Shown: positions 1 through 64,000, counted from the first letter of the stretch. The stretch: 64,000 nucleotides of DNA from Candidatus Babeliales bacterium (GCA_050250855.1 JBFWNW010000004.1:96001-160000); one strand, 5' to 3'. The notes: a model not told the origin generated them from the letters alone. Made by a program: numbers and translations.

Positions 1-802
1 CAACATCAAGATGGACCGATTGTGCAACGTCAAAGCGCACGCCACGTTGCATCCAATAAGAGATGAGTTCTGAACGTTTGATATGCTCGGCCATCCACAA
101 TTCTTTGAGCGTATTAATGCCGCGTACATTATCAAAAGGAACGCTGACAGTTTCTATAGTTTGTTGTTGATCATTGGCAATATTAATAAGATCAGTAATG
201 TAAAATTCTTGAGCATTATTATTATTTTCAAGAAGATCTAATGCTTGATTAAGGAACTTTGTATTAAAAATATACATGCCGGCATTAATGCAGCATGAAT
301 CTTGATGTTCTTGTGTGATATCTTTTGCTTCTATAATTTTTACTGTTTTTCCTTCTTGAATAACACGACCATAATGTGTTGCCGCTGCTTCTGGTAGATG
401 CGCTGTTACAAATGTTACGGCCGCATCTGAAGCATAATGCTTTTCCAAAAGATTTTTAATATTATCTTCAGAAACCAAGGGCATGTCGCCATTCATGACG
501 AGAATATGGTCATGATTCCATGTAGCTTGAGATTGGGCTAATGCATGGCCAGTGCCATATTGTTCTTTTTGCTCAACAAAAGAGACAGGCGTGTGAATAT
601 GCTCTTCGACGCACTTTGTTATTTCTTCTGCTTGATGACCAATAACAAGTGAAACTGGCATATTAAGCTTTTTGAGTAATTTTGTCGGGTAGAGGATCAT
701 CTCTTGCCCGCATAATTTTTCTAATAATTTAGAAGTGCCAGTATTGAATCGTTTAGATTTACCAGCGGCAAGAATTATAGCTTGTACAGAATATTTTGAC
801 AT
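1..802 (-). CDS. glmU: Bifunctional UDP-GlcNAc pyrophosphorylase / glucosamine-1-P acetyltransferase, N-terminal part (runs off the left edge)
   Basis: Manual translation gives MSKYSVQAIILAAGKSKRFN..., EQYGTGHA, NGDMP, INAGMY, FYITDL and GINT. ATG at 802 has an upstream GAGGAG; an alternative ATG is at 808. Confidence 0.9.
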   Translation of the reverse strand, partial: MSKYSVQAIILAAGKSKRFNTGTSKLLEKLCGQEMILYPTKLLKKLNMPVSLVIGHQAEEITKCVEEHIHTPVSFVEQKEQYGTGHALAQSQATWNHDHILVMNGDMPLVSEDNIKNLLEKHYASDAAVTFVTAHLPEAAATHYGRVIQEGKTVKIIEAKDITQEHQDSCCINAGMYIFNTKFLNQALDLLENNNNAQEFYITDLINIANDQQQTIETVSVPFDNVRGINTLKELWMAEHIKRSELISYWMQRGVRFDVAQSVHLDV

Positions 803-860
803 TCTCATCTCCTCTGTGATTGCTGCCAAAAATAAATTTTTTTTCCAAAGGTGTTAAGAA

Positions 861-890
861 AGCTTAGTTCTTCTTGTATATTTTTGTCAA
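861..890 (-). promoter_or_regulatory. Candidate sigma70 promoter for glmU
   Basis: TTGACA-18 nt-TAAGCT on the minus strand. Confidence 0.45.
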
Positions 891-942
891 TGTCCTTTAC
901 AAAAAGAAAAACATGCTATTTATATACTGAGTTTTAAAGTTC

Positions 943-1028
943 GTTCGCACCCTTCGACGAGCTCAGGGCGAACGGGATGAAAAATACTTAGAGCCGTTCG
1001 TGCTGAGCTTGTCGAAGCATTCGAACGG
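943..1028. repeat. REP-like palindromic element, two inverted units (type A)
   Basis: Units CCGTTCG-stem-GAG-loop-CGA-stem-CGAAC at 943-975 (-) and 994-1028 (+). Related copies at 10106, 10851, 13950 and 59575. Confidence 0.9.
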
Positions 1029-1056
1029 TAGGTAATAATTACTTGATTAATGAATA

Positions 1057-1653
1057 TTATTTATTTTCCTCTAAAAAATCTTCAAGTGGTTTTCGGTACA
1101 GCTCGGTTAAACAATATGATTGGTCACGGTATTCCAAAATTCCTTGTTGCATAAGTTTCTTTTGTTCATATGCACCAGAACTAAGCTCACTTCCTAATGC
1201 TCTTTTTACTTGTTGTTTTAAAATTTCTTGAAAAGAAGGGAAAGAGTCTTTTGATTGTTGTATCGTTAATATAAAAGCAATAATGCCTATATCGAGTATT
1301 AGCGTATCGCCATCCTTTTTAGTTTTTATTGTTTCAAGATCAAGGCTTTCTGGAAAATCTACTTTATAATCTTTAAATGCTCTTGAATGAGCAAAATCCC
1401 GTGTATCTTGATTCCAAGCGAGAACAGGAAATAAAACTGTTTCAGGATCTATTTTTTTACCAAAGGCTTTTTCAAGTTGATCTTTTGGCAAAAAATTTAC
1501 GCTAGATTCTTCGGGAAAACCTGCAATTTGAGGATAATTACCAGTTTTTAATTGTATGAATCCTGTAACGGCTATTTGTTGCTGTGAAAATATCCCTCCC
1601 GTTTGTGTACAAACTGATGTTGTTAATGCGATAAACAACGCTATTTTTTTCAT
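1057..1653 (-). CDS. Exported protein or possible lipoprotein, paralog family P, copy 1
   Basis: MKK plus hydrophobic signal ending TTSVC. Closely similar to 1666..2283. Confidence 0.8.
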   Translation of the reverse strand: MKKIALFIALTTSVCTQTGGIFSQQQIAVTGFIQLKTGNYPQIAGFPEESSVNFLPKDQLEKAFGKKIDPETVLFPVLAWNQDTRDFAHSRAFKDYKVDFPESLDLETIKTKKDGDTLILDIGIIAFILTIQQSKDSFPSFQEILKQQVKRALGSELSSGAYEQKKLMQQGILEYRDQSYCLTELYRKPLEDFLEENK

Positions 1654-1665
1654 AAAGTTCCTATA

Positions 1666-2283
1666 TTATTTATTTTCCTTTAAAAAATCTTCCAGTGGTT
1701 TTCTGTGCTTTTCTGTTAAAAGGTATGAATGTAGAATACCTTTTTCCAAGATTCCTTCTTCAATGAGTTTTTCTCTTTCATTTGCGCCATAATTAAGCTG
1801 GAACCCTAAAGCTCTGTTTACTTGTTGTTTTAAAACTTCTTGAAACGAGTCTTGAAAAAATTCTGATGGTTGCTGTACCGTTAAAATAAAAGTTACAAAG
1901 CCTATTTTAAGTGTTAATTCATCATTATCGTTTTTAGTTTTTATTGTTTCAAAATCAAGACTTGGTGGAAATATTATTCCTTCATTTGTTAATTTATTTA
2001 AATGAGCAAAATCTTGTTTGTTGTCACTATTCCAAGCACGAACAGGAAATAAGATTGTTTGAGGAGTTATTTCTTTGCCAAGAGCTTTTTCAAGTTGAGT
2101 TTTTGTTGAGTATTCAGGAAGGGGACTTTTTTCAGGAAATCCTGCAATTTCTGGACAGATATCAGGATTTAATCTTATGAATCCTGTAATGCTTTTTGGT
2201 TCAGGTTCTGGTTGTGACCAGAAGCCTCCCGTTTGTGTACATGCTGATGTTGTTAATGCAATGAGCAAAGCTATTTTTTTCAT
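1666..2283 (-). CDS. Exported protein or possible lipoprotein, paralog family P, copy 2
   Basis: Signal ending TTSAC. Shares FP-SLD-ETIKTK, FQE-LKQQV-RALG and GILE with copy 1. Confidence 0.8.
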   Translation of the reverse strand: MKKIALLIALTTSACTQTGGFWSQPEPEPKSITGFIRLNPDICPEIAGFPEKSPLPEYSTKTQLEKALGKEITPQTILFPVRAWNSDNKQDFAHLNKLTNEGIIFPPSLDFETIKTKNDNDELTLKIGFVTFILTVQQPSEFFQDSFQEVLKQQVNRALGFQLNYGANEREKLIEEGILEKGILHSYLLTEKHRKPLEDFLKENK

Positions 2284-2293
2284 TAATTTTCCT

Positions 2294-2929
2294 TTAGTTT
2301 TCTTTTGTTAAATATGGTTTATATTTTTGCTTTGTTGTAGCGGTGCATTTATATTTTTTTTCAAGAGCAAGATCTCCTTGCCCTTTAGGGAATAATGCAG
2401 GAACAAATTCTGGTTCTATGATGCCTTGTTGTTCTAAAAAGTTTTCATCAGTGGGATCATAATCAAGTTTATTTTGCTTAAGTACCACGTTGAGTAGTTC
2501 ATCTCTTACGTCCTGAAATTTTCTCTGAGTTTCATATTGTTTTCCCTTTTGTTTGAGAGTCAAACAACATTTAAAACCAGTTAGTTTAAGACAAATTTGA
2601 TCGCCTTCATCTAGATCTTTGAGTATAGAGAAAGGAAGATATTCGGGAAAAATAGCATGTGGTGGTGTGCGATCTTTTTGCCAATTGTTGCATTCATCAC
2701 TTGTTGCCCATACTTCAAAGCACAGTTCATCTGGCTTTAAGTAATTAATCCCTGAATCTTGCAACGTTTTGCCACAAAAACTGTTGCCGCTGCCATAGAA
2801 CATTGGTCTTAAGGGATATAAAAAAAGCTCGCCTTCATGGACGACATCTTGTTTTGTATTTGGTTGTTTCTTTTCTTCAGCAGCATGTGCGAGCGTCATT
2901 GCGCAGAGAATCAAAACTATTTTTTTCAT
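2294..2929 (-). CDS. Exported protein, paralog family P, copy 3
   Basis: Signal peptide (AHA-A). Motifs YLPFSILKDLDEGD, LTLKQ, FQD and LEQQGIIE. Confidence 0.75.
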   Translation of the reverse strand: MKKIVLILCAMTLAHAAEEKKQPNTKQDVVHEGELFLYPLRPMFYGSGNSFCGKTLQDSGINYLKPDELCFEVWATSDECNNWQKDRTPPHAIFPEYLPFSILKDLDEGDQICLKLTGFKCCLTLKQKGKQYETQRKFQDVRDELLNVVLKQNKLDYDPTDENFLEQQGIIEPEFVPALFPKGQGDLALEKKYKCTATTKQKYKPYLTKEN

Positions 2930-2939
2930 AGAAACTCCT

Positions 2940-3572
2940 TTAGTTTTTTTTTGTTAGAGATGGTAATCCTTGTGTAATATACTTTAAATAAGAAACTTTT
3001 TGATGAGTGGAAAGAACATATCCTGCTATCATTTGATTGGTGAATGTATAAAAAGATGGATGGGGAACCATGCCATTTTCTATAATTTTTTGTTCAAGTA
3101 ACATTGTTTTGTCATGCGTATCAAAATCTGGCCCTTTTACAAATGTTTCCAAAAGAAGATGGTTTAGCTGTTCTTTAAAATTTTTATCCCCGAGAAAAAT
3201 AGATTTTTTTTGATCTATTGTTAAGGTACAGCTCCAGGAATCTGATGAAAAAGAAAGAGTAGCTTCATCGTGAAGACCTTGGATGAAAGCAAAGGGGACG
3301 TATCTTTCCAGGTTATTTTTTATGCAAGAGCCAAGCGGTAAAGCATCCGTTATTTTTATTGTTACAGGAAATAAAAGCGTATCTGGCTTAAGGTCAGTGA
3401 ATTTTATAATTTTTAAAATATCACTATTTTTACCGCTACCATAGAGCTTTGGTTTTTTATTAAGAAAACTATCCAGAAATAAAATTCCCTGTAAAATTAT
3501 TTTATTTTTTTCTTCAGCTGTTTGTAGAGGCCATATAAAAAAGAGGAATGCAAAATTTATTATTTTTTTCAT
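2940..3572 (-). CDS. Exported protein, paralog family P, copy 4
   Basis: Signal peptide. YGSG and LKPD shared with copy 3; also YVPF, LTIDQ and LLEQKIIE. Confidence 0.75.
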   Translation of the reverse strand: MKKIINFAFLFFIWPLQTAEEKNKIILQGILFLDSFLNKKPKLYGSGKNSDILKIIKFTDLKPDTLLFPVTIKITDALPLGSCIKNNLERYVPFAFIQGLHDEATLSFSSDSWSCTLTIDQKKSIFLGDKNFKEQLNHLLLETFVKGPDFDTHDKTMLLEQKIIENGMVPHPSFYTFTNQMIAGYVLSTHQKVSYLKYITQGLPSLTKKN

Positions 3573-3816
3573 ACAAGCCTTTTTTTATCATATATCAAAA
3601 ACCAATCCTATAGTTTCTTGGTTACAAAAGCAACGTATTAGCAATTACTGAAATATTTGCAAAACTCTTTAAAAAATACAGGAATCAAGTATTATTATAA
3701 AACATTTAGACAGTGAAAGAAGCAAAAAATATTCAAAAATAGGTACATCAGTTATTCAGATACGTTTCTGTGAAAACATTTACCGGTAATGAAATAAACA
3801 ACTTTGTACAAGAAGA

Positions 3817-5076
3817 TTGGAAATTCGTATGGCAGCCATCAGACGCTCGATAGTTTTTTTATGGTTTTTGATAGGAACTATTTCTCAATTACAGGCCATG
3901 GTTTATGATGATCGCTATTTTCCGGAATATTCATGGGCTTCCTGGCGCACGTGCCAAAAACCGTCCCATTTTATTCCTGATATTTTTATTATGACTGCTC
4001 ACGATGCAGCACTTGATAATGATGATAGTATCGGAATTCCTGAAATTTTTGGTATTTACGATTTAAATAAGCTTGCTAATGCCATAACTATTTTAACCGG
4101 CAATAATCCTCTGGCTGGCGGACAGTTTGCAGGGCTTATTGGGAGAAATATTATCTATAACATGAAGGGCAAATTAGAAGCACAAGGTGCTGCGCTTGAA
4201 TATCATCAGCGCTTGACTGATAATGTTTCCTTTGGTTTTAACTTTTTTGCTATGCATGTTTTTTCACGCATCAATTTTGAACTTGCTGATGGTAATTTTC
4301 TTGGCTTAACGCCAGATCAAGTTCCTGCCTTAGATGCTCTGCGCCGTTCAATGCAACAATCTGTTGGCTTGCAAGCGCCTAAGTTTAGTAAAGGCGGTTT
4401 TTCTGACATAGATTTATATGTACGCTTTGGTAATTTGTGGGAATACAAACGTAAATTTAAACGCATAGATGCTGGTGTTCGTGCTGGCTTGCTTATTCCA
4501 ACGGGCTTAACGCGTGAAATTAATAATCCGGCATCAGTTCCTTTTGGTGGTAACGGCCATTGGGGTGTTTATGGCGCGCTTGATCTTGAAATCGAGGTAA
4601 AAGAAGATTGGAAAGCTGGTATCTATGCTCGTGGTAGCAAACGTTTTGAAAAAAAGAAATTCGATCGTTTACCGTTAGCAGATGAACAACCATTATTTGC
4701 TGCATTTGTTGGTAAAGCAAATATTGATCCAGGCTTAAACCTTGTTGTTGCGCCGTATGTGCGCGTCGAAGATATTAGTGATGGTCTTGGTATTCAGGCA
4801 AAATATACGTACGTGAACCATTTTGAAGATACTATTGCCGATGGAAGATTTGGTTTGAAAATTCCTTCTGTAGAATTAACAAAATACAATGAATATACGC
4901 AATGGAGTTCAGAATACTTGACTCTTAATCTTTTTTATGATTTTGCTAGAGTAAGAGTAAGTAAGTCTTTTGCGCCAATTCTTTCTTTTATGTGTGATTT
5001 TCCTATTCAGTTTTTTGGGGTAGAACGCGTAAGTAAGACTTTCCGCGTATCAATGGGAATAGTTTTTGGATTTTAA
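3817..5076 (+). CDS. Putative outer-membrane beta-barrel protein (barrel family B); start may be ATG 3829
   Basis: Signal peptide, amphipathic strands, GGFSDID / IPTG / PFGGNGHW motifs, terminal Phe (GIVFGF). Confidence 0.7.
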   Translation: MEIRMAAIRRSIVFLWFLIGTISQLQAMVYDDRYFPEYSWASWRTCQKPSHFIPDIFIMTAHDAALDNDDSIGIPEIFGIYDLNKLANAITILTGNNPLAGGQFAGLIGRNIIYNMKGKLEAQGAALEYHQRLTDNVSFGFNFFAMHVFSRINFELADGNFLGLTPDQVPALDALRRSMQQSVGLQAPKFSKGGFSDIDLYVRFGNLWEYKRKFKRIDAGVRAGLLIPTGLTREINNPASVPFGGNGHWGVYGALDLEIEVKEDWKAGIYARGSKRFEKKKFDRLPLADEQPLFAAFVGKANIDPGLNLVVAPYVRVEDISDGLGIQAKYTYVNHFEDTIADGRFGLKIPSVELTKYNEYTQWSSEYLTLNLFYDFARVRVSKSFAPILSFMCDFPIQFFGVERVSKTFRVSMGIVFGF

Positions 5077-5083
5077 TTCATAG

Positions 5084-6127
<1,044 letters not shown>

Positions 6128-6146
6128 GAGTAAAACGATATAGTTT

Positions 6147-6183
6147 AAAAAGAGGCTCTGAAATTTCAGGGCCTCTTTTTTTT
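6147..6183. terminator. Bidirectional intrinsic terminator
   Basis: AAAAAGAGGCTCTGAAATTTCAGGGCCTCTTTTTTTT between convergent genes. Confidence 0.85.
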
Positions 6184-6191
6184 GTATCAAG

Positions 6192-6875
6192 TTATTGGAG
6201 TGAATTTTTATCAGCTTGAGAAAGTAATATTAATTGCACCTGCGGTTCATGAGGGGCTACTGGATTTTGCAGTTCTTTTTTAAAAAATCCCTTGGGGCCA
6301 TGCATAAAGCGGTTAACTTGTTCAATTTTTTTGATAATGCCAGCTTCTACTAGTTTTTCTTCGTCTGCTGGAAAATAGCTGGCAAAACTTTTTGCTTCTT
6401 CTTTAAGCAACTGGTGAAGGTTGCCAGAAAGTGTTTCTTCAGGGTTTTTGCTCAAAGCGGCTGTGTTAAGAATAAGCTGTATTGTTTGTTCTTTTTTATT
6501 TTTTATAAAAAGAGACTCTTTTTCATTAAGTTCTTTTAATTCTTGGTAAGGGACGTATGAAGGAATCTGTGCGTTTTCCCATATTTCTTGTTCATTATCA
6601 TATTCTTCTGTATCCTCTTGGCATGAATGTATAGGGAGCGAGATAAGTTTAAAAAGAAGTTCGTTTGCTTTAATGGTTCTGCCAAAATTATGTTTGAGCG
6701 TTTCGTTTATTTTAAAGGGGTCAAGAGTATCATACCCAGCATAGACTGGATGTTGTTTCATAATCGTGAACAGTCCAACTAAATCAGGAAATGGCATTTC
6801 TTGTTTAGTCGATTTTTCAGCGCTTTGTGTCAATAAAGAAGTGCAGAAAAGGGTTATTAAACAAAGTTGTTTCAT
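6192..6875 (-). CDS. Exported protein, distant member of paralog family P
   Basis: Signal peptide. IPSYVPYQELKELNE and DEEKLVEAGII align by eye with family P motifs. Confidence 0.65.
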   Translation of the reverse strand: MKQLCLITLFCTSLLTQSAEKSTKQEMPFPDLVGLFTIMKQHPVYAGYDTLDPFKINETLKHNFGRTIKANELLFKLISLPIHSCQEDTEEYDNEQEIWENAQIPSYVPYQELKELNEKESLFIKNKKEQTIQLILNTAALSKNPEETLSGNLHQLLKEEAKSFASYFPADEEKLVEAGIIKKIEQVNRFMHGPKGFFKKELQNPVAPHEPQVQLILLSQADKNSLQ

Positions 6876-7027
6876 AGAAGCTCCTTAGATTAAAGGGGTT
6901 ATAGTTGGGGGGTACTGTATAGGAAATTATACTATTTTTCTAGTATTTTAAGTTCTAACTTTTTTCTATATCCATGGTATACTTAAAGAAAATAAGCTTG
7001 TAGACCCATTTTTGAATGTAGATTGCT

Positions 7028-7807
7028 ATGATAAAAACAGTTAAAGGAATAGAGGTTAAGAAAAGATATGGTCAGCATTTTTTGCGTAACCATACTGTTA
7101 TTGACCATATGATTGATGCGGTATCTGTTACTGGTGTTTCTGTAATGGAAATTGGCTGCGGGGAAGGTGTACTGACCCGGGCAATTTTACAAACTAAAGT
7201 GGCCCGCTTATGGGTTTTTGAAATTGATCCAGAATGGGCTAGTTATGTAAAAAATTCAATTCAGGACGAACGCCTTGCCGTGCATGAGGAAAATATTCTT
7301 GATATTGATCCTTCTATGCTCGAACCGTATAAGCCTTGGACGTTATTGGCGAACTTGCCTTATCAGATTACGTTTCCTATTTTGCATCTGGTGCAAAGAA
7401 ATCGTCATCTTTTTTCTGAAGGTGTTGTTATGGTGCAGGAAGAAGTTGCTCAAAAAATCACCAAAACAAAGGGGAAGGGATACGGTTATTCTTCACTCTT
7501 TTTCCAGTATTACTTTGAGTGGAAGCAGATGGATAAAATTGCACCGTCTTCATTTTTCCCGCCACCTAAAGTTTATTCACGTCTTTTATATTTTAAGGTA
7601 AAACAGAATGTTCCTGCTATTGCGCACGAAGAACAATTTTGGCAGTTTATTAAACTTTGTTTTAGACAGCCTCGTCGTACCTTAAAAAATAATTTGGCTC
7701 AAACTCACTATGATAGTGCAAAAATTCCTGAAGAGTATTTTGATTTACGAGCACAGCAAATTTCTATGGAACAATTTTTAGCATTGTGGGCACTCTTGAA
7801 CAGGTAA
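7028..7807 (+). CDS. rsmA: 16S rRNA m6,2A dimethyltransferase RsmA/KsgA
   Basis: GQHFL, EIGCGEG, ANLPYQIT, MVQEEVA and FFPPPKV. Confidence 0.97.
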   Translation: MIKTVKGIEVKKRYGQHFLRNHTVIDHMIDAVSVTGVSVMEIGCGEGVLTRAILQTKVARLWVFEIDPEWASYVKNSIQDERLAVHEENILDIDPSMLEPYKPWTLLANLPYQITFPILHLVQRNRHLFSEGVVMVQEEVAQKITKTKGKGYGYSSLFFQYYFEWKQMDKIAPSSFFPPPKVYSRLLYFKVKQNVPAIAHEEQFWQFIKLCFRQPRRTLKNNLAQTHYDSAKIPEEYFDLRAQQISMEQFLALWALLNR

Positions 7808-9118
7808 ACAGCCCTTTGTTTTTTTGCAACTAGCTCTGCGTTCCTTCCACGTGCCAAACTGTTCTTTATTTGCTTGCCTGATAGATTTTTTTACTTTTTT
7901 TTCATACTTCAATCTATTGAAACTTTCGTCTGGCCTGAACTGTTCAGCATGCGTTTTAAGGTGACACATTGTTTTTTTATCAACAAATGGTGTTATTTTT
8001 TCATACTTTTTATCAAAATCATAAAAGAGCATAGCTTCATAATCTGGATGCAGTTCTACCATTAAATTTTTAGCATCAGGCATGGTTTCTTGCAGTTTAC
8101 TAATAATAACAGGAATAAATACGCCGACAGGTAATGGATAAAGCGGAAAGGTATCGCGATAACTTGCTGGTGACCAGCCAAATGACCATAACTCGGTATG
8201 GCCAGGGTCTGAATTTCTTTGTGTTGAGCGACGATGAATGAGTTCTTCAAGAGAATATGAAGAAGGGTTTTTTCTTCCTTTTGTTGCTCGTTTAATTTTG
8301 ATATTGATTTGAACAATTTTTTCAGGAACAGAAAAATCACTACGATCATGAAACTTACGGTTAGAAAAAACACGATCAAGAGAAAAGAAATCCAGGCGTT
8401 GCACGCGATCACCATATGAATAAAAATGATACACTTTTTTAAAGAGCGAGCTATTAAGAAGATAATCAGTTTCTGGTAAAATTGGTGCGCCCATTAAAAT
8501 AAGTTCATCAACAATTATTTTTTTTGTTTTATCGTATCCTTCTTTTTTATATACTTCAGCAAGCTTGAGTGCAACATTGGCACCATGGCTGTAACCGATA
8601 ATGTGGATTTTAACGTTGTAATGATCATTATTAAAAAAATGTTCAAATTCTTTAAGCATTTGGTCGTAGAAAATTTTTGCCTCAAGGTAACGTATACGTG
8701 GACTTAAAAGGCCAGACCATCCAAAGGTGTAATAGTGGTGTTCTATTGATTTATTTGGATGTGGTGCGAGCATATCCAAAAGTTGAGCATATGCTGTTGC
8801 TGCTGCTCCTGGTCTATTATTACCGCGATCAATTTTTCTTAAACCAAGTTCTTGCATAGGGTGATGTTGATAAAAATAAGGATCTCGGCGTGTTTGCTCA
8901 ATACTGCGAGAATAGGTGGTATTGGCAATTTTATCTTGCATAAATTTTATAATATTAGAAAAATTAATGTAGGGTGCAACGCTAATGATGCCGTGTACTA
9001 AAATAGTTATACTTATATCTTTTTTGTGATTTTCTTCATATTCCTCTACATCAAAACTAACTAGTGAAGAAGTAAAAAGAAGGGCAACGGTTAAATTTTT
9101 TGACAAGATCCATTTCAT
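7778..9118 (-). CDS. Exported alpha/beta-hydrolase-fold protein
   Basis: Signal-like N-terminus, LVHG, FGWSG, GYSHG nucleophile elbow, D-VQ and late GH. Confidence 0.7.
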   Translation of the reverse strand: MKWILSKNLTVALLFTSSLVSFDVEEYEENHKKDISITILVHGIISVAPYINFSNIIKFMQDKIANTTYSRSIEQTRRDPYFYQHHPMQELGLRKIDRGNNRPGAAATAYAQLLDMLAPHPNKSIEHHYYTFGWSGLLSPRIRYLEAKIFYDQMLKEFEHFFNNDHYNVKIHIIGYSHGANVALKLAEVYKKEGYDKTKKIIVDELILMGAPILPETDYLLNSSLFKKVYHFYSYGDRVQRLDFFSLDRVFSNRKFHDRSDFSVPEKIVQINIKIKRATKGRKNPSSYSLEELIHRRSTQRNSDPGHTELWSFGWSPASYRDTFPLYPLPVGVFIPVIISKLQETMPDAKNLMVELHPDYEAMLFYDFDKKYEKITPFVDKKTMCHLKTHAEQFRPDESFNRLKYEKKVKKSIRQANKEQFGTWKERRASCKKTKGCLPVQECPQC

Positions 9119-9268
9119 GATTAATCCTACTTAAAAAATGAATATACTTTGTAGTTTTGTAGTATAGTATAAAGATATGGTGATGCTTCCTCTATCTTTG
9201 TTACTTTAAAACTTTTTTTAAAAAATTAAAATGGTTAATTAGAGATAGTAAAAAAATATGGAAAGTAG

Positions 9269-10081
9269 ATGATGAAAAAAAATAAACAAATTTTGTGTAT
9301 TCTTGCCCTGTGTTCATATCTTTTTGCACAAGATCACCGCACCGAAAAATTTCTTAAAGGTCCGCAGATTACGTTTGAAAAAGATGTAACGCAGTTTGAT
9401 CAACAAATTAATGTTTTGTACGGAAAAAAAATTACTCTTATTCCTACTCTGAGCATTGTGAATCATGGCTTTACGGATAGATTAGGTATTCGCGCTATGA
9501 TTACTTCTGTAGTTGCCATGAGAGAGTTCCATCGCAGAGAAAAAGCATTTGGTGACATGTTTCTTTTTTTAGGATGGCATCCTATTAAAGGAAAAACTAT
9601 GCTCATGACCTTGCTTGCCGGTCTTAAAATACCGACATCAAGCAAGCCGCTTGTATTTTTATATGCAACACAATCGTTAGATTTTCCGTTTGAATTTCAA
9701 TGCGTGCATATGGGCAAAAAATGGTATGCAGAAGAAAGTGTATTTATAAATATTACGGGCGTTCCGCGCAAGCATATTAAATTTGGTAATTTTTACAATT
9801 GGGCTTTGGCATTTGGGCCTCATTATAAGCTTGAAAAAACTCAATCAAATTTATTTATATTAGGACGTTTGACGGGTGATCATATTAGAAAGGCTAAGAT
9901 TAATGGAGTTACTAATGATGACTCTGGTGGCACCATAGTATTATTGGGGCCTGAAATAGCGTGGTCTACTGATCGTGTTGTATTGCGTTCTATTATACAA
10001 GCGCCAATTGCCAATAGGCCATTTGGTATTCAGGATAATGCAGATTTTCGTTTATTCTTTTCAGCACGATTTATTTTTTAG
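9269..10081 (+). CDS. Putative outer-membrane beta-barrel protein (short member of family B, COG4313-like)
   Basis: Signal peptide, AFGDM, GLKIPT and DSGG motifs, terminal Phe (FSARFIF). Confidence 0.65.
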   Translation: MMKKNKQILCILALCSYLFAQDHRTEKFLKGPQITFEKDVTQFDQQINVLYGKKITLIPTLSIVNHGFTDRLGIRAMITSVVAMREFHRREKAFGDMFLFLGWHPIKGKTMLMTLLAGLKIPTSSKPLVFLYATQSLDFPFEFQCVHMGKKWYAEESVFINITGVPRKHIKFGNFYNWALAFGPHYKLEKTQSNLFILGRLTGDHIRKAKINGVTNDDSGGTIVLLGPEIAWSTDRVVLRSIIQAPIANRPFGIQDNADFRLFFSARFIF

Positions 10082-10105
10082 ACCTGAATTGGATACTTAA
10101 ATATC

Positions 10106-10241
10106 CCGTTCGTGGTGAGGAGCAAACTTATTTTAGTTTGCGTCTCGAACCATTTGAACGTCATAAAAAGATCTATGAAGATTTTAATTTTGAGTTCATG
10201 GTTCGAGACATTTTTCTTCGAAAAACCCTCACCACGAACGG
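10106..10241. repeat. REP/MITE-like element (type B) with 15-bp terminal inverted repeats
   Basis: CCGTTCGTGGTGAGG...CCTCACCACGAACGG. Near-identical copy at 13950. Confidence 0.9.
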
Positions 10242-10281
10242 AATATAGAAATTTTAAGAATGCTATTTCGAATTATGCGTT

Positions 10282-10710
10282 TTAAGCTGTTTGCATGTGC
10301 TTTTTCAAAACCAAAATATAAAGGCGTAAGATATTATTTACTTTGCTACAAAGTTCAAATGAACCATCAGTTTTTGTCGTTATTTCAGCTGCATATATCA
10401 TTGTTTGCAATTCAAGTTCATGCCACAAAATATCATCATGCGGTTGCGCACAAACAGCTTTATAGATCGGTAATTGTGGTAGGACTTTTTCAATGAACGT
10501 GGTACAAATATTCCAGCAGTGAGGCTCATAATCAGAAGAAAGAACGAGTTCAGCAGCTTTAGTTGTCCACATACAAGTTTTGGCATCATAAGAGGCCATT
10601 TTTTTTGCATAGGTAAGAATGTCTTTTTGTGCTTCTTTCCAGGCAGGAATAGAGGCTGTTAGAGTAGTTAGAGTTGTACTCAAACCAAGGATAAGTGCTA
10701 GTTTTTTCAT
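10282..10710 (-). CDS. Exported hypothetical protein
   Basis: AAGGA RBS, MKK signal peptide, own promoter. Confidence 0.75.
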   Translation of the reverse strand: MKKLALILGLSTTLTTLTASIPAWKEAQKDILTYAKKMASYDAKTCMWTTKAAELVLSSDYEPHCWNICTTFIEKVLPQLPIYKAVCAQPHDDILWHELELQTMIYAAEITTKTDGSFELCSKVNNILRLYILVLKKHMQTA

Positions 10711-10734
10711 AATAATCCTTCCATATTTTCTTAC

Positions 10735-10763
10735 AGTATAGACTGGTACGCTTTTTTTTGCAA
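10735..10763 (-). promoter_or_regulatory. Sigma70 promoter for 10282..10710
   Basis: TTGCAA-17 nt-TATACT on the minus strand. Confidence 0.55.
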
Positions 10764-10850
10764 AAGCCCCCCGGTAACCCTTGAGATTCTTGAGATATGA
10801 AAATGGTTTGTGCGAAAATCAAGCTGAGGATTTATCCATTTAATGTATTG

Positions 10851-11000
10851 CCGTCCGAATGCTTCGACAAGCTCAGCACGAACGGAGTGAGGGTTGAGCG
10901 CAGCGCTTACTCCTGAGTTCGACCGAAGGGTCAGCACGAACGGCTTAATTTAAATATTTTTCCTATTCCGTTCGCCCTGAGCCTGTCGAAGGGTGCGAAC
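10851..11000. repeat. REP-like composite element (type A, long form)
   Basis: Units at 10851-10885 (-), a mini unit plus a half unit at about 10911-10943, and 10968-11000 (+). Colinear with 59575..59736. Confidence 0.9.
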
Positions 11001-11047
11001 ACAAAAATATTTTGCATAATAATGTAGGAAACAGAGGAGCGTTTTTT

Positions 11048-11725
11048 ATGATCAAACAAAGAATTTATTTTTACTATGTGCTGGTCAAAGGTTTACTGGT
11101 AATGGCGTTTCAGCTTATCTATGGGGTTTGGAAAGTTTCTCGTTTGCCAGCGCCCATAGTTACTATTTTTGGAGGAGCGCGCTTAAAGCAAGATGATCCT
11201 ATAGCAAGGCACGCACATGAATTGAGTCATCGTTTGGCGCGTGCAGAGATTTCAGTAATCTCTGGTGGTGGTCCTGGCATTATGCAAGCAGTCAATTGTG
11301 GCGTACGCCATGAAGAAAAACATGTTAAAGCTCGTACGCTGGGCATTACTGTTAAAGGATTATCAAAAACAGAACCGGTGAACCCTTGTGCGCAAGATTT
11401 TATTGTGACCGATCAATTTGCTGTACGTAAATGGTTGATGATTAATTTTTCTGTGGCATTTATTGTATTTCCTGGAGGCTTTGGAACAGTAGATGAATTT
11501 GCTGAAGTTATAACACTTATGCAGACCAAAAAGCTACCAGGAGTTCCGGTTATTTTGGTTGGTGCGCAATATTGGGATCTCTTAATCCGTTGGCTTAAAG
11601 AATCTGCTTTGCCAAAAGGTCTTGTTTCCCAAAAAGATCTTGATCTTATATATGTAACGGATGATCTTGAGGATATAGTGTGTAAGGTAAAGGAGCAGTG
11701 TGCGTTATGTACACCATGCGCATAA
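11048..11725 (+). CDS. LOG family nucleotide monophosphate phosphoribohydrolase (TIGR00730-like)
   Basis: GGGPGIM, RK and PGGFGTVDE. ATG 11048 follows GAGGAG. Confidence 0.9.
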   Translation: MIKQRIYFYYVLVKGLLVMAFQLIYGVWKVSRLPAPIVTIFGGARLKQDDPIARHAHELSHRLARAEISVISGGGPGIMQAVNCGVRHEEKHVKARTLGITVKGLSKTEPVNPCAQDFIVTDQFAVRKWLMINFSVAFIVFPGGFGTVDEFAEVITLMQTKKLPGVPVILVGAQYWDLLIRWLKESALPKGLVSQKDLDLIYVTDDLEDIVCKVKEQCALCTPCA

Positions 11726-11735
11726 AGGAGATTTT

Positions 11736-12377
11736 ATGAAACATTCTTTTTTTAAAGATGCACTTTCATACGTGATGCATTATCCCTATTACGTATATGG
11801 TTTGTGGCAGATAAAATCTTTGCAAAAACCGCTGGTAACACTTTTTGGTGGCAAGCGGGCGCAAGACGATGCTGTTTATTGCAAGCAAGCAGCAGCAGTT
11901 GCACAAGCACTCGCTGAAAAATCTATTTCTGTGTTAACCGGTGGTGGTCCAGGGATTATGCAAGCAGCATTGTGTGGGGCTCTTAAAGCTGAAAAAAAAC
12001 ATAGTGCTCTTGGCATAGGAGTATATAACGTTGATGAATATTTTGAGCCGATCTGTTCTTATAAAACAATTTATATGCCAAATTTTGCTATGCGAAAAGC
12101 ATTATTGATTGACTATTCTCAAGGCTTTGTTTGTTTTCCTGGTGGCATAGGAACAGTAGATGAACTATTTGAAGTACTCAATTTAATAAAAACAAAAAAT
12201 CTTGCAAAAGTTCCCGTTATTTTATTTGGTAAAGATTACTGGGTTAATATTATTGGTTGGATGAACCATGCTTTTCAAGAAGGTTTTATTGGCTCAGAGC
12301 ACAGAGATATTTTGATGATAACTGATGATATTGATCATGTAGTTTCATTGCTTGTATCGCATGCCAAGAAGCTTTAA
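11736..12377 (+). CDS. LOG family protein, tandem paralog
   Basis: TGGGPGIM, RK and PGGIGTVDE. ATG 11736 follows AAGGAG. Confidence 0.9.
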   Translation: MKHSFFKDALSYVMHYPYYVYGLWQIKSLQKPLVTLFGGKRAQDDAVYCKQAAAVAQALAEKSISVLTGGGPGIMQAALCGALKAEKKHSALGIGVYNVDEYFEPICSYKTIYMPNFAMRKALLIDYSQGFVCFPGGIGTVDELFEVLNLIKTKNLAKVPVILFGKDYWVNIIGWMNHAFQEGFIGSEHRDILMITDDIDHVVSLLVSHAKKL

Positions 12378-13108
12378 CGCAAAATATTTAAATGAACTAA
12401 TTCATGCATTAGTTGGGCTGGTGAACGGAAAAGGATAGGATGAAAGCCTTCATAAAAGGCAGTGGTAACATTTTTTGTACTGTTATCAATAAATACGCAT
12501 TGTTCAGCTTGTAAATGACTTTGTTTTAAAAATTTTTGAAAAGAAGCCGCAGATGGTTTTTGTATCCAGTTATCATGCTGTTGAACAACAACAATACCAT
12601 TAAAATAAGAAAAGAGAACGGGGAATTTTTTTTCTAACTGTTCAAATGTTTTTTCACCAATATTAGAAAAAAGATAAACCTTATATCCATGCTCTTTTAA
12701 TTTTTTTATGCAATCAATAGTACCTTTAACCGGTTTTTGCTCATTCATCATGGCAATGGTAACGTCAATAAAAGGGACAAGTTTAGAATGTTTTTGCGAA
12801 AGTTCGATAATGAACTCTTCTGGTACACGACTTTTTTTTAATAATGCTACGATATCTTTTATGAATGATGGTTTAAAAAGTAATAGTGCTACATCAAGCC
12901 GATAAGCATGTTTGAGAATATATTTTAAAATGCCACCATATTTGCGGTTTAAAATAACTCCATGCAGATCAAAGACAAAAACGGGAGAACTATGAACTTT
13001 TTTATTATTTTTTTTGAGCATAGTAACCGGGCATGAAAAACAGTGGTGTATCGTATACAAGAGTATAAACAACGCTATTATACTTATTATTAGCAAAAAA
13101 ATATTCAT
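12374..13108 (-). CDS. Membrane-anchored HAD-family hydrolase
   Basis: N-terminal TM, FDLHGV, FSN, KP and FIDN motifs. Confidence 0.8.
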   Translation of the reverse strand: MNIFLLIISIIALFILLYTIHHCFSCPVTMLKKNNKKVHSSPVFVFDLHGVILNRKYGGILKYILKHAYRLDVALLLFKPSFIKDIVALLKKSRVPEEFIIELSQKHSKLVPFIDVTIAMMNEQKPVKGTIDCIKKLKEHGYKVYLFSNIGEKTFEQLEKKFPVLFSYFNGIVVVQQHDNWIQKPSAASFQKFLKQSHLQAEQCVFIDNSTKNVTTAFYEGFHPILFRSPAQLMHELVHLNILR

Positions 13109-13187
13109 AAAATCCCCTTCCCAATCCCTTATAATTAGGATAAAAAAAAAGTTAAGACAAGAGGAAGCTTTTTGTTATTTTTTTAAG

Positions 13188-13216
13188 TTGTCCCGCTAGG
13201 ACAAAGAGGGTATACT
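13188..13216 (+). promoter_or_regulatory. Candidate sigma70 promoter overlapped by a short inverted repeat
   Basis: TTGTCC-17 nt-TATACT, with TTGTCC-cgcta-GGACAA palindrome. Confidence 0.45.
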
Positions 13217-13234
13217 GATTTTTGATGAAAAATC

Positions 13235-13906
13235 ATGAACATCTTTATTCTCAAAGAAGGGTTGCATATGAATAAAAAAACTATGGTATTTTTAACAAAA
13301 GTGGCATTAAGCAATCTTGTTCTCGTGGCGCTGAGTTTTTTGAAAGTTAATACTATTATTGGTGCTCCTGCTGCCTATTTTTCTTTAGCTATTCTTGGAG
13401 GCCCTTTAGTTGGGCTTTATGCTGGCGTTTCATGCGCAGGTGTTTTGTATGCAGCTAGATTTTTAATTAAATTTTTTGCATATGGGCTTGAGTTGAGCCC
13501 TATTAATATGTACATTCCTACATTATGTGGTGCTGCGTATTGGTCTGGCAACAGATTATTTTTTAGATTGTTACTTCCTCTTCTATGTATGGTTCTTTTC
13601 TTGGTGCATCCGGTTGGCAATCAAGCCTGGGCATATTCTTTATACTGGCTTATTCCCGTAGCATTATATTGGTTTTCTCAAGAATATGTTGTGCTTCATG
13701 CGCTTGCTAATTCCTTTATTATGCATGCGGTTGGTTCTGTTATATGGTTGTATTGCGTGCCAATGAGCGCAGAGCATTTTATGGCACTTATTCCTGTTGT
13801 TTTGGTCGAGCGTATGATTATTGCCTTGAGCATGACCATTGTCATAACTGGTGTAGAAGCCCTTAAAACGTTACCGCTTGCCGTATATAAACGTTTGAAC
13901 GCGTAA
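13235..13906 (+). CDS. Integral membrane protein, possibly an ECF-type S component (start may be 13268)
   Basis: About 210 aa with 6-7 hydrophobic segments. No family firmly recognised. Confidence 0.65.
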   Translation: MNIFILKEGLHMNKKTMVFLTKVALSNLVLVALSFLKVNTIIGAPAAYFSLAILGGPLVGLYAGVSCAGVLYAARFLIKFFAYGLELSPINMYIPTLCGAAYWSGNRLFFRLLLPLLCMVLFLVHPVGNQAWAYSLYWLIPVALYWFSQEYVVLHALANSFIMHAVGSVIWLYCVPMSAEHFMALIPVVLVERMIIALSMTIVITGVEALKTLPLAVYKRLNA

Positions 13907-13949
13907 TTTTACGTGAAAATTAATCAATTGATTGAGAAGTATTTAAATT

Positions 13950-14082
13950 CCGTTCGTGGTGAGGAGCAAACTTATTTTAGTTTGCGTCTCGAACCATACG
14001 GAATCCTAAAAAAGTAAAATTTTTAATTTTGAGTTCGAATGCTTCGAGACGTTTTTCTTCGAAAAACCCTCAGCACGAACGG
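13950..14082. repeat. REP/MITE-like element (type B), second copy
   Basis: CCGTTCGTGGTGAGGAGCAAAC...CCCTCAGCACGAACGG. Confidence 0.9.
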
Positions 14083-14136
14083 AATGTAGAATTTTAAGTA
14101 TACTGAGTCGAATTTAGGTTTATTATAAAGGAATTT

Positions 14137-14823
14137 ATGAAGCATCTGGCAGTGATCATGGATGGCAATCGCCGTTGGGCAAAACAGCGCGGTTTGCGTC
14201 CGTGGCTTGGGCATCGTCAGGGAGCAGAATCAATAAAACGCATTGTTGATTTTTGCTTAAAAAAGGGAATTTCTTATCTTTCGCTGTATACGTTTTCTCT
14301 TGAAAATTTTAGGCGACCAGAATCTGAACTGAGTTTTCTTTTTGATTTAATAAAACATGAATCGCTCAAGCAGCTTGATCTGTTTTTAAAGTATGGTGTT
14401 CGTGTTCGTTTTGTCGGTGACCGTTCTTTATTTCCGGATTCTATAAAACCAACTATTGAAAAGCTTGAAACGGAAACTGGGCATTTAACAAATCTTAATC
14501 TTAATTTTTTATTTTGCTACGGCGCACGGCAAGAAATTGTTGGTGGCATAAAAAAGCTACTTTCTAAAGTTAAAGACGGTGTTTTAGCAGAGCAGGATAT
14601 TTCAGAAGAAGCTTTTTCTGAATGCCTTTGGACTGCTGGCATGCCAGAGCCTGAACTTATTATTCGCACCGGCGGTGCGGTCCGCTTGAGCAATTTTTTG
14701 CTCTTTCAAGCAGCGTATAGTGAATTTTATTTTCTTGATTGTTTGTGGCCAGAAATAGAAGAAAAACATTTGCTTGCTGCTTATCAGCAATTTGAAGATT
14801 GTAAGAGGAATTTTGGTTCATGA
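14137..14823 (+). CDS. uppS: Undecaprenyl diphosphate synthase
   Basis: HLAVIMDGNRRWA, FSLENF, IRTGG and RLSNFL. Confidence 0.97.
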   Translation: MKHLAVIMDGNRRWAKQRGLRPWLGHRQGAESIKRIVDFCLKKGISYLSLYTFSLENFRRPESELSFLFDLIKHESLKQLDLFLKYGVRVRFVGDRSLFPDSIKPTIEKLETETGHLTNLNLNFLFCYGARQEIVGGIKKLLSKVKDGVLAEQDISEEAFSECLWTAGMPEPELIIRTGGAVRLSNFLLFQAAYSEFYFLDCLWPEIEEKHLLAAYQQFEDCKRNFGS

Positions 14824-15827
14824 AAATAGTATGTATGCTTGGTGAAGGAGCATGGGGAACTGCCATAGCAACATTGCTTGCGCATAATGGTTTTACGGTA
14901 AAATTATGGTGCCATGACGCAGGCGTTGCAAAAACAATAGAACAAAAACGTGTTAACCAACGCTATTTGCCTGGTATTACTTTGCACAAAAATATTGTAC
15001 CCGTTACTACGGTGCAGGATGCATTGCATGAAGCGGAACTTATTTTTGAAGCTATTCCCGTGCAGTATCTGCGCTCAATCGTTGAGCAATGCAAACCTTT
15101 TTGTAAACAAACTACCCCATGGATTGTTTTAAGCAAAGGGATAGAACAAAATACGTTATTATTCCCTACAGCACTTATTGATGATATTTTAGGTTATTGC
15201 CCACAAAAGGCGATTCTTGCTGGCCCTAGTTTTGCAAAAAATGTAGCAGAAAAAACAATAACGGCAGTAACGCTTGCAGTAGAGGATTGTGATTTTGGTG
15301 TTTCTTTACAAAAGCAGTTAGCAAATGAATATTTTAGGCCCTATATTTCACGTGATCTTATTGGTGTGCAATTAGGAGCAGCACTTAAAAATGTTATAGC
15401 ACTTGCTACGGGTATGCTTGATGGTGCAGGATATACTGACAATGCGCAAGCATTTATTTTAACGCGCGGTTTTCATGAAATGGTGGAAATTGCTACAGCG
15501 CTTGGCGCACGCAAAGAAACGCTTTACGGTCTTTCTGGTCTTGGTGACGTGGTGCTGACATCAATGGGAGGCTTGAGTAAAAATCGTGAAGTTGGCAAAC
15601 GGCTTGGCGCTGGCCAAACATTGCCACAGATTTTAAAGGAAACTGGTTTTATTCCAGAAGGGATAAATACCGTTGAAGCGTTGCATCAATGGCAAAAAAA
15701 ATTATCATTAGAGCTTCCGGTATTTGAAGGTATTTATGCCGTAGTGCATGGACGTGCAAGCATAGGAACTGTTTTACAAGAACTTATGGCACGCCCTTTA
15801 GAACAAGAGTGTGCCACAGATTCTTGA
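14820..15827 (+). CDS. gpsA: NAD(P)H-dependent glycerol-3-phosphate dehydrogenase
   Basis: GEGAWGTA, SKGIE, GPSFA, ALKNVIA and GLSGLGD. Confidence 0.97.
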   Translation: MKIVCMLGEGAWGTAIATLLAHNGFTVKLWCHDAGVAKTIEQKRVNQRYLPGITLHKNIVPVTTVQDALHEAELIFEAIPVQYLRSIVEQCKPFCKQTTPWIVLSKGIEQNTLLFPTALIDDILGYCPQKAILAGPSFAKNVAEKTITAVTLAVEDCDFGVSLQKQLANEYFRPYISRDLIGVQLGAALKNVIALATGMLDGAGYTDNAQAFILTRGFHEMVEIATALGARKETLYGLSGLGDVVLTSMGGLSKNREVGKRLGAGQTLPQILKETGFIPEGINTVEALHQWQKKLSLELPVFEGIYAVVHGRASIGTVLQELMARPLEQECATDS

Positions 15828-15830
15828 GTA

Positions 15831-17225
15831 TTATTTTAATATATTGTCATTAATACGTATGATAACTTCATTTCCGATGCGGATATCAAGGTTATCATTA
15901 TATTTTTTAAGAATTAAGGCTTTTAATTCTGCTGCAGGATTTTGAAGTTCTGGTCCATTATCAGGTGCATTTTGAACACACTGCCACATGTAAGAAATCC
16001 CTAAGCCTTTTGCTTTTTTAATCGCTATTTTATCTGAGGTTATTTTTTTAAACCATTTAAGAGCATCTTGAGGAACACGTTCTTTACGTTTTCCTCGTTC
16101 ATCATCAGAGCCAAGGCCAAGTGTATGGCTTACTTGTGATGGGAATACTTTACGTGCAAGAGAAGCGATAAATCCGCCACTATGTGCAGGAAGATCTTGG
16201 GTTGTCAAGCCATGCGGCTCCATGCGAATAAAGAATAGATTCTTTTGATTATTAACTCTACCAAATAAGATATGGTGCATACCTTTTACCGGCAATTCCA
16301 TAGCTTCAGGAACATCAATACGATAGTGGGTATATTCTGCTTTTTTGTAATACCAACCATAAAACTTGTTTTCTGTATAGTATTCATTAAGATGAGAAGA
16401 TTGTCCGGGATAAGCTTTAATTCCGTTAGAAGCCCACATGAGCTCACTATTCATATCGCCTGTATATACTTTTGCAACATAGTTTTTTAGAAAGGTATAC
16501 AAAGCTTGATCTGCTGCTTCTTCTATAATAAAGGTTCCTTCATCAAATATTTCACCTTTGGCATCATAAATATAATGGAGTATGTCTACAATAGCTTGTA
16601 GGTATTCATCATCAGATACATCTGAATTTAGCTTGAAATTGTTAGCAACGAGAGCCTTACCATTTTTAATATTTTCATCAAAATTAATAGTTTCAAAGGC
16701 TTCTATGGGTTGATCAAAAGTTGGCTGGTATTCACCGTAAGAAGAAGCTAAAGAACCAGAATTCGACATTTCTTCTTTTGATTCTTTAGGGAAAATTAAT
16801 TCTTGGCTAGTACTGGAATCTTCTTGTTGATCTTGATTTTCATTTTTGCCTTCTGCAAGAACAGGTTGCGCAACAGGAGCTGTTGGTAATTGTAGGCCTT
16901 CTTGGCTATCTTCTTTTGAAAAAACTACTTCATATTCATACTGTGGATCTTTTAAATTTTCTTCTTCTTTTTTTTCTTCCAGAGCAGGTTTATTTTGCCA
17001 CCAATAGTACCCAAGACCTAGGGTTAAAAGGCCAAAGCCGGTAGCGGCAGCAATATACCATTTATTCTGGTTTAGCTGTTCTTGTAGGTTATCAAAGCTC
17101 AAAGAACGTTTAATTCCCTGGAACAGAGAAGACATATACCCAGGTTCTTGGCAGTTTAGGGTTTGAGTTCCCGTAACGCTTACCAAAAGCAGGGCTAAAA
17201 TAGATTTTTTAACTATTGATTTCAT
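15831..17225 (-). CDS. Exported or membrane-anchored hypothetical protein with acidic linker and C-terminal globular domain
   Basis: GGAGG RBS, signal peptide, TM segment WYIAAATGFGLLTLGLGYYWW, E/Q/S-rich linker. Confidence 0.8.
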   Translation of the reverse strand: MKSIVKKSILALLLVSVTGTQTLNCQEPGYMSSLFQGIKRSLSFDNLQEQLNQNKWYIAAATGFGLLTLGLGYYWWQNKPALEEKKEEENLKDPQYEYEVVFSKEDSQEGLQLPTAPVAQPVLAEGKNENQDQQEDSSTSQELIFPKESKEEMSNSGSLASSYGEYQPTFDQPIEAFETINFDENIKNGKALVANNFKLNSDVSDDEYLQAIVDILHYIYDAKGEIFDEGTFIIEEAADQALYTFLKNYVAKVYTGDMNSELMWASNGIKAYPGQSSHLNEYYTENKFYGWYYKKAEYTHYRIDVPEAMELPVKGMHHILFGRVNNQKNLFFIRMEPHGLTTQDLPAHSGGFIASLARKVFPSQVSHTLGLGSDDERGKRKERVPQDALKWFKKITSDKIAIKKAKGLGISYMWQCVQNAPDNGPELQNPAAELKALILKKYNDNLDIRIGNEVIIRINDNILK

Positions 17226-17304
17226 GTAAAAACCTCCATTTAAGGTTCAAATTTTAAGTTCTATACCTAGTATAGCATAGTAATAAATAATTACAAGTAG
17301 GCAA

Positions 17305-18003
17305 CTATTGGGTTTGGAGCTGGATATTAAAGGGTTGATTGAGGTCAACCAGGGAGCCAGGGAGGGGTTTTTGGTCTATTACGGTACAGTGGATGCATTG
17401 GTGGCCCTGTTGGGCTGCAAAACGGTGAAATATGATAGGTTCAAGGCCATAAGGCTGCAGGAATGCTAATACTTCAGTAACCTTACTTTTTTTAAAATTA
17501 GGGAAAATAACGATATTGCTGCCTTTTGCTGCAAAATAGGCGGTGATGGTTTTTTGCTCAAGGAGGGAATTGGCAGCAGGGCTTTGAGCAAAACAGTGCT
17601 CTTTAGGGTAATCTGTTGCAAGGAAGATCTTTTTCAAAAATAGCCCTTTTTCTCGTACTATCTCTTCTGCGTTTTTCACTGTTTTTCCCTCAAGATTAGG
17701 AGTTTTTTCTGCATCTTTTTTATAGGAAAGCGTGCAAAATATAGTTTGGCCAGGTTTAATCTTTTGACCGGGGGAAGGAATCTGGCTCATAACCGTGCCA
17801 TCTGGCAAATCTTTATCCTCTTTTTGGCCAAGAATACGAATATTAAGGTTTGCATCAGAAAGGGCTTGGATTGCATGTTTTATGGGTTTGCCGATAAGCA
17901 GAGGGGTTTCTATGGCAGGTACGTACCAGAGGTAATAAAAAAGCAGGTAACCAGCAAGAAAAGCGCAAAAAGGAATGAGCCAAAAATGGGTATCATATTT
18001 CAT
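17305..18003 (-). CDS. PASTA-domain protein (TM plus three PASTA-like repeats)
   Basis: P-L-GK...Q-P-PG repeat pattern three times after an N-terminal TM. Confidence 0.85.
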   Translation of the reverse strand: MKYDTHFWLIPFCAFLAGYLLFYYLWYVPAIETPLLIGKPIKHAIQALSDANLNIRILGQKEDKDLPDGTVMSQIPSPGQKIKPGQTIFCTLSYKKDAEKTPNLEGKTVKNAEEIVREKGLFLKKIFLATDYPKEHCFAQSPAANSLLEQKTITAYFAAKGSNIVIFPNFKKSKVTEVLAFLQPYGLEPIIFHRFAAQQGHQCIHCTVIDQKPLPGSLVDLNQPFNIQLQTQ

Positions 18004-18040
18004 AGGAAATTTCGGGCTGAAGTGAGATTAAATACTGAGC

Positions 18041-18396
18041 ATTCAAAGGCAAGCAATAAGCCGGATTTTGTATTCGCTTTGCAGCGACTGACAACCATCT
18101 ATCTAAGCGATCTACCCGTACGATGTGAGGAACGAAAAAACCATATCGCACTGTTTGATCTTGCTCCAGGTAGGGTTTGCCCGAACAGCTCATTACTGAA
18201 CTGCACTGTGCGCTCTTACCGCACATTTTCATCCTTACCCTGTATTTGGCAGGGCGGTTATTTTCTGTGGCACTTTCCATGGACTTACATCCCCCCCAGT
18301 TGAACCAGGTTCTCCTGAGGTACCTTTTTTCGTTAGGAGTCCGGACTTTCCTCTTATAACCAAGGTTACAAGCGATTGTCTAGCTTACCTTTGAAT
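18041..18396 (-). ncRNA. rnpB: RNase P RNA (type A-like)
   Basis: GAGGAAAGUCCGG, AGUGCCACAGAAA, GUGCGGUAAGAGCGCAC, GGCAAACCC and ACAAAAUCCGGCUUA. P1 pairs AUUCAAAGGUAAGC with GCUUGCCUUUGAAU. Confidence 0.97.
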
Positions 18397-18836
18397 ATGC
18401 ATTTCAAAATTATAGCCATTACTCCTAGATTACCAAAAATTGCATAAAGAGTATAGGAGCTATAAGGATTTATGCCAAAAAAAAGAGCATTAATAATGCT
18501 GCTATAAAGAAGGTAAAGGATTAAAAAAGCGTAAGGAGCGAGCTCATTTTCAAGGTTAATAATATTTCTTAAAAATAAGAGCAGAAAAAAGGGGAGTATT
18601 GCGAGCGTTAAAAGAATGAATGCGGTATCATAAAAAATTATAGAGCGACAACAGAGTAGAAATAATGCATAAGCGATAGGTATGCTTGAACTATAGAGAG
18701 TTGCAGCCAGCGTTGCACAGAGCAGAGGTTGTATGGATGATCTACCGCTTTGTATGAGCATTATATCGCTTAAAAAAAATAATAAATATATAAGGTAAAA
18801 ATAGCTTTCTGATACTAGTTTTTTTTCTTTATTCAT
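18366..18836 (-). CDS. Hydrophobic membrane protein (MreD-like size; assignment uncertain)
   Basis: 156 aa with about 5 TM segments. The 3' end overlaps rnpB. Confidence 0.6.
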   Translation of the reverse strand: MNKEKKLVSESYFYLIYLLFFLSDIMLIQSGRSSIQPLLCATLAATLYSSSIPIAYALFLLCCRSIIFYDTAFILLTLAILPFFLLLFLRNIINLENELAPYAFLILYLLYSSIINALFFGINPYSSYTLYAIFGNLGVMAIILKCIFKGKLDNRL

Positions 18837-18955
18837 GATATCTATACCTCTTTTTTTAAATTTTATATTGACATTGAAATCTATTCAAGTAACTTGTATA
18901 GCAGTTGTAATAACATTATGTTAAGAAAATATTAACATTATCTTAAGGAGTTCTC

Positions 18956-19258
18956 ATGAAAAAAATGTTTGCACTTGTTTTTGCTGCAAGCTTGCTTGCT
19001 GCAAATGCGTCAGCTGAAGAAACTAAGTCTTGGATTAAAGTTCCTTCTTTAGTTACAGAATACTATACATCTACAAAAACTTTTGCAGGGAACCATAAAA
19101 CTGCATTGTCAGCAGCAGTGACTACAATTGTTGGTGCATATGCTACTTATAAATTTTATCAGTGGTGCCCTTGGTTCCAAGAGAAGGTAAACAATCTTTT
19201 AGGTATCGATGAAGAAGAATCTACTTTTTCATTCAGCTTGGGAAATAAATCTGAGTAA
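18956..19258 (+). CDS. Small exported or membrane protein
   Basis: AAGGAG RBS, signal peptide (ASA-E), internal hydrophobic segment, followed by a terminator. Confidence 0.8.
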   Translation: MKKMFALVFAASLLAANASAEETKSWIKVPSLVTEYYTSTKTFAGNHKTALSAAVTTIVGAYATYKFYQWCPWFQEKVNNLLGIDEEESTFSFSLGNKSE

Positions 19259-19280
19259 TTAGTACGCGGATTAAGAAGTT

Positions 19281-19305
19281 AAGGCCGCTCTATGCGGCCT
19301 TTTTT
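19281..19305 (+). terminator. Intrinsic terminator
   Basis: AAGGCCGC-tctat-GCGGCCTT followed by a T-tract. Confidence 0.8.
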
Positions 19306-19327
19306 GTTTATACATAAAAAAGGTATT

Positions 19328-21247
19328 GTGGCATCAAAACAATTTTTGTTGAATACTGTTCAACATATTCTTATTTTCATATTTTTTATCGCGTGTTTTT
19401 TTCTTGGATCATTTTTTTACATTATTCATTATCAACGTATAGATTTTTCAGCTTTAGAACATTATAATCCTGGAAAACCATCACTTGTGCTTGATGATGA
19501 AGGGCACGAATGGACACGTTTTGCGCTTGACCGTCGAGAGCCAATTAATTTACAAAAAGCACCACAGCATTTGCTTGATGCATTCATTGCAGCAGAGGAT
19601 CATTATTTTTGGTCCCATTATGGTATTTCTGTGCGCGGTATTTTCCGTTCATTACTTATAAATTGTTATCATGGCAGAATTGTGCAAGGTGCCAGTACCA
19701 TTACGCAGCAATTGGTCAAACTTCTTTTTTTTGATGCACGCAAAACATATGGTAGAAAATTAAAAGAGCAAATTTATGCGCTCTTGGTTGAGCTACAATT
19801 TAGCAAAGACCATATTTTGCAAACGTATATGAATCACGTTTATTTTGGTTGCGGTATTTATGGCGTGGAAGCAGCAGCGCAACGTTTTTGGGGAAAGTCT
19901 GCGTGTGAGCTTTCTATCGATCAAGCAGCTATGCTTGCAGCTATTGTAAAATCGCCTGGGCAGTATTGCCCTTTATTATATCCTTTGAGTGCGCGCAAGC
20001 GACGTGATGTTGTATTATCTTCTATGTACAGTTTGGGTTCAATTTCTTATGAGGATTATTTGCAAGCAAAAGAAGCGCCATTAGAACTTATTGAATATGG
20101 TGGCGATACAATAGCACCACACTTAAAAGAAACATTGCGTGTATTTTTAGAATCATTATGCGGCAGAGAGCAGTTATATACTGGCGGCCTTACTATACAA
20201 ACAACTATTAATAGATCATTGCAGCTGCATGCACAAGAAGTATTTAAGATGCAATTAGAGGAATTAAAAAAAACTATACATCCAGCTGTTGATGGTTCTT
20301 TGCTTTGTATGAAAACAAAAACAGGAGAAATAAAAGCTCTCATTGGCGGCTATGATTTTACGCAATCACAATTTAACCGAGCATTGCAAGCGAAACGACA
20401 GTTTGGTTCAATTTTTAAAACATTTGTCTATGCAGCAGCATTACAAGAAGGAAAACATTTTGCGCAAACAGCGCTTGATGAACCGATTGCTATTGGCAAT
20501 GATAATGTCTGGCAACCGCAAAATAATACGCGCCAGTATGAAGGGGAAATGACACTTGCGCGCGCATTATCCCACTCTAATAATATTATTACTATCAAAA
20601 CTTTATTGCAGATTGGTGTTGATAAAGTAGTTGCTCTGGCAAAAAAATTACGCTTATCAGGAGAAATTCTTTCGTATCCATCTTTAGCATTAGGATGTAT
20701 TGATGGTACACTCAAAGAAGCAGTAGGTATGTTTAATATTTTTGCTAATCATGGCATGTACGTTGAGCCTCATTATCTTTTGTGGGTTAAAGATTCTTTA
20801 GGAACAAAGATTTGGAAAAAGCGAGTTGATTCAGAAAGAATTTTAAGCAATTTTGTCACAAGTCAAGTTACCAAAGTATTGGCAATAGGAATGTCGCGTA
20901 TTAAGAATCGTTATGAAAATTCATGGATTGATGCTGAGGCAATTGGCAAAACGGGAACAACAAATGAATGCCGCACCAACTGGTTTTGTGGTTCTACGCC
21001 AGAATATACTACAGGCTTGTATATAGGAACTGATGATAATCGATCCATGGGTAAACATATTTATGCAGTGCGCACGGCATTTCCCATCTGGCTTAATTTG
21101 TATAGAAATATTTGCAATGGTACAAAAAATTTTACGTATGATCCGCAGCTTAAAGAAATCTTTATTGATAACAGAACCGGTAAACGTGTTGCTGCAAAAA
21201 ATAGTCCAAGAATTTTTCCTATTTTAATTCCTGAGGAGTTTGCTTAA
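19328..21247 (+). CDS. Class A penicillin-binding protein (PBP1A family)
   Basis: GT51 motifs EDHYF, GASTITQQ, RKLKE; transpeptidase motifs SIFK, SNN, KTGT. GTG 19328 preferred because ATG 19292 lies inside the terminator. Confidence 0.95.
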   Translation: MASKQFLLNTVQHILIFIFFIACFFLGSFFYIIHYQRIDFSALEHYNPGKPSLVLDDEGHEWTRFALDRREPINLQKAPQHLLDAFIAAEDHYFWSHYGISVRGIFRSLLINCYHGRIVQGASTITQQLVKLLFFDARKTYGRKLKEQIYALLVELQFSKDHILQTYMNHVYFGCGIYGVEAAAQRFWGKSACELSIDQAAMLAAIVKSPGQYCPLLYPLSARKRRDVVLSSMYSLGSISYEDYLQAKEAPLELIEYGGDTIAPHLKETLRVFLESLCGREQLYTGGLTIQTTINRSLQLHAQEVFKMQLEELKKTIHPAVDGSLLCMKTKTGEIKALIGGYDFTQSQFNRALQAKRQFGSIFKTFVYAAALQEGKHFAQTALDEPIAIGNDNVWQPQNNTRQYEGEMTLARALSHSNNIITIKTLLQIGVDKVVALAKKLRLSGEILSYPSLALGCIDGTLKEAVGMFNIFANHGMYVEPHYLLWVKDSLGTKIWKKRVDSERILSNFVTSQVTKVLAIGMSRIKNRYENSWIDAEAIGKTGTTNECRTNWFCGSTPEYTTGLYIGTDDNRSMGKHIYAVRTAFPIWLNLYRNICNGTKNFTYDPQLKEIFIDNRTGKRVAAKNSPRIFPILIPEEFA

Positions 21248-22310
21248 GGAGTTTTTGTATCGTTTCAAAAAAGAGATGCGGATTGTGCATGATTTCACGT
21301 TGATGCATCATATACATCAGTGCTGGAAATTCATGACAAAGAGCACGAGCATTATCAACTTGATGATCCGTTATTTTTGTTTCGAGCGGAATAATGAGAC
21401 ATGGCTTTTTGAAAAACAGTGCTTCAAAAAGTGTTCCTGCGCCTGCTCGGCAGATAATAATATCAGCAGCTTGATAAAAATGTTCAAGTGATGAGCTGAA
21501 GGTAAAAACGTATGCTGTTATATTTTTTTGAGCATAGAGTCCTTGCCATGGCGTTGCATCATTGCTTCCTGTCTGGTGAATAATTTGAATAGTAGTAGCA
21601 AGAGAGGTTTCATACTCAATCCATTGTTTTACAAGATTATTAAGGCTGACAGAGCCTTGAGAGCCTCCCAAAATAAATACAGTTTTTTTTGAATTACTTA
21701 AGTGCAATGCTGTACGAGCTTTATTTTGATCTTTTGTTAGTGATTCATGAAACTGCAGAGGATAAGAACGGTATTGTACTTTATCTATAGGAAATGATGC
21801 TAAAGCTTTTTTAAAGGGAACAAAAATAGTTTTAGCCAAAGGTGCTAACATGCGTGTTGCTTTTCCCGGCAGTGCATTTAACTCATAGAGGGTGATGGGA
21901 ATGCGCAATAATTTTGCTGCAATGCAAACAGGAAGTGAAACATAGCCGCCCGTACTTATTACTTCAGACGGTCTGTATTTATGTAAAAGAGAAAGACTTT
22001 TTATGATGCACCATGCTAAACGAATGCAATAGCCAGGAACTCCAAAAAGAGAACGAGGAACATTCTCCAACTGTAATGGAATGTGTACGGTGACTTCATT
22101 ATTTTCTTGAATAATCTTTTTATCAAGTTCATAATGTGTTGAAAAAAAGAGTATAGTGCTTTCTGGATACGTTTCTTTGTACTCTTTTGCCAGCGTGAGA
22201 GCTGGCTTTATATGGCCACCAGATCTTCCGGCAACAAAGCAAATACTATTGTTTCCATGTACGCATGAGGCTGATACATTTTTCTTTTTGTTGTTCATTG
22301 CAGTTTCCAT
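21219..22310 (-). CDS. murG: Undecaprenyl-PP-MurNAc-pentapeptide GlcNAc transferase MurG (start uncertain)
   Basis: GRSGGH, TGGYVS, ELNALPG, GGSQG, RAGAGT and HQVDNA. Confidence 0.93.
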   Translation of the reverse strand: METAMNNKKKNVSASCVHGNNSICFVAGRSGGHIKPALTLAKEYKETYPESTILFFSTHYELDKKIIQENNEVTVHIPLQLENVPRSLFGVPGYCIRLAWCIIKSLSLLHKYRPSEVISTGGYVSLPVCIAAKLLRIPITLYELNALPGKATRMLAPLAKTIFVPFKKALASFPIDKVQYRSYPLQFHESLTKDQNKARTALHLSNSKKTVFILGGSQGSVSLNNLVKQWIEYETSLATTIQIIHQTGSNDATPWQGLYAQKNITAYVFTFSSSLEHFYQAADIIICRAGAGTLFEALFFKKPCLIIPLETKITDHQVDNARALCHEFPALMYMMHQREIMHNPHLFFETIQKLLKQTPQELK

Positions 22311-23886
22311 TTAACGCTTTTTGTAAAGTATTTGTTGCCAGATTTTTTTTGCCTTGCGCAAAAAGAGCTTTAGCACAATGTTTTTGTATATGAAAATCAT
22401 GCGGTGCTTTTTGCGCTAGCCAGGTAAGAAGTGTTGCTGCTTGGTGTAATTTACCTTGTTTGTACCAGATTATTGCCTGGGTATCTAGGTAATGTACATT
22501 ATCTTTATTATTTGCTAATGCTTGTTCTATAAGTTTTTGAGCTTTATCAAACTGCTTTTCTTTGCTTGCATAAAAGTATGCAGCCAAGTTTAATAAAGGA
22601 GCAAAATTTGCTTTAAGCGCTAGAGCATAATCTAAAATTTGTTTAAGGGCTGTATAATCCTTCGTGTCAAAATAAATTGATGCTAATTGATAAGCGATTT
22701 TTGTTTTTAATGCAACATCACGTGCCAATGAAAGACCTTTTTTAAGAGATTTCGTAGCTTTATCAAGTGATTTGTCTTTTAAATACATATCGGTGACATA
22801 GAGGTTTGCAAGCAAAGAAGTGCCACTTTTTTGCTCAAGACGCTCAAATAGAGCAATTATAGTTTCCCTTTCAACGTGTGCTTGATATAAAAGATGAGCT
22901 GCGCGGTACCATAATAGTTCTTTAGGCTCTTTGGTGATCCATTGCTCAAGTAAAGCAATTGCTTCGTTTGGTTGTGCAAGTGCACAGAGTAGTTCAATTT
23001 TTAAAAGCCGTGCCTGTTTATAGGTTGGATTTATTGCAAGGCATTTTTCTATTCTATGGAGAGCAAGAGAATACTGACGTTGGTGATACAGTACTAATGA
23101 TTCTTCAAAAAGTTTTTTGAGCTGTTCTTGTTGGCCTCCGGCTTGTTTTTGTCTGATGGTAAGATTGAGAAGTTGTTGTTCTATAGCACTATCGTGCCCA
23201 ACGATATGTAAGAAATTACGATAGCCAGCAATGGCTTGTTCAAGATTTCCTTCTAATTCATATAAAAGACCAGACAAAAGCCATCCTTGATCAAAAGATG
23301 GATTAAGTGTTAAGCATTTACTTAAACATTGGCGTGAAAGTTCAATATTATTATTTTGAGCAGCGATTTGTGCTTTTAAATAATAAAAAATAAAGTGAGT
23401 TGGTTTTTCAATCGTGCTTTTTAAATAGTGATCTATAACTTCAACAGCTTGATCTGATTTTTTATTACGCATGTGCGCAAGCGTTGCTCCATAGACAACT
23501 TCTGGGTGCGTGTTAAAACTATCAAGTAAGGCTATTATTTTTTGTTCAGCTTCTTTATGCTTGCCAACTAATTCAAGTGCTTTTACAAAAATGAGCTGAA
23601 TTTCCAAATTATCTTTCAGCTGTGTATCAACTTTATGAATCAGGTCAGCGATTTTTTTATATTGTTTTGATAAAAAAAGATAATCAATATAGCCAGGGTA
23701 TACATGAGCTGGTGCATTATCTGTTATAAGGGTATCAAAACATTTTTTGCTTATAGTATGATTTTTTTCATGCACATTATAACTGCCCCATATATACAGT
23801 AAATAAGGATTTAATGAAACGTCATCTTTTTCTAATGCTAACAATGAGACTGGTGCAAGAACAGACAATAACCATATATGCTTCAT
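22246..23886 (-). CDS. Exported tetratricopeptide-repeat protein
   Basis: Signal peptide, helical TPR patterns, LNLAAY...YLDT C-terminal motif. Confidence 0.85.
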   Translation of the reverse strand: MKHIWLLSVLAPVSLLALEKDDVSLNPYLLYIWGSYNVHEKNHTISKKCFDTLITDNAPAHVYPGYIDYLFLSKQYKKIADLIHKVDTQLKDNLEIQLIFVKALELVGKHKEAEQKIIALLDSFNTHPEVVYGATLAHMRNKKSDQAVEVIDHYLKSTIEKPTHFIFYYLKAQIAAQNNNIELSRQCLSKCLTLNPSFDQGWLLSGLLYELEGNLEQAIAGYRNFLHIVGHDSAIEQQLLNLTIRQKQAGGQQEQLKKLFEESLVLYHQRQYSLALHRIEKCLAINPTYKQARLLKIELLCALAQPNEAIALLEQWITKEPKELLWYRAAHLLYQAHVERETIIALFERLEQKSGTSLLANLYVTDMYLKDKSLDKATKSLKKGLSLARDVALKTKIAYQLASIYFDTKDYTALKQILDYALALKANFAPLLNLAAYFYASKEKQFDKAQKLIEQALANNKDNVHYLDTQAIIWYKQGKLHQAATLLTWLAQKAPHDFHIQKHCAKALFAQGKKNLATNTLQKALNGNCNEQQKEKCISLMRTWKQ

Positions 23887-24320
23887 TCTTTCTCCTGGTA
23901 ACAACGAATAAGAAACTTTTTAAGAACATCTCTTAAATGTTCATCTTTGATGTTAGCCAAAGCATCATTCTCTTGCTGCGTTAATAGTATTTTTGTTTCA
24001 GGATTTACTTTTTGAGAAAATTCTTTGCCAGTTTCTTTATTTTTTTTTCTACCTACTTGTTTAAAGCGTAAACGTTTTATGCGTGGTTGGTCTAGATTTG
24101 CGTTAATTGTTTGAAGAATTACAGGAGTTAATAGGTATAATTCTTGCATCCAACTAGAATCATATACGCCTAAAACAAGCATATCATCTTCTATTTTTTC
24201 TAAGGTAACTCGCTCGCGCAACGTGCCAATAATAGTAGGCCATTGTTGAAGCAAGAGAGCTTTCCAATTTTTTTGTTCGGCAATGTATGAGGTGAGGAAT
24301 TCTTTTATTAAATGTGGCAT
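23883..24320 (-). CDS. dciA: DUF721/DciA family helicase loader
   Basis: WPTIIG, LVLGV-DSSWMQEL and IKRLRF. ATG 24320 preferred. Confidence 0.75.
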   Translation of the reverse strand: MPHLIKEFLTSYIAEQKNWKALLLQQWPTIIGTLRERVTLEKIEDDMLVLGVYDSSWMQELYLLTPVILQTINANLDQPRIKRLRFKQVGRKKNKETGKEFSQKVNPETKILLTQQENDALANIKDEHLRDVLKKFLIRCYQEKE

Positions 24321-24462
24321 AGTATAAGTGTAAACGGTGCCAAAAAAAGCTTCAATGAAAATGTTTTTTAAAAGCAAAATTTTTGACATTTTATATAATT
24401 GTCAGTATATCTAAACATGATTTTTTTTAACTATAATCCTATAATTCCCAAGGGGGCATTTT

Positions 24463-24774
24463 ATGAAAAAAATATTTTTTTCCTTATTATGTTTGAGTGC
24501 AACGGGGTTGTATGCAACCGTTCCTGATCAAACAGGTATAGAAGATGAACAAAAAGGAAAAGAGAATAAAGAACATAGTAGTAGAGAAGTTATAGGTATT
24601 ACCATTGTTACTAATAACCAAGAAAGTGATCCGGTGTATACGTATTATTTATGGCCGGGAAGCAGCAGTCCTATAGAGTATTATACTGTGGGTATTCAGG
24701 TAAATAATTCTAGTAATAGCTCTCCAAACTCTATGACGGGAAGTTTTACTGAATTTCCATCATCAAGTAAATAA
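24463..24774 (+). CDS. Small exported hypothetical protein with Ser-rich C-terminus
   Basis: MKK signal peptide (LYA-T). Confidence 0.65.
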   Translation: MKKIFFSLLCLSATGLYATVPDQTGIEDEQKGKENKEHSSREVIGITIVTNNQESDPVYTYYLWPGSSSPIEYYTVGIQVNNSSNSSPNSMTGSFTEFPSSSK

Positions 24775-24789
24775 GAATTAAATGGTGAG

Positions 24790-25236
24790 ATGGTAATGAA
24801 AGATTTTGAACAACTGCCACATACTGCTGATTTAAAAATTAGAGTGTACGGTTCTTCATTACAAGAGCTCTTTAAGCATGCACTAATTGGTATGTTTCAA
24901 AGCATAGGGCCGCAATCCTCAGCATGTGTTCGTAAAGATGATCGCTTAGTGTGTCAAGAACTTCCTGTGCATCATGAAGTTGCTATCAAAGCATCAACCA
25001 AAGAATCACTTTTGGTCGATTTTTTATCAGAAGCATTATATCTTTCTGATGTGCATAATGAAGCATATTTGGATGTTGCTATTACTGATTTTAATGAACA
25101 TCATATTAAAGCTACTTTGTATGGTATCAAAATTGATCGCTTTGATGTTGTTGAAATAAAAGCAGTAACGTATCATGATCTAGAAATAAAACATCACGAT
25201 ACTCAGTGGCAGGCTGATATTGTGTTTGATATTTAA
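24790..25236 (+). CDS. Archease (RtcB activator)
   Basis: HTAD near the N-terminus, EIKAVTYH, terminal FDI. Directly upstream of rtcB. Confidence 0.93.
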   Translation: MVMKDFEQLPHTADLKIRVYGSSLQELFKHALIGMFQSIGPQSSACVRKDDRLVCQELPVHHEVAIKASTKESLLVDFLSEALYLSDVHNEAYLDVAITDFNEHHIKATLYGIKIDRFDVVEIKAVTYHDLEIKHHDTQWQADIVFDI

Positions 25237-25245
25237 GGAGAGTGC

Positions 25246-26703
25246 ATGGCTCAAGAAATTACCCGTAAAGATCTTATTAAAATTGATGATGTTACGTACG
25301 AAATTCCAAAAACATTTCGTTCTGATATGCGTGTTCCTGCGCGTGTATTTGTCAATGAAGAAATGCTTGAGGATGTATTGCAAGATAGATCTTTGCTTCA
25401 ACTTGTTAATGTAGCAACATTGCCGGGCATAGCGCATTATGCGTTTGCAATGCCAGATATTCACCAAGGATATGGATTTCCTATAGGTGGCGTTGCTGCC
25501 TTAGTGTTGGAAGATGGTGGCGTTATTTCTCCTGGTGGTATTGGCTACGATATTAATTGTGGTGTTCGTTTATTGGTTGCTAATATAACAAAAGATGAAA
25601 TACAACCTTATCTTGAGCGTTTGGCAACGGATCTTTTTCATGCAGTTCCTTCTGGCGTTGGTAGAGGTGGTTCATTAAAACTTTCTATGGCAGATCTTGA
25701 TAAAGTTTTGCGTGGTGGTGCTCGCAGAATGCTTGAGCTTGGTCATGGTTCTGAACGAGATTTAGAATTTTGTGAAGAGAGTGGGCACATGGCAGGAGCA
25801 GATCCTGATGCTGTTTCTGAACGCGCAAAAAAGCGTGGTATTGATCAATTAGGAACACTTGGTTCAGGAAATCATTTTCTTGAAGTGCAAGCCGTTGAGG
25901 AAATTTATGATAAAGAAGCGGCACAAGTTTTTGGCCTTACTGAAGGTGCTATAACCGTTATGATTCATTGTGGATCACGAGGCTTGGGTCACCAAGTATG
26001 TACTGATTATGTACGTGAAATGATGCCAATGCTGGAGCAATTTAATATAGCATTACCTGACAAAGAACTTGTCTGTGCGCCATTTAAATCTGATGTTGCA
26101 CAAAACTATTTTGCCGCAATGCAAGCTGCTGCTAATTTTGCATGGGCAAACAGGCATATGATTATGTGCTGGGTGCGGCAAGCGTGGCAAAAAGTATTAG
26201 GAAAAGACGCCCATTTAAATTTGGTGTACGATCTTTCTCATAATATGGGAAAAGTTGAAAAACATCGCGTTAATGGTAATGAAAAAGCTGTTATCATACA
26301 TCGCAAAGGAGCAACCCGTTCTTTTGGGCCTGGTAGTGCTGAAATTCCTTCTTTGTATCGTAACGTTGGCCAACCGGTATTAATTCCCGGTACTATGGGA
26401 ACAAGTTCATATGTGCTTGCTGGCATGCAAGAAAGTATGGGAATTTCCTTTGGCAGTTGTTGTCATGGAGCAGGGCGTAAATTATCGCGTGCGCAAGCAA
26501 AAAGAGAAGTGCGCGGTTCTCAACTGCGCGAAGTTTTACAACAACGGGGTATTATTATCCGCAGTGATTCAGATCCTGGTTTGGCAGAAGAGGCTCCGAT
26601 GGCCTACAAAGATGTTGACAGTGTAGTGCGTGTCGTTGAAAAGGCTCATATTGCAAAACGCGTTGCACGCGTAGTGCCATTAGCGGTTATTAAAGGGGGC
26701 TAG
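25246..26703 (+). CDS. rtcB: RNA ligase RtcB
   Basis: MPDIHQGYGFPIGG, GYDINCG, GNHF, HCGSRG, HN, HRKGA and HGAG. Confidence 0.98.
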   Translation: MAQEITRKDLIKIDDVTYEIPKTFRSDMRVPARVFVNEEMLEDVLQDRSLLQLVNVATLPGIAHYAFAMPDIHQGYGFPIGGVAALVLEDGGVISPGGIGYDINCGVRLLVANITKDEIQPYLERLATDLFHAVPSGVGRGGSLKLSMADLDKVLRGGARRMLELGHGSERDLEFCEESGHMAGADPDAVSERAKKRGIDQLGTLGSGNHFLEVQAVEEIYDKEAAQVFGLTEGAITVMIHCGSRGLGHQVCTDYVREMMPMLEQFNIALPDKELVCAPFKSDVAQNYFAAMQAAANFAWANRHMIMCWVRQAWQKVLGKDAHLNLVYDLSHNMGKVEKHRVNGNEKAVIIHRKGATRSFGPGSAEIPSLYRNVGQPVLIPGTMGTSSYVLAGMQESMGISFGSCCHGAGRKLSRAQAKREVRGSQLREVLQQRGIIIRSDSDPGLAEEAPMAYKDVDSVVRVVEKAHIAKRVARVVPLAVIKGG

Positions 26704-26742
26704 TAGTAATAAGCACTTTAATTTTACCAACAGGAGTTTTCT

Positions 26743-27216
26743 ATGCTTAAAAAAGTGTTTGTCGTTTTGTTATTTAGTAGTTCATTTTTGTATAGCAGTG
26801 ATACTGAAAATAAAGAGGGATGTAAGATAATAGGTATGCCATGGCAACAAGATTATAGAGCAACCCTTAATTCTTTGAAGTCAGAGGCAGACTATCATTC
26901 TTTCAATATAGTTGGACTAGATCAAGAAAAATTTAAATTTTTAAAAAAGTTATATACAGTTGATACGACAAACTTTTTAATTAAACCTACCAAGTTTGAG
27001 AAAGATAGCTTTTCATCTCTTGAAGAAAAAAATGGCACAACCTGGCAAGCAACGAATGATTTTATAAAAATATTGTTGCTCATGGGAGTATTCATTAAAA
27101 GCCATGGCGATGATCCAAGTATCTTGCAAAAAGGTAATGGCATTCTTTTGACAGCGATTGAATTTCTTGAAAAGGAAACAAAAACTGCTCAAGAGTTATC
27201 GCTGCATAAAGAGTAA
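26743..27216 (+). CDS. Exported hypothetical protein
   Basis: AGGAG RBS and signal peptide. Confidence 0.7.
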   Translation: MLKKVFVVLLFSSSFLYSSDTENKEGCKIIGMPWQQDYRATLNSLKSEADYHSFNIVGLDQEKFKFLKKLYTVDTTNFLIKPTKFEKDSFSSLEEKNGTTWQATNDFIKILLLMGVFIKSHGDDPSILQKGNGILLTAIEFLEKETKTAQELSLHKE

Positions 27217-27954
27217 ATAAAGGTTTTTCCAAAATAATTTACTACTACCAGGCATAGGAGGTTTTTCTAAACTTCTTTGCAAAAGAGCGATAATTTCCTG
27301 TGCTTTCATTTGTTGCTTTTGATTGGTATGCTCTTGCGCGTAAACAGTTTCCCAATGTTGTAAAAGAATATCAAGAAGCTCTAGCGTTTCTCGTTCTGAA
27401 ATATTTTTCTGCTCAAGAGCTTGCTGATAGGTTGACGCATCAGGCAGTGAGAGGTTTTTAAACCAATGTACTATTTCATGGTGAATTAGATTATCTGCTT
27501 TAAAAGTTTCAATTTGCTGTATAATGCAGCGAGATTTAATAGTAGGAACAATATATTCACTGCGTTCTGCAAGTAAGATAAAGTGATATCCCTTTGGGGG
27601 TTCTTCCATAATTTTTAATAAAGCATTGGCACAGGACTGATTGAAAAAGTCTGCTTTTTGTATAACAAAAACAAAATGCTTATCCTGCTCAAGAGCAAAT
27701 GATGCTGTTTTAAAAATAGGCTCGAGCTGCTCAAGGGTATAATTTTTTTCAGGGTTTACCCAGAGCATGTAAGGAAATTGACGTTCTAGTATTTGTTTGC
27801 ATACAAAACACGAGCCACAACCTTTTTGAGCACAAAAAAGTTTTTGCAGATACCGTTCTGTATGTTCCACTATGACATTTTCTGGCCCGAGCCAGAGATG
27901 CGCAGGGTTATAAAAAAAATCTTTTAAGCGATCAGATTGTTGGTTTTTATCCAT
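27196..27954 (-). CDS. holB: DNA polymerase III delta-prime subunit
   Basis: Cys cluster CAQKGCGSCFVC, ANALLKIMEEPP and PTIKSRC. Follows tmk. Confidence 0.9.
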   Translation of the reverse strand: MDKNQQSDRLKDFFYNPAHLWLGPENVIVEHTERYLQKLFCAQKGCGSCFVCKQILERQFPYMLWVNPEKNYTLEQLEPIFKTASFALEQDKHFVFVIQKADFFNQSCANALLKIMEEPPKGYHFILLAERSEYIVPTIKSRCIIQQIETFKADNLIHHEIVHWFKNLSLPDASTYQQALEQKNISERETLELLDILLQHWETVYAQEHTNQKQQMKAQEIIALLQRSLEKPPMPGSSKLFWKNLYLLFMQR

Positions 27955-28565
27955 GAAAGTACTTTGTTATAGGCTTGTTTGGCAATATCTTCTGGTGTTA
28001 ATGTTCCATCAAGAATTATAACATCTTGGCGATTATTATAAAGATCTTCAAAGCCATTAATGAGTTTATTAAAAAATTCTAAAGGTTCTTGATCAAAGGC
28101 GCTTAATTTTCCACGTGCATGTAATCTTTTTTGTGCTGTTTGCGCATCAATTTTAACGTAGAGTGTTAAATCTGGTTTTATACCATCCATGGCCCAATTA
28201 TTAACTGTTTTTAGCGTTGCATTATCAAGGCCTCGTCCGTATCCTTGGTACACAAGCGAAGAATCTGCCATGCGATCAGAAATAATTAAACTACGTTCTT
28301 TTTGTGCTGGTTTAATAACTTCAGTAAAATGTTGCGCTCGGTCAGCAGCAAATAATAAAAATTCTGCCTTGGGATCTATAGGGACTGTTTTTTCTTGCAA
28401 AACTTTTCTGATATGTTTGCCAAGATGAGAGCCACCTGGTTCTTTGGTAAGGAGTACGGGGCTCAAGAGCTCGGTAAAATGAGTATACAGATTTTGAGCC
28501 AAGACTGTTTTGCCAGAACCATCAATGCCTTCTAAAACAATCAAGACACTTTTTGTAAGGAGCAT
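27924..28565 (-). CDS. tmk: Thymidylate kinase
   Basis: EGIDGSGKT, KEPGG, LFAADRAQH, DR and YQGYGRG. Confidence 0.97.
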   Translation of the reverse strand: MLLTKSVLIVLEGIDGSGKTVLAQNLYTHFTELLSPVLLTKEPGGSHLGKHIRKVLQEKTVPIDPKAEFLLFAADRAQHFTEVIKPAQKERSLIISDRMADSSLVYQGYGRGLDNATLKTVNNWAMDGIKPDLTLYVKIDAQTAQKRLHARGKLSAFDQEPLEFFNKLINGFEDLYNNRQDVIILDGTLTPEDIAKQAYNKVLSWIKTNNLIA

Positions 28566-28676
28566 AACGATCCTATGAATAGTTTTTAGCAGTTTACTGC
28601 AGTTTATTGATTAATTAGTTAAAAACGTTATGGTAAAGTATACCAAAAAAGTGAATATATGCACAGGAGTCTCTCT

Positions 28677-30266
28677 ATGATAGCTGGACTAAGAAATTTT
28701 TTTAAAGAAAAGACTGAGCAAGAAAAATTTGATGAACATTATAAAACGCTTTTTTTGCAAGGGCGCATGATATTTGCAGGTACTCTTTTGCAGCGTGCCG
28801 CAAAGGCGTATCCAGAGAATGTAGCACTTATTTGCAGAAATGTTTCTATTACCTATAAAGATCTATACGCAAAAGCGATATGCATTAGTAAAAAATTAAT
28901 GAGCATGGGCGTGCAGCCAGGGGATCGTATTATTGTTCTTATAGAGAATTCTCTAGAGTTTTATATGGCCTATTATGGAGCATGGCAGACCGGTGCTGTG
29001 GTAGCGCCGTTAAATACTTTTTTACACGAGCAAGAACTGAACCACATTATTCAGGATGCGCAACCAAAGGCAATGATTATTTCTAACTCCTTTGCCGAGC
29101 GCTTACAACAGTTTGATGGTAAACATTTACCACCATATTTTACAGAAAATGATTTTGAAAAAATTTTTGCTGAGCCCTGTGACGTTACAAACTTTGTTAT
29201 TCCTGAGCGTCCAGCGGAGGAAATGGCTGCACTATTGTATACTTCTGGCACCACTGGTTTTCCCAAAGGCGTTATGTTGAGTTCAAAAAATATTTTAACC
29301 AATATAGTACAAGGTATTTGCCGCGCTGATATTGTTCCGACTGATAGAATTTATGCAGCGTTGCCTCTTTTTCATAGCTTTGCAGAATTTGCGTGTGTAT
29401 GGGGAAGTTTTTTTCTTGGTGGCACCACCATTGTAATTCCTCGTATTGATAGAAGATATTTAATGGAGGGATTTACGCATAAACCAACAATTGTTGCAGG
29501 TGTTCCGGCATTATATGGTTTATTTTGTCTAATAAAAACGATTAATTTTGATTCGGTTCGTTATTTTGTCTGTGGTGGTGATGCATTGCCAGATAAAATT
29601 AGAATAGGTTTTGAAATGATTTATCGTCGCAGAATGTGTAATGGTTATGGCCTTACAGAAACATCTCCTTTAATTGCGGTTAATTTAGAAGATGAGCTTC
29701 TTGCGCCAAATACTGTTGGTAAAGTTTCTATTGGCATTCAATGTTCATTGCGTGATGAACAGGGTAATGAAGTACCAAAAGGACAAAAGGGTGTTTTATG
29801 GGTTAAAGGTGATAATGTAATGCTTGGTTATTACAAAGCACCTGAAATGACCAATCAAGTTCTTAAAGATGGTTGGCTTGATACGGGTGATTGGGCATAT
29901 TTTGATGCTAAAAATCGCCTGGTCATAGCAGGGCGACATAAAGATTTGATTATAAGTAAAGGCTTTAACGTATATCCTCAAGAAATTGAAAATATTCTTA
30001 TGAGCCATCCTGCGGTAATAAATGCTGCTGTGGTTGGCAAAAAAGACGTTGATGTAGGAGAGTATCCGGTAGCATTTGTTGTTTTACGTGAAACAATAAA
30101 TGATCCAGAGGCTGTTTTGCGTAAATTATGCCAGGACCATTTGGCTTCCTATAAAATTCCTCGCCACTATTTTGTGTTAAAGCAAGAAGAGCTTCCTCTT
30201 ACGCCGCTCAAAAAGATTGATAAAAAGAAATTGCGTAAAGATTTCCTAGAGCAAAAAAAGAGTTAA
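28677..30266 (+). CDS. Long-chain fatty acid-CoA ligase (AMP-binding)
   Basis: YTSGTTGFPKG, GYGLTE, TGD and NVYPQEIE. ATG 28677 follows AGGAG. Confidence 0.92.
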   Translation: MIAGLRNFFKEKTEQEKFDEHYKTLFLQGRMIFAGTLLQRAAKAYPENVALICRNVSITYKDLYAKAICISKKLMSMGVQPGDRIIVLIENSLEFYMAYYGAWQTGAVVAPLNTFLHEQELNHIIQDAQPKAMIISNSFAERLQQFDGKHLPPYFTENDFEKIFAEPCDVTNFVIPERPAEEMAALLYTSGTTGFPKGVMLSSKNILTNIVQGICRADIVPTDRIYAALPLFHSFAEFACVWGSFFLGGTTIVIPRIDRRYLMEGFTHKPTIVAGVPALYGLFCLIKTINFDSVRYFVCGGDALPDKIRIGFEMIYRRRMCNGYGLTETSPLIAVNLEDELLAPNTVGKVSIGIQCSLRDEQGNEVPKGQKGVLWVKGDNVMLGYYKAPEMTNQVLKDGWLDTGDWAYFDAKNRLVIAGRHKDLIISKGFNVYPQEIENILMSHPAVINAAVVGKKDVDVGEYPVAFVVLRETINDPEAVLRKLCQDHLASYKIPRHYFVLKQEELPLTPLKKIDKKKLRKDFLEQKKS

Positions 30267-30267
30267 T

Positions 30268-31353
30268 ATGAAAAAGATAGCTCATATTATTTCAAGCCTT
30301 AAGCGTGGCGGAGCAGAAAGCCTTTTAGTGGATCTTCTGGCCGATCTAGGTCATTATGAACATCATGTTATTTTTTTTCATGATGGTCCCAATCGAGAGC
30401 GTTTGCATGAATTGGGTATAAAGACTTATCAGGTCAAAGGATTATTATTTTTGTATGATCCTATTTTCTTTATACGTTTGTATCAATTAGTTAAGTTGTT
30501 AAAGCCGGATTGCATGCATACTGCTTTGTGGATTGCAAATTTTGCCGGACGGATTATCGCAAAAATGCTTGCTATTCCCTTGGTATCAGTTATTCATCTG
30601 GGGATTCATCAAGATGGTAAAATCAGAAATATCTTGGATAGCTTTACGTTTGGGCTTAGTCAAAAAATTATAGCCGTTTCTGATGAGGTTGCCGAATCTC
30701 TTGAAGAAAAGAACTGGGTGCCCGCTTCTAGCATTACTGTCATTAAGAATGGTATTTCAAAAGAACGCGTATTAAGGCAGGCAACTAAAGATCCCTTAAC
30801 GCGCCAAGAGCTAGGTATTGCTGATGATGCGTTTGTTATTGGTTCAGTCGGGCGCTTTATTGCACGAAAAAATTTTGAGCTGTTGCTTGACGCTTTTGCA
30901 GACGTTGCTCCTAAGATTCCTCATGCAGTATTGGTGCTCGTTGGCTTTGGGCCTTTGGAGCAGATTCTCAGAAAACGTGCCTTTGATTTAGGAATAGATC
31001 GTAAGGTTCACTTTGTTGTTGGCCGTTCTGCCTATGGATGTTATCCGTTGTTTGATTGTTTTGTGTTGCCATCTTTGCAAGAGGGGCTTTCTATAGCATT
31101 ATTAGAGGCTTTGTGCTTTGGCTTACCGGTCATTGTTACCGGTTTTAACGGTTTGCATGAAGTTATTACCACCGGCAAAGAAGGATATGTGATAAATGCT
31201 GGCAATAAAGAGCAACTTTCTGAAAAGATTCTTGCCTTGGCGGATAATGGATGCAGGGCTTCTATGAAAAGCGCATCATTGGATCTTGTTGAGACTCGTT
31301 TTTCCATGAAGAGCATGAGCAAGCACTACGATAACTTTTTTGGACAGCTTTGA
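30268..31353 (+). CDS. Glycosyltransferase family 4
   Basis: GGAE, VGR, RKN and EGLSIALLEA. Confidence 0.92.
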   Translation: MKKIAHIISSLKRGGAESLLVDLLADLGHYEHHVIFFHDGPNRERLHELGIKTYQVKGLLFLYDPIFFIRLYQLVKLLKPDCMHTALWIANFAGRIIAKMLAIPLVSVIHLGIHQDGKIRNILDSFTFGLSQKIIAVSDEVAESLEEKNWVPASSITVIKNGISKERVLRQATKDPLTRQELGIADDAFVIGSVGRFIARKNFELLLDAFADVAPKIPHAVLVLVGFGPLEQILRKRAFDLGIDRKVHFVVGRSAYGCYPLFDCFVLPSLQEGLSIALLEALCFGLPVIVTGFNGLHEVITTGKEGYVINAGNKEQLSEKILALADNGCRASMKSASLDLVETRFSMKSMSKHYDNFFGQL

Positions 31354-31507
31354 TTTTCAATTAGTATTATATGTTGACAATCTTATGGTAAAAAATTTAA
31401 AATAAATAAGCATAGGTCCTTTGATTTTTGACAAAGAAAAAAATTTGATTTTTAACCTTAATTGATGTACCTTAAGGTAACTAAATTAACTCTGATAACC
31501 TCCATTT

Positions 31508-31545
31508 CCCCTATCCATGACGTTCTGTCAGGATGGGGGTTTCTT
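31508..31545. terminator. Hairpin, putative terminator between convergent genes
   Basis: CCCCTATCCATGAC-gttct-GTCAGGATGGGGG followed by TTTCTT. Confidence 0.55.
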
Positions 31546-31549
31546 ATTT

Positions 31550-32524
31550 CTATAGTTCAGCTACTACTTTAATGTGCGGAGTTGCGATGTTTTTTGTCAT
31601 AGTTGGCTCTTCGTGAGCATAAAAGTTTTTGGTTAAATATGCTCTGCCAGAGTCTCCAAAGATCATAACGCAAAGTGCATCATTAGGAAGATTTTTAGCA
31701 TATTGGCTAGCCGCATAAGCAACAGCACCGCTGCTCGGTCCTACCAAAAGGCCATGATTGAGGGCTAATGTTTTGAGCATTGTTAATGCATGGTCGTCTG
31801 ACACACCAATAATCTCATCAATAACTGTTTTATTTAACACAGGAGAATCAAAATCTATGCCTATTCCTTCTATTTTATAGGGTTTTGGATTTCCTTTTGT
31901 TAAATACCAAGAGTTTTCAGAATCCAAGGCAATTACTTTAATAGATGGATTCTTTTCTTTCAAATAGCGACCTGCGCCACTTATGTGGCCTCCTGTGCCG
32001 GCTGCCGCAAAAAGGTGGGTTATTTTGCCTTCTGTTTGTTCCCAAAGTTCAGGCCCCAATGAGCGGTAATGCGCTTCTGAATTGGAAAGATTAAAATATT
32101 GATTAGGCATGAATGAGTTAGGGGTTGCTTTATGAAGTTCAACCGCTTTAGCATGATAGCTTTCAGGATCTTCTAAAGAGCTTGTTGGTTTGCATATAAT
32201 AGTTTGAGCACCATATGCTCTGATTGCTTGTAATTTTTCTAAGCTTATTTTTTCAGAAACGGTGATAATAACTTTATAGCCCTTCATGGCACCAATCATG
32301 GCGGTTGCTATGCCCTGGTTGCCCGATGAAGCATCAATAATGGTACCGCCAGGCTTGAGTTGTCCAGTTCGCTCAGCTTCTTCGATCATAAAAAGTGCAG
32401 AACGGTCTTTTATGCTACCGCCTGGATTAAGATATTCTAATTTAGCAAGGACAGTTGCTTTTGTTTTGAAATCTACGTTAACAAGAGGAGTATTGCCTAT
32501 GGCTTTTGTAAGAGATTTATGCAT
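31550..32524 (-). CDS. PLP-dependent cysteine synthase / cystathionine beta-synthase family protein
   Basis: NPGGSIKDR, SSGNQG, GTGG, KIEGIG and SSGA. Confidence 0.93.
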   Translation of the reverse strand: MHKSLTKAIGNTPLVNVDFKTKATVLAKLEYLNPGGSIKDRSALFMIEEAERTGQLKPGGTIIDASSGNQGIATAMIGAMKGYKVIITVSEKISLEKLQAIRAYGAQTIICKPTSSLEDPESYHAKAVELHKATPNSFMPNQYFNLSNSEAHYRSLGPELWEQTEGKITHLFAAAGTGGHISGAGRYLKEKNPSIKVIALDSENSWYLTKGNPKPYKIEGIGIDFDSPVLNKTVIDEIIGVSDDHALTMLKTLALNHGLLVGPSSGAVAYAASQYAKNLPNDALCVMIFGDSGRAYLTKNFYAHEEPTMTKNIATPHIKVVAEL

Positions 32525-32602
32525 ATAGTTCCTTAATGTTTTTTGAAAATTAGTTTTAAATAAGCAATAGTTTTGTCAGTGTAACATTATTGCATTCACT
32601 GT

Positions 32603-33739
32603 CTACTTGGTGTTAATGTTTTGGTAAAGCTGAATGTGCTTTTCAATCATAGTATCAATGGTAAAATCATCTAACTGATCATGATACGCACTAAGTGTGC
32701 GATATAAATCATTATTACTTGATAAAGCTATCATGCCATGTGCTAAAGATTGCCAAGATTTTGGTTTATATAAATAGCCATTTACGCCATCCATAACAAC
32801 ATCATGAATGCCGCCAGTATTATATGAAAGTATTGGTAGTTGCATTAAGCGTGCTTCTACAACTGCACAAGGAAGACCTTCCCATAAAGAACTTAAAACA
32901 AAAGCATTCCATTGTTGTAAAAATTGCGCGACATTAGTTTGCCAGCCATGGAGTTTTACTGCATTGCTTAAGTTGTTTTCTTTAATCCATTGCTCAAGGG
33001 CTTCTCTTTGTTTGCCATCGCCAATTATTTCAAGTATTACATGAGGGTTTTTGCTATGACATTCTTTAAAGGCATAAAGAAGATCAAAAAGATTTTTTTG
33101 CTTTTTAAAACATGAAATAGTACCAAATACAAAGGGCTGAGAGGAAAAAGTTTTTTTACTGGGAATGAATTTTTCTTGGTCAACGCTTGCGCGAATGATT
33201 GAATATTTTTTACTAAAAAATGGTAACAGTTTAATACCAACTTTAACGTCATATGAAGATACGCATATGTAATGGGTGGTAATCAATGATGTAATGAGCT
33301 CTAGAAAATAATTAACGAGCCATCCTAGTTTATGCTGGTAAGGATGAAATCCAAAACCATGTACCGTGTGTATACGGTTTGCCACGCCAGCGAACAATGC
33401 AGCCCATCTACCGACTAAACCAGCTTTTGTGCTATGAGTGTGGACAATAAGATCAGGAAACTTTTTTTTAATGTTTCTAATATGCTGAATAACAGTAAAA
33501 AAGTTTTTAATTTCAGTTACCAGCTGCCAAAATGAAACCTCTCTTTTTAATGAATCGAGTAAATAAATAGAAGGGGTTTGCGTAATGCTTTCTGCCAAGG
33601 TCCCCTCTTTGCCAGAAAGCAAAAAGGTTTCATGGTTGCTCTCTTTTAGATTATTAAAGAGCGAAAGACATATTTTTTGTGCACCACCAAGTTCTAATTT
33701 TGTGATGATGTAAAGTACATGAAGCTCCTTTTTTTTCAT
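32603..33739 (-). CDS. Glycosyltransferase family 4
   Basis: LGGAQ, HTHSTKAG, HTVHG and WEGLPCAVVEA. Confidence 0.92.
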   Translation of the reverse strand: MKKKELHVLYIITKLELGGAQKICLSLFNNLKESNHETFLLSGKEGTLAESITQTPSIYLLDSLKREVSFWQLVTEIKNFFTVIQHIRNIKKKFPDLIVHTHSTKAGLVGRWAALFAGVANRIHTVHGFGFHPYQHKLGWLVNYFLELITSLITTHYICVSSYDVKVGIKLLPFFSKKYSIIRASVDQEKFIPSKKTFSSQPFVFGTISCFKKQKNLFDLLYAFKECHSKNPHVILEIIGDGKQREALEQWIKENNLSNAVKLHGWQTNVAQFLQQWNAFVLSSLWEGLPCAVVEARLMQLPILSYNTGGIHDVVMDGVNGYLYKPKSWQSLAHGMIALSSNNDLYRTLSAYHDQLDDFTIDTMIEKHIQLYQNINTK

Positions 33740-33767
33740 ATAATTCTTTCACTGCATAGATTTTTTC

Positions 33768-34724
33768 TTATCGTAGAAAGATGATGAGAATAGCCGTAAG
33801 CAGAGCATAGACTGCCGCAGCATCTATAATTCCCTGTCCAAACATACTCGTTTGAGACAAGATACTGTAATGCTCAGGGTTGGATGAAATTTTTTCACAA
33901 GCTTTTGATGCCAATTTGCTTGAACTTAAACTTGGTCCCAATGTACCAATTCCTATACACAAAGCTGCTGCTACTGCTCGAATTGAAGTAAGAGTAGTCG
34001 GTTCATTTATTGGTATTAATAAAACAAGTGAAACAGCAAAAGCAAAGATTAATGGTGTTTCTATGATTCCTTCGCTCATAAGAGTAAAGGGTAATATTTT
34101 TGCATAAGAACTACGGTTAACACTAATGCCTTTACATGCTTGTTCTGCGAAGATTGAAAGTCCTATTGCAGGGCCTATTGAACCTATTCCTATAGCAAGT
34201 CCTGCGGCAAGAAGCTGAAATGCTTGTGCCGTAGTTTCTAGTGAAGTAACTTGAGCTTTTATAAGAAGAGCAACTAAAAAGCCAAAAAGAACTGAACTTT
34301 GAATAACAGATTGTGTAATGAACATAAGGTTAAGAATATTTTGACTAAAGAATGGTTGTCTTGCAATAGCATAGCAGGTGCTTTTTACCGGGAGGGCTGA
34401 AATAATTCCTACAACAAAACTAGTAATACCAATTGCAAAGGTAATGCCAAGTTCTGCAATGCTATTAGAAAGGCTATGTACAAGGTGTTCAGGAGTTTTT
34501 AGAAAAAGAATAATAGTAATGATGAGCGCTAAAATGGTAGAAGTTTCTATCAGAGCAAGACCAATAAGAGATGCTCGAACAATTTCAGATTTTGCACGAG
34601 GTTGAATATTCAGAGCTTGCATAGAAGCTACGCTGCTTATTCCTCCTCCTATGGCACCACCCAGAACGCATAGTACGGTAATAAGAAAAATACTAGTAAC
34701 ATGTAGTAATATAGCTATTTCCAT
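33768..34724 (-). CDS. atpE: ATP synthase Fo subunit c, four fused hairpin repeats
   Basis: Four Gly-rich hairpins with loops IQP, RQP, VNR and SNP. Downstream of atpB. Confidence 0.9.
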   Translation of the reverse strand: MEIAILLHVTSIFLITVLCVLGGAIGGGISSVASMQALNIQPRAKSEIVRASLIGLALIETSTILALIITIILFLKTPEHLVHSLSNSIAELGITFAIGITSFVVGIISALPVKSTCYAIARQPFFSQNILNLMFITQSVIQSSVLFGFLVALLIKAQVTSLETTAQAFQLLAAGLAIGIGSIGPAIGLSIFAEQACKGISVNRSSYAKILPFTLMSEGIIETPLIFAFAVSLVLLIPINEPTTLTSIRAVAAALCIGIGTLGPSLSSSKLASKACEKISSNPEHYSILSQTSMFGQGIIDAAAVYALLTAILIIFLR

Positions 34725-34726
34725 AA

Positions 34727-35467
34727 TTACGATTCTTCCGTATGTTCTTCTTGAATTGAAAGGGCAAGATACGTCAATGAAAGCATAGCAAAGACATATG
34801 CTTGAATAGCGCCGTCAAAAATTACAAAAAAAGTTAGAATTACAAAATTTAATCCAGAGATAAGGCCAGCCGTTTGAAGGATAACTGATCCTCCTATTAG
34901 CGTTCTATAAAGCTCTACAATAATAGATCCTGCAAAAATGTTACCAAAAAGACGGAAAGAAAGAGATATAATTTTTGAAAAATGACCAATTACATTAATA
35001 GGAAACATCAAGAAAAATGGAGTACAAAATTCTTTTAAATATCCCCAGCGTTGATGCTTTATGGCATAAAAATCTTTATAAAAAAATGCTATTAAAGCGA
35101 GCCCAAGTGTAGTATTAAGATCTTGTGTTGGTTCATGAGCCCATGGAATAACGCCAATAAAGTTGCACGTTAAGATGAACAAAAATATAGAAAATATAAA
35201 ACTAAAATGATTATAAGCAAAGTAGCCTATAGTTTGGGAGACCAACTCAACAAACGAATTGATGCTTGAGAGGATAAGATACCGTGCAACATTTTGTTTT
35301 CGTTCAATGATGAGCCGACAAAGAATAACTAAACCCGTAAGGAGTAAGAGAACAAACCAGGTATGAATTACTGTTTGACTATTTATTTCTAGGAATGAAG
35401 AATCGATACCAAAAAATGTGCCAAGGTTCCACGTCTTTTGTTCAAGGGAATCAAATTCAACTGCCAT
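34727..35467 (-). CDS. atpB: ATP synthase Fo subunit a
   Basis: PTQDLNTT, SLSFRLFGNIFAG and IQAYVFAML. Confidence 0.96.
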   Translation of the reverse strand: MAVEFDSLEQKTWNLGTFFGIDSSFLEINSQTVIHTWFVLLLLTGLVILCRLIIERKQNVARYLILSSINSFVELVSQTIGYFAYNHFSFIFSIFLFILTCNFIGVIPWAHEPTQDLNTTLGLALIAFFYKDFYAIKHQRWGYLKEFCTPFFLMFPINVIGHFSKIISLSFRLFGNIFAGSIIVELYRTLIGGSVILQTAGLISGLNFVILTFFVIFDGAIQAYVFAMLSLTYLALSIQEEHTEES

Positions 35468-35726
35468 TCAGGACCTTATTATTTAAAATAGTTAACCATG
35501 CACCAATAAAAAATGGTGTTACTATGAGTATAAAGGGGACTGAGGGGCTTTTCAATAGATAAAAAAATATTCCTGTTATTGCGATTATTCGCAGAAATGA
35601 AAAAGCGCTACTGTATAAGAAGGGATAGTTAGAAGTAAGAGAGCGGGCTTTCGTCCATTTGAACGAAAGCCCGTATATAATGCCGATTAATATGCTTAGT
35701 AGGGGTAAAACAAAGGAGTTTAGCAT
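35457..35726 (-). CDS. Small membrane protein, AtpI/AtpR-like by position
   Basis: 89 aa, three TM segments, overlaps the atpB start. Confidence 0.6.
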   Translation of the reverse strand: MLNSFVLPLLSILIGIIYGLSFKWTKARSLTSNYPFLYSSAFSFLRIIAITGIFFYLLKSPSVPFILIVTPFFIGAWLTILNNKVLNGS

Positions 35727-35732
35727 GATGCT

Positions 35733-37157
35733 TTATAGTTTCTTAATCCCTTTGTTATGCCAGTATTCTGCGATGATAGATTGAGATCCTGAAATTACAA
35801 TAAGACCATGTCTTTCATCGACAGATTGTTTTGCAAGGTCAAAAGCTTCTTGGAAATTAGCAGCAGATTTTGCTTTAATTTTTAAGCTTTTAACATCATT
35901 TGTTATTTGCTCAACATCCCATGATTTCTCTACAAGACCAGGAACTGCTTCTGAAATAGGACAGAAAATAATAGTTGCTGAGTTTTTCTTGGTAAAGTAG
36001 CGAAGAAGTTTTAAGAATTCTTCAGTATTCATCAAGTTTTTATCACAAGCAAATATGAATGCAAGTCCTTTTAGTGGTCTTTGGTAATGCATTAAGCGAA
36101 TACCAAGAAGAAGATTCTCAAGGGCATCAACGTTGCGCGCTACATCAAGTAAAATTGATGGTTTCTCTTTATCAAGAAGTTGGAAGCGTGCAGGAAGTTG
36201 AGACGTTGTTTCTTTCCAGAATTGCTCAAGTGTTTTTTTAGGATTAAGTTCAGCATGGCGCTTAGCTTCTAGCGTAGGACGACCACGTTGACCTTTTTGC
36301 TTAATTAACAAGCTATGTTCTGTAACAATTGCTTCTTCTATGAATTCATCAACAAAGATTTGGCAAATTCGTTCAGCAAGTGCCGCACAGCGGCCATGAA
36401 GTTGTTCAAAAGGATAATTTAATGTAGCAAGTTTACGAATAGGCATAGCCCATGTTGCACCAACACGTTTTGCTTCATCTATCATAACTTGTAAGTTTGC
36501 CTTACTTTGATCTGCAGAAACTATGTGAGTTTCGCTTGTTATATTGACCAATAAATCCTTTATGATAGCATCCAGAGATTTTTCTTGATGAGGAAGCGTG
36601 TTATCAGTAACGCGAGTTATCGCAACAACTTTCGGACTGCAGATAGTAAAAGGATCAAATCCTGAACGCTCACGCATTTCAAGAAGAGCTATATCTACAT
36701 TTTGTTGTTTGAAATAAACGAGAGCTATTGCCGCTAAAATATCAAGCGTGCTTGCTTTAAGGTTATTTATTTCTGCAGTATTAATAACTTCGTTTGCAAT
36801 TTCAGTAAACGTTTTATTAGAAATACTTTCATTATTAAGGACAAATTGCTCATTGTAGGTTAATGTATGCGGTGTATAGAAAGCACCAACTTTATAACCT
36901 TCATTTTTTAAAAGAGTAGAAGCAAAATGTACTGTTAATCCTTTACCATTGGTTCCACCAATTAAGGCGATCTTGAGATCTTTTGATGGGTTGCCAAGAG
37001 CCTTATCAAGGGCTTTCATAGTAACTAAATCTTCTTTAGTGCGCGTTTTCCAGCGTGAATCCAAATATTCAGCTATTTCATTATAGCTGCGTTGGACGCC
37101 AGGGGTGATCTGTTTTGTGCTTGGTGTTTTTCGTGTGTTGATCATAATATTCTCCAC
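35733..37157 (-). CDS. FolC/Mur-ligase-fold protein with degenerate catalytic motifs
   Basis: GGTNGKG P-loop, YTPH, LPARFQ, LDVARN and ISGS. Canonical GLGG and AHN motifs are absent. Confidence 0.8.
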   Translation of the reverse strand: MENIMINTRKTPSTKQITPGVQRSYNEIAEYLDSRWKTRTKEDLVTMKALDKALGNPSKDLKIALIGGTNGKGLTVHFASTLLKNEGYKVGAFYTPHTLTYNEQFVLNNESISNKTFTEIANEVINTAEINNLKASTLDILAAIALVYFKQQNVDIALLEMRERSGFDPFTICSPKVVAITRVTDNTLPHQEKSLDAIIKDLLVNITSETHIVSADQSKANLQVMIDEAKRVGATWAMPIRKLATLNYPFEQLHGRCAALAERICQIFVDEFIEEAIVTEHSLLIKQKGQRGRPTLEAKRHAELNPKKTLEQFWKETTSQLPARFQLLDKEKPSILLDVARNVDALENLLLGIRLMHYQRPLKGLAFIFACDKNLMNTEEFLKLLRYFTKKNSATIIFCPISEAVPGLVEKSWDVEQITNDVKSLKIKAKSAANFQEAFDLAKQSVDERHGLIVISGSQSIIAEYWHNKGIKKL

Positions 37158-37353
37158 TCAAATTTAAGTATTAAACCTATATTCCTCCAAAACCTACCAT
37201 TTTTTTGAGAGAAAACTTATACCTAATTGGCCAATAGAACTATTTTCTATTTTGAACTAGATTAATTTTAATGATATACTTTAATTTAAAAATGTCAAAC
37301 TATAAATTTTAGTTTAAAAAGCTAAGGTATTTATTTACAAAAGATTAAAAAAG

Positions 37354-37968
37354 ATGAAAAAGCTATTTTATTGGGAAAATAAGGCAGATTTGCCACAAAT
37401 AGTAACATTGCTCAATGATGGAAACATTTCTATTTGTAACACTGATACTGTTCTTGGATTTTTGGCAAAAGTATCAGAGGATGCCTTTCGAAAAATAAAT
37501 AATCTTAAAGGGCGCCAGGAAAAGCCCTATATTGTTTTAGTTTCTTCGCCGCAAGAGGCTTCTGAGTGGGCTTGTCTAGAGCATGAAAAGGTTAAAAAAA
37601 TTATAGCCCGTTGCTGGCCTGGCCCTGTAACGTTGATTTTGTCCGCAAAGGATACATTGCCGCCCTATGCGCAATCTAAGAATAAGACGATAGCTCTTCG
37701 TATGCCCGCCCATGAAGGCTTATTATCGGTTATCAAACAAACAGGGCCACTTTTTTCTACCAGCGCCAATAAGGCAGGTGAGCCAGTGCCAGCTACTTTG
37801 CAGGATATTAATCCAGAAATTTTAGAGTCGATTGATTTTCTTGTTACAGATAGAAAACCTAAAGAAGAGGTTCTTCCTTCAACTATCATTGATTGTACGA
37901 ATCCTGATGATATTAAAATAATTCGGGCTGGTAGTTTTGCTAACGAATTGACGAGTTTGTTGCGATAA
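37354..37968 (+). CDS. tsaC: L-threonylcarbamoyladenylate synthase (TsaC/Sua5/YrdC)
   Basis: TDTVLG, KGR, WPGPVT, STSAN and PSTIID. Confidence 0.93.
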   Translation: MKKLFYWENKADLPQIVTLLNDGNISICNTDTVLGFLAKVSEDAFRKINNLKGRQEKPYIVLVSSPQEASEWACLEHEKVKKIIARCWPGPVTLILSAKDTLPPYAQSKNKTIALRMPAHEGLLSVIKQTGPLFSTSANKAGEPVPATLQDINPEILESIDFLVTDRKPKEEVLPSTIIDCTNPDDIKIIRAGSFANELTSLLR

Positions 37969-38078
37969 TTTTATGCGGATACAGCGCGCTTTTTTTAAAT
38001 GACTTATTAAAACTATTGCTTTTTGAGTAGTTGAGTTAGGTACAATAAAATCAAGTAGTTGAGGTTAGGGGGGAGAGG

Positions 38079-38570
38079 GTGATGAAAAGAGTGCGACATA
38101 TACACGGATTTACATTAATTGAGTTAATGATCGTCGTTGCTATAGTTGCATTCCTCTCTATGATCTCAATGCCAAGTTTCATGCGTTTTCTTTCAAAGGC
38201 AAAGCGTGCCGAGGCGTATATGAATCTTGGTTCACTTTCTATAGCTCAAAAAGCTTATCATGCCGAGCATGGCAAATTTACTCCAAATTTAAGTGGCGCA
38301 GAAAGTGTTGGTTGGAAACCAGAAGGTTATTCTGGTGGTGGTTCGGGAGAACGCTTTTATTATACGTATGGTTTTTCTGAAGGCCAAGAAGGCCAACAAC
38401 ATTTTACTGGAAAACTTAATACGCCAGCTTCTGACCTAAAACAAACGCAAGCAAGTAAAGATAAATTTACTGCAGCTGCGGCAGGAGATATTGATGGCGA
38501 TGGTCAACCAGATATTTTAACCGTCAATGAATATAATGATATAAAAATTGTCCAAGACGATTTGGCATGA
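38079..38570 (+). CDS. pilA: Type IV pilin
   Basis: G-FTLIELMIVVAIV prepilin motif, KAKRAEA, C-terminal GDIDGDG. Confidence 0.9.
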   Translation: MMKRVRHIHGFTLIELMIVVAIVAFLSMISMPSFMRFLSKAKRAEAYMNLGSLSIAQKAYHAEHGKFTPNLSGAESVGWKPEGYSGGGSGERFYYTYGFSEGQEGQQHFTGKLNTPASDLKQTQASKDKFTAAAAGDIDGDGQPDILTVNEYNDIKIVQDDLA

Positions 38571-38944
38571 AACTTTTTTTCTTTACCATTCTTTTTTTTT
38601 CTACTCTTTTTTTAAATGTTCTTTTGCAACCCTATATTGTTGCATGGAAAAACGAACAATGGTGGTATGTGCCAGCTTCATTATTTTTATCATACAAAAA
38701 TATAGCAGCAGATTATTATTGGCTGAAATTATTATCTGATAGTACTACGCGCCATTTTTATACTGATATAGATTATATTACTTCATTGGATGAATCGTTT
38801 GATATAGTGTATCGTTACGGTTTTATTGTATTGTATACGTATAAAAATAGAAAAGATTTAGCATTCCGGATTCTAAAAAAATATAAAAAAAATGGTGTGC
38901 AAAAAAGAACTTTTTTTTATATGAATGAGGCTAGATGCCCATAA
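38567..38944 (+). CDS. Pilin-associated hypothetical protein, possibly eroded
   Basis: ATGA overlap with pilA. N-terminal TM and AADYYWL...ITSLD-SF motif. Confidence 0.55.
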   Translation: MKLFFFTILFFSTLFLNVLLQPYIVAWKNEQWWYVPASLFLSYKNIAADYYWLKLLSDSTTRHFYTDIDYITSLDESFDIVYRYGFIVLYTYKNRKDLAFRILKKYKKNGVQKRTFFYMNEARCP

Positions 38945-39695
38945 GTATAAGATTGAGGATCTCTTTTTGAAAGAGAACATAGAGCATTGCTCCACTAGCA
39001 AGAAATGGGCCAAAAGGGATTTTTATACCAACTAAAGATCTTTTGTAAGCAAGCATAATAAAAATACCACCACATGTTCCCATGAGCGAAGCAATAAGCA
39101 ATGTGGTCCACCAACCAATAAATCCTATGCATGATCCTATGAAAGCAAGAAGTTCAACGTCACCTTGTCCCATGCCAACTTTTTTAGTTATCAAACAATA
39201 TGCGTACCCTATAGCAAAAAGAAAAAGATAAGCAGTTAAGGAGCCGATAATACTTTCTTGCCATGAAAGGGGAAGTATGCCAAAAAAACTACTAAGATAA
39301 CCAAAAGGAATAAGCCATAAGGTGACAAAGCGAGAAAGCAGTAATGTTTCTAAATCTGTGCGTATGGAAATAATAAGAGCAGAGAAAAATATAAAATAAC
39401 CAGGCCAGTAACAAAGAGGCGTAGTAAGCGTAAGGCCATAAAAACTGAGAGCGGTAATAGCTTCAATAAAAGGATAAAGCAACGATATAGGCTGTTTGCA
39501 AGAACGACAAGAACCTTTAAGAAGCAACCAAGAAAGAAGAGGAATATTATCGTACCAAGCAATAATAGTTTTACAGGAGGGACATTGAGATCGAGGAGAA
39601 AAAAATGGAATAGAAGTTGAAATTAAACGAAATGCGATAACATTTAAGAATGATCCCCAACATAAAAAAAGTGGTATTAAAAGGACCGTAGTCAA
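38931..39695 (-). CDS. pilD: Prepilin peptidase (A24)
   Basis: GSFLNV, RSQCPSC, DNIP, CRSC, MGQGD and IPFGPFL. Confidence 0.95.
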   Translation of the reverse strand: MTTVLLIPLFLCWGSFLNVIAFRLISTSIPFFSPRSQCPSCKTIIAWYDNIPLLSWLLLKGSCRSCKQPISLLYPFIEAITALSFYGLTLTTPLCYWPGYFIFFSALIISIRTDLETLLLSRFVTLWLIPFGYLSSFFGILPLSWQESIIGSLTAYLFLFAIGYAYCLITKKVGMGQGDVELLAFIGSCIGFIGWWTTLLIASLMGTCGGIFIMLAYKRSLVGIKIPFGPFLASGAMLYVLFQKEILNLILMGI

Positions 39696-39698
39696 ATG

Positions 39699-40064
39699 TT
39701 AACTTTCTGATTTAACTTTATCAAGTAATTCTTCAAGATGAGCTTGCTTTTCATAGCGATCATCGAACATAAAGCGAAGTTCTGGCACATAACGAGATTC
39801 TATTTTTCCTGCTAATGCTTTGCGCATTGAGCCTCTATAAAGTTTCAAAATCTCTAAGATTTCATTAAAAAAATTTTCGCCTTCAGGCGTATAAAAATAA
39901 GCAGTACAAATGCTTTTGTCTGGCGAGAGTGAAACTCTACTTAATGAAATACCTCGTGTACGAGGATCATCAAGATTCAGCTGAAATAAAAGCTGCGATA
40001 TTTCACGGAAAAAAAGTTTTTCTTTTTGAGCTCGTTTAATATCAGAAACAGATGGATGTGTCAT
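39699..40064 (-). CDS. rbfA: Ribosome-binding factor A
   Basis: DDPR, VSLSPD and RYVPELRF-FD. Confidence 0.9.
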   Translation of the reverse strand: MTHPSVSDIKRAQKEKLFFREISQLLFQLNLDDPRTRGISLSRVSLSPDKSICTAYFYTPEGENFFNEILEILKLYRGSMRKALAGKIESRYVPELRFMFDDRYEKQAHLEELLDKVKSES

Positions 40065-40104
40065 GTACCAGCAATCAAATAATGAAGAACTATAAAAGGA
40101 ATAT

Positions 40105-40314
40105 TTAGATTAATTTTTGAGATGCCATGCGGATATAATTTTGCTTTATAGCGCGCATTAAGCGTTTACGTTTTTTTTGTGTAGGTGATTCAAAATATAC
40201 CAAACGTTTCATATCGCGGACAATACCTTCACGCTCAATTTTTTTCTTAAGCTGACGTAATGCTTTTTCTATATTGTGGCCAACATTGATAGAGATATTT
40301 GCTTTTTTGCTCAT
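40105..40314 (-). CDS. rpsU: 30S ribosomal protein S21
   Basis: IEKALRQLKKKIEREGI and FESPTQKKR. Confidence 0.93.
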   Translation of the reverse strand: MSKKANISINVGHNIEKALRQLKKKIEREGIVRDMKRLVYFESPTQKKRKRLMRAIKQNYIRMASQKLI

Positions 40315-40422
40315 AAGATCTAAATAGTTCCTTTCAAACTGTAATATTTTATTTTCAAAATTATAATTACATCCATTCTATATTTTTTCTATAAGAAAGT
40401 CTAGAGATTGACTATAATTCTT

Positions 40423-42015
40423 CTAGAATGTACCCCTAATAGTCCCTATTACGGTTGTTGATCTGAAGGCATTACGCTGCTGAATTGGCCATTGGACAGC
40501 AAAGCCCAGGGTAACATTTGGTGAAATTTCATAACTTCCTGCAGTTGTTAAGAATTGAGACATAAATTTGGTGTAGCATTCTGCCTGTTTTACTCTGAAG
40601 ACTGGTACTGATTCGCCGGCATTAGGGTCTGCTTGCGTATTTGGTATTATCACCGTAGCATTACGAACTTTTTCATTGAGTATTTTAATACTATCTTCAG
40701 CATGATTAACCACGACAAAGCTTGCAAAACCTGACAGTTTGCCAATGAACCTATATGCTCGCAAGATAACTTCAAATTGGTGGTTTTGTCCTGGTTTTAA
40801 GCGAACAGCTGTTGAAAAAGGAAATACCCCGCTTTGGGTTTCATGCGTTGGCAGGCGATAGTCATTAACATTTTTAGCACTAAAATAGGTTGCGCCACCA
40901 TTAAAGCTTATTTGGACCGTATCATAAAAATCTATATGAAAGCCGCCACTAAAACCTATAGAACTATGGCCGTCATTACCAAGAGGAACGGCAAGTGCGC
41001 TCGCGCGGTCAACTTTTCTAGTTGGGCTTACGCTGCCTTCTATATTAAAGAAAGGAATTAAGGCAAGTTCAGGCCAATCGCAACTGAGTTGATTAAGTTG
41101 GAAAATATGTCTAAACCAGACAAAAAAGCGTAAATCTTCAAAGCCACTTACGCGAAAATCACAGCGATTTTGCGTATTGCTTCTTGTTTCAATACCTTGT
41201 TCTCTGAAAATTTTATTTGCGGATGTGGAAGACATAAGGTAAGCATTGATTAGGTTAACTTCATTACACGTAAATTGAGGAGCGCTTACTAAATAGTCTA
41301 CTGGTAATCCATTACAATCAGTTTGGCATCCACAGAAAGGAGTTAAATTAATAAATTGTGTTGCCGTATTTTTTATATCAGCATAACTTCCTTGCACTAA
41401 AATACCAAAATCTACATGGGGCTGGAAGGCAAATTCAAACCGTACACCATGCTTGCGGTAATGCGTTGGGACAGAAAAAAAACCAACTTCGCGTGAAGAA
41501 TCCGTTAAGATTCTATCTGCAGGCACAATTTCGTCAGCTGTAATGGGAGGAAATAGCGCTTCTTTTGCAATACCAAGTTGTTTATTTTCTAAAGTAGTTG
41601 GAAAAACAGGGGCGCCTGTAAGTCCTGGTACGGCATTTGGCACCGGGCCATAGCACATGCCCAGCATATGCCAACGGCCTTCCAGATCTCCTAAAGCAAC
41701 TTTTTCACGATCATAATTTCTACCGCAGTTTGCTTTTTGATAAAAACCACTAAAAGCTAAGCTGCAGTGACTATCGCGTTCAACGCGGCTGCTACATGGA
41801 GTGCATACTTTTGGCTTAATGCAGCTTTTTGTATAAAGATCACCACATTCTTTAAAATTCAAAAGTGTTTTATCAAGGAGCCAAATATAGGTAGGCCAAT
41901 CAGCTGAAAATATGGGAAAGGGATCATTTTTGGCCCGTGTACTAAGACCAAATAAAGTACTACTATTTAACAAAATTATAAAAAAGGTGACCAATTTAAT
42001 AAGACGTTTCTTCAT
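40423..42015 (-). CDS. Cys-rich putative outer-membrane beta-barrel protein (family B)
   Basis: Signal peptide, SGFEDLR, SPT and PLGNDGH motifs, terminal Phe (IRGTF). About 14 Cys by hand count. Confidence 0.7.
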   Translation of the reverse strand: MKKRLIKLVTFFIILLNSSTLFGLSTRAKNDPFPIFSADWPTYIWLLDKTLLNFKECGDLYTKSCIKPKVCTPCSSRVERDSHCSLAFSGFYQKANCGRNYDREKVALGDLEGRWHMLGMCYGPVPNAVPGLTGAPVFPTTLENKQLGIAKEALFPPITADEIVPADRILTDSSREVGFFSVPTHYRKHGVRFEFAFQPHVDFGILVQGSYADIKNTATQFINLTPFCGCQTDCNGLPVDYLVSAPQFTCNEVNLINAYLMSSTSANKIFREQGIETRSNTQNRCDFRVSGFEDLRFFVWFRHIFQLNQLSCDWPELALIPFFNIEGSVSPTRKVDRASALAVPLGNDGHSSIGFSGGFHIDFYDTVQISFNGGATYFSAKNVNDYRLPTHETQSGVFPFSTAVRLKPGQNHQFEVILRAYRFIGKLSGFASFVVVNHAEDSIKILNEKVRNATVIIPNTQADPNAGESVPVFRVKQAECYTKFMSQFLTTAGSYEISPNVTLGFAVQWPIQQRNAFRSTTVIGTIRGTF

Positions 42016-42101
42016 TACTCTTTTCCTTTCAAAACGAAAGTAGCGTCTTGTTAATTTATAGCATCATATTCTATAAACAGTCAATCGGTAATTTTTTGAA
42101 T

Positions 42102-43295
42102 CTAGAATAAATTGGTAATAATTCCTTCTAGCGCAAAGTAAAAAATTATTAATGCAGTACCAATACCAATTACTGTTTTTATATTTCTACCAGAGGTCCA
42201 TTCTTCTTGTATAGTAAGTAAGGTAATCATTGAAGAAATAAAAGCAAAAATAAGAAATAATGCGGTGAAGCAGAAAAATAAATCAAGGTTATGCAAAAGA
42301 AGGAAACTTAAAAATATGCAGCCAGCTACAACCAAAACCATAGATTTTTGAGTTATCGTATTATTTGCAATAAGTTGTTGTATTTTTTTGCTGTTAAATT
42401 GCTTGAGGTAGGAAACAATCAGTGAGCTTCCAGACCAAATCATCGAATGTACCGTTCCAATTATTGCAGAAAGAATGGAGATATGAATGCACGTAATAAT
42501 CCAACGATTATGAGGGAAAATTGTTGCCAATATTTGAGACAGTCGAGCTCCTGATGAAAAATGCTCTAAAGGAATTGCCAAAATAAGTGAACTTACAAAA
42601 AGGAGATATAAAATACCTACCAGTGTAATGCCGAGCGTTAGAGCACGAGAAACATTTTTTTCTGGATTTTCAACAATATTAAAAAGTGAAGCAGCACATT
42701 CAAAGCCAAAAAAGCCAAATATTACTGCTTTTGTTGCGGCAAAAAGATTGGTTAATCCATGAGGCATAAATGGCGTTAGGTTAGCAAGATTTGCTTTTGA
42801 TAGGCACAATAACGTTGTTGCCAAGAGGGGAAAAATTGTGGTGCAAATAAGAATAAGCTGACCAATTTCTGAAAGCACAACCCCTTTAGTATTAAGCAAT
42901 ACAAGAACAACGAGAGTTATAATACTCCAAGTAAACGCTGAAAAGAATGGCAAGTAATCATGAAGATTTCCACCCGCTTCTTGGGTAAGTAATCCCATAG
43001 CAATAAGGAGACCAACTAAGTAAGAGCCAGCGGCAATCAAGCCACCAATATGTCCAGACCATTGTTTTGCATAAATATAAAAAGAACCTTCTTGAGGAAA
43101 GAGCTGCGCCAAGCGCGCCATAGAGCTTCCCATGAACCATACGGCAATAATAACGAAGGTAAATGTTAATATACCAGCAGGGCCAACGTTTGAAGCTAGT
43201 GCGGTAGGTACTGCAAAAATACCGGCACCTATCATGGCATTCATACCAACAATAGTAGCAGTTGCAAGGCTAATTTTTTTCGAAGAAGTGCTCAT
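42102..43295 (-). CDS. APC-family amino acid permease
   Basis: MIGAGIF, GSFYIY, FFGFE and NPEKNVSRA, with about 12 TM segments. Confidence 0.9.
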   Translation of the reverse strand: MSTSSKKISLATATIVGMNAMIGAGIFAVPTALASNVGPAGILTFTFVIIAVWFMGSSMARLAQLFPQEGSFYIYAKQWSGHIGGLIAAGSYLVGLLIAMGLLTQEAGGNLHDYLPFFSAFTWSIITLVVLVLLNTKGVVLSEIGQLILICTTIFPLLATTLLCLSKANLANLTPFMPHGLTNLFAATKAVIFGFFGFECAASLFNIVENPEKNVSRALTLGITLVGILYLLFVSSLILAIPLEHFSSGARLSQILATIFPHNRWIITCIHISILSAIIGTVHSMIWSGSSLIVSYLKQFNSKKIQQLIANNTITQKSMVLVVAGCIFLSFLLLHNLDLFFCFTALFLIFAFISSMITLLTIQEEWTSGRNIKTVIGIGTALIIFYFALEGIITNLF

Positions 43296-43374
43296 GGAGA
43301 TTCCTTAAGACCTTATCTTTTCAGATTTTTATGATATTATAAAGATTAAAAACAACTTATTTTAAGAGTTTACG

Positions 43375-43611
43375 ATGTATTGTAAATATTATCAAGCACA
43401 GGTTCTAAAAGAAAAGGCATGGTTTTTTGCTGGCATTCTGCGTAGTTTTGAACATTTGGCATTTGACCGTACTTTTGATACAGCAAACAGCATCTTTGAA
43501 TGCTTTGTTCCGCAAGAGCTTGAACCTTGCTTCCTAAATCTTATGCACTATTTTTTGCAGGAGGGAGTTGTACTTAATGTGCAAGAATTACCAAATAGAT
43601 TAAATGTATAA
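43375..43611 (+). CDS. Small hypothetical protein
   Basis: 78-aa ORF filling the gap between the permease and gltX. Confidence 0.6.
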   Translation: MYCKYYQAQVLKEKAWFFAGILRSFEHLAFDRTFDTANSIFECFVPQELEPCFLNLMHYFLQEGVVLNVQELPNRLNV

Positions 43612-45045
43612 CTATTTTTTGAGCGCTTTAAATCTATTTTGAGTTTCTTGTGCCCCTAATAATACCAATAATTCTTTTATACCTGGACCACTTGGAGAGC
43701 CTGTCATTATGACGCGGAAAATTTGCCAAGTAGCTTTTAAAGGAATATTTTTTTGTTTGCAATCGTTTTTTATGGAGTCAAAAAAAAGATTAGCATCATC
43801 GGTTTTATCAAGATTATTTTCAAATAAATTAACTATAGCTTTTACTTCTGATTCAGAAGCATAGGCAAGAAGTTCTTTGTGTTCAACAGAGGGCGCTTTA
43901 AAATAAAAGCGCAAAAGACCAGGAATATCATTCAAGGTTTTAAGCTCTGGTTGTACAGCTTTTATTAACGTTGCAATCTGATCAAGGGTAAGATTTTTTG
44001 CCTCTGGATAGGCATTAATCAAAATGGGAATTGTGCGTTGAGCAAGTTTTTCTGCAGGATAATGCATGAGCCATTGATGATTGACCCATTTTAATTTTTC
44101 TACATCATACTTAATAGAACTTGTTGAATGTATAGCAGAAAAATCAATCGTTTTTATCAGGGTTGGCATATCCATGATTTCTTGTTCATACGAACTGCCG
44201 ATAATAGCCAAATAATTATTAATAGCTTCAGGTAAGAAGCCGGCTTCACGCAAATCTTGTAAAGAGAACCCAAAATCTCGTTTTGAAAGTTTTTTTCCTT
44301 CAATGTTACACATGATAGGCATATGCCAAAAAATGGGAAGAGGCATATTGAAAGCTTCATAAAGAGCTGCTTGGCATGGTGTATTTGAAATATGATCTTC
44401 GCCGCGAAAAACATGAGAAATTTTCATAACCATATCATCAATAGCATTGGCAAACATGAACGTGAAGCTGCCTGTTGATCTAGTTAAAGGAAAATCAGAA
44501 AAATGGTGCATATCAAATTCAATCGAGCCACGGGCAATATCTTGTATGCTTATTTTTTGACTGTTATCAACTTTAAAGCGCCAGATAAAGGGTTTTTTTT
44601 CCGCAAGGAAATCTTCTATGGTTTTTTGAGAAAGTTGTAAGCAGGCCCGGTCATAGCGAGGGGGTTGCTTAAGGGCTATTTGCCGCTTACGTTTTTTTTC
44701 AAGCTCTTCTGCTGAACAAAAGCAGCGATAAATGCGCTGTTGTTGCTCTAAAATATCAAGGCGTTCTTGATAGAGAGCTGTTCTTTCCGATTGGAAGTAT
44801 GATTGGTAAGGCCCTCCAACCTCAGGTCCTTCCTCAAAGGCAAGGTTGAGCCATGCCATATCATGGATTATTTTTTTTGCGCCAGGGTCAAAATTTCTTT
44901 CAGGATCAGTATCTTCTATGCGTAGAATGAATGTTCCATCCTTTTGCTTGGCAAAAAGATAATTAAAAAGGGCAGTTCGGACGCTCCCCAAATGCATGAG
45001 GCCAGTAGGAGAGGGGGCAAAGCGAACACGGATATTTTTAGTCAT
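43612..45045 (-). CDS. gltX: Glutamate-tRNA ligase
   Basis: RFAPSPTG-HLG, RIEDTD, RGEDH and KLSKR. Confidence 0.97.
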   Translation of the reverse strand: MTKNIRVRFAPSPTGLMHLGSVRTALFNYLFAKQKDGTFILRIEDTDPERNFDPGAKKIIHDMAWLNLAFEEGPEVGGPYQSYFQSERTALYQERLDILEQQQRIYRCFCSAEELEKKRKRQIALKQPPRYDRACLQLSQKTIEDFLAEKKPFIWRFKVDNSQKISIQDIARGSIEFDMHHFSDFPLTRSTGSFTFMFANAIDDMVMKISHVFRGEDHISNTPCQAALYEAFNMPLPIFWHMPIMCNIEGKKLSKRDFGFSLQDLREAGFLPEAINNYLAIIGSSYEQEIMDMPTLIKTIDFSAIHSTSSIKYDVEKLKWVNHQWLMHYPAEKLAQRTIPILINAYPEAKNLTLDQIATLIKAVQPELKTLNDIPGLLRFYFKAPSVEHKELLAYASESEVKAIVNLFENNLDKTDDANLFFDSIKNDCKQKNIPLKATWQIFRVIMTGSPSGPGIKELLVLLGAQETQNRFKALKK

Positions 45046-45166
45046 GATAATCCTTAAAGCAATGTTTTTTAAGTTGTCTCAACTGAGCCAACCAACATAA
45101 TAAAGTCTATCTCTATAGTGAAAAATCGTCTAGTTTTCAAAGAAAAACAAATCTCTTAAATTTTTT

Positions 45167-45196
45167 TTGACATAGCACTCAAGCTTTTGCTATTGT
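45167..45196 (+). promoter_or_regulatory. Candidate sigma70 promoter
   Basis: TTGACA-18 nt-TATTGT with TGn extension. Confidence 0.45.
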
Positions 45197-45236
45197 TCCA
45201 CATGTTACAAAAAACCCAAAAAAAAGGAGAAGGGTA

Positions 45237-45521
45237 ATGAATCAATGTCTACATATTAGGTTTAGTCTTGACGAACCAATGCAATTTTTATATCAAGTTA
45301 TTCAGAAAAATGCTCGGGAATTAGGTATTGAAGGGATTGTACAGATGGCAAATCCTGCTCATCATGAGGTTAGGCTCCTTGCGTGTGGTAGTCGTTCAGC
45401 GATAGATGATTTTTTGGATCTTTTGCACAAGGAGGCTGCTCAAGAAATTATAAAAAACATAGAAATTGAACCTTTTGTAAAAGAAAGAGATTTTAGAGGA
45501 GTCTTCAGAGTTATAGAATAA
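45237..45521 (+). CDS. Acylphosphatase-fold protein lacking canonical catalytic motifs
   Basis: 94 aa with ARELGIEGIV, VRLLACG and terminal FRVIE pattern. AAGGAG RBS. Confidence 0.65.
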   Translation: MNQCLHIRFSLDEPMQFLYQVIQKNARELGIEGIVQMANPAHHEVRLLACGSRSAIDDFLDLLHKEAAQEIIKNIEIEPFVKERDFRGVFRVIE

Positions 45522-45532
45522 TAAAAAACCAG

Positions 45533-45573
45533 AGGGCGAAAGGTTGCTTCTATGTGCTATCTTTCGCCTTTTT
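45533..45573 (+). terminator. Putative intrinsic terminator
   Basis: GGCGAAAG...CTTTCGCC followed by TTTTT. Confidence 0.6.
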
Positions 45574-45658
45574 GCCTTCTATGGAGGAAAAATGGTCTAG
45601 AGCTATTTTTTAGATTTGTTACACTAGTATTCTAAAATTTATGCTCTAAGGTTATAGA

Positions 45659-48550
45659 GTGCGCATAGTTTCTTTAATCAGCTATATCATTTACTCTTCT
45701 CTATTCTTTTTGTTCTGTATGTGTCAAAGTGCATCAGTATTGCATGAAAAAGTGTTTACTTTCGACACTCTTTCCCAACAGTCGTTTGACGGTTTAGATG
45801 AACTCGTTACCACTTCATTACCTCTTGCTTCATTGACTTTTGAGAGTGATGTTTATTTTCAAAATTCGGAATTTTATGATCTTGTTGATATAAAAAAAGG
45901 ATCTGTCCTTATTGCATCTGATGTAAAGAAAACGTTGTGGTATTTAAAGCTGAAAAACAAATTTAAAAAAGCAACTATTCAATACCATTATAATCAAGAG
46001 GGCATACATCTTCACTTTATATTTGAAGGATTATGGACTTTTAATAAAGTAAAATTTTACGGAGCAGTACTAGGAAAAGATCGCTATAGGCAATATTATT
46101 CACTTGAGCCGGGAGAAGCTTTTGATATCAAAAAACATTATGATTGTTTAGAAAAGATTAAAGAGATATTTGCTCAAGAAGGATATTTTGATGCAAAAAT
46201 AGTTGATGATCTTGAGTATCGGCATGCTCTTAAGGAAGTTCGTGTTAATATTATTTTTGATCCTGGCGTTCGCTATACCATACAAAGTTTTAACTTACTT
46301 CCTGTAGGGATGGATGCTGAAACAATACAAGAGTATGAATTTATTATAAAAAAAATTCGAAGAAGAATTCATGCGAAATTTGATCACGTGCAGTTTTCGC
46401 AAGAACAAGTGGATATACATACGCAGTATGTAAAAAACTATCTAATAAAACAAGGTTTTATTAATGTGCACGTCAATCCTGAAGTTACTGCAGATTATGA
46501 AAAAAAAATAGTTTCATTAACGTTTAATGTTATGCTTTCTGAAAGAAGAAAATCTGTCTTTTTTGGCAATCAGTTTTTTTCAAAAAAAGAATTGTTGGAC
46601 CATCTTCTTGATTTTGGAGATTCTTTATATGTTTTACCCTCATCTTTATTAGTAGAAGAGCTTGTTCAGTTCTATAAGAATAAAGGTTTTTGGAACGTTT
46701 CCATACAATTAGAAAAAAAGGGGCCTGAATATTATTTTCTTATACAAGAAGGAGAAAGAGCAGTTATAACAGACTTTTCCTTAAAGGGGGTTCAGAATAG
46801 AGACGTGTGGTCTTTAGAAAAAAACTATTTTAATGCATTTTTAAAGCAGAAATATTTTGAAGCGGAAACTCTTAAGAATTGTTTAAAAAATTTTATATCC
46901 TATTATCTGCAACAAGGCTTCTGGGATGTTAAAGTTTTAAAACAGGAATATATACCACTTGCTGCAAAAAATAATTTTAAACTTGTTATAACTTTTGATG
47001 AAGGTCCTCGTCGTTATTTGAATTCGCTTTCTTTTGATGATGCTTTCTCAACGCTTCTTAACGAAGCACCTTTTGCTCGGTCTACTAAAAATTTACCTCA
47101 ACCATTTGATTTTGATATTATTCAGCAGCAGCGCCAATGGTTGCTTGCTCATTTTCAAAAGCAAGGATACCTCTACGCTGACGTATGGCCCGAGTTTTCT
47201 TATAAAGAAGATTATTATGTTGATGTAAGGTGGCATATAGATTTAAAAGAGAAGGCTGTTTCATTTGGAAAAATTATTGTAGCCGGAGCAGGAAACTTTA
47301 AGTACGACCACTTAAAGCATCGTTTAAGTTTTTATAAGGGAATGGTTTGGGATAAAAAACAACTGGAGCATTCCCTCAGTAGCCTGAGAAGCTTGAACTG
47401 TTTTGAAACAATATCAATGTATCCTTATAATATTGCAATTCCTGAGGAAGAAAAACCGATTGTCATAAAGTTAGTAGAAGATGACCCATGTGAGGCTCGT
47501 TTGAGAGTAGGTTTTGCCCAAGTTAGTAAAAATTTAACCTTTAGAGAAGGAACAACATATCGTTTAGGAGGTTCTTTTTTGTATAAAAACCCGACGCATG
47601 TAGGAGATTACTTTTTTGTTAATTCTGATGCTACGCGTTTTTATCGTTATGTTTCTGGGATGTACTTTCGGCCATGGGGTTTATATAATCCAACGAATCT
47701 TATTTTTAAGGGATATGCAAATAAATATATTCAACCCGTTAGAATAGGAAGCAACAAGCCTCTTTATAATGCAGTGCAACAAGGGTTTTTAATGGGGTTG
47801 TCAAGGCAATTTAGCTCAGTTGACTTTGGTTTGAATATGGGAATTGAGGTAATGGAGACTAAAGGTCTTTCAAAACTTCTAGCGGAAGCTATTAACTTTG
47901 AGCCTGCGTTAGTAGGAAAGGGAGTTCCCTATCTTTATTGTGAGCCTTCCATTTTTATAGATTTCCTTGATAACAAACTGAATCCAGTGGGGGGTTCATT
48001 AACTATTTTGTCTGCAAAAGGAATGTATTCCTGGCAAAGAAGTTCTGTTAACTTTTTTAAAATATTAGCCGAGCAGTTAGTTTTTATACCTTTTTATAAA
48101 TTTGTTTTAGGCTTCCGCGCTCGCTTAGGTCATATATTTAATCAAAAATTTCGTGCTATTATGCCTCCTGAGCGTTTTTATTTGGGAGGCGCAAATAGTT
48201 TGCGTAGTTATGAGCCAGATCTGGCGCCACCATTAGGGATTTTTATAGAAGAAAATGGTAAGCATTACTTTGTTCCTCAAGGGGGCAAGTCTATGTTTAA
48301 TGCCACAGCAGAGCTGAAATTCTTTTGTTACAAAAATATTGGGGTAACGGTATTTCATGATGTAGGGTATTTGTCAGATAATCATTTTAGTGATATTAAA
48401 CCTGAGTTTCTTTTAGCCGCTACGGGATTTGGGTTGCGTTATGAAACGCCGGTTGGGCCGTTACGGTTTGAAATAGGTTTTAAATGGAAAAGAAGAATTC
48501 CGGAGGAATCTCTTTATGCATGGTTCCTTACTTTTGGCAATGCGTTTTAG
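45659..48550 (+). CDS. Omp85-family protein (BamA/TamA-like; POTRA domains plus barrel)
   Basis: Repeated GY/GF POTRA patterns, RFYLGGANSLRSY, GFGLRYETPVGPLR, terminal FGNAF. Confidence 0.9.
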   Translation: MRIVSLISYIIYSSLFFLFCMCQSASVLHEKVFTFDTLSQQSFDGLDELVTTSLPLASLTFESDVYFQNSEFYDLVDIKKGSVLIASDVKKTLWYLKLKNKFKKATIQYHYNQEGIHLHFIFEGLWTFNKVKFYGAVLGKDRYRQYYSLEPGEAFDIKKHYDCLEKIKEIFAQEGYFDAKIVDDLEYRHALKEVRVNIIFDPGVRYTIQSFNLLPVGMDAETIQEYEFIIKKIRRRIHAKFDHVQFSQEQVDIHTQYVKNYLIKQGFINVHVNPEVTADYEKKIVSLTFNVMLSERRKSVFFGNQFFSKKELLDHLLDFGDSLYVLPSSLLVEELVQFYKNKGFWNVSIQLEKKGPEYYFLIQEGERAVITDFSLKGVQNRDVWSLEKNYFNAFLKQKYFEAETLKNCLKNFISYYLQQGFWDVKVLKQEYIPLAAKNNFKLVITFDEGPRRYLNSLSFDDAFSTLLNEAPFARSTKNLPQPFDFDIIQQQRQWLLAHFQKQGYLYADVWPEFSYKEDYYVDVRWHIDLKEKAVSFGKIIVAGAGNFKYDHLKHRLSFYKGMVWDKKQLEHSLSSLRSLNCFETISMYPYNIAIPEEEKPIVIKLVEDDPCEARLRVGFAQVSKNLTFREGTTYRLGGSFLYKNPTHVGDYFFVNSDATRFYRYVSGMYFRPWGLYNPTNLIFKGYANKYIQPVRIGSNKPLYNAVQQGFLMGLSRQFSSVDFGLNMGIEVMETKGLSKLLAEAINFEPALVGKGVPYLYCEPSIFIDFLDNKLNPVGGSLTILSAKGMYSWQRSSVNFFKILAEQLVFIPFYKFVLGFRARLGHIFNQKFRAIMPPERFYLGGANSLRSYEPDLAPPLGIFIEENGKHYFVPQGGKSMFNATAELKFFCYKNIGVTVFHDVGYLSDNHFSDIKPEFLLAATGFGLRYETPVGPLRFEIGFKWKRRIPEESLYAWFLTFGNAF

Positions 48551-48667
48551 GGGTTGGGATTCTATGAGCAATATATTAAGAGCCAATTTCACTATTTTTT
48601 TGCTTAATAATAAAAAGGGATATATACTGTTTGCAATAAGGTTATAACCACATTAAATAGGGGAAAA

Positions 48668-49378
48668 ATGGAAATAGAAACACAAAAAGGTTCCTGCCAT
48701 ACTCATGATCATGAACAAGCCTCTGTACTTTCTGAGCTTATCTGTCATTTGCCATACGCTATTTTTTCAGTTGCTTTTGGACTTATTATATTAAGTTTTC
48801 TTGCTTTTGGTGGTATGGCAGATGGTTCAAAGGCTCATGCAAAGGGCTTGCATATGTTGTTCCATTCTTTTCATTTTCTTCATATTATTTTTGCAACAAC
48901 AGGTTGTTTAGTAACTTTTTCTCGTTTTTCTTCTAACATTGTTAAAGGGCTTGTTGTTTCTTTATTTACTGCTCTTTTTTTCTGTACCCTTTCAGACGTT
49001 GTTCTACCGTATTTAACGGGAACTATGTTTGGCGTTCATATGCACTTTCATATTTGTTTATGGTCTGAATTACATAATATTGTTCCTTTTCTTTCTATTG
49101 GTCTTTTAAACGGTTTTATTCTTAGTAGGCATACAACGGTCAATAGAGCTGCCTATTCAGTAGCCTCTCATTTTGGGCATATTTTAACCAGTTCATTGGC
49201 ATCACTTTTTTATTTGGTGAGTGAAGGTTTTGCTCAGTGGAATGTCTATATGGGTATGGTTTTTGTACTCTTAATCATTGCCGTTGTTGTTCCTTGCACC
49301 TTTGCAGATGTTATTGTGCCTGTTTTATTTGCACAGATGGGAAATAAGAATGAAAAGCATCAAGCTTCAAAACATTAA
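48668..49378 (+). CDS. His-rich integral membrane protein
   Basis: CHTHDH N-terminus, HSFHFLH and HMHFH motifs, about 6-7 TM segments. Confidence 0.75.
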   Translation: MEIETQKGSCHTHDHEQASVLSELICHLPYAIFSVAFGLIILSFLAFGGMADGSKAHAKGLHMLFHSFHFLHIIFATTGCLVTFSRFSSNIVKGLVVSLFTALFFCTLSDVVLPYLTGTMFGVHMHFHICLWSELHNIVPFLSIGLLNGFILSRHTTVNRAAYSVASHFGHILTSSLASLFYLVSEGFAQWNVYMGMVFVLLIIAVVVPCTFADVIVPVLFAQMGNKNEKHQASKH

Positions 49379-50441
49379 TAAATCATATAACAATGAACCT
49401 GTTCTTGAAAATTTAAACTTAACAATACCAGCAGGTAAATTTTTTGCTTTATTAGGGCCGAGTGGTTGTGGAAAAACAACAATCCTTCGTATGGTTGCTG
49501 GTTTTGAGCATCCCAATTCAGGTAAGATATTTTTGGGCGACGAAGATATTACTGATATTCCTGCCAATGAACGCCACATTAATACTGTATTTCAAAACTA
49601 TGCATTATTTCCTCATTTAAATGTTTTTGATAATGTTGCTTTTGGCTTGCGTATCAAAGGCGTAGCAAAAGACATTATAGAATCAAAAGTTATAAAAATA
49701 TTACGTGCAGTCCACTTGGATGCTCATATATATAAATCTATAAGTCAGTTATCTGGTGGTCAAAAACAACGCGTTGCTATAGCTCGTGCTATTATTAATG
49801 AGCCGGAAGTTCTTCTTTTGGATGAGCCGCTAACAGCGCTTGATCCAAAGTTGCGTGAAGCATTGCTAATTGAGCTGATTGATCTGCAAACAACGCTTAA
49901 AACAACATTCGTGTATGTTACGCATGATCATTTTGAAGCACTAACAGTTGCAGATCAGCTTGCGATTATGAATGAAAATGGTGAAATAGAACAGATAGGA
50001 ACACCTGAACAAATTTATGAATTTCCTGTTTCTACGTTTGTTGCAAAATTCGTTGGCACGACAAATCTTTTCCAAGGAAGATTGCGCTCTGAGCAAGGAG
50101 AAATGTTTATTGATGCAGCTGGCTTAGGTGTGATGAAAGTTTTAGCCCCTGAAAAAAAAGATTGGGTGCAAGATGGAAAGGAAGCATTTTTAAGTTTGCG
50201 TCCAGAAAAAATTTTGATTTCAAAGAAGCAAGAAGAAGGTTTTGCCAATAAGTTAGCCGGTATTGTTGAAGCTATTGTGTATCACGGTCGCTCTACGCAA
50301 TATAATATTCGCCTTTCCAATGGACAACTTGTTCATGTTTTTGAGCAGAATGAACTTCATTTTACCAAAGAAACTATTGATTATCATGATTCTGTTATGT
50401 TGTATTGGCAGAAAGAAAACGCAGTTTTATTGGAGCGATAA
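49350..50441 (+). CDS. potA: Spermidine/putrescine ABC transporter ATPase
   Basis: GPSGCGKT, FQNYALFPHL, LSGGQ, LLDEP and a TOBE-like tail. Confidence 0.93.
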   Translation: MKSIKLQNINKSYNNEPVLENLNLTIPAGKFFALLGPSGCGKTTILRMVAGFEHPNSGKIFLGDEDITDIPANERHINTVFQNYALFPHLNVFDNVAFGLRIKGVAKDIIESKVIKILRAVHLDAHIYKSISQLSGGQKQRVAIARAIINEPEVLLLDEPLTALDPKLREALLIELIDLQTTLKTTFVYVTHDHFEALTVADQLAIMNENGEIEQIGTPEQIYEFPVSTFVAKFVGTTNLFQGRLRSEQGEMFIDAAGLGVMKVLAPEKKDWVQDGKEAFLSLRPEKILISKKQEEGFANKLAGIVEAIVYHGRSTQYNIRLSNGQLVHVFEQNELHFTKETIDYHDSVMLYWQKENAVLLER

Positions 50442-51292
50442 TGTTACAAAAAGTTCGATCAACCTTTAGTGCAGACTTTTCTTTTTTTATGGCCGTTCCA
50501 GGGGTTATTTGGCAGGTTTTTTTTTGCTTGGTACCGCTTTTGCTTATAGCCGCATTTAGTATATATGATGTTACCACTTTTCAAGTAACAATGCGCTATT
50601 TTATTGCTTTGTTTGATTATGTTCATTTAAAAATGATTTTTTTGTCATCTATGTTAGCGCTTGGAACAACGCTTAATTGCCTTGTAATTGGTTATCCTAT
50701 TGCATTTTATATTGCAAGAAAAGTTGAGCATTACAAAAATCTTTTTTTATTTTTTTTGATTATACCATTTTGGACTAATTTATTGATTCTTGTTTATTCT
50801 TGGATTTTTATTCTTGAAAAGAATGGCATATTAAATTCTTTTTTGAAAAGCATTGGTCTTGTTTCAGAACCATTTAACATTTTGAATTCGTTGATTGCCG
50901 TAGCCCTTGTTACTTTTTATTGCTACCTGCCGTTTATGGTTTTGCCTCTTTATACAGCACTTGAAAAAATTGATGATACGTTGTTAGAAGCATCAGCAGA
51001 TTTGGGAGCTAACAGAATTCAAACTTTTTTTAAAGTCATAGTTCCTTTGTCTTGGTCAGGTATTCGTACCGGATGCTTTTTAGTATATGTTCCGGTATTT
51101 GGAGAGTATGTTGTTCCTCTTTTAATGGGAGGAGATAAGTACATGTTTGTTGGGAGTGGCATTTCTCATTATGTTTTTACGGCACTTAATATTTCACAAG
51201 GTGCGGCATTTACGTTGCTTGCGGGATTTGCCTTATTATCAACCGTAGTACTATTAAATATTGTTTTAAAAAAGATTATTTTTACCTTATAA
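50441..51292 (+). CDS. potB: Spermidine/putrescine ABC transporter permease
   Basis: GYPIA, PFWTN, YLPFMVLPLY and EASADLGA. Confidence 0.9.
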   Translation: MLQKVRSTFSADFSFFMAVPGVIWQVFFCLVPLLLIAAFSIYDVTTFQVTMRYFIALFDYVHLKMIFLSSMLALGTTLNCLVIGYPIAFYIARKVEHYKNLFLFFLIIPFWTNLLILVYSWIFILEKNGILNSFLKSIGLVSEPFNILNSLIAVALVTFYCYLPFMVLPLYTALEKIDDTLLEASADLGANRIQTFFKVIVPLSWSGIRTGCFLVYVPVFGEYVVPLLMGGDKYMFVGSGISHYVFTALNISQGAAFTLLAGFALLSTVVLLNIVLKKIIFTL

Positions 51293-51302
51293 AGGGAAAA
51301 GA

Positions 51303-52085
51303 ATGCGTTTTTTTAAGAATTTTTTCCCCTATCTTTTGCCTATCTTTGTTGCGGGTGCGTATGTTTTTTTATATGCACCGATTCTCGTTTTAGTTGTTTT
51401 TTCTTTTAATAGTGTTGCATTTCCATATCATTGGGTTTCTTTTTCTACGAAGTGGTACGTTGATTTATTTCAATCACCAGAAATTTGGGAAGTTACTAAA
51501 AATTCACTAATTGTTGCATGTACCTCCTCAATGTTAAGTCTTTTAATGGCCCTTTTGTTTGTATTCTATGGTGTTCAAACAAAGCTTAGATCTGCAGAAT
51601 TTATTTTTTATATTAATATACTCATTCCAGAAATCGTATTAGCGTTGGGATTACTTATATTTTTTACCTATTGCTCTGTTCCTTTAGGGCTTATTACTTT
51701 GATAGTAGGGCATACGGTTTTGGGATTAGGTTTTGCAGTTCCGATACTTTCCAATAGGTTTGCAGAGGTTGATTATAGTATTATTGAAGCAGCCTATGAT
51801 CTTGGTGCTACCTTAAATCAAACATTTTTAAAAATTATTGTTCCTATGTTAATGCCAGCATTAGTAGCCGCAGGCCTTTTAGTATTTATTATCTCTCTTG
51901 ATGATTTTCTTATTTCTTTCTTTTGTGCAGGAGGCTCAGCGCAGACATTATCGCTTTATATTTTTTCTATGATTCGTAGCGGTATTTCTCCTACGATAAA
52001 TGCATTGTCTACTCTTTTATTATTGGTAAGTAGTACTATTGTTCTGCTTTTTTCATTGTTAAAGGTAAAAACTCGTGTTTTTTAG
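51303..52085 (+). CDS. potC: Spermidine/putrescine ABC transporter permease
   Basis: FLYAPI, FSFN, EAAYDLGA, SLDDF and PTINALST. Confidence 0.9.
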   Translation: MRFFKNFFPYLLPIFVAGAYVFLYAPILVLVVFSFNSVAFPYHWVSFSTKWYVDLFQSPEIWEVTKNSLIVACTSSMLSLLMALLFVFYGVQTKLRSAEFIFYINILIPEIVLALGLLIFFTYCSVPLGLITLIVGHTVLGLGFAVPILSNRFAEVDYSIIEAAYDLGATLNQTFLKIIVPMLMPALVAAGLLVFIISLDDFLISFFCAGGSAQTLSLYIFSMIRSGISPTINALSTLLLLVSSTIVLLFSLLKVKTRVF

Positions 52086-53157
52086 ATGGCATCATTTTTT
52101 TAAAATAGCTATTGTTGTTTTTTGGATAACTATTTTTATATTTTTTCTCATGATTCCTTATCTAGGAATAGTTCTTGGTACGGATGCAAGAACTATTAAT
52201 GTAATGACATGGGGGGCAACCTTAGATCCAGTTATCATAGAAAAATTTGAAAAAGAATCAGGGATCAAAGTTAATTTTAACTATATTGAATCGAATGAAG
52301 AACTTTTTGTAAAAATGTATACAACTGGTGGAAAAGATTATGATCTTGTAATGCCGTCAGATTATATGATGCAAAAATTAATTGACGCACAGTTAATAAA
52401 AAAAATTGATAAATCTAAAATAGATTTTTGGCATAGAATTCAGCCACGCTTTTTACAGCAGTATTTTGATGGCACTAATAGTTATTCAATACCATTTTTC
52501 TGGGCTCTTTATGGGTTGGGGATTAATAAAGATATGTTTACTCAAGTGCCACCTGCTTCATGGAGTTTGCTGTTTAGTTATCCAATTCCTGGAAGAGTTG
52601 CTATGCTTGCTCAGGCGCGCGAGGCGATATCGCTTGCTGCTCAATATTTATTTAAATCAATTGAAAATATTACTCCTGAAAAAGTTAAGCAGATTGAACA
52701 TCTTCTTGTTGAGCAAAAAAGTAGGGTAGAAGTATACGTTGATGCCGATATTCGAACGAGTTATTTACTTTTATCAGAAACATGTCCTGTTGTTGTAGGG
52801 GCAACTCCTTATTTTCTATGTTTTATGAAAGAAAATCCATCAATTGATTTTTTAATTCCTCAAGAAGGAACATTTATTTTAATTGATAGCTTTGCACTTT
52901 CTTGCGCTACACAAAAAGATGATTTGATTTATCAATTTTTGAATTATCTGTATAAACCTGAAGTGCTTTTTCATCATTTTGAAAATCTTCCTGTTATTCC
53001 CGTAACCAAAGAACTTGAAGAATTTTTAAATCAAGATAAGATTCCTCAAAGCATGAGAACATTGCTGCTTGATCCATCAATCAAAGCTACTTTTTTTAAA
53101 AATGTTATACCAGAAGATGAGTTGAATGCCCTTTGGATGGCAGTAAAAGCAGCATAA
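52075..53157 (+). CDS. potD: Spermidine/putrescine-binding protein
   Basis: FEKESGIKV, SNEE, YDLVMPSDY, YSIPFFW and PQEG. Confidence 0.9.
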   Translation: MFFRWHHFFKIAIVVFWITIFIFFLMIPYLGIVLGTDARTINVMTWGATLDPVIIEKFEKESGIKVNFNYIESNEELFVKMYTTGGKDYDLVMPSDYMMQKLIDAQLIKKIDKSKIDFWHRIQPRFLQQYFDGTNSYSIPFFWALYGLGINKDMFTQVPPASWSLLFSYPIPGRVAMLAQAREAISLAAQYLFKSIENITPEKVKQIEHLLVEQKSRVEVYVDADIRTSYLLLSETCPVVVGATPYFLCFMKENPSIDFLIPQEGTFILIDSFALSCATQKDDLIYQFLNYLYKPEVLFHHFENLPVIPVTKELEEFLNQDKIPQSMRTLLLDPSIKATFFKNVIPEDELNALWMAVKAA

Positions 53158-53263
53158 TATTTAATAAGCTTGACTTTATTTATTAAAAAAAATAGGAGAT
53201 ATATAAAAGAGGTTATTTTTTTGTAATGAAAAATGTTTAATCTAAAAAGAGGAACGAGGTAGT

Positions 53264-56200
53264 ATGAAGAAGCATATTTCTTTCCTGCGTCAGTTTGTAC
53301 TTGTATTTTTTTTCTTAAGCTTAGTACAAACAGTCTATGGCGTTGGTGGTACTGTATATTGGCATAATTTAAGCGATGGTCCTGGCGGAACAAGCCCTGG
53401 GGTTACGCAAAATGTAATTGACTGTGACATTGATGTCATAGGGGTAAACGCCTTAGTTGACGGTATCCATGTTGAAGCACGAACTCAAGATATTGTAATT
53501 ACTATTACTAATGGAGATGCCGTTATTACTGGTTCTGGCAACCGTGCCGATTTAGTACCGACCAATTCTGCTCGTCTTTATTTATTTGTTAATCCCGGCT
53601 TTTCAATAACATTTCAATTAACCAGTGATTTATTATTCCGCGGTACAACCGATCATGGGCATACGCTTGATTTAATGGTAACTGTTTCCGGTGGTGGTCG
53701 TGTTGAATTTTGCATTGAGGGTGATAACAACGTTGCTTTCTCTGCACAAGGCGGTAGTGGTGGTACTAAAGTATTTGTTGCCATGCAGGATAACGTAACG
53801 CCAAAATTACGCTTTAAGAGATTAAGCCCAACTATGGGTAATATAAATAACAATATTGAAGTTCAAGTAGGCATGAATTCATGCATCAGCTACATTGCAG
53901 AAACGCCGGTTTCAACCGGTATGGCAAACGAGACTGGCTGCATAGCATTTAATGGTACCAATCAAGGAACTGGTTGTACTATTTTACGCATTCAAGATTG
54001 TTCATGTTTTGTAATTCGTGGTAATTGGCTTGAAGGTGCAACATTAAATGATGATTTTTTATTAGATGATATTAATCTTGCAGTACCAGCCGGTTTTCAA
54101 GCACAATTTGTTGTAGAAAATTCAGCACCCGATACGTTGCATTCAAGTCTTCAAGTAATTAACCAAAATAGCAAATGTCCGAATCTCTTAATAGATCCTT
54201 TCTGTGATAATGCATTTACCGGAACGCAGTATGGTTTTATTCTTGGTGCCAATGCAATCTTGCAAGTAAATGATTTATCATATTTAGATTATATTGGAGC
54301 TTCTACCAATATGCTGCCTGTTGTTACAACACCGCTTTCTAATTTGCAGCCTGATATTGTTGATCTTATAGAATGCGGTCAAGCAACAGGACCTCAAGAT
54401 TTTATTAAAGAAAGAAACTGTTCAGCATTTTTTGTTGATGGTGATCCAAATCCTAACGCTCAGCAAGCACAAATTAGCTTATTAGGAACTTCTGCAATTT
54501 ATTTCCGTTCAGCTGTTGATTGTGAAGGAAATTTTGTACCAAGTTTTACTATAGATCCAGGCAAAGAAACACCAGGTGCTGGTAATATTGTATTTGATGT
54601 AGAAGGTTCTTTATTAGTACAAGGGCAGCAAGGGCAGAACAGTGCGTTGAATGTACTTTCATTACAAGTAACAAAAACAGGATGCCCGTTATTTGTTGAA
54701 TTAACTGATAACCCAATTTTCCCGCAACGTACGTTTGCTCGTGATGCTGATGGGGAATATCTACAATATAATAAAGCTGCATTCTTGATTAATAACTATA
54801 TGCATATTGAATACACGTCATTATTGCATACGGATGCAATTCATGCCGTTTATCAAAATAATAATCTTGGTATCTCATCATTAAATACAGAGCCTACTTA
54901 TATTGGTGGTGAAACATGGAAGCTATGTCTTCCTGTTGGTCGCCCTCGTCCTGCTATTTCATTTAATGATTCAATTTTCCGTGTGCAAACTGGTGTTGGT
55001 ATAACAGGTGTTGATCTATGTGTACCAAATGATCCGAATAATGGTAACACCAGTATTTTCCGTTTCTATAATAATGGGCGCGCTATCGATAATGCATATG
55101 GCCGCGTAATGATTCTGGGTACTAATATTGGTGCATATTCTGCATGCGGACGTTTAATAGATAACGCAGCTCACTTAGATATTTTCCAAAAAACAGCCCA
55201 GCAAACAATAACAGATCAAGCATTGCTTCTTGAAGTTGGCTTTAATAATACCTGCATTACGCAAGGAATTGTTGGTGATATTTCTGGCCAATGTGCCGTT
55301 CATGAAATTTATTTAAATAATGCGACAAACATTTCAATTGGTACTGATGGTGATGTCGGTACTGCTACCACGGGTCAACAGTTTGATTTAATAACAACGC
55401 CATCGCTTTGTGTAGCGGGAGAATTTTTCTCATTCAATTCTGCTGGTGGAGCATGGGGTCTTCCTGGTGCCAGTGGTACAACGGGAGAAGGCGGTATCTT
55501 TGTAGACAGAAACGGCACCATTAAGAGCCCTTGTCGTGCAAGTTTTTCTGCCATGGTAACGCGTAGTAGAAATGGTATTATTGATTTACCGAAAAACCAA
55601 GTATTCTTCACTAATCGCGTTGGTATTACGGTGTGGAAGCCAAACTTAACCGCTTCAAGTCAACGAGTTTTAGTGCCTTCTGGTGTATGTCTTTCTGATT
55701 TTACTATGGATTGGGGAGCGCTTGAAAAAGATTATACAACAACGAATAGTTTTGTTCCGTATGAATTAAAATGTACGCCGAATCCATGCGATTGTCCTGC
55801 AGTAACTGCTGCAAACCTTCGTGCATTGCCAATTATAGAAGGGGAAGTAAATCAATTCCAAGTCAGAAGAACGCGTATTGGCGATCAAATGCATTTACAA
55901 GTTACTAATGGCGGTATTATTGATGAATTAACATTCCTTATCGGTTGTAATCCAGCAGAAGCTGCCGTTGGCTTTTTAGTAGTAGAAGGTGAAGCGCGTG
56001 TTGGTATTGGTAGCTCACAGCGCAATAAGGATTCAAACTGTGCAAACGTAGTACTTGGTGTTAATGGCCTTAGTATTTGTGCAAATGGTAATGCTGTTAT
56101 TGAATTAAATGAAGATATTATTATTAATAACGTGTGCCATATTTTAGCCGGTACATCATTTGGGGTAACAAGTACCGATACGTTAACGATATTCTCTGAA

Positions 56201-57643
56201 GATACTAAAGAGTTACGCGTTAAATCAACCGGACTTCTTGATCTTTCACAATTTAATACGCCATCAAAAGTACTCCAATTTGCGGGGAAAGCAAAACTAG
56301 TATTTGAGCCTGGTTCAAAATTAGTACTTGGTGGTGGTGTTCTTATCTTTACTGATGAAACACAGTTAGCCTTTGAACGCGTATTAAATGAAGACCTCCT
56401 TCTTGGCAGTGAGCCAGTAGATCTTGATCCAATTCGCGTTAAAATTGTTGGTCGCGGTAATATTTTGATGGAAGAAGATTCTGTCTGCCAAATTCTTGAA
56501 AATCAATTTGTTGGGATAGAAACTGATGTAATTTGTGATAATATTACGTCTATTACCTGGCGCCTTTCTGAACAAGCAACGGTTGAAATTGGCAGTCAAG
56601 GTCGTCCTGGTGGAGCATTGCAAGTTGGTAATACGTTGTGTCAAAACGGTGCTTCAATTGATCTTACTATTATATTAGATGGTCTTGGTACGTTGTGGGA
56701 AATTAATCGTCAAGGATTTATGGGTCTTGGCGTTGGCGTTGCCAATAAAGTAAGCCAAGTACCAAACCAATGGTTGGTAAACTGTCTTGAAAACGTATTT
56801 ACCGTTTCCATTGATATTAGATCAGGAACGTTTAATCATAGCCAAATTTTGACCGGTGATGATATTCGTGCTTCATTACTTGCAGTTGGCCCAGCACAAC
56901 AATATACGTTGGCATTTAATCCTATTTCTGCTGTAATTCTTGGTGGTGGTAATTTGGTGCAAATTACTAATTGTACCAATGCTGTTTGTAATCAACGATT
57001 AAAAGAACTTGATGCACAAAAAGTGCAGCCAAATATACAAGATGCAGTGCTCAAAGCACAAGAGCTTATTGCTCAAGCTGAAGCTATGATGGAACAAGCA
57101 AAAGCAATGATGCAAAAAGCAACGATAACACGCGGCGTATCAAAAATAAAAAATCTTAAAGAAGCGCGCCGTATTAGAAAAACAAGCAAGAGTATGAAAG
57201 AAGAAGCATATAGAATAACAAGAAACGTTATTATTCCTTCTATTCAACCTGTTGTGCAGGATGTAGCAGGCGTTATAGATCCTAACTTACAGGTAAGTAT
57301 TCTTTCAGGAAGAATGTTGCTCATAGATACGGCAAAAGGTGCGCAGCCTTCAAGCGTGAGCTCTCAAACGTATTTTGATTATTTGAGTACGTTGCCATTT
57401 GATTCTCAAAACTCTCCACGAGCAAATATATTTAGACAAGAATTTACGTTATCTACCGTAGGTTATATTGTAGGTTCAACTATTCGCCGTGAATTAATTC
57501 AAACAATTCGTGGTGTTGGTGGCTTTAACGTAGCAGATCATGATCATTCATTACGTATTGGTGCTATTGGTATAAACATTGATAACGCACCACCGCGAGC
57601 ACTTTCATCACGTATTGAATTGCGTGGCACTGAAGGACTATAA
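53264..57643 (+). CDS. Large Cys-rich exported beta-rich (solenoid-like) protein
   Basis: Signal peptide, G/N/T/I/V-rich short strands, about 34 Cys by hand count. No terminal Phe. Confidence 0.85.
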   Translation: MKKHISFLRQFVLVFFFLSLVQTVYGVGGTVYWHNLSDGPGGTSPGVTQNVIDCDIDVIGVNALVDGIHVEARTQDIVITITNGDAVITGSGNRADLVPTNSARLYLFVNPGFSITFQLTSDLLFRGTTDHGHTLDLMVTVSGGGRVEFCIEGDNNVAFSAQGGSGGTKVFVAMQDNVTPKLRFKRLSPTMGNINNNIEVQVGMNSCISYIAETPVSTGMANETGCIAFNGTNQGTGCTILRIQDCSCFVIRGNWLEGATLNDDFLLDDINLAVPAGFQAQFVVENSAPDTLHSSLQVINQNSKCPNLLIDPFCDNAFTGTQYGFILGANAILQVNDLSYLDYIGASTNMLPVVTTPLSNLQPDIVDLIECGQATGPQDFIKERNCSAFFVDGDPNPNAQQAQISLLGTSAIYFRSAVDCEGNFVPSFTIDPGKETPGAGNIVFDVEGSLLVQGQQGQNSALNVLSLQVTKTGCPLFVELTDNPIFPQRTFARDADGEYLQYNKAAFLINNYMHIEYTSLLHTDAIHAVYQNNNLGISSLNTEPTYIGGETWKLCLPVGRPRPAISFNDSIFRVQTGVGITGVDLCVPNDPNNGNTSIFRFYNNGRAIDNAYGRVMILGTNIGAYSACGRLIDNAAHLDIFQKTAQQTITDQALLLEVGFNNTCITQGIVGDISGQCAVHEIYLNNATNISIGTDGDVGTATTGQQFDLITTPSLCVAGEFFSFNSAGGAWGLPGASGTTGEGGIFVDRNGTIKSPCRASFSAMVTRSRNGIIDLPKNQVFFTNRVGITVWKPNLTASSQRVLVPSGVCLSDFTMDWGALEKDYTTTNSFVPYELKCTPNPCDCPAVTAANLRALPIIEGEVNQFQVRRTRIGDQMHLQVTNGGIIDELTFLIGCNPAEAAVGFLVVEGEARVGIGSSQRNKDSNCANVVLGVNGLSICANGNAVIELNEDIIINNVCHILAGTSFGVTSTDTLTIFSEDTKELRVKSTGLLDLSQFNTPSKVLQFAGKAKLVFEPGSKLVLGGGVLIFTDETQLAFERVLNEDLLLGSEPVDLDPIRVKIVGRGNILMEEDSVCQILENQFVGIETDVICDNITSITWRLSEQATVEIGSQGRPGGALQVGNTLCQNGASIDLTIILDGLGTLWEINRQGFMGLGVGVANKVSQVPNQWLVNCLENVFTVSIDIRSGTFNHSQILTGDDIRASLLAVGPAQQYTLAFNPISAVILGGGNLVQITNCTNAVCNQRLKELDAQKVQPNIQDAVLKAQELIAQAEAMMEQAKAMMQKATITRGVSKIKNLKEARRIRKTSKSMKEEAYRITRNVIIPSIQPVVQDVAGVIDPNLQVSILSGRMLLIDTAKGAQPSSVSSQTYFDYLSTLPFDSQNSPRANIFRQEFTLSTVGYIVGSTIRRELIQTIRGVGGFNVADHDHSLRIGAIGINIDNAPPRALSSRIELRGTEGL

Positions 57644-57654
57644 AGAGGGATTAT

Positions 57655-57679
57655 AGGGCTGGCCAAAAACCAGCCCTTT
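57655..57679 (+). promoter_or_regulatory. Intercistronic hairpin (weak terminator or mRNA stabiliser)
   Basis: AGGGCTGG-ccaaaaa-CCAGCCCT with only a short T run. Confidence 0.5.
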
Positions 57680-57725
57680 ATAAAAAAAGGTTAAGCTATG
57701 ACCATTTTATTATTAAAGGAGAGGA

Positions 57726-59477
57726 ATGAATAAAAATTTTAAGCACCAGATACTATTACTACTCTTGGTAGGTAGTTCTGGCATCGGTGCTCGTGAACTC
57801 AGAACGCCATGGGGCTTGGAGCGAGGACCGTTTCATTATCCCGTACCATGCAGGTCGACAGATAAAGAGCAATGTTGGAACGTTGATATTTGGGGTGCAG
57901 GGTTGTATCGCCAATCAAATAAAGCGTTCATTGATAAAATGAGTTTTAAAACAGATCCTTCATTGGCGGGTATAATTTTTGGTCAAAATAGTTTTGTAGG
58001 GCTTGATGCATTTGCTGCAGGGGTTACCAGTCCGGTAAATCCTTTTTTAGCATTTGCTCAAATTGCACCGCGTATTAATTATCGTGAAAGTTCTGCTTAC
58101 TTTGGCTGCTACATAGAACGTCAATTACCATGGGGTTGTGATTGTGCATGGCGCGGCGGTATGCGTATAACCTTACCGTTCCGTGCTATTGATATTAATT
58201 TAGAAAATTGCTGTGATTTAGAAGAAACATTGGCAGATGTATGTCATCGTCAAAATGAACGTGTTGATGGCGCAGCTATTGGTGCAAATCCTACTATTCA
58301 AACGGTAGATGATTGTTTTGCTTATCGCCTTGATTTTTTAAGTTCTTTATTTTTACAACAAGCTGGTGTACCGCCATTTGATCCTTTTGTTGAATATCGT
58401 AGACCGATAGCAAGTACTTTTGATGTTGCTATGGATGCAGCTGTTATTAGCGACAGAAATGATAACCCAATTAACTTTATTAGAAGAACTGATGGTACGT
58501 TGCCAGAGGGTCCGTATTGTGCACCTTTTAATGTTGTAGATGCTGCTCAATTTATTAATGCTGATGGTTCTGGGGGCGTTAATAATGAACGTTTGCGTGG
58601 ATTTAATCAAAATATTGATTATACACCACTTTCAAATGATAAAGCAGCGCAGCGCCAATTGTGGGCAGTTCCTACAGTCGGACAAGTTGCGGGAACACTT
58701 CAAGAATTTACTATAGCACAAAATATTGGAACAGCGATTGAGCAACTTGTAAGAAATCTTCCTAATGCTGGTGCTATTGGTTTTTTTAATGAACATGGTG
58801 TTGATTTTAATACGCAGCACAATGTTGGCTTGGGGCAAATGGAGTTTGAATTTTATGCAAACCGTGATTGGTGTAACTGGTTTTTTGAAGGTATTGTCGG
58901 TTTTCATGCACCAACGGGTTTGAAAGTTAAAGATCCGGGCAAAATTTATAAAATTTTCAATACTGGCAACAACCGCCACTGGGTTGCAAAATTTGGCGGC
59001 ATTGCAACCTATGATCCTAACATTTGGTGCCATATAAAAGCTGAAGCATTTTATTCATATGTAGCTCCTGCTACAGAGCGCGTTGCTGCGCCATTTACAG
59101 GTGCAACGGTCAAAAATATCGGACCTGCTGTCAAAGCCTCTATTTCTTGGAATCAATTTGTTGCTCGCTTGGATACTATTTGGTTGGTGCCATGTAATCC
59201 TCGCGTTGGCTGGTTGCTTGGCTATGAAGCATATTTTAAAACAAAAGATAATGTGAAATTAAAACAAACAACCGCAACAGACTTTCTTGGCAATACGCAC
59301 ACTCTTGATCCAGCAGTGTTAGAAGAACGTACTAAAGTATATAGTAGCAAGGCTCGGGTAGAAATGTTCCATCAAGGAAGTTTCTGGGAGCTTTTTGCAG
59401 GGTGGACTCATGTATTTGCTGGACGTAATGCGCCAAAAGAAACTGATTGGCATATTGGTCTGATAGCATTCTTTTAA
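57726..59477 (+). CDS. Cys-rich putative outer-membrane beta-barrel protein (family B)
   Basis: Signal peptide, GLGQME, APTG and TGNNRHW motifs, terminal Phe (IGLIAFF). About 13 Cys. Confidence 0.75.
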   Translation: MNKNFKHQILLLLLVGSSGIGARELRTPWGLERGPFHYPVPCRSTDKEQCWNVDIWGAGLYRQSNKAFIDKMSFKTDPSLAGIIFGQNSFVGLDAFAAGVTSPVNPFLAFAQIAPRINYRESSAYFGCYIERQLPWGCDCAWRGGMRITLPFRAIDINLENCCDLEETLADVCHRQNERVDGAAIGANPTIQTVDDCFAYRLDFLSSLFLQQAGVPPFDPFVEYRRPIASTFDVAMDAAVISDRNDNPINFIRRTDGTLPEGPYCAPFNVVDAAQFINADGSGGVNNERLRGFNQNIDYTPLSNDKAAQRQLWAVPTVGQVAGTLQEFTIAQNIGTAIEQLVRNLPNAGAIGFFNEHGVDFNTQHNVGLGQMEFEFYANRDWCNWFFEGIVGFHAPTGLKVKDPGKIYKIFNTGNNRHWVAKFGGIATYDPNIWCHIKAEAFYSYVAPATERVAAPFTGATVKNIGPAVKASISWNQFVARLDTIWLVPCNPRVGWLLGYEAYFKTKDNVKLKQTTATDFLGNTHTLDPAVLEERTKVYSSKARVEMFHQGSFWELFAGWTHVFAGRNAPKETDWHIGLIAFF

Positions 59478-59498
59478 TTTTTTTCTTGTCAATAAGGC

Positions 59499-59532
59499 AG
59501 AGGCTGTGGGTTTCCATGGCCTCTCTTTTTTT
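59499..59532 (+). terminator. Intrinsic terminator
   Basis: AGAGGCTGTGG-gttt-CCATGGCCTCT followed by CTTTTTTT. Confidence 0.85.
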
Positions 59533-59574
59533 ATAAAAATTTTTTTTGTGCTATGTTAGATAGTAGATTTTGAT

Positions 59575-59736
59575 CGTTCGTATGCTTCGACAAGCTCAGC
59601 ACGAACGGAGTGAGTGTTGAGCGCAGCGTTTACTCCTGAGTTGGCTCGAAGGGTCAGCACGAACGGCTTTAATATAAACATTTTTTTATTCCATTCGCCC
59701 TGACCCTGAGCTTGTCGAAGGGGCGAAGGGTGCGAA
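59575..59736. repeat. REP-like composite element (type A, long form) with a nested unit
   Basis: Colinear with 10851..11000. The right arm contains an extra CCCTGAGCTTGTCGAAGGG core. Confidence 0.9.
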
Positions 59737-59757
59737 AGAATAAACCAAAGAAAAATT

Positions 59758-61677
59758 ATGGAAGAACATTCAAATAAATTTTACGTTACCACACCCATTT
59801 ATTATGGGACAGCAAAGCCTCACTTAGGTTCCTTATATTCAACCTTGCTTGCAGATGTTGCTACGCGTTGGCACAAAATGCTTGGCAACAGAACCTACTT
59901 TTTAACAGGTACTGATGAACATGGTCAAAAAATTTTACAAGCTGCTCAAAAAGCTGGTATGGAGCCACAAGCGTTTGTTGATAGTTTTGTGCATGATTAT
60001 AAAACTACTTGGCAGCATTATGAATTTGTGTACGATCAATTTATTCGTACCACAGATCCAGAGCATAAAAAGGCAGTACAGGAATGGGTAAAAACTGCAC
60101 AGAAAAAAGGTGATATTTATAAATCTGTTTACAGCGGCTGGTACTGTACGCCGTGTGAAACGTATGTAACAGAAACGCAAGCAGGCCCTCATGATAAAGC
60201 GCCGCTTTGTGCTTCTTGTAATCGTGAAACGAGCTATGTTTCTGAAGAGTCATACTTTTTTAAATTGTCTGCTTATCAAGAAAAACTTTTGCAATTTTAT
60301 AAAGAAAATCCAAACTTTATTGTTCCTAAAGAGCGATTAAATGAAGTTATTCGTTTTGTAGAAGCTGGGCTCAAAGATTTAAGTATTTCACGTACTACGA
60401 TTAGTTGGGGCGTTCCTTTTCCAGAAGATACGAGCCACGTTGTATATGTTTGGGTTGATGCGTTGCTTAATTATATTTCTGCCATAGGCTACGGACAGCA
60501 TGGCATGGAAGAAAACTTTAAAAAATGGTGGCCGGCCGATTTACAAATTTTAGGAAAAGATATTATTCGTTTCCATGCCGTTTTTTGGCCTGCATTTTTA
60601 ATGGCAGCTGATTTGCCGTTACCAAAAAAATTATTGGTACACGGTTGGATAAAAGTTGATAAGCAAAAAATGTCTAAATCTTTAGGCAATGTTGTAGATC
60701 CTATGGCGTTGTACGAAGAATATGGTGCCGATGCTGTTCGCTTTTATTTAGTTCGTCATATTGCCATTACTCATGATAGTGAATTTAGTATTGCCGATTT
60801 GCAAAATTGCATTACCAGTGATTTAGCAAATGATTTAGGTAATTTACTTAATCGTATGTTAACACTTGCTTTAAAGCATGACCTTTCACAGGTTCCTAAA
60901 CATACCGTGTGGAATGAAATGGGCGTTGATCTGCGTAACGCGTGTTGGGATGTCATTGAAGAATATAAAAATTATATGAACGACGGTATGTTTCATATGG
61001 CCGTTGCTCGTTTATGGAAGTTTATTAATCAGGTAAATGCGTATTTTCATGCCAATGAGCCGTGGAAATTGGCAAAAAATGCTCCAGTTCAATTTACTGA
61101 AGTAATTTCTGCTACCTGCCATAGTTTGTATACTATTGGTTTATTATTGTGGCCAGTAATGCCAAAAAAGATGGAAGAATTGTTACGTAATTTGGGTGTT
61201 GATTTTCATGTGAAGGGTAATATGGTTGAACTACTTGCCTCTAACAGGTGGGATCATCAATTTTATTTACAAGTAACTGAAACACTTTTTGCAAAACCAG
61301 AAAAGGTTGAAAAGATGGAACCTACAGAAAAAGTTATTACGCCAGAACAAGCATATATTACTATTGATCAGTTAACCCCTATTGAGCTACGCGTGGGAAC
61401 TATTGAAGCGTGTGATCATGTAGAAAAATCAGATAAACTCTATAAATTAAGCGTAAATTTTGGTGCATATGGCGTGCGACAGATTCTTTCTGGCGTAAAA
61501 CAAGCATTTAAGCAGGAAGAATTAGTCGGCAAGCAAGCAATTTTTGTTTACAATTTGCAACCTCGTAAAATGGTTGGGCTTGAATCTCAGGGTATGATGT
61601 TAATGGCAAAAGATGAAAAAGGCTTAAGGCTTATTGTTCCAGAACATGCAGTGGAAAATGGCACCAAGTTAAGTTAA
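59758..61677 (+). CDS. metG: Methionine-tRNA ligase with C-terminal tRNA-binding domain
   Basis: TTPIYY-HLGS, GTDEHG, Zn knuckle CTPC/CASC, KMSKS, and C-terminal OB domain (NLQPRKM-G-ESQGM). Confidence 0.98.
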   Translation: MEEHSNKFYVTTPIYYGTAKPHLGSLYSTLLADVATRWHKMLGNRTYFLTGTDEHGQKILQAAQKAGMEPQAFVDSFVHDYKTTWQHYEFVYDQFIRTTDPEHKKAVQEWVKTAQKKGDIYKSVYSGWYCTPCETYVTETQAGPHDKAPLCASCNRETSYVSEESYFFKLSAYQEKLLQFYKENPNFIVPKERLNEVIRFVEAGLKDLSISRTTISWGVPFPEDTSHVVYVWVDALLNYISAIGYGQHGMEENFKKWWPADLQILGKDIIRFHAVFWPAFLMAADLPLPKKLLVHGWIKVDKQKMSKSLGNVVDPMALYEEYGADAVRFYLVRHIAITHDSEFSIADLQNCITSDLANDLGNLLNRMLTLALKHDLSQVPKHTVWNEMGVDLRNACWDVIEEYKNYMNDGMFHMAVARLWKFINQVNAYFHANEPWKLAKNAPVQFTEVISATCHSLYTIGLLLWPVMPKKMEELLRNLGVDFHVKGNMVELLASNRWDHQFYLQVTETLFAKPEKVEKMEPTEKVITPEQAYITIDQLTPIELRVGTIEACDHVEKSDKLYKLSVNFGAYGVRQILSGVKQAFKQEELVGKQAIFVYNLQPRKMVGLESQGMMLMAKDEKGLRLIVPEHAVENGTKLS

Positions 61678-61747
61678 TTAATTTCTTGATAATACAATTT
61701 CATGTTGGTAGGATTGGGGTAATGTAGTTTTTATTTAAGGGGAATGT

Positions 61748-64000
61748 ATGAAGCAACAATCCTGCCTTTTGTATGGTATTTTTTTATTTTCTTTTTTTGT
61801 TAGTCAGCCATTTTTTATTCACGCGAGTGAAAGAAATCGTGAATATCGAAATGCTATTTCTGAAGAATTTTCCTATCCGCACGTTTTAGAGCAGATAAAA
61901 GAACTTATTGATCTTCATGTACACGTATCAAAAAATATAGATCAATTGTCCGCTGAAGATCTTTCTATTTTTATGGGGACTTTAGAGGATCTGCTTTCTG
62001 TTATTACCTCGATAAAAAGGAGTACTACTAATCCTGATTATGTTGAGCCATTGAGTTTGTATGAAGAACATTGCCTAGCAGTTTTAAAAAAGGCTCAGTC
62101 AGTATCTTTTCATATGGAAAGTAAAGCGCCGCGAATTGATGCTCCTGTAATTACAGCAAATGATGCTGTTGTGGGTAAAGACGGCTGTGACCTTACGCAA
62201 GTTTTGGCCATATTAGGGGCTATTAAGAAGCGAATTACTAATCTTTCTATTCTTATATGTGAAAAATTTGAATTTACCTGGTCGATATTAGAGAAAATAG
62301 ATATTGACGTAAATGGGATATTTACTGCATTAGAAGATATTCAAATTAGTGTAAGTATTGATTTATCGGGAATTTTTACGGTTTTAGAATTTGATTTTAA
62401 TAATTTACAAACAATAATTTGTGAGAAGTTTGAATATACCTGGTCAGCTCTGCAGAAAATAGATATTGATGTTAACGGAATATTCACGGCGATAGACAAT
62501 ATTGATATTTGTCCAACAGTAGATTTGACTGGCATATTTACAGCCCTTGAATTTGATTTTAATAATCTACAAACAATAATTTGTGCGAAGTTTGAAGATA
62601 CCTGGTCGATCTTGCAGAAAATAGATATTGATGTAAATGGTATATTTACGGCTATAGATAATATTGATATTTGTCCAACAGTAGATCTTTCTGGAATATT
62701 CACCGCGCTTGAATTTGGTTTTCATGATACGCAAACAATTATCTGTGCGAAATTCGAAGATACCTGGTCAATACTACAAAAAATAGATATTGACATTAAT
62801 GGTATTTTTACCGCTATAGAGAATATCAATGTAAATGTAAGTGCGACAGTAGATTTATCAGGAATATTCACCGCGCTTGAATTTGGTTTTCATGATACGC
62901 AGACAATAATTTGCGCTAAATTCGAAGATACCTGGACGATCCTGCAAAAGATAGATATTGATGTTAATGGTATATTTACGGCTATAGAGAATATTGATAT
63001 TTGTCCAACAGTAGATCTTTCTGGAATATTCACTGCACTCGAATTTGGCTTCTTTAATACGCAAACAATTATTTGTGAGAAGTTTGAGGATACCTGGACG
63101 ATCCTGCAAAAGATAGATATTGATGTTAATGGTATATTTACCGCTATAGAGAATATCAATGTAAATGTAAGTGCGACAGTAGATTTATCAGGAATATTCA
63201 CCGCGCTTGAATTTGGCTTCTATGACACGCAAACAATAATTTGCGAGAAGTTTGAAGATACCTGGTCGATATTGCAGAAAATAGATATTGATGTTAATGG
63301 TATTTTTACCGCTATAGATAATATTGATATTTGTCCAACAGTTGACTTATCAGGAATATTTACAGCACTTGAATTTGGCTTCTATGATACGCAAACAATA
63401 ATCTGTGAGAAGTTTGAAGAAACATGGACAATACTTGGCGAAATTAACGAAAATGTACTAAATTTGTTTGAGTTTACGGCAAATCTAATAGGGACTTTGA
63501 CAGCGGATCTTCTTGATACGCAGACAATAATTTGCGCTAAATTCGAAGATACGTGGACAATATTGCAAAAGATTGATATTGATGTTAACGGCATATTCAC
63601 TGCGATAGATAATATCGAAGTATGTCCGACAGTAGATCTGTCTGGCATATTTACTGCACTCGAATTTGGCTTTTTTGACACGCAAACAATAATTTGCGCC
63701 AAATTCGAAGATACGTGGACGATACTAGAGAAAATTGATGTTGATGTGAACGGTATTTTTACGGTACTGGATAATTTAGTACTTTCAGTAACGATAGGTG
63801 AAATTACCGTATCAGTATCAATAGACTTGTCTGGTGTATTTACTGCATTAGAGTTTGGTTTCCATGATACACAAACAATTATTTGTGAGAAATTTGAAGA
63901 TACCTGGTCAATACTACAAAAAATAGATATTGACATTAATGGTATTTATACAGCAATAGAGAATATCAATGTAAATGCAAGTGCAACGGTAGATCTCTCT
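61748..64000 (+). CDS. Large secreted tandem-repeat protein, at least 751 aa (runs off the right edge; absent from the ORF track)
   Basis: Manual translation from ATG 61748 (upstream AAGGGG): MKQQSCLLYGIFLFSFFVSQPFFIHA-S..., open to the window end. Confidence 0.9.
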   Translation, partial: MKQQSCLLYGIFLFSFFVSQPFFIHASERNREYRNAISEEFSYPHVLEQIKELIDLHVHVSKNIDQLSAEDLSIFMGTLEDLLSVITSIKRSTTNPDYVEPLSLYEEHCLAVLKKAQSVSFHMESKAPRIDAPVITANDAVVGKDGCDLTQVLAILGAIKKRITNLSILICEKFEFTWSILEKIDIDVNGIFTALEDIQISVSIDLSGIFTVLEFDFNNLQTIICEKFEYTWSALQKIDIDVNGIFTAIDNIDICPTVDLTGIFTALEFDFNNLQTIICAKFEDTWSILQKIDIDVNGIFTAIDNIDICPTVDLSGIFTALEFGFHDTQTIICAKFEDTWSILQKIDIDINGIFTAIENINVNVSATVDLSGIFTALEFGFHDTQTIICAKFEDTWTILQKIDIDVNGIFTAIENIDICPTVDLSGIFTALEFGFFNTQTIICEKFEDTWTILQKIDIDVNGIFTAIENINVNVSATVDLSGIFTALEFGFYDTQTIICEKFEDTWSILQKIDIDVNGIFTAIDNIDICPTVDLSGIFTALEFGFYDTQTIICEKFEETWTILGEINENVLNLFEFTANLIGTLTADLLDTQTIICAKFEDTWTILQKIDIDVNGIFTAIDNIEVCPTVDLSGIFTALEFGFFDTQTIICAKFEDTWTILEKIDVDVNGIFTVLDNLVLSVTIGEITVSVSIDLSGVFTALEFGFHDTQTIICEKFEDTWSILQKIDIDINGIYTAIENINVNASATVDLS
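62258..64000 (+). repeat. Coding tandem repeat, units of 162/168 bp with one 129-bp and one 189-bp variant
   Basis: Cys codon anchors at 62258, 62420, 62582, 62744, 62912, 63074, 63242, 63404, 63533, 63695 and 63884. Confidence 0.95.

Follow-up and report, generated by a model that had tools for sequence, protein, structure and literature searches.

Two adjacent genes of a Candidatus Babeliales bacterium, one for a giant beta-helical protein and one for an outer-membrane barrel, may form a phylum-specific module for barrel-dependent export and display, in which the C-terminal module of the giant would serve as a targeting or anchoring element. This is the explanation that we favour, at a little below an even chance of being right. 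The pair is neither a two-partner secretion system nor a classical autotransporter. With somewhat more reserve, we propose a new class of outer-membrane export and display, universal in Dependentiae, in which a double-sized barrel of FapF/COG4313 fold would handle cargo recognisable by a C-terminal module, portable between proteins and some 300 residues long. At the core locus this cargo would be the giant beta-helix, and at satellite loci it would be enzymes, for example an esterase; in effect, it would be a split autotransporter built on another barrel lineage. The giant may also be the structural coat or tether that is missing from an outer membrane poor in LPS.

Dependentiae occur widely as obligate parasites of protists. 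For the FapF/COG4313 fold, one exporter and several importers have been characterised. If our reading is true, the pair represents a previously undescribed route for putting proteins on the bacterial surface, widens the known roles of this fold and adds one more to the small number of barrel lineages known to carry large proteins across the outer membrane. The C-terminal module would be a recognisable cargo tag for the surface proteins and secreted enzymes of an uncultured phylum, and the giant would probably be the chief protein by which these parasites contact their hosts.

The genes lie in a 64,000-nucleotide stretch of DNA, the whole of which is called the window here. The features are as follows:

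53264..57643, + strand: giant protein gene (P0001), ORF, translated to 1459 aa
53264..53341, + strand: putative Sec signal peptide, aa 1-26 (MKKHISFLRQFVLVFFFLSLVQTVYG), read by eye
53342..56380, + strand: predicted beta-helix body, aa 27-1039 (aa 260 onward modelled; AlphaFold, Foldseek)
56429..56965, + strand: beta part of the C-terminal module, aa 1056-1234 (model, hhalign, HMM)
57029..57232, + strand: two-helix hairpin insertion, aa 1256-1323 (helices at model residues 997-1029 and 1033-1064)
57269..57616, + strand: C-terminal alpha/beta domain, aa 1336-1451 (model, HMM)
57655..57677, + strand: intercistronic stem-loop, 8-bp G+C stem with a 7-nt loop
57726..59477, + strand: outer-membrane barrel gene (P0002), ORF, translated to 583 aa
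58911..58985, + strand: PTG-motif loop of the barrel, aa 396-420 (conservation in 182 family sequences)
59499..59534, + strand: terminator-like hairpin (59499-59524) with T-run after the barrel gene (terminator scan)

The two open reading frames described in an earlier note on this DNA were recovered at the same lengths and on the same strand, 82 bp apart (57644-57725). The translation of the giant ends in RGTEGL, without the terminal Phe of a barrel, and that of the 583-aa protein ends in LIAFF, with it. By eye, the N-terminus of the giant resembles a signal peptide and carries no lipobox Cys. The description of the giant as Cys-rich holds only modestly: its 34 Cys (2.33%) and the 13 of the barrel (2.23%) exceed the 1.48% pooled over the 49 other ORFs of the window, but the two proteins rank ninth and tenth among the 51 ORFs, and few Cys positions are conserved. 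Neither protein has a Pfam, NCBIfam or PDB sequence match, and a limited literature search found no paper on this gene pair in Dependentiae, TM6 or Babelota.

Fold and family of the two proteins

Our structural modelling places the 583-aa protein as an outer-membrane beta-barrel of the FapF/COG4313 fold class, at about twice the size of its known members. The model is confident (pLDDT 89.8, pTM 0.84), in agreement with the earlier view that the second protein is a barrel. The best Foldseek match is FapF (E 5.9e-9, TMt 0.63-0.71), while the highest target-side TM-score, 0.76-0.79, belongs to the COG4313/Phenol_MetA_deg channel Pput2725 (4rl8; PMC4493636). Across both groups the E-values run from 6e-9 to 9e-7 with TMq at about 0.35, so that roughly half of the barrel protein is without a counterpart in them. 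FadL follows, and then the EspP autotransporter barrel (TMt 0.50); overall, the fold fits 12-stranded barrels best. An Atlas model of the barrel points independently to a cluster in which 22% of the members carry PF13557.

At the sequence level, PF13557 matched none of the 44 barrel family members examined at E<=0.1, and P0002 had no Pfam match at E<=0.01. COG4313, which the earlier note had proposed to test, is together with FapF the fold family of the barrel, but not a profile match. Searches of PDB chains with the sequence gave no match, and the family profile found neither FapF nor COG4313 chains. Its sole PDB matches, designed 'Pizza' propellers, reflect a 35-residue stretch repeated six times and were judged an artefact. 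The connection to FapF and COG4313 rests on the fold and a short motif. The motif is nearly invariant: in 182 family sequences, the loop begins with P396 (178), T397 (172) and G or A at 398 (163), followed by G414 (180), N415 (165), N416 (161), H418 (181) and E420 (167). PTG motifs have been described for FapF and Pput2725, and in FapF as in our barrel the motif lies at a loop (PDB 5o65, 5o67; PMC5557850). As a sign of homology, a three-residue PT(G/A) motif is weak evidence.

A search of 1.84 billion proteins gave 597 representatives of the barrel family at E<=1e-3, and the C-terminal residue is aromatic in 167 of 176 members. The best 150 of these representatives are all 373-712 aa long, and none is fused to a passenger. 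DSSP assigned about 15 strand segments and large inserts to the model. Both faces of strands 173-181 and 191-201 are polar, and no long N-terminal helix is seen except that of the signal peptide. The strand order suggests that an insert of 110 residues (aa 202-311) is probably on the periplasmic side; by strand parity, this insert and the N-terminal ~95 residues probably face the periplasm or the lumen. No POTRA or Omp85 domain was matched in Pfam by the 583-aa protein, as the earlier note had seen, nor by the 44 family members at E<=0.1, whereas the BamA gene of the window, our positive control, scored for both (POTRA 8.3e-24, Omp85 1.3e-22).

The giant has a signal-peptide-like N-terminus and, according to the model, a parallel beta-helix body followed by a separate C-terminal module some 300 residues long, which a clade-specific helical hairpin interrupts in the window's protein. 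Its family, itself included, forms 56 clusters at 90% identity, some of them named Candidatus Babeliales; apart from one chance match, none of the 33 members searched matches any Pfam family, and a sequence search of PDB chains returned coiled-coil noise only (E 0.3-1). The model of aa 260-1459 (AlphaFold; pLDDT 90.4, pTM 0.77) is beta-rich, with a short-strand architecture in line with the strands noted before; G makes up 9.6%, N 7.4% and D 5.6% of the protein. Its leading Foldseek matches are closed parallel beta-helices, including Ag43, Hap, PL6 lyases, SepA, Hbp, pertactin and tailspikes, but all are weak (best E 7e-3, TM 0.1-0.25, no hit at E<=1e-3). The body is modelled as a parallel beta-helix resembling autotransporter passengers, its nearest though weak matches, in line with the earlier solenoid description. 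Since every Atlas score for the giant is 0.80 or lower, those matches are leads only. At one locus (L012), seven small paralogues of the N-terminal domain of the giant occur without the module, which counts against our reading.

A short two-helix linker separates the module from the body in the model. Residues 1056-1443 align to an esterase-fusion paralogue, P0239 (hhalign probability 100, E 8e-42), and module-bearing proteins span 756 to 1802 aa. At the hairpin site, 19 of 54 family members carry insertions of 83-169 aa and the other 35 only 9-24 aa; the esterase fusions are without the two-helix hairpin. The hairpin region shows faint matches to MexA/AcrA adaptors (Foldseek probability 0.2-0.35). 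R1409 is invariant in the alpha/beta domain. The module profile, built from 28 sequences, had no PDB match at E<=1 and only chance-level single-member matches in NCBIfam.

Conservation and proposed mechanism

The adjacency of the two genes, which the earlier note had put forward for comparison across relatives, extends to all 29 Dependentiae loci besides the window. An HMM of the beta part of the module matched the barrel-adjacent ORF in every one of them and in the window, and that of the alpha/beta domain did so in 27 as well as in the window, with no match in L027 and L028. In all 29 loci and the window the passenger and the barrel are two separate ORFs; their spacers measure 14-156 nt in 26 loci, and most of the loci seen hold a single copy of the pair. 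Conservation extends to the wider order bamA-orf-potABCD-giant-barrel-metG. Given that synteny is almost as high for unrelated housekeeping neighbours (22 of 29 loci for potA, 21 of 29 for metG), adjacency counts only through its survival of rearrangement and passenger exchange.

Two loci, L005 and L013, provide such a case. Their barrels form a long-branch clade (support 100/100) in another gene context (UvrB, WD40, AAA-ATPase/PD-(D/E)XK), where the barrel comes first and is followed by a PF00756 esterase fused to the module in place of the beta-helix. The pairing thus survives relocation, reversal of gene order and the change from beta-helix to esterase. P0245 is a further esterase-module fusion. 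Barrel divergence correlates with that of the giant body (r 0.87) and of the module (r 0.69), as against 0.59 for MetG and 0.64 for PotA. This 'mirror tree' comparison left out nine loci lacking MetG, PotA or a full-length giant, and it is not specific, because the control pair of barrel and PotA given MetG is as significant by permutation as barrel and module (p 0.0005).

In the mechanism that we propose, the giant would cross the inner membrane by Sec, and its C-terminal module would be recognised by the cognate barrel. FapC crosses the outer membrane through FapF, and autotransporter passengers through their 12-stranded barrels. By analogy, the giant could pass unfolded, through the barrel or aided by it, and folding of the beta-helix outside would provide the drive. 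Retained by its module, it may serve these protist parasites as a core coat of the cell surface or as an adhesin. A complex prediction for barrel aa 23-583 with giant aa 1040-1459 scored 0.00 in both runs, which is evidence neither way. The passenger-plus-anchor interpretation of the earlier note is in part supported: the barrel fold, its family outside two-partner secretion, the adjacency and the solenoid-like giant all agree with it.

Known systems and rival explanations

The closest precedent is FapF, a plugged 12-stranded barrel. As we propose for our pair, a dedicated barrel gene stands beside the gene of a Sec-exported, beta-rich substrate. The solved FapF chains, however, have roughly 280-300 residues, against about 583 aa here, and the N-terminal periplasmic coiled coil of FapF is not seen in the Dependentiae model. 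Its substrates are amyloid subunits, which the fap operon encodes together with the FapD protease, whereas here the substrate would be a 1459-aa beta-helix and the neighbours are potABCD and metG, with no fap partners. The COG4313 channel is likewise a 12-stranded barrel, its lumen occluded by the N-terminus. These channels share the PTG motif with our barrel (PMC5557850) but have half its length and no partner protein, and they are described as importers of hydrophobic molecules (PMC4493636).

Type V secretion comes to mind from the beta-helical, passenger-like fold of the giant and the partial likeness of the barrel to the EspP translocator. A divergent two-partner system, or an autotransporter that a recent gene break has divided, is nevertheless very improbable. 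TpsB proteins combine POTRA domains with a 16-stranded Omp85 barrel, and TpsA proteins carry an N-terminal TPS (haemagglutination activity) domain. Our pair resembles them in having adjacent genes for a large beta-helix and an outer-membrane barrel, but the TpsB domains are absent from the barrel, and the conserved portable element is C-terminal here rather than N-terminal. No TPS-domain match was found in Pfam for the giant or 33 family members, the fold comparison covering aa 260-1459; the pair is not assigned to a known TPS family, as the earlier note had suspected. Type Va autotransporters (Ag43, Hap, pertactin, EspP) share the beta-helical passenger with our giant, and enzyme passengers with the esterase fusions, but join passenger and 12-stranded translocator in one polypeptide. 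Their passenger ends in a helix threaded through the fused barrel; the giant instead ends in a folded module of its own, and no autotransporter Pfam domain was detected in the pair or in the 44 barrel and 33 giant family members. The split is ancient and universal (29 of 29 loci), with no fused form among the best 150 of 597 barrel representatives, and as structural matches to our barrel the autotransporter barrels come after FapF and COG4313.

PorV, of the type 9 system, is a FadL-like barrel. It is described as an outer-membrane protein working with cargo whose signal domain is C-terminal (PMC5562754), but no type 9 family was matched in Pfam or NCBIfam, and no other type 9 genes were seen in the window. 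Type 11 (Slam/DUF560; 10.1101/2024.09.26.615229), as presented there, follows the same logic as our proposal, one barrel beside varied cargo with a conserved C-terminal domain. Its DUF560 profile, though, is not matched in Pfam by the barrel or 44 family members, its cargo domain is an 8-stranded barrel rather than the modelled beta part and alpha/beta domain, and here the cargo is not a lipoprotein and the phylum differs. A lipid bridge of the AsmA/TamB kind was also considered and set aside: Pfam and NCBIfam gave no AsmA/DUF490 match, and the nearest folds of the giant, though weak matches, are closed beta-helices; those transporters have an open beta-taco fold.

A more serious rival, though still unlikely, holds that the genes are independent. 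The barrel would be a channel for hydrophobic or host nutrients, the giant an adhesin or coat exported otherwise (for example by a type II-like route), and their adjacency a frozen gene order in reduced genomes. The best matches of the barrel other than FapF are indeed importers, COG4313 and FadL (PMC4493636), and TM6 genomes are described as without lipid synthesis pathways (PMC4776705), so that lipid import would be useful. The conserved gene order takes in unrelated genes too, most loci have a gene-end hairpin between giant and barrel, and genes for a prepilin peptidase and a pilin-like protein also lie in the window, so that export by some other route is conceivable. Nevertheless, the barrel is twice the size of known importers, and the pairing, present in 29 of 29 loci, persists in L005 and L013 through the rearrangements and esterase exchange described above. 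Moreover, the need for hydrophobic-uptake channels has been tied to the LPS barrier (PMC4493636), and Babeliales are described as lacking most LPS genes, with a degenerate envelope (PMC4776705), from which we infer a lesser need for such a channel.

It is less probable again that the giant is an envelope scaffold, either periplasmic or lining the outer membrane from within and docked on periplasm-facing parts of the barrel, where it would stiffen or tether a membrane without known tethers. Homologues of the four known outer-membrane tethering systems are reported absent from ten Dependentiae genomes (10.1101/2021.05.31.446380), and dark-staining material has been described in the periplasm of Chromulinavorax (PMC6561590). 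A scaffold would also suit a universal, usually single-copy pair that is syntenic with bamA and housekeeping genes, the barrel segments probably facing the periplasm or lumen, and the adaptor-like matches of the hairpin region. Yet 35 of 54 family members lack that hairpin, and Pfam and NCBIfam revealed no peptidoglycan-binding domain in the pair, nor did Pfam in 33 giant family members. The nearest folds of the giant body are extracellular passengers, and an esterase with the same module is easier to read as a displayed or secreted enzyme.

Spacer stem-loop and downstream terminator

The earlier note had pointed to an intercistronic hairpin that might bias expression toward the large protein. 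The stem is present, but it is a general gene-end feature: stems occur in 21 of 23 giant-to-barrel spacers and, equally strong, in 37 of 66 other same-strand spacers (Fisher p 0.002), a background rate that weakens the idea of a special regulatory device. Of 26 loci examined, 19 have a comparable stem 3' of the stop codon of the giant. Folding of the entire spacer gives -19.5 kcal/mol (z -1.56), with 16 of 200 dinucleotide shuffles as stable, and the terminator scan did not call the stem-loop. Most simply, it may be a leaky gene-end terminator or a stabiliser that would leave more transcript of the giant than of the barrel. An Rfam scan of 53000-59900 returned a single L20-leader match, rejected as sub-threshold (E 0.65). 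The shared terminator proposed downstream of the barrel gene was borne out by the scan, which called the hairpin at 59499-59524 with its T-run (z -2.65; 1 of 200 shuffles as stable).

Gene layout and sequence families

The giant gene and the barrel gene, which starts 82 bp past it, are flanked by bamA (with POTRA and Omp85 matches), a 236-aa ORF and potABCD on the 5' side and by metG on the 3' side, in a window otherwise composed of the housekeeping genes of a reduced genome. On translation, both products have a signal-peptide-like start; G, N and D are abundant in the giant, which terminates in ...EGL, and the 583-aa protein terminates in ...AFF. The features of the locus are as follows:

53264-57643, +, giant gene, 1459 aa
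57655-57677, 8-bp G+C stem in the spacer between the giant and barrel genes
57726-59477, +, barrel gene, 583 aa
59499-59524, terminator-like hairpin and T-run 3' of the barrel gene

Neither protein matches Pfam, NCBIfam or PDB sequences. Clustering at 90% identity puts 45 further clusters in the family of the 583-aa protein and 55 in that of the giant, some of the latter named Candidatus Babeliales; the closest related locus belongs to a genome of Candidatus Babeliales. When 1.84 billion proteins were searched exhaustively with a profile, 597 barrel-family representatives scored E ≤ 1e-3, and because the best 150 of these are 373-712 aa long throughout, no fused barrel and passenger forms were seen among them. 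PF13557 was matched by none of 44 barrel-family members and the generic OMP_b-brl model by one, while none of 33 giant-family members had a meaningful Pfam match.

The 236-aa ORF (48668-49378, +) lies directly 3' of bamA, is kept there in 23 of the 29 Dependentiae-type loci used for comparison (L001-L029), and has no Pfam or NCBIfam match; in other bacteria this position is often occupied by skp. At 38079-39695, a gene for a pilin-like protein that has the N-terminal methylation motif and one for a type IV prepilin peptidase indicate a type IV pilus or a type II-like apparatus in this genome. Four paralogous genes in tandem (1057-3572, -; 198-211 aa) encode proteins that start like signal-peptide proteins or lipoproteins; Pfam gives no match for them, and they bear no relation to the giant. 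The ORF at 61748-64000 (+), open at the window end, encodes more than 750 aa with 2.5% Cys and at least nine tandem repeats of 162-168 nt; its Pfam matches are at noise level only, and it has relatives close to the module in L001, L004 and L010.

Predicted structures of the two proteins

The AlphaFold model of the barrel, built on an alignment of 44 sequences, is confident (pLDDT 89.8, pTM 0.84). Its top Foldseek match in the PDB is FapF, which exports amyloid in Pseudomonas (E 5.9e-9, target-normalised TM-score 0.63-0.71), followed by the COG4313 channel Pput2725 (0.76-0.79); ranking lower are FadL (about 0.3), the barrel of the autotransporter EspP (0.50) and general porins, whose TM-scores are poor. 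The query-normalised TM-score is only about 0.35, and therefore about half of the chain lies outside the matched folds. The ESM Atlas model points independently to a cluster partly annotated PF13557. Across 182 family sequences, residues 396-398 are almost always PT(G/A), ahead of a GNNxHxE block, and 167 of 176 full-length members end in an aromatic residue. The model thus places the 583-aa protein among barrels of the FapF/COG4313 fold class; we do not file it as a member of either family, since sequence-profile tests gave no link to FapF or COG4313. Membrane-strand alternation is apparent in about eight C-terminal strands, and both faces are polar in strands 173-181 and 191-201. By strand order counted back from the periplasmic C-terminus, on the DSSP string only, residues 202-311, a 110-residue insert, probably lie on the periplasmic or luminal side.

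The giant was confidently modelled over residues 260-1459 (pLDDT 90.4, pTM 0.77), with the following parts:

N-terminal to the linker, long body of short-strand beta structure
near 1040-1058, short linker
1059-1234, beta-rich part of the module
1256-1323, two-helix hairpin of two 33-residue helices
1336-1451, alpha/beta domain

Foldseek returned no match at E ≤ 1e-3 for the giant. Its best matches, at E 7e-3 to about 1, all have the parallel beta-helix fold: most are passengers of autotransporters (Ag43, Hap, SepA, Hbp and pertactin), and the others are PL6 lyases and tailspikes. Faint MexA/AcrA-type matches presumably come from the helical hairpin, an insertion carried by 19 of 54 giant-family members. 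The giant is accordingly modelled as a beta-helix with a portable C-terminal module, for which no relative was found by sequence in the PDB or NCBIfam. In L012, seven tandem genes (196-5086; 215-249 aa) with signal-peptide-like starts encode homologues of roughly the first 190 residues of the giant; they sit directly 5' of the giant gene there, and none has the C-terminal module.

The giant had earlier been described as Cys-rich. The Cys contents of the giant (2.3%) and the barrel (2.2%) are indeed above the window's 1.48%, but they are not extreme, and Cys positions are mostly unconserved, with counts from 7 to 50 in the giant family and 4 to 23 in the barrel family.

Linkage of the pair and its possible role

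The comparison loci were retrieved by scanning a single genome of each species for one peptide pattern, and only loci with this pattern are represented. All 29 are from Dependentiae-type genomes, a few of them labelled otherwise: the records of L018, L020, L022 and L027 are titled 'uncultured Pseudomonadota bacterium', a label that probably does not reflect their affiliation. These four loci have either the pair or the complete gene order of the Dependentiae type. The earlier note had proposed conserved adjacency as a check, and it holds: HMMs of the barrel and the module find adjoining ORFs in the window and in 29/29 loci. In 27 loci, the module-bearing protein (756-1802 aa over all loci) is encoded 5' of the barrel on the same strand, with giant-to-barrel spacers of 14-156 nt, except in L002, where a tandem barrel duplicate intervenes. 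The two L002 barrel genes (7542-9332 and 9992-11830), 3' of one giant gene, group with the L003 barrel in a clade with 100/100 support, within which the tree gives no firm order; this suggests a fairly recent duplication.

Adjacency by itself is weak evidence, because housekeeping synteny is nearly equal (potA in 22/29 loci, metG in 21/29). The pairing gains weight because it is kept where the context differs, namely in L005 and L013 and in the loci without pot genes (L012, L019, L021, L027 and L028). Distances between barrels follow those between giant bodies (r 0.87) and modules (0.69) more closely than those of MetG (0.59) or PotA (0.64), in the 20 of 30 sources with all five proteins; since a control pair is also permutation-significant, we count this as suggestive only.

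In L005 and L013, amid UvrB, WD40 and AAA-ATPase/PD-(D/E)XK genes, a 756-788-aa protein is encoded 3', not 5', of a barrel paralogue. The first half of this protein is an esterase of family PF00756 (E 1e-16 and 6.5e-18), and its C-terminal 355 residues align to giant 1056-1443 with the hairpin skipped (hhalign probability 100, E 8e-42). The protein collection holds a third such fusion, P0245. The L005 and L013 barrels form a long-branch clade (support 100/100). Just 5' of each barrel lies an ORF fragment of 134-137 aa (L005 9566-9976, L013 9553-9954) matching the end of the giant's body (HMM positions 889-983), which looks like what is left of a giant gene after rearrangement.

The pair is most economically read as a dedicated module for outer-membrane export and display. 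Sec would export cargo bearing the conserved C-terminal module, and the barrel, whose fold class includes a proven polypeptide exporter, would serve the cargo so marked; the core cargo would be the giant beta-helix, akin to autotransporter passengers, and the esterase an alternative one. FapF is described as a plugged 12-stranded barrel exporting unfolded FapC, with Pput2725 as its closest PDB relative and a PTG motif common to both (PMC5557850). COG4313 proteins, likewise 12-stranded and with an N-terminal segment in the lumen, are thought to import hydrophobic molecules (PMC4493636), and a serious alternative is that the barrel is a nutrient or lipid importer, independent in function of the giant; the near-equal synteny of potA and metG suits this alternative, and the retention of the pairing in changed contexts favours a joint role. 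A periplasmic scaffold or tether is a second serious alternative, in keeping with reports that known tethers are lacking in ten Dependentiae genomes (10.1101/2021.05.31.446380) and that LPS genes are missing in Babeliales (PMC4776705). Read as an export and display module, the pair resembles autotransporters in its passenger and FapF in its barrel, and it shares with type 11 secretion, as outlined in 10.1101/2024.09.26.615229, the logic of an adjacent barrel and a C-terminal cargo domain; by their membership criteria, it belongs to none of the three.

The intercistronic stem and a dispersed repeat

A perfect G+C stem past the giant's stop codon is present in the window and in 19 of the 26 loci examined, with unrelated stem sequences, and is absent in four loci with 14-20-nt spacers. 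Among spacers from the window and L001-L029, equally strong stems (perfect hairpins with a stem of at least 8 bp, at -15 kcal/mol or lower) occur in 21/23 giant-to-barrel spacers versus 37/66 other same-strand spacers of 40-160 nt (Fisher p 0.002). Because of this background, the stem is mainly a general gene-end feature, somewhat enriched at this spacer, and gene-end stem-loops look like a genome-wide habit of the AT-rich Dependentiae genomes examined. The stem would be in keeping with partial termination or with protection of the 3' end, either of which would favour the giant transcript, as in the earlier suggestion that the hairpin could bias expression toward the large protein.

A G+C-rich, strongly self-pairing intergenic element (59575-59708) lies between the barrel's terminator and metG; the region 59555-59757 folds at -71.9 kcal/mol (z -4.4). 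The element, which has no Rfam match, is a copy of a dispersed repeat with these other sites in the window:

10852-10985 (87% identity over 134 nt)
963-1006
10103-10254
13947-14095

The repeat's 13-nt core occurs 12 times, versus 0.46 expected.
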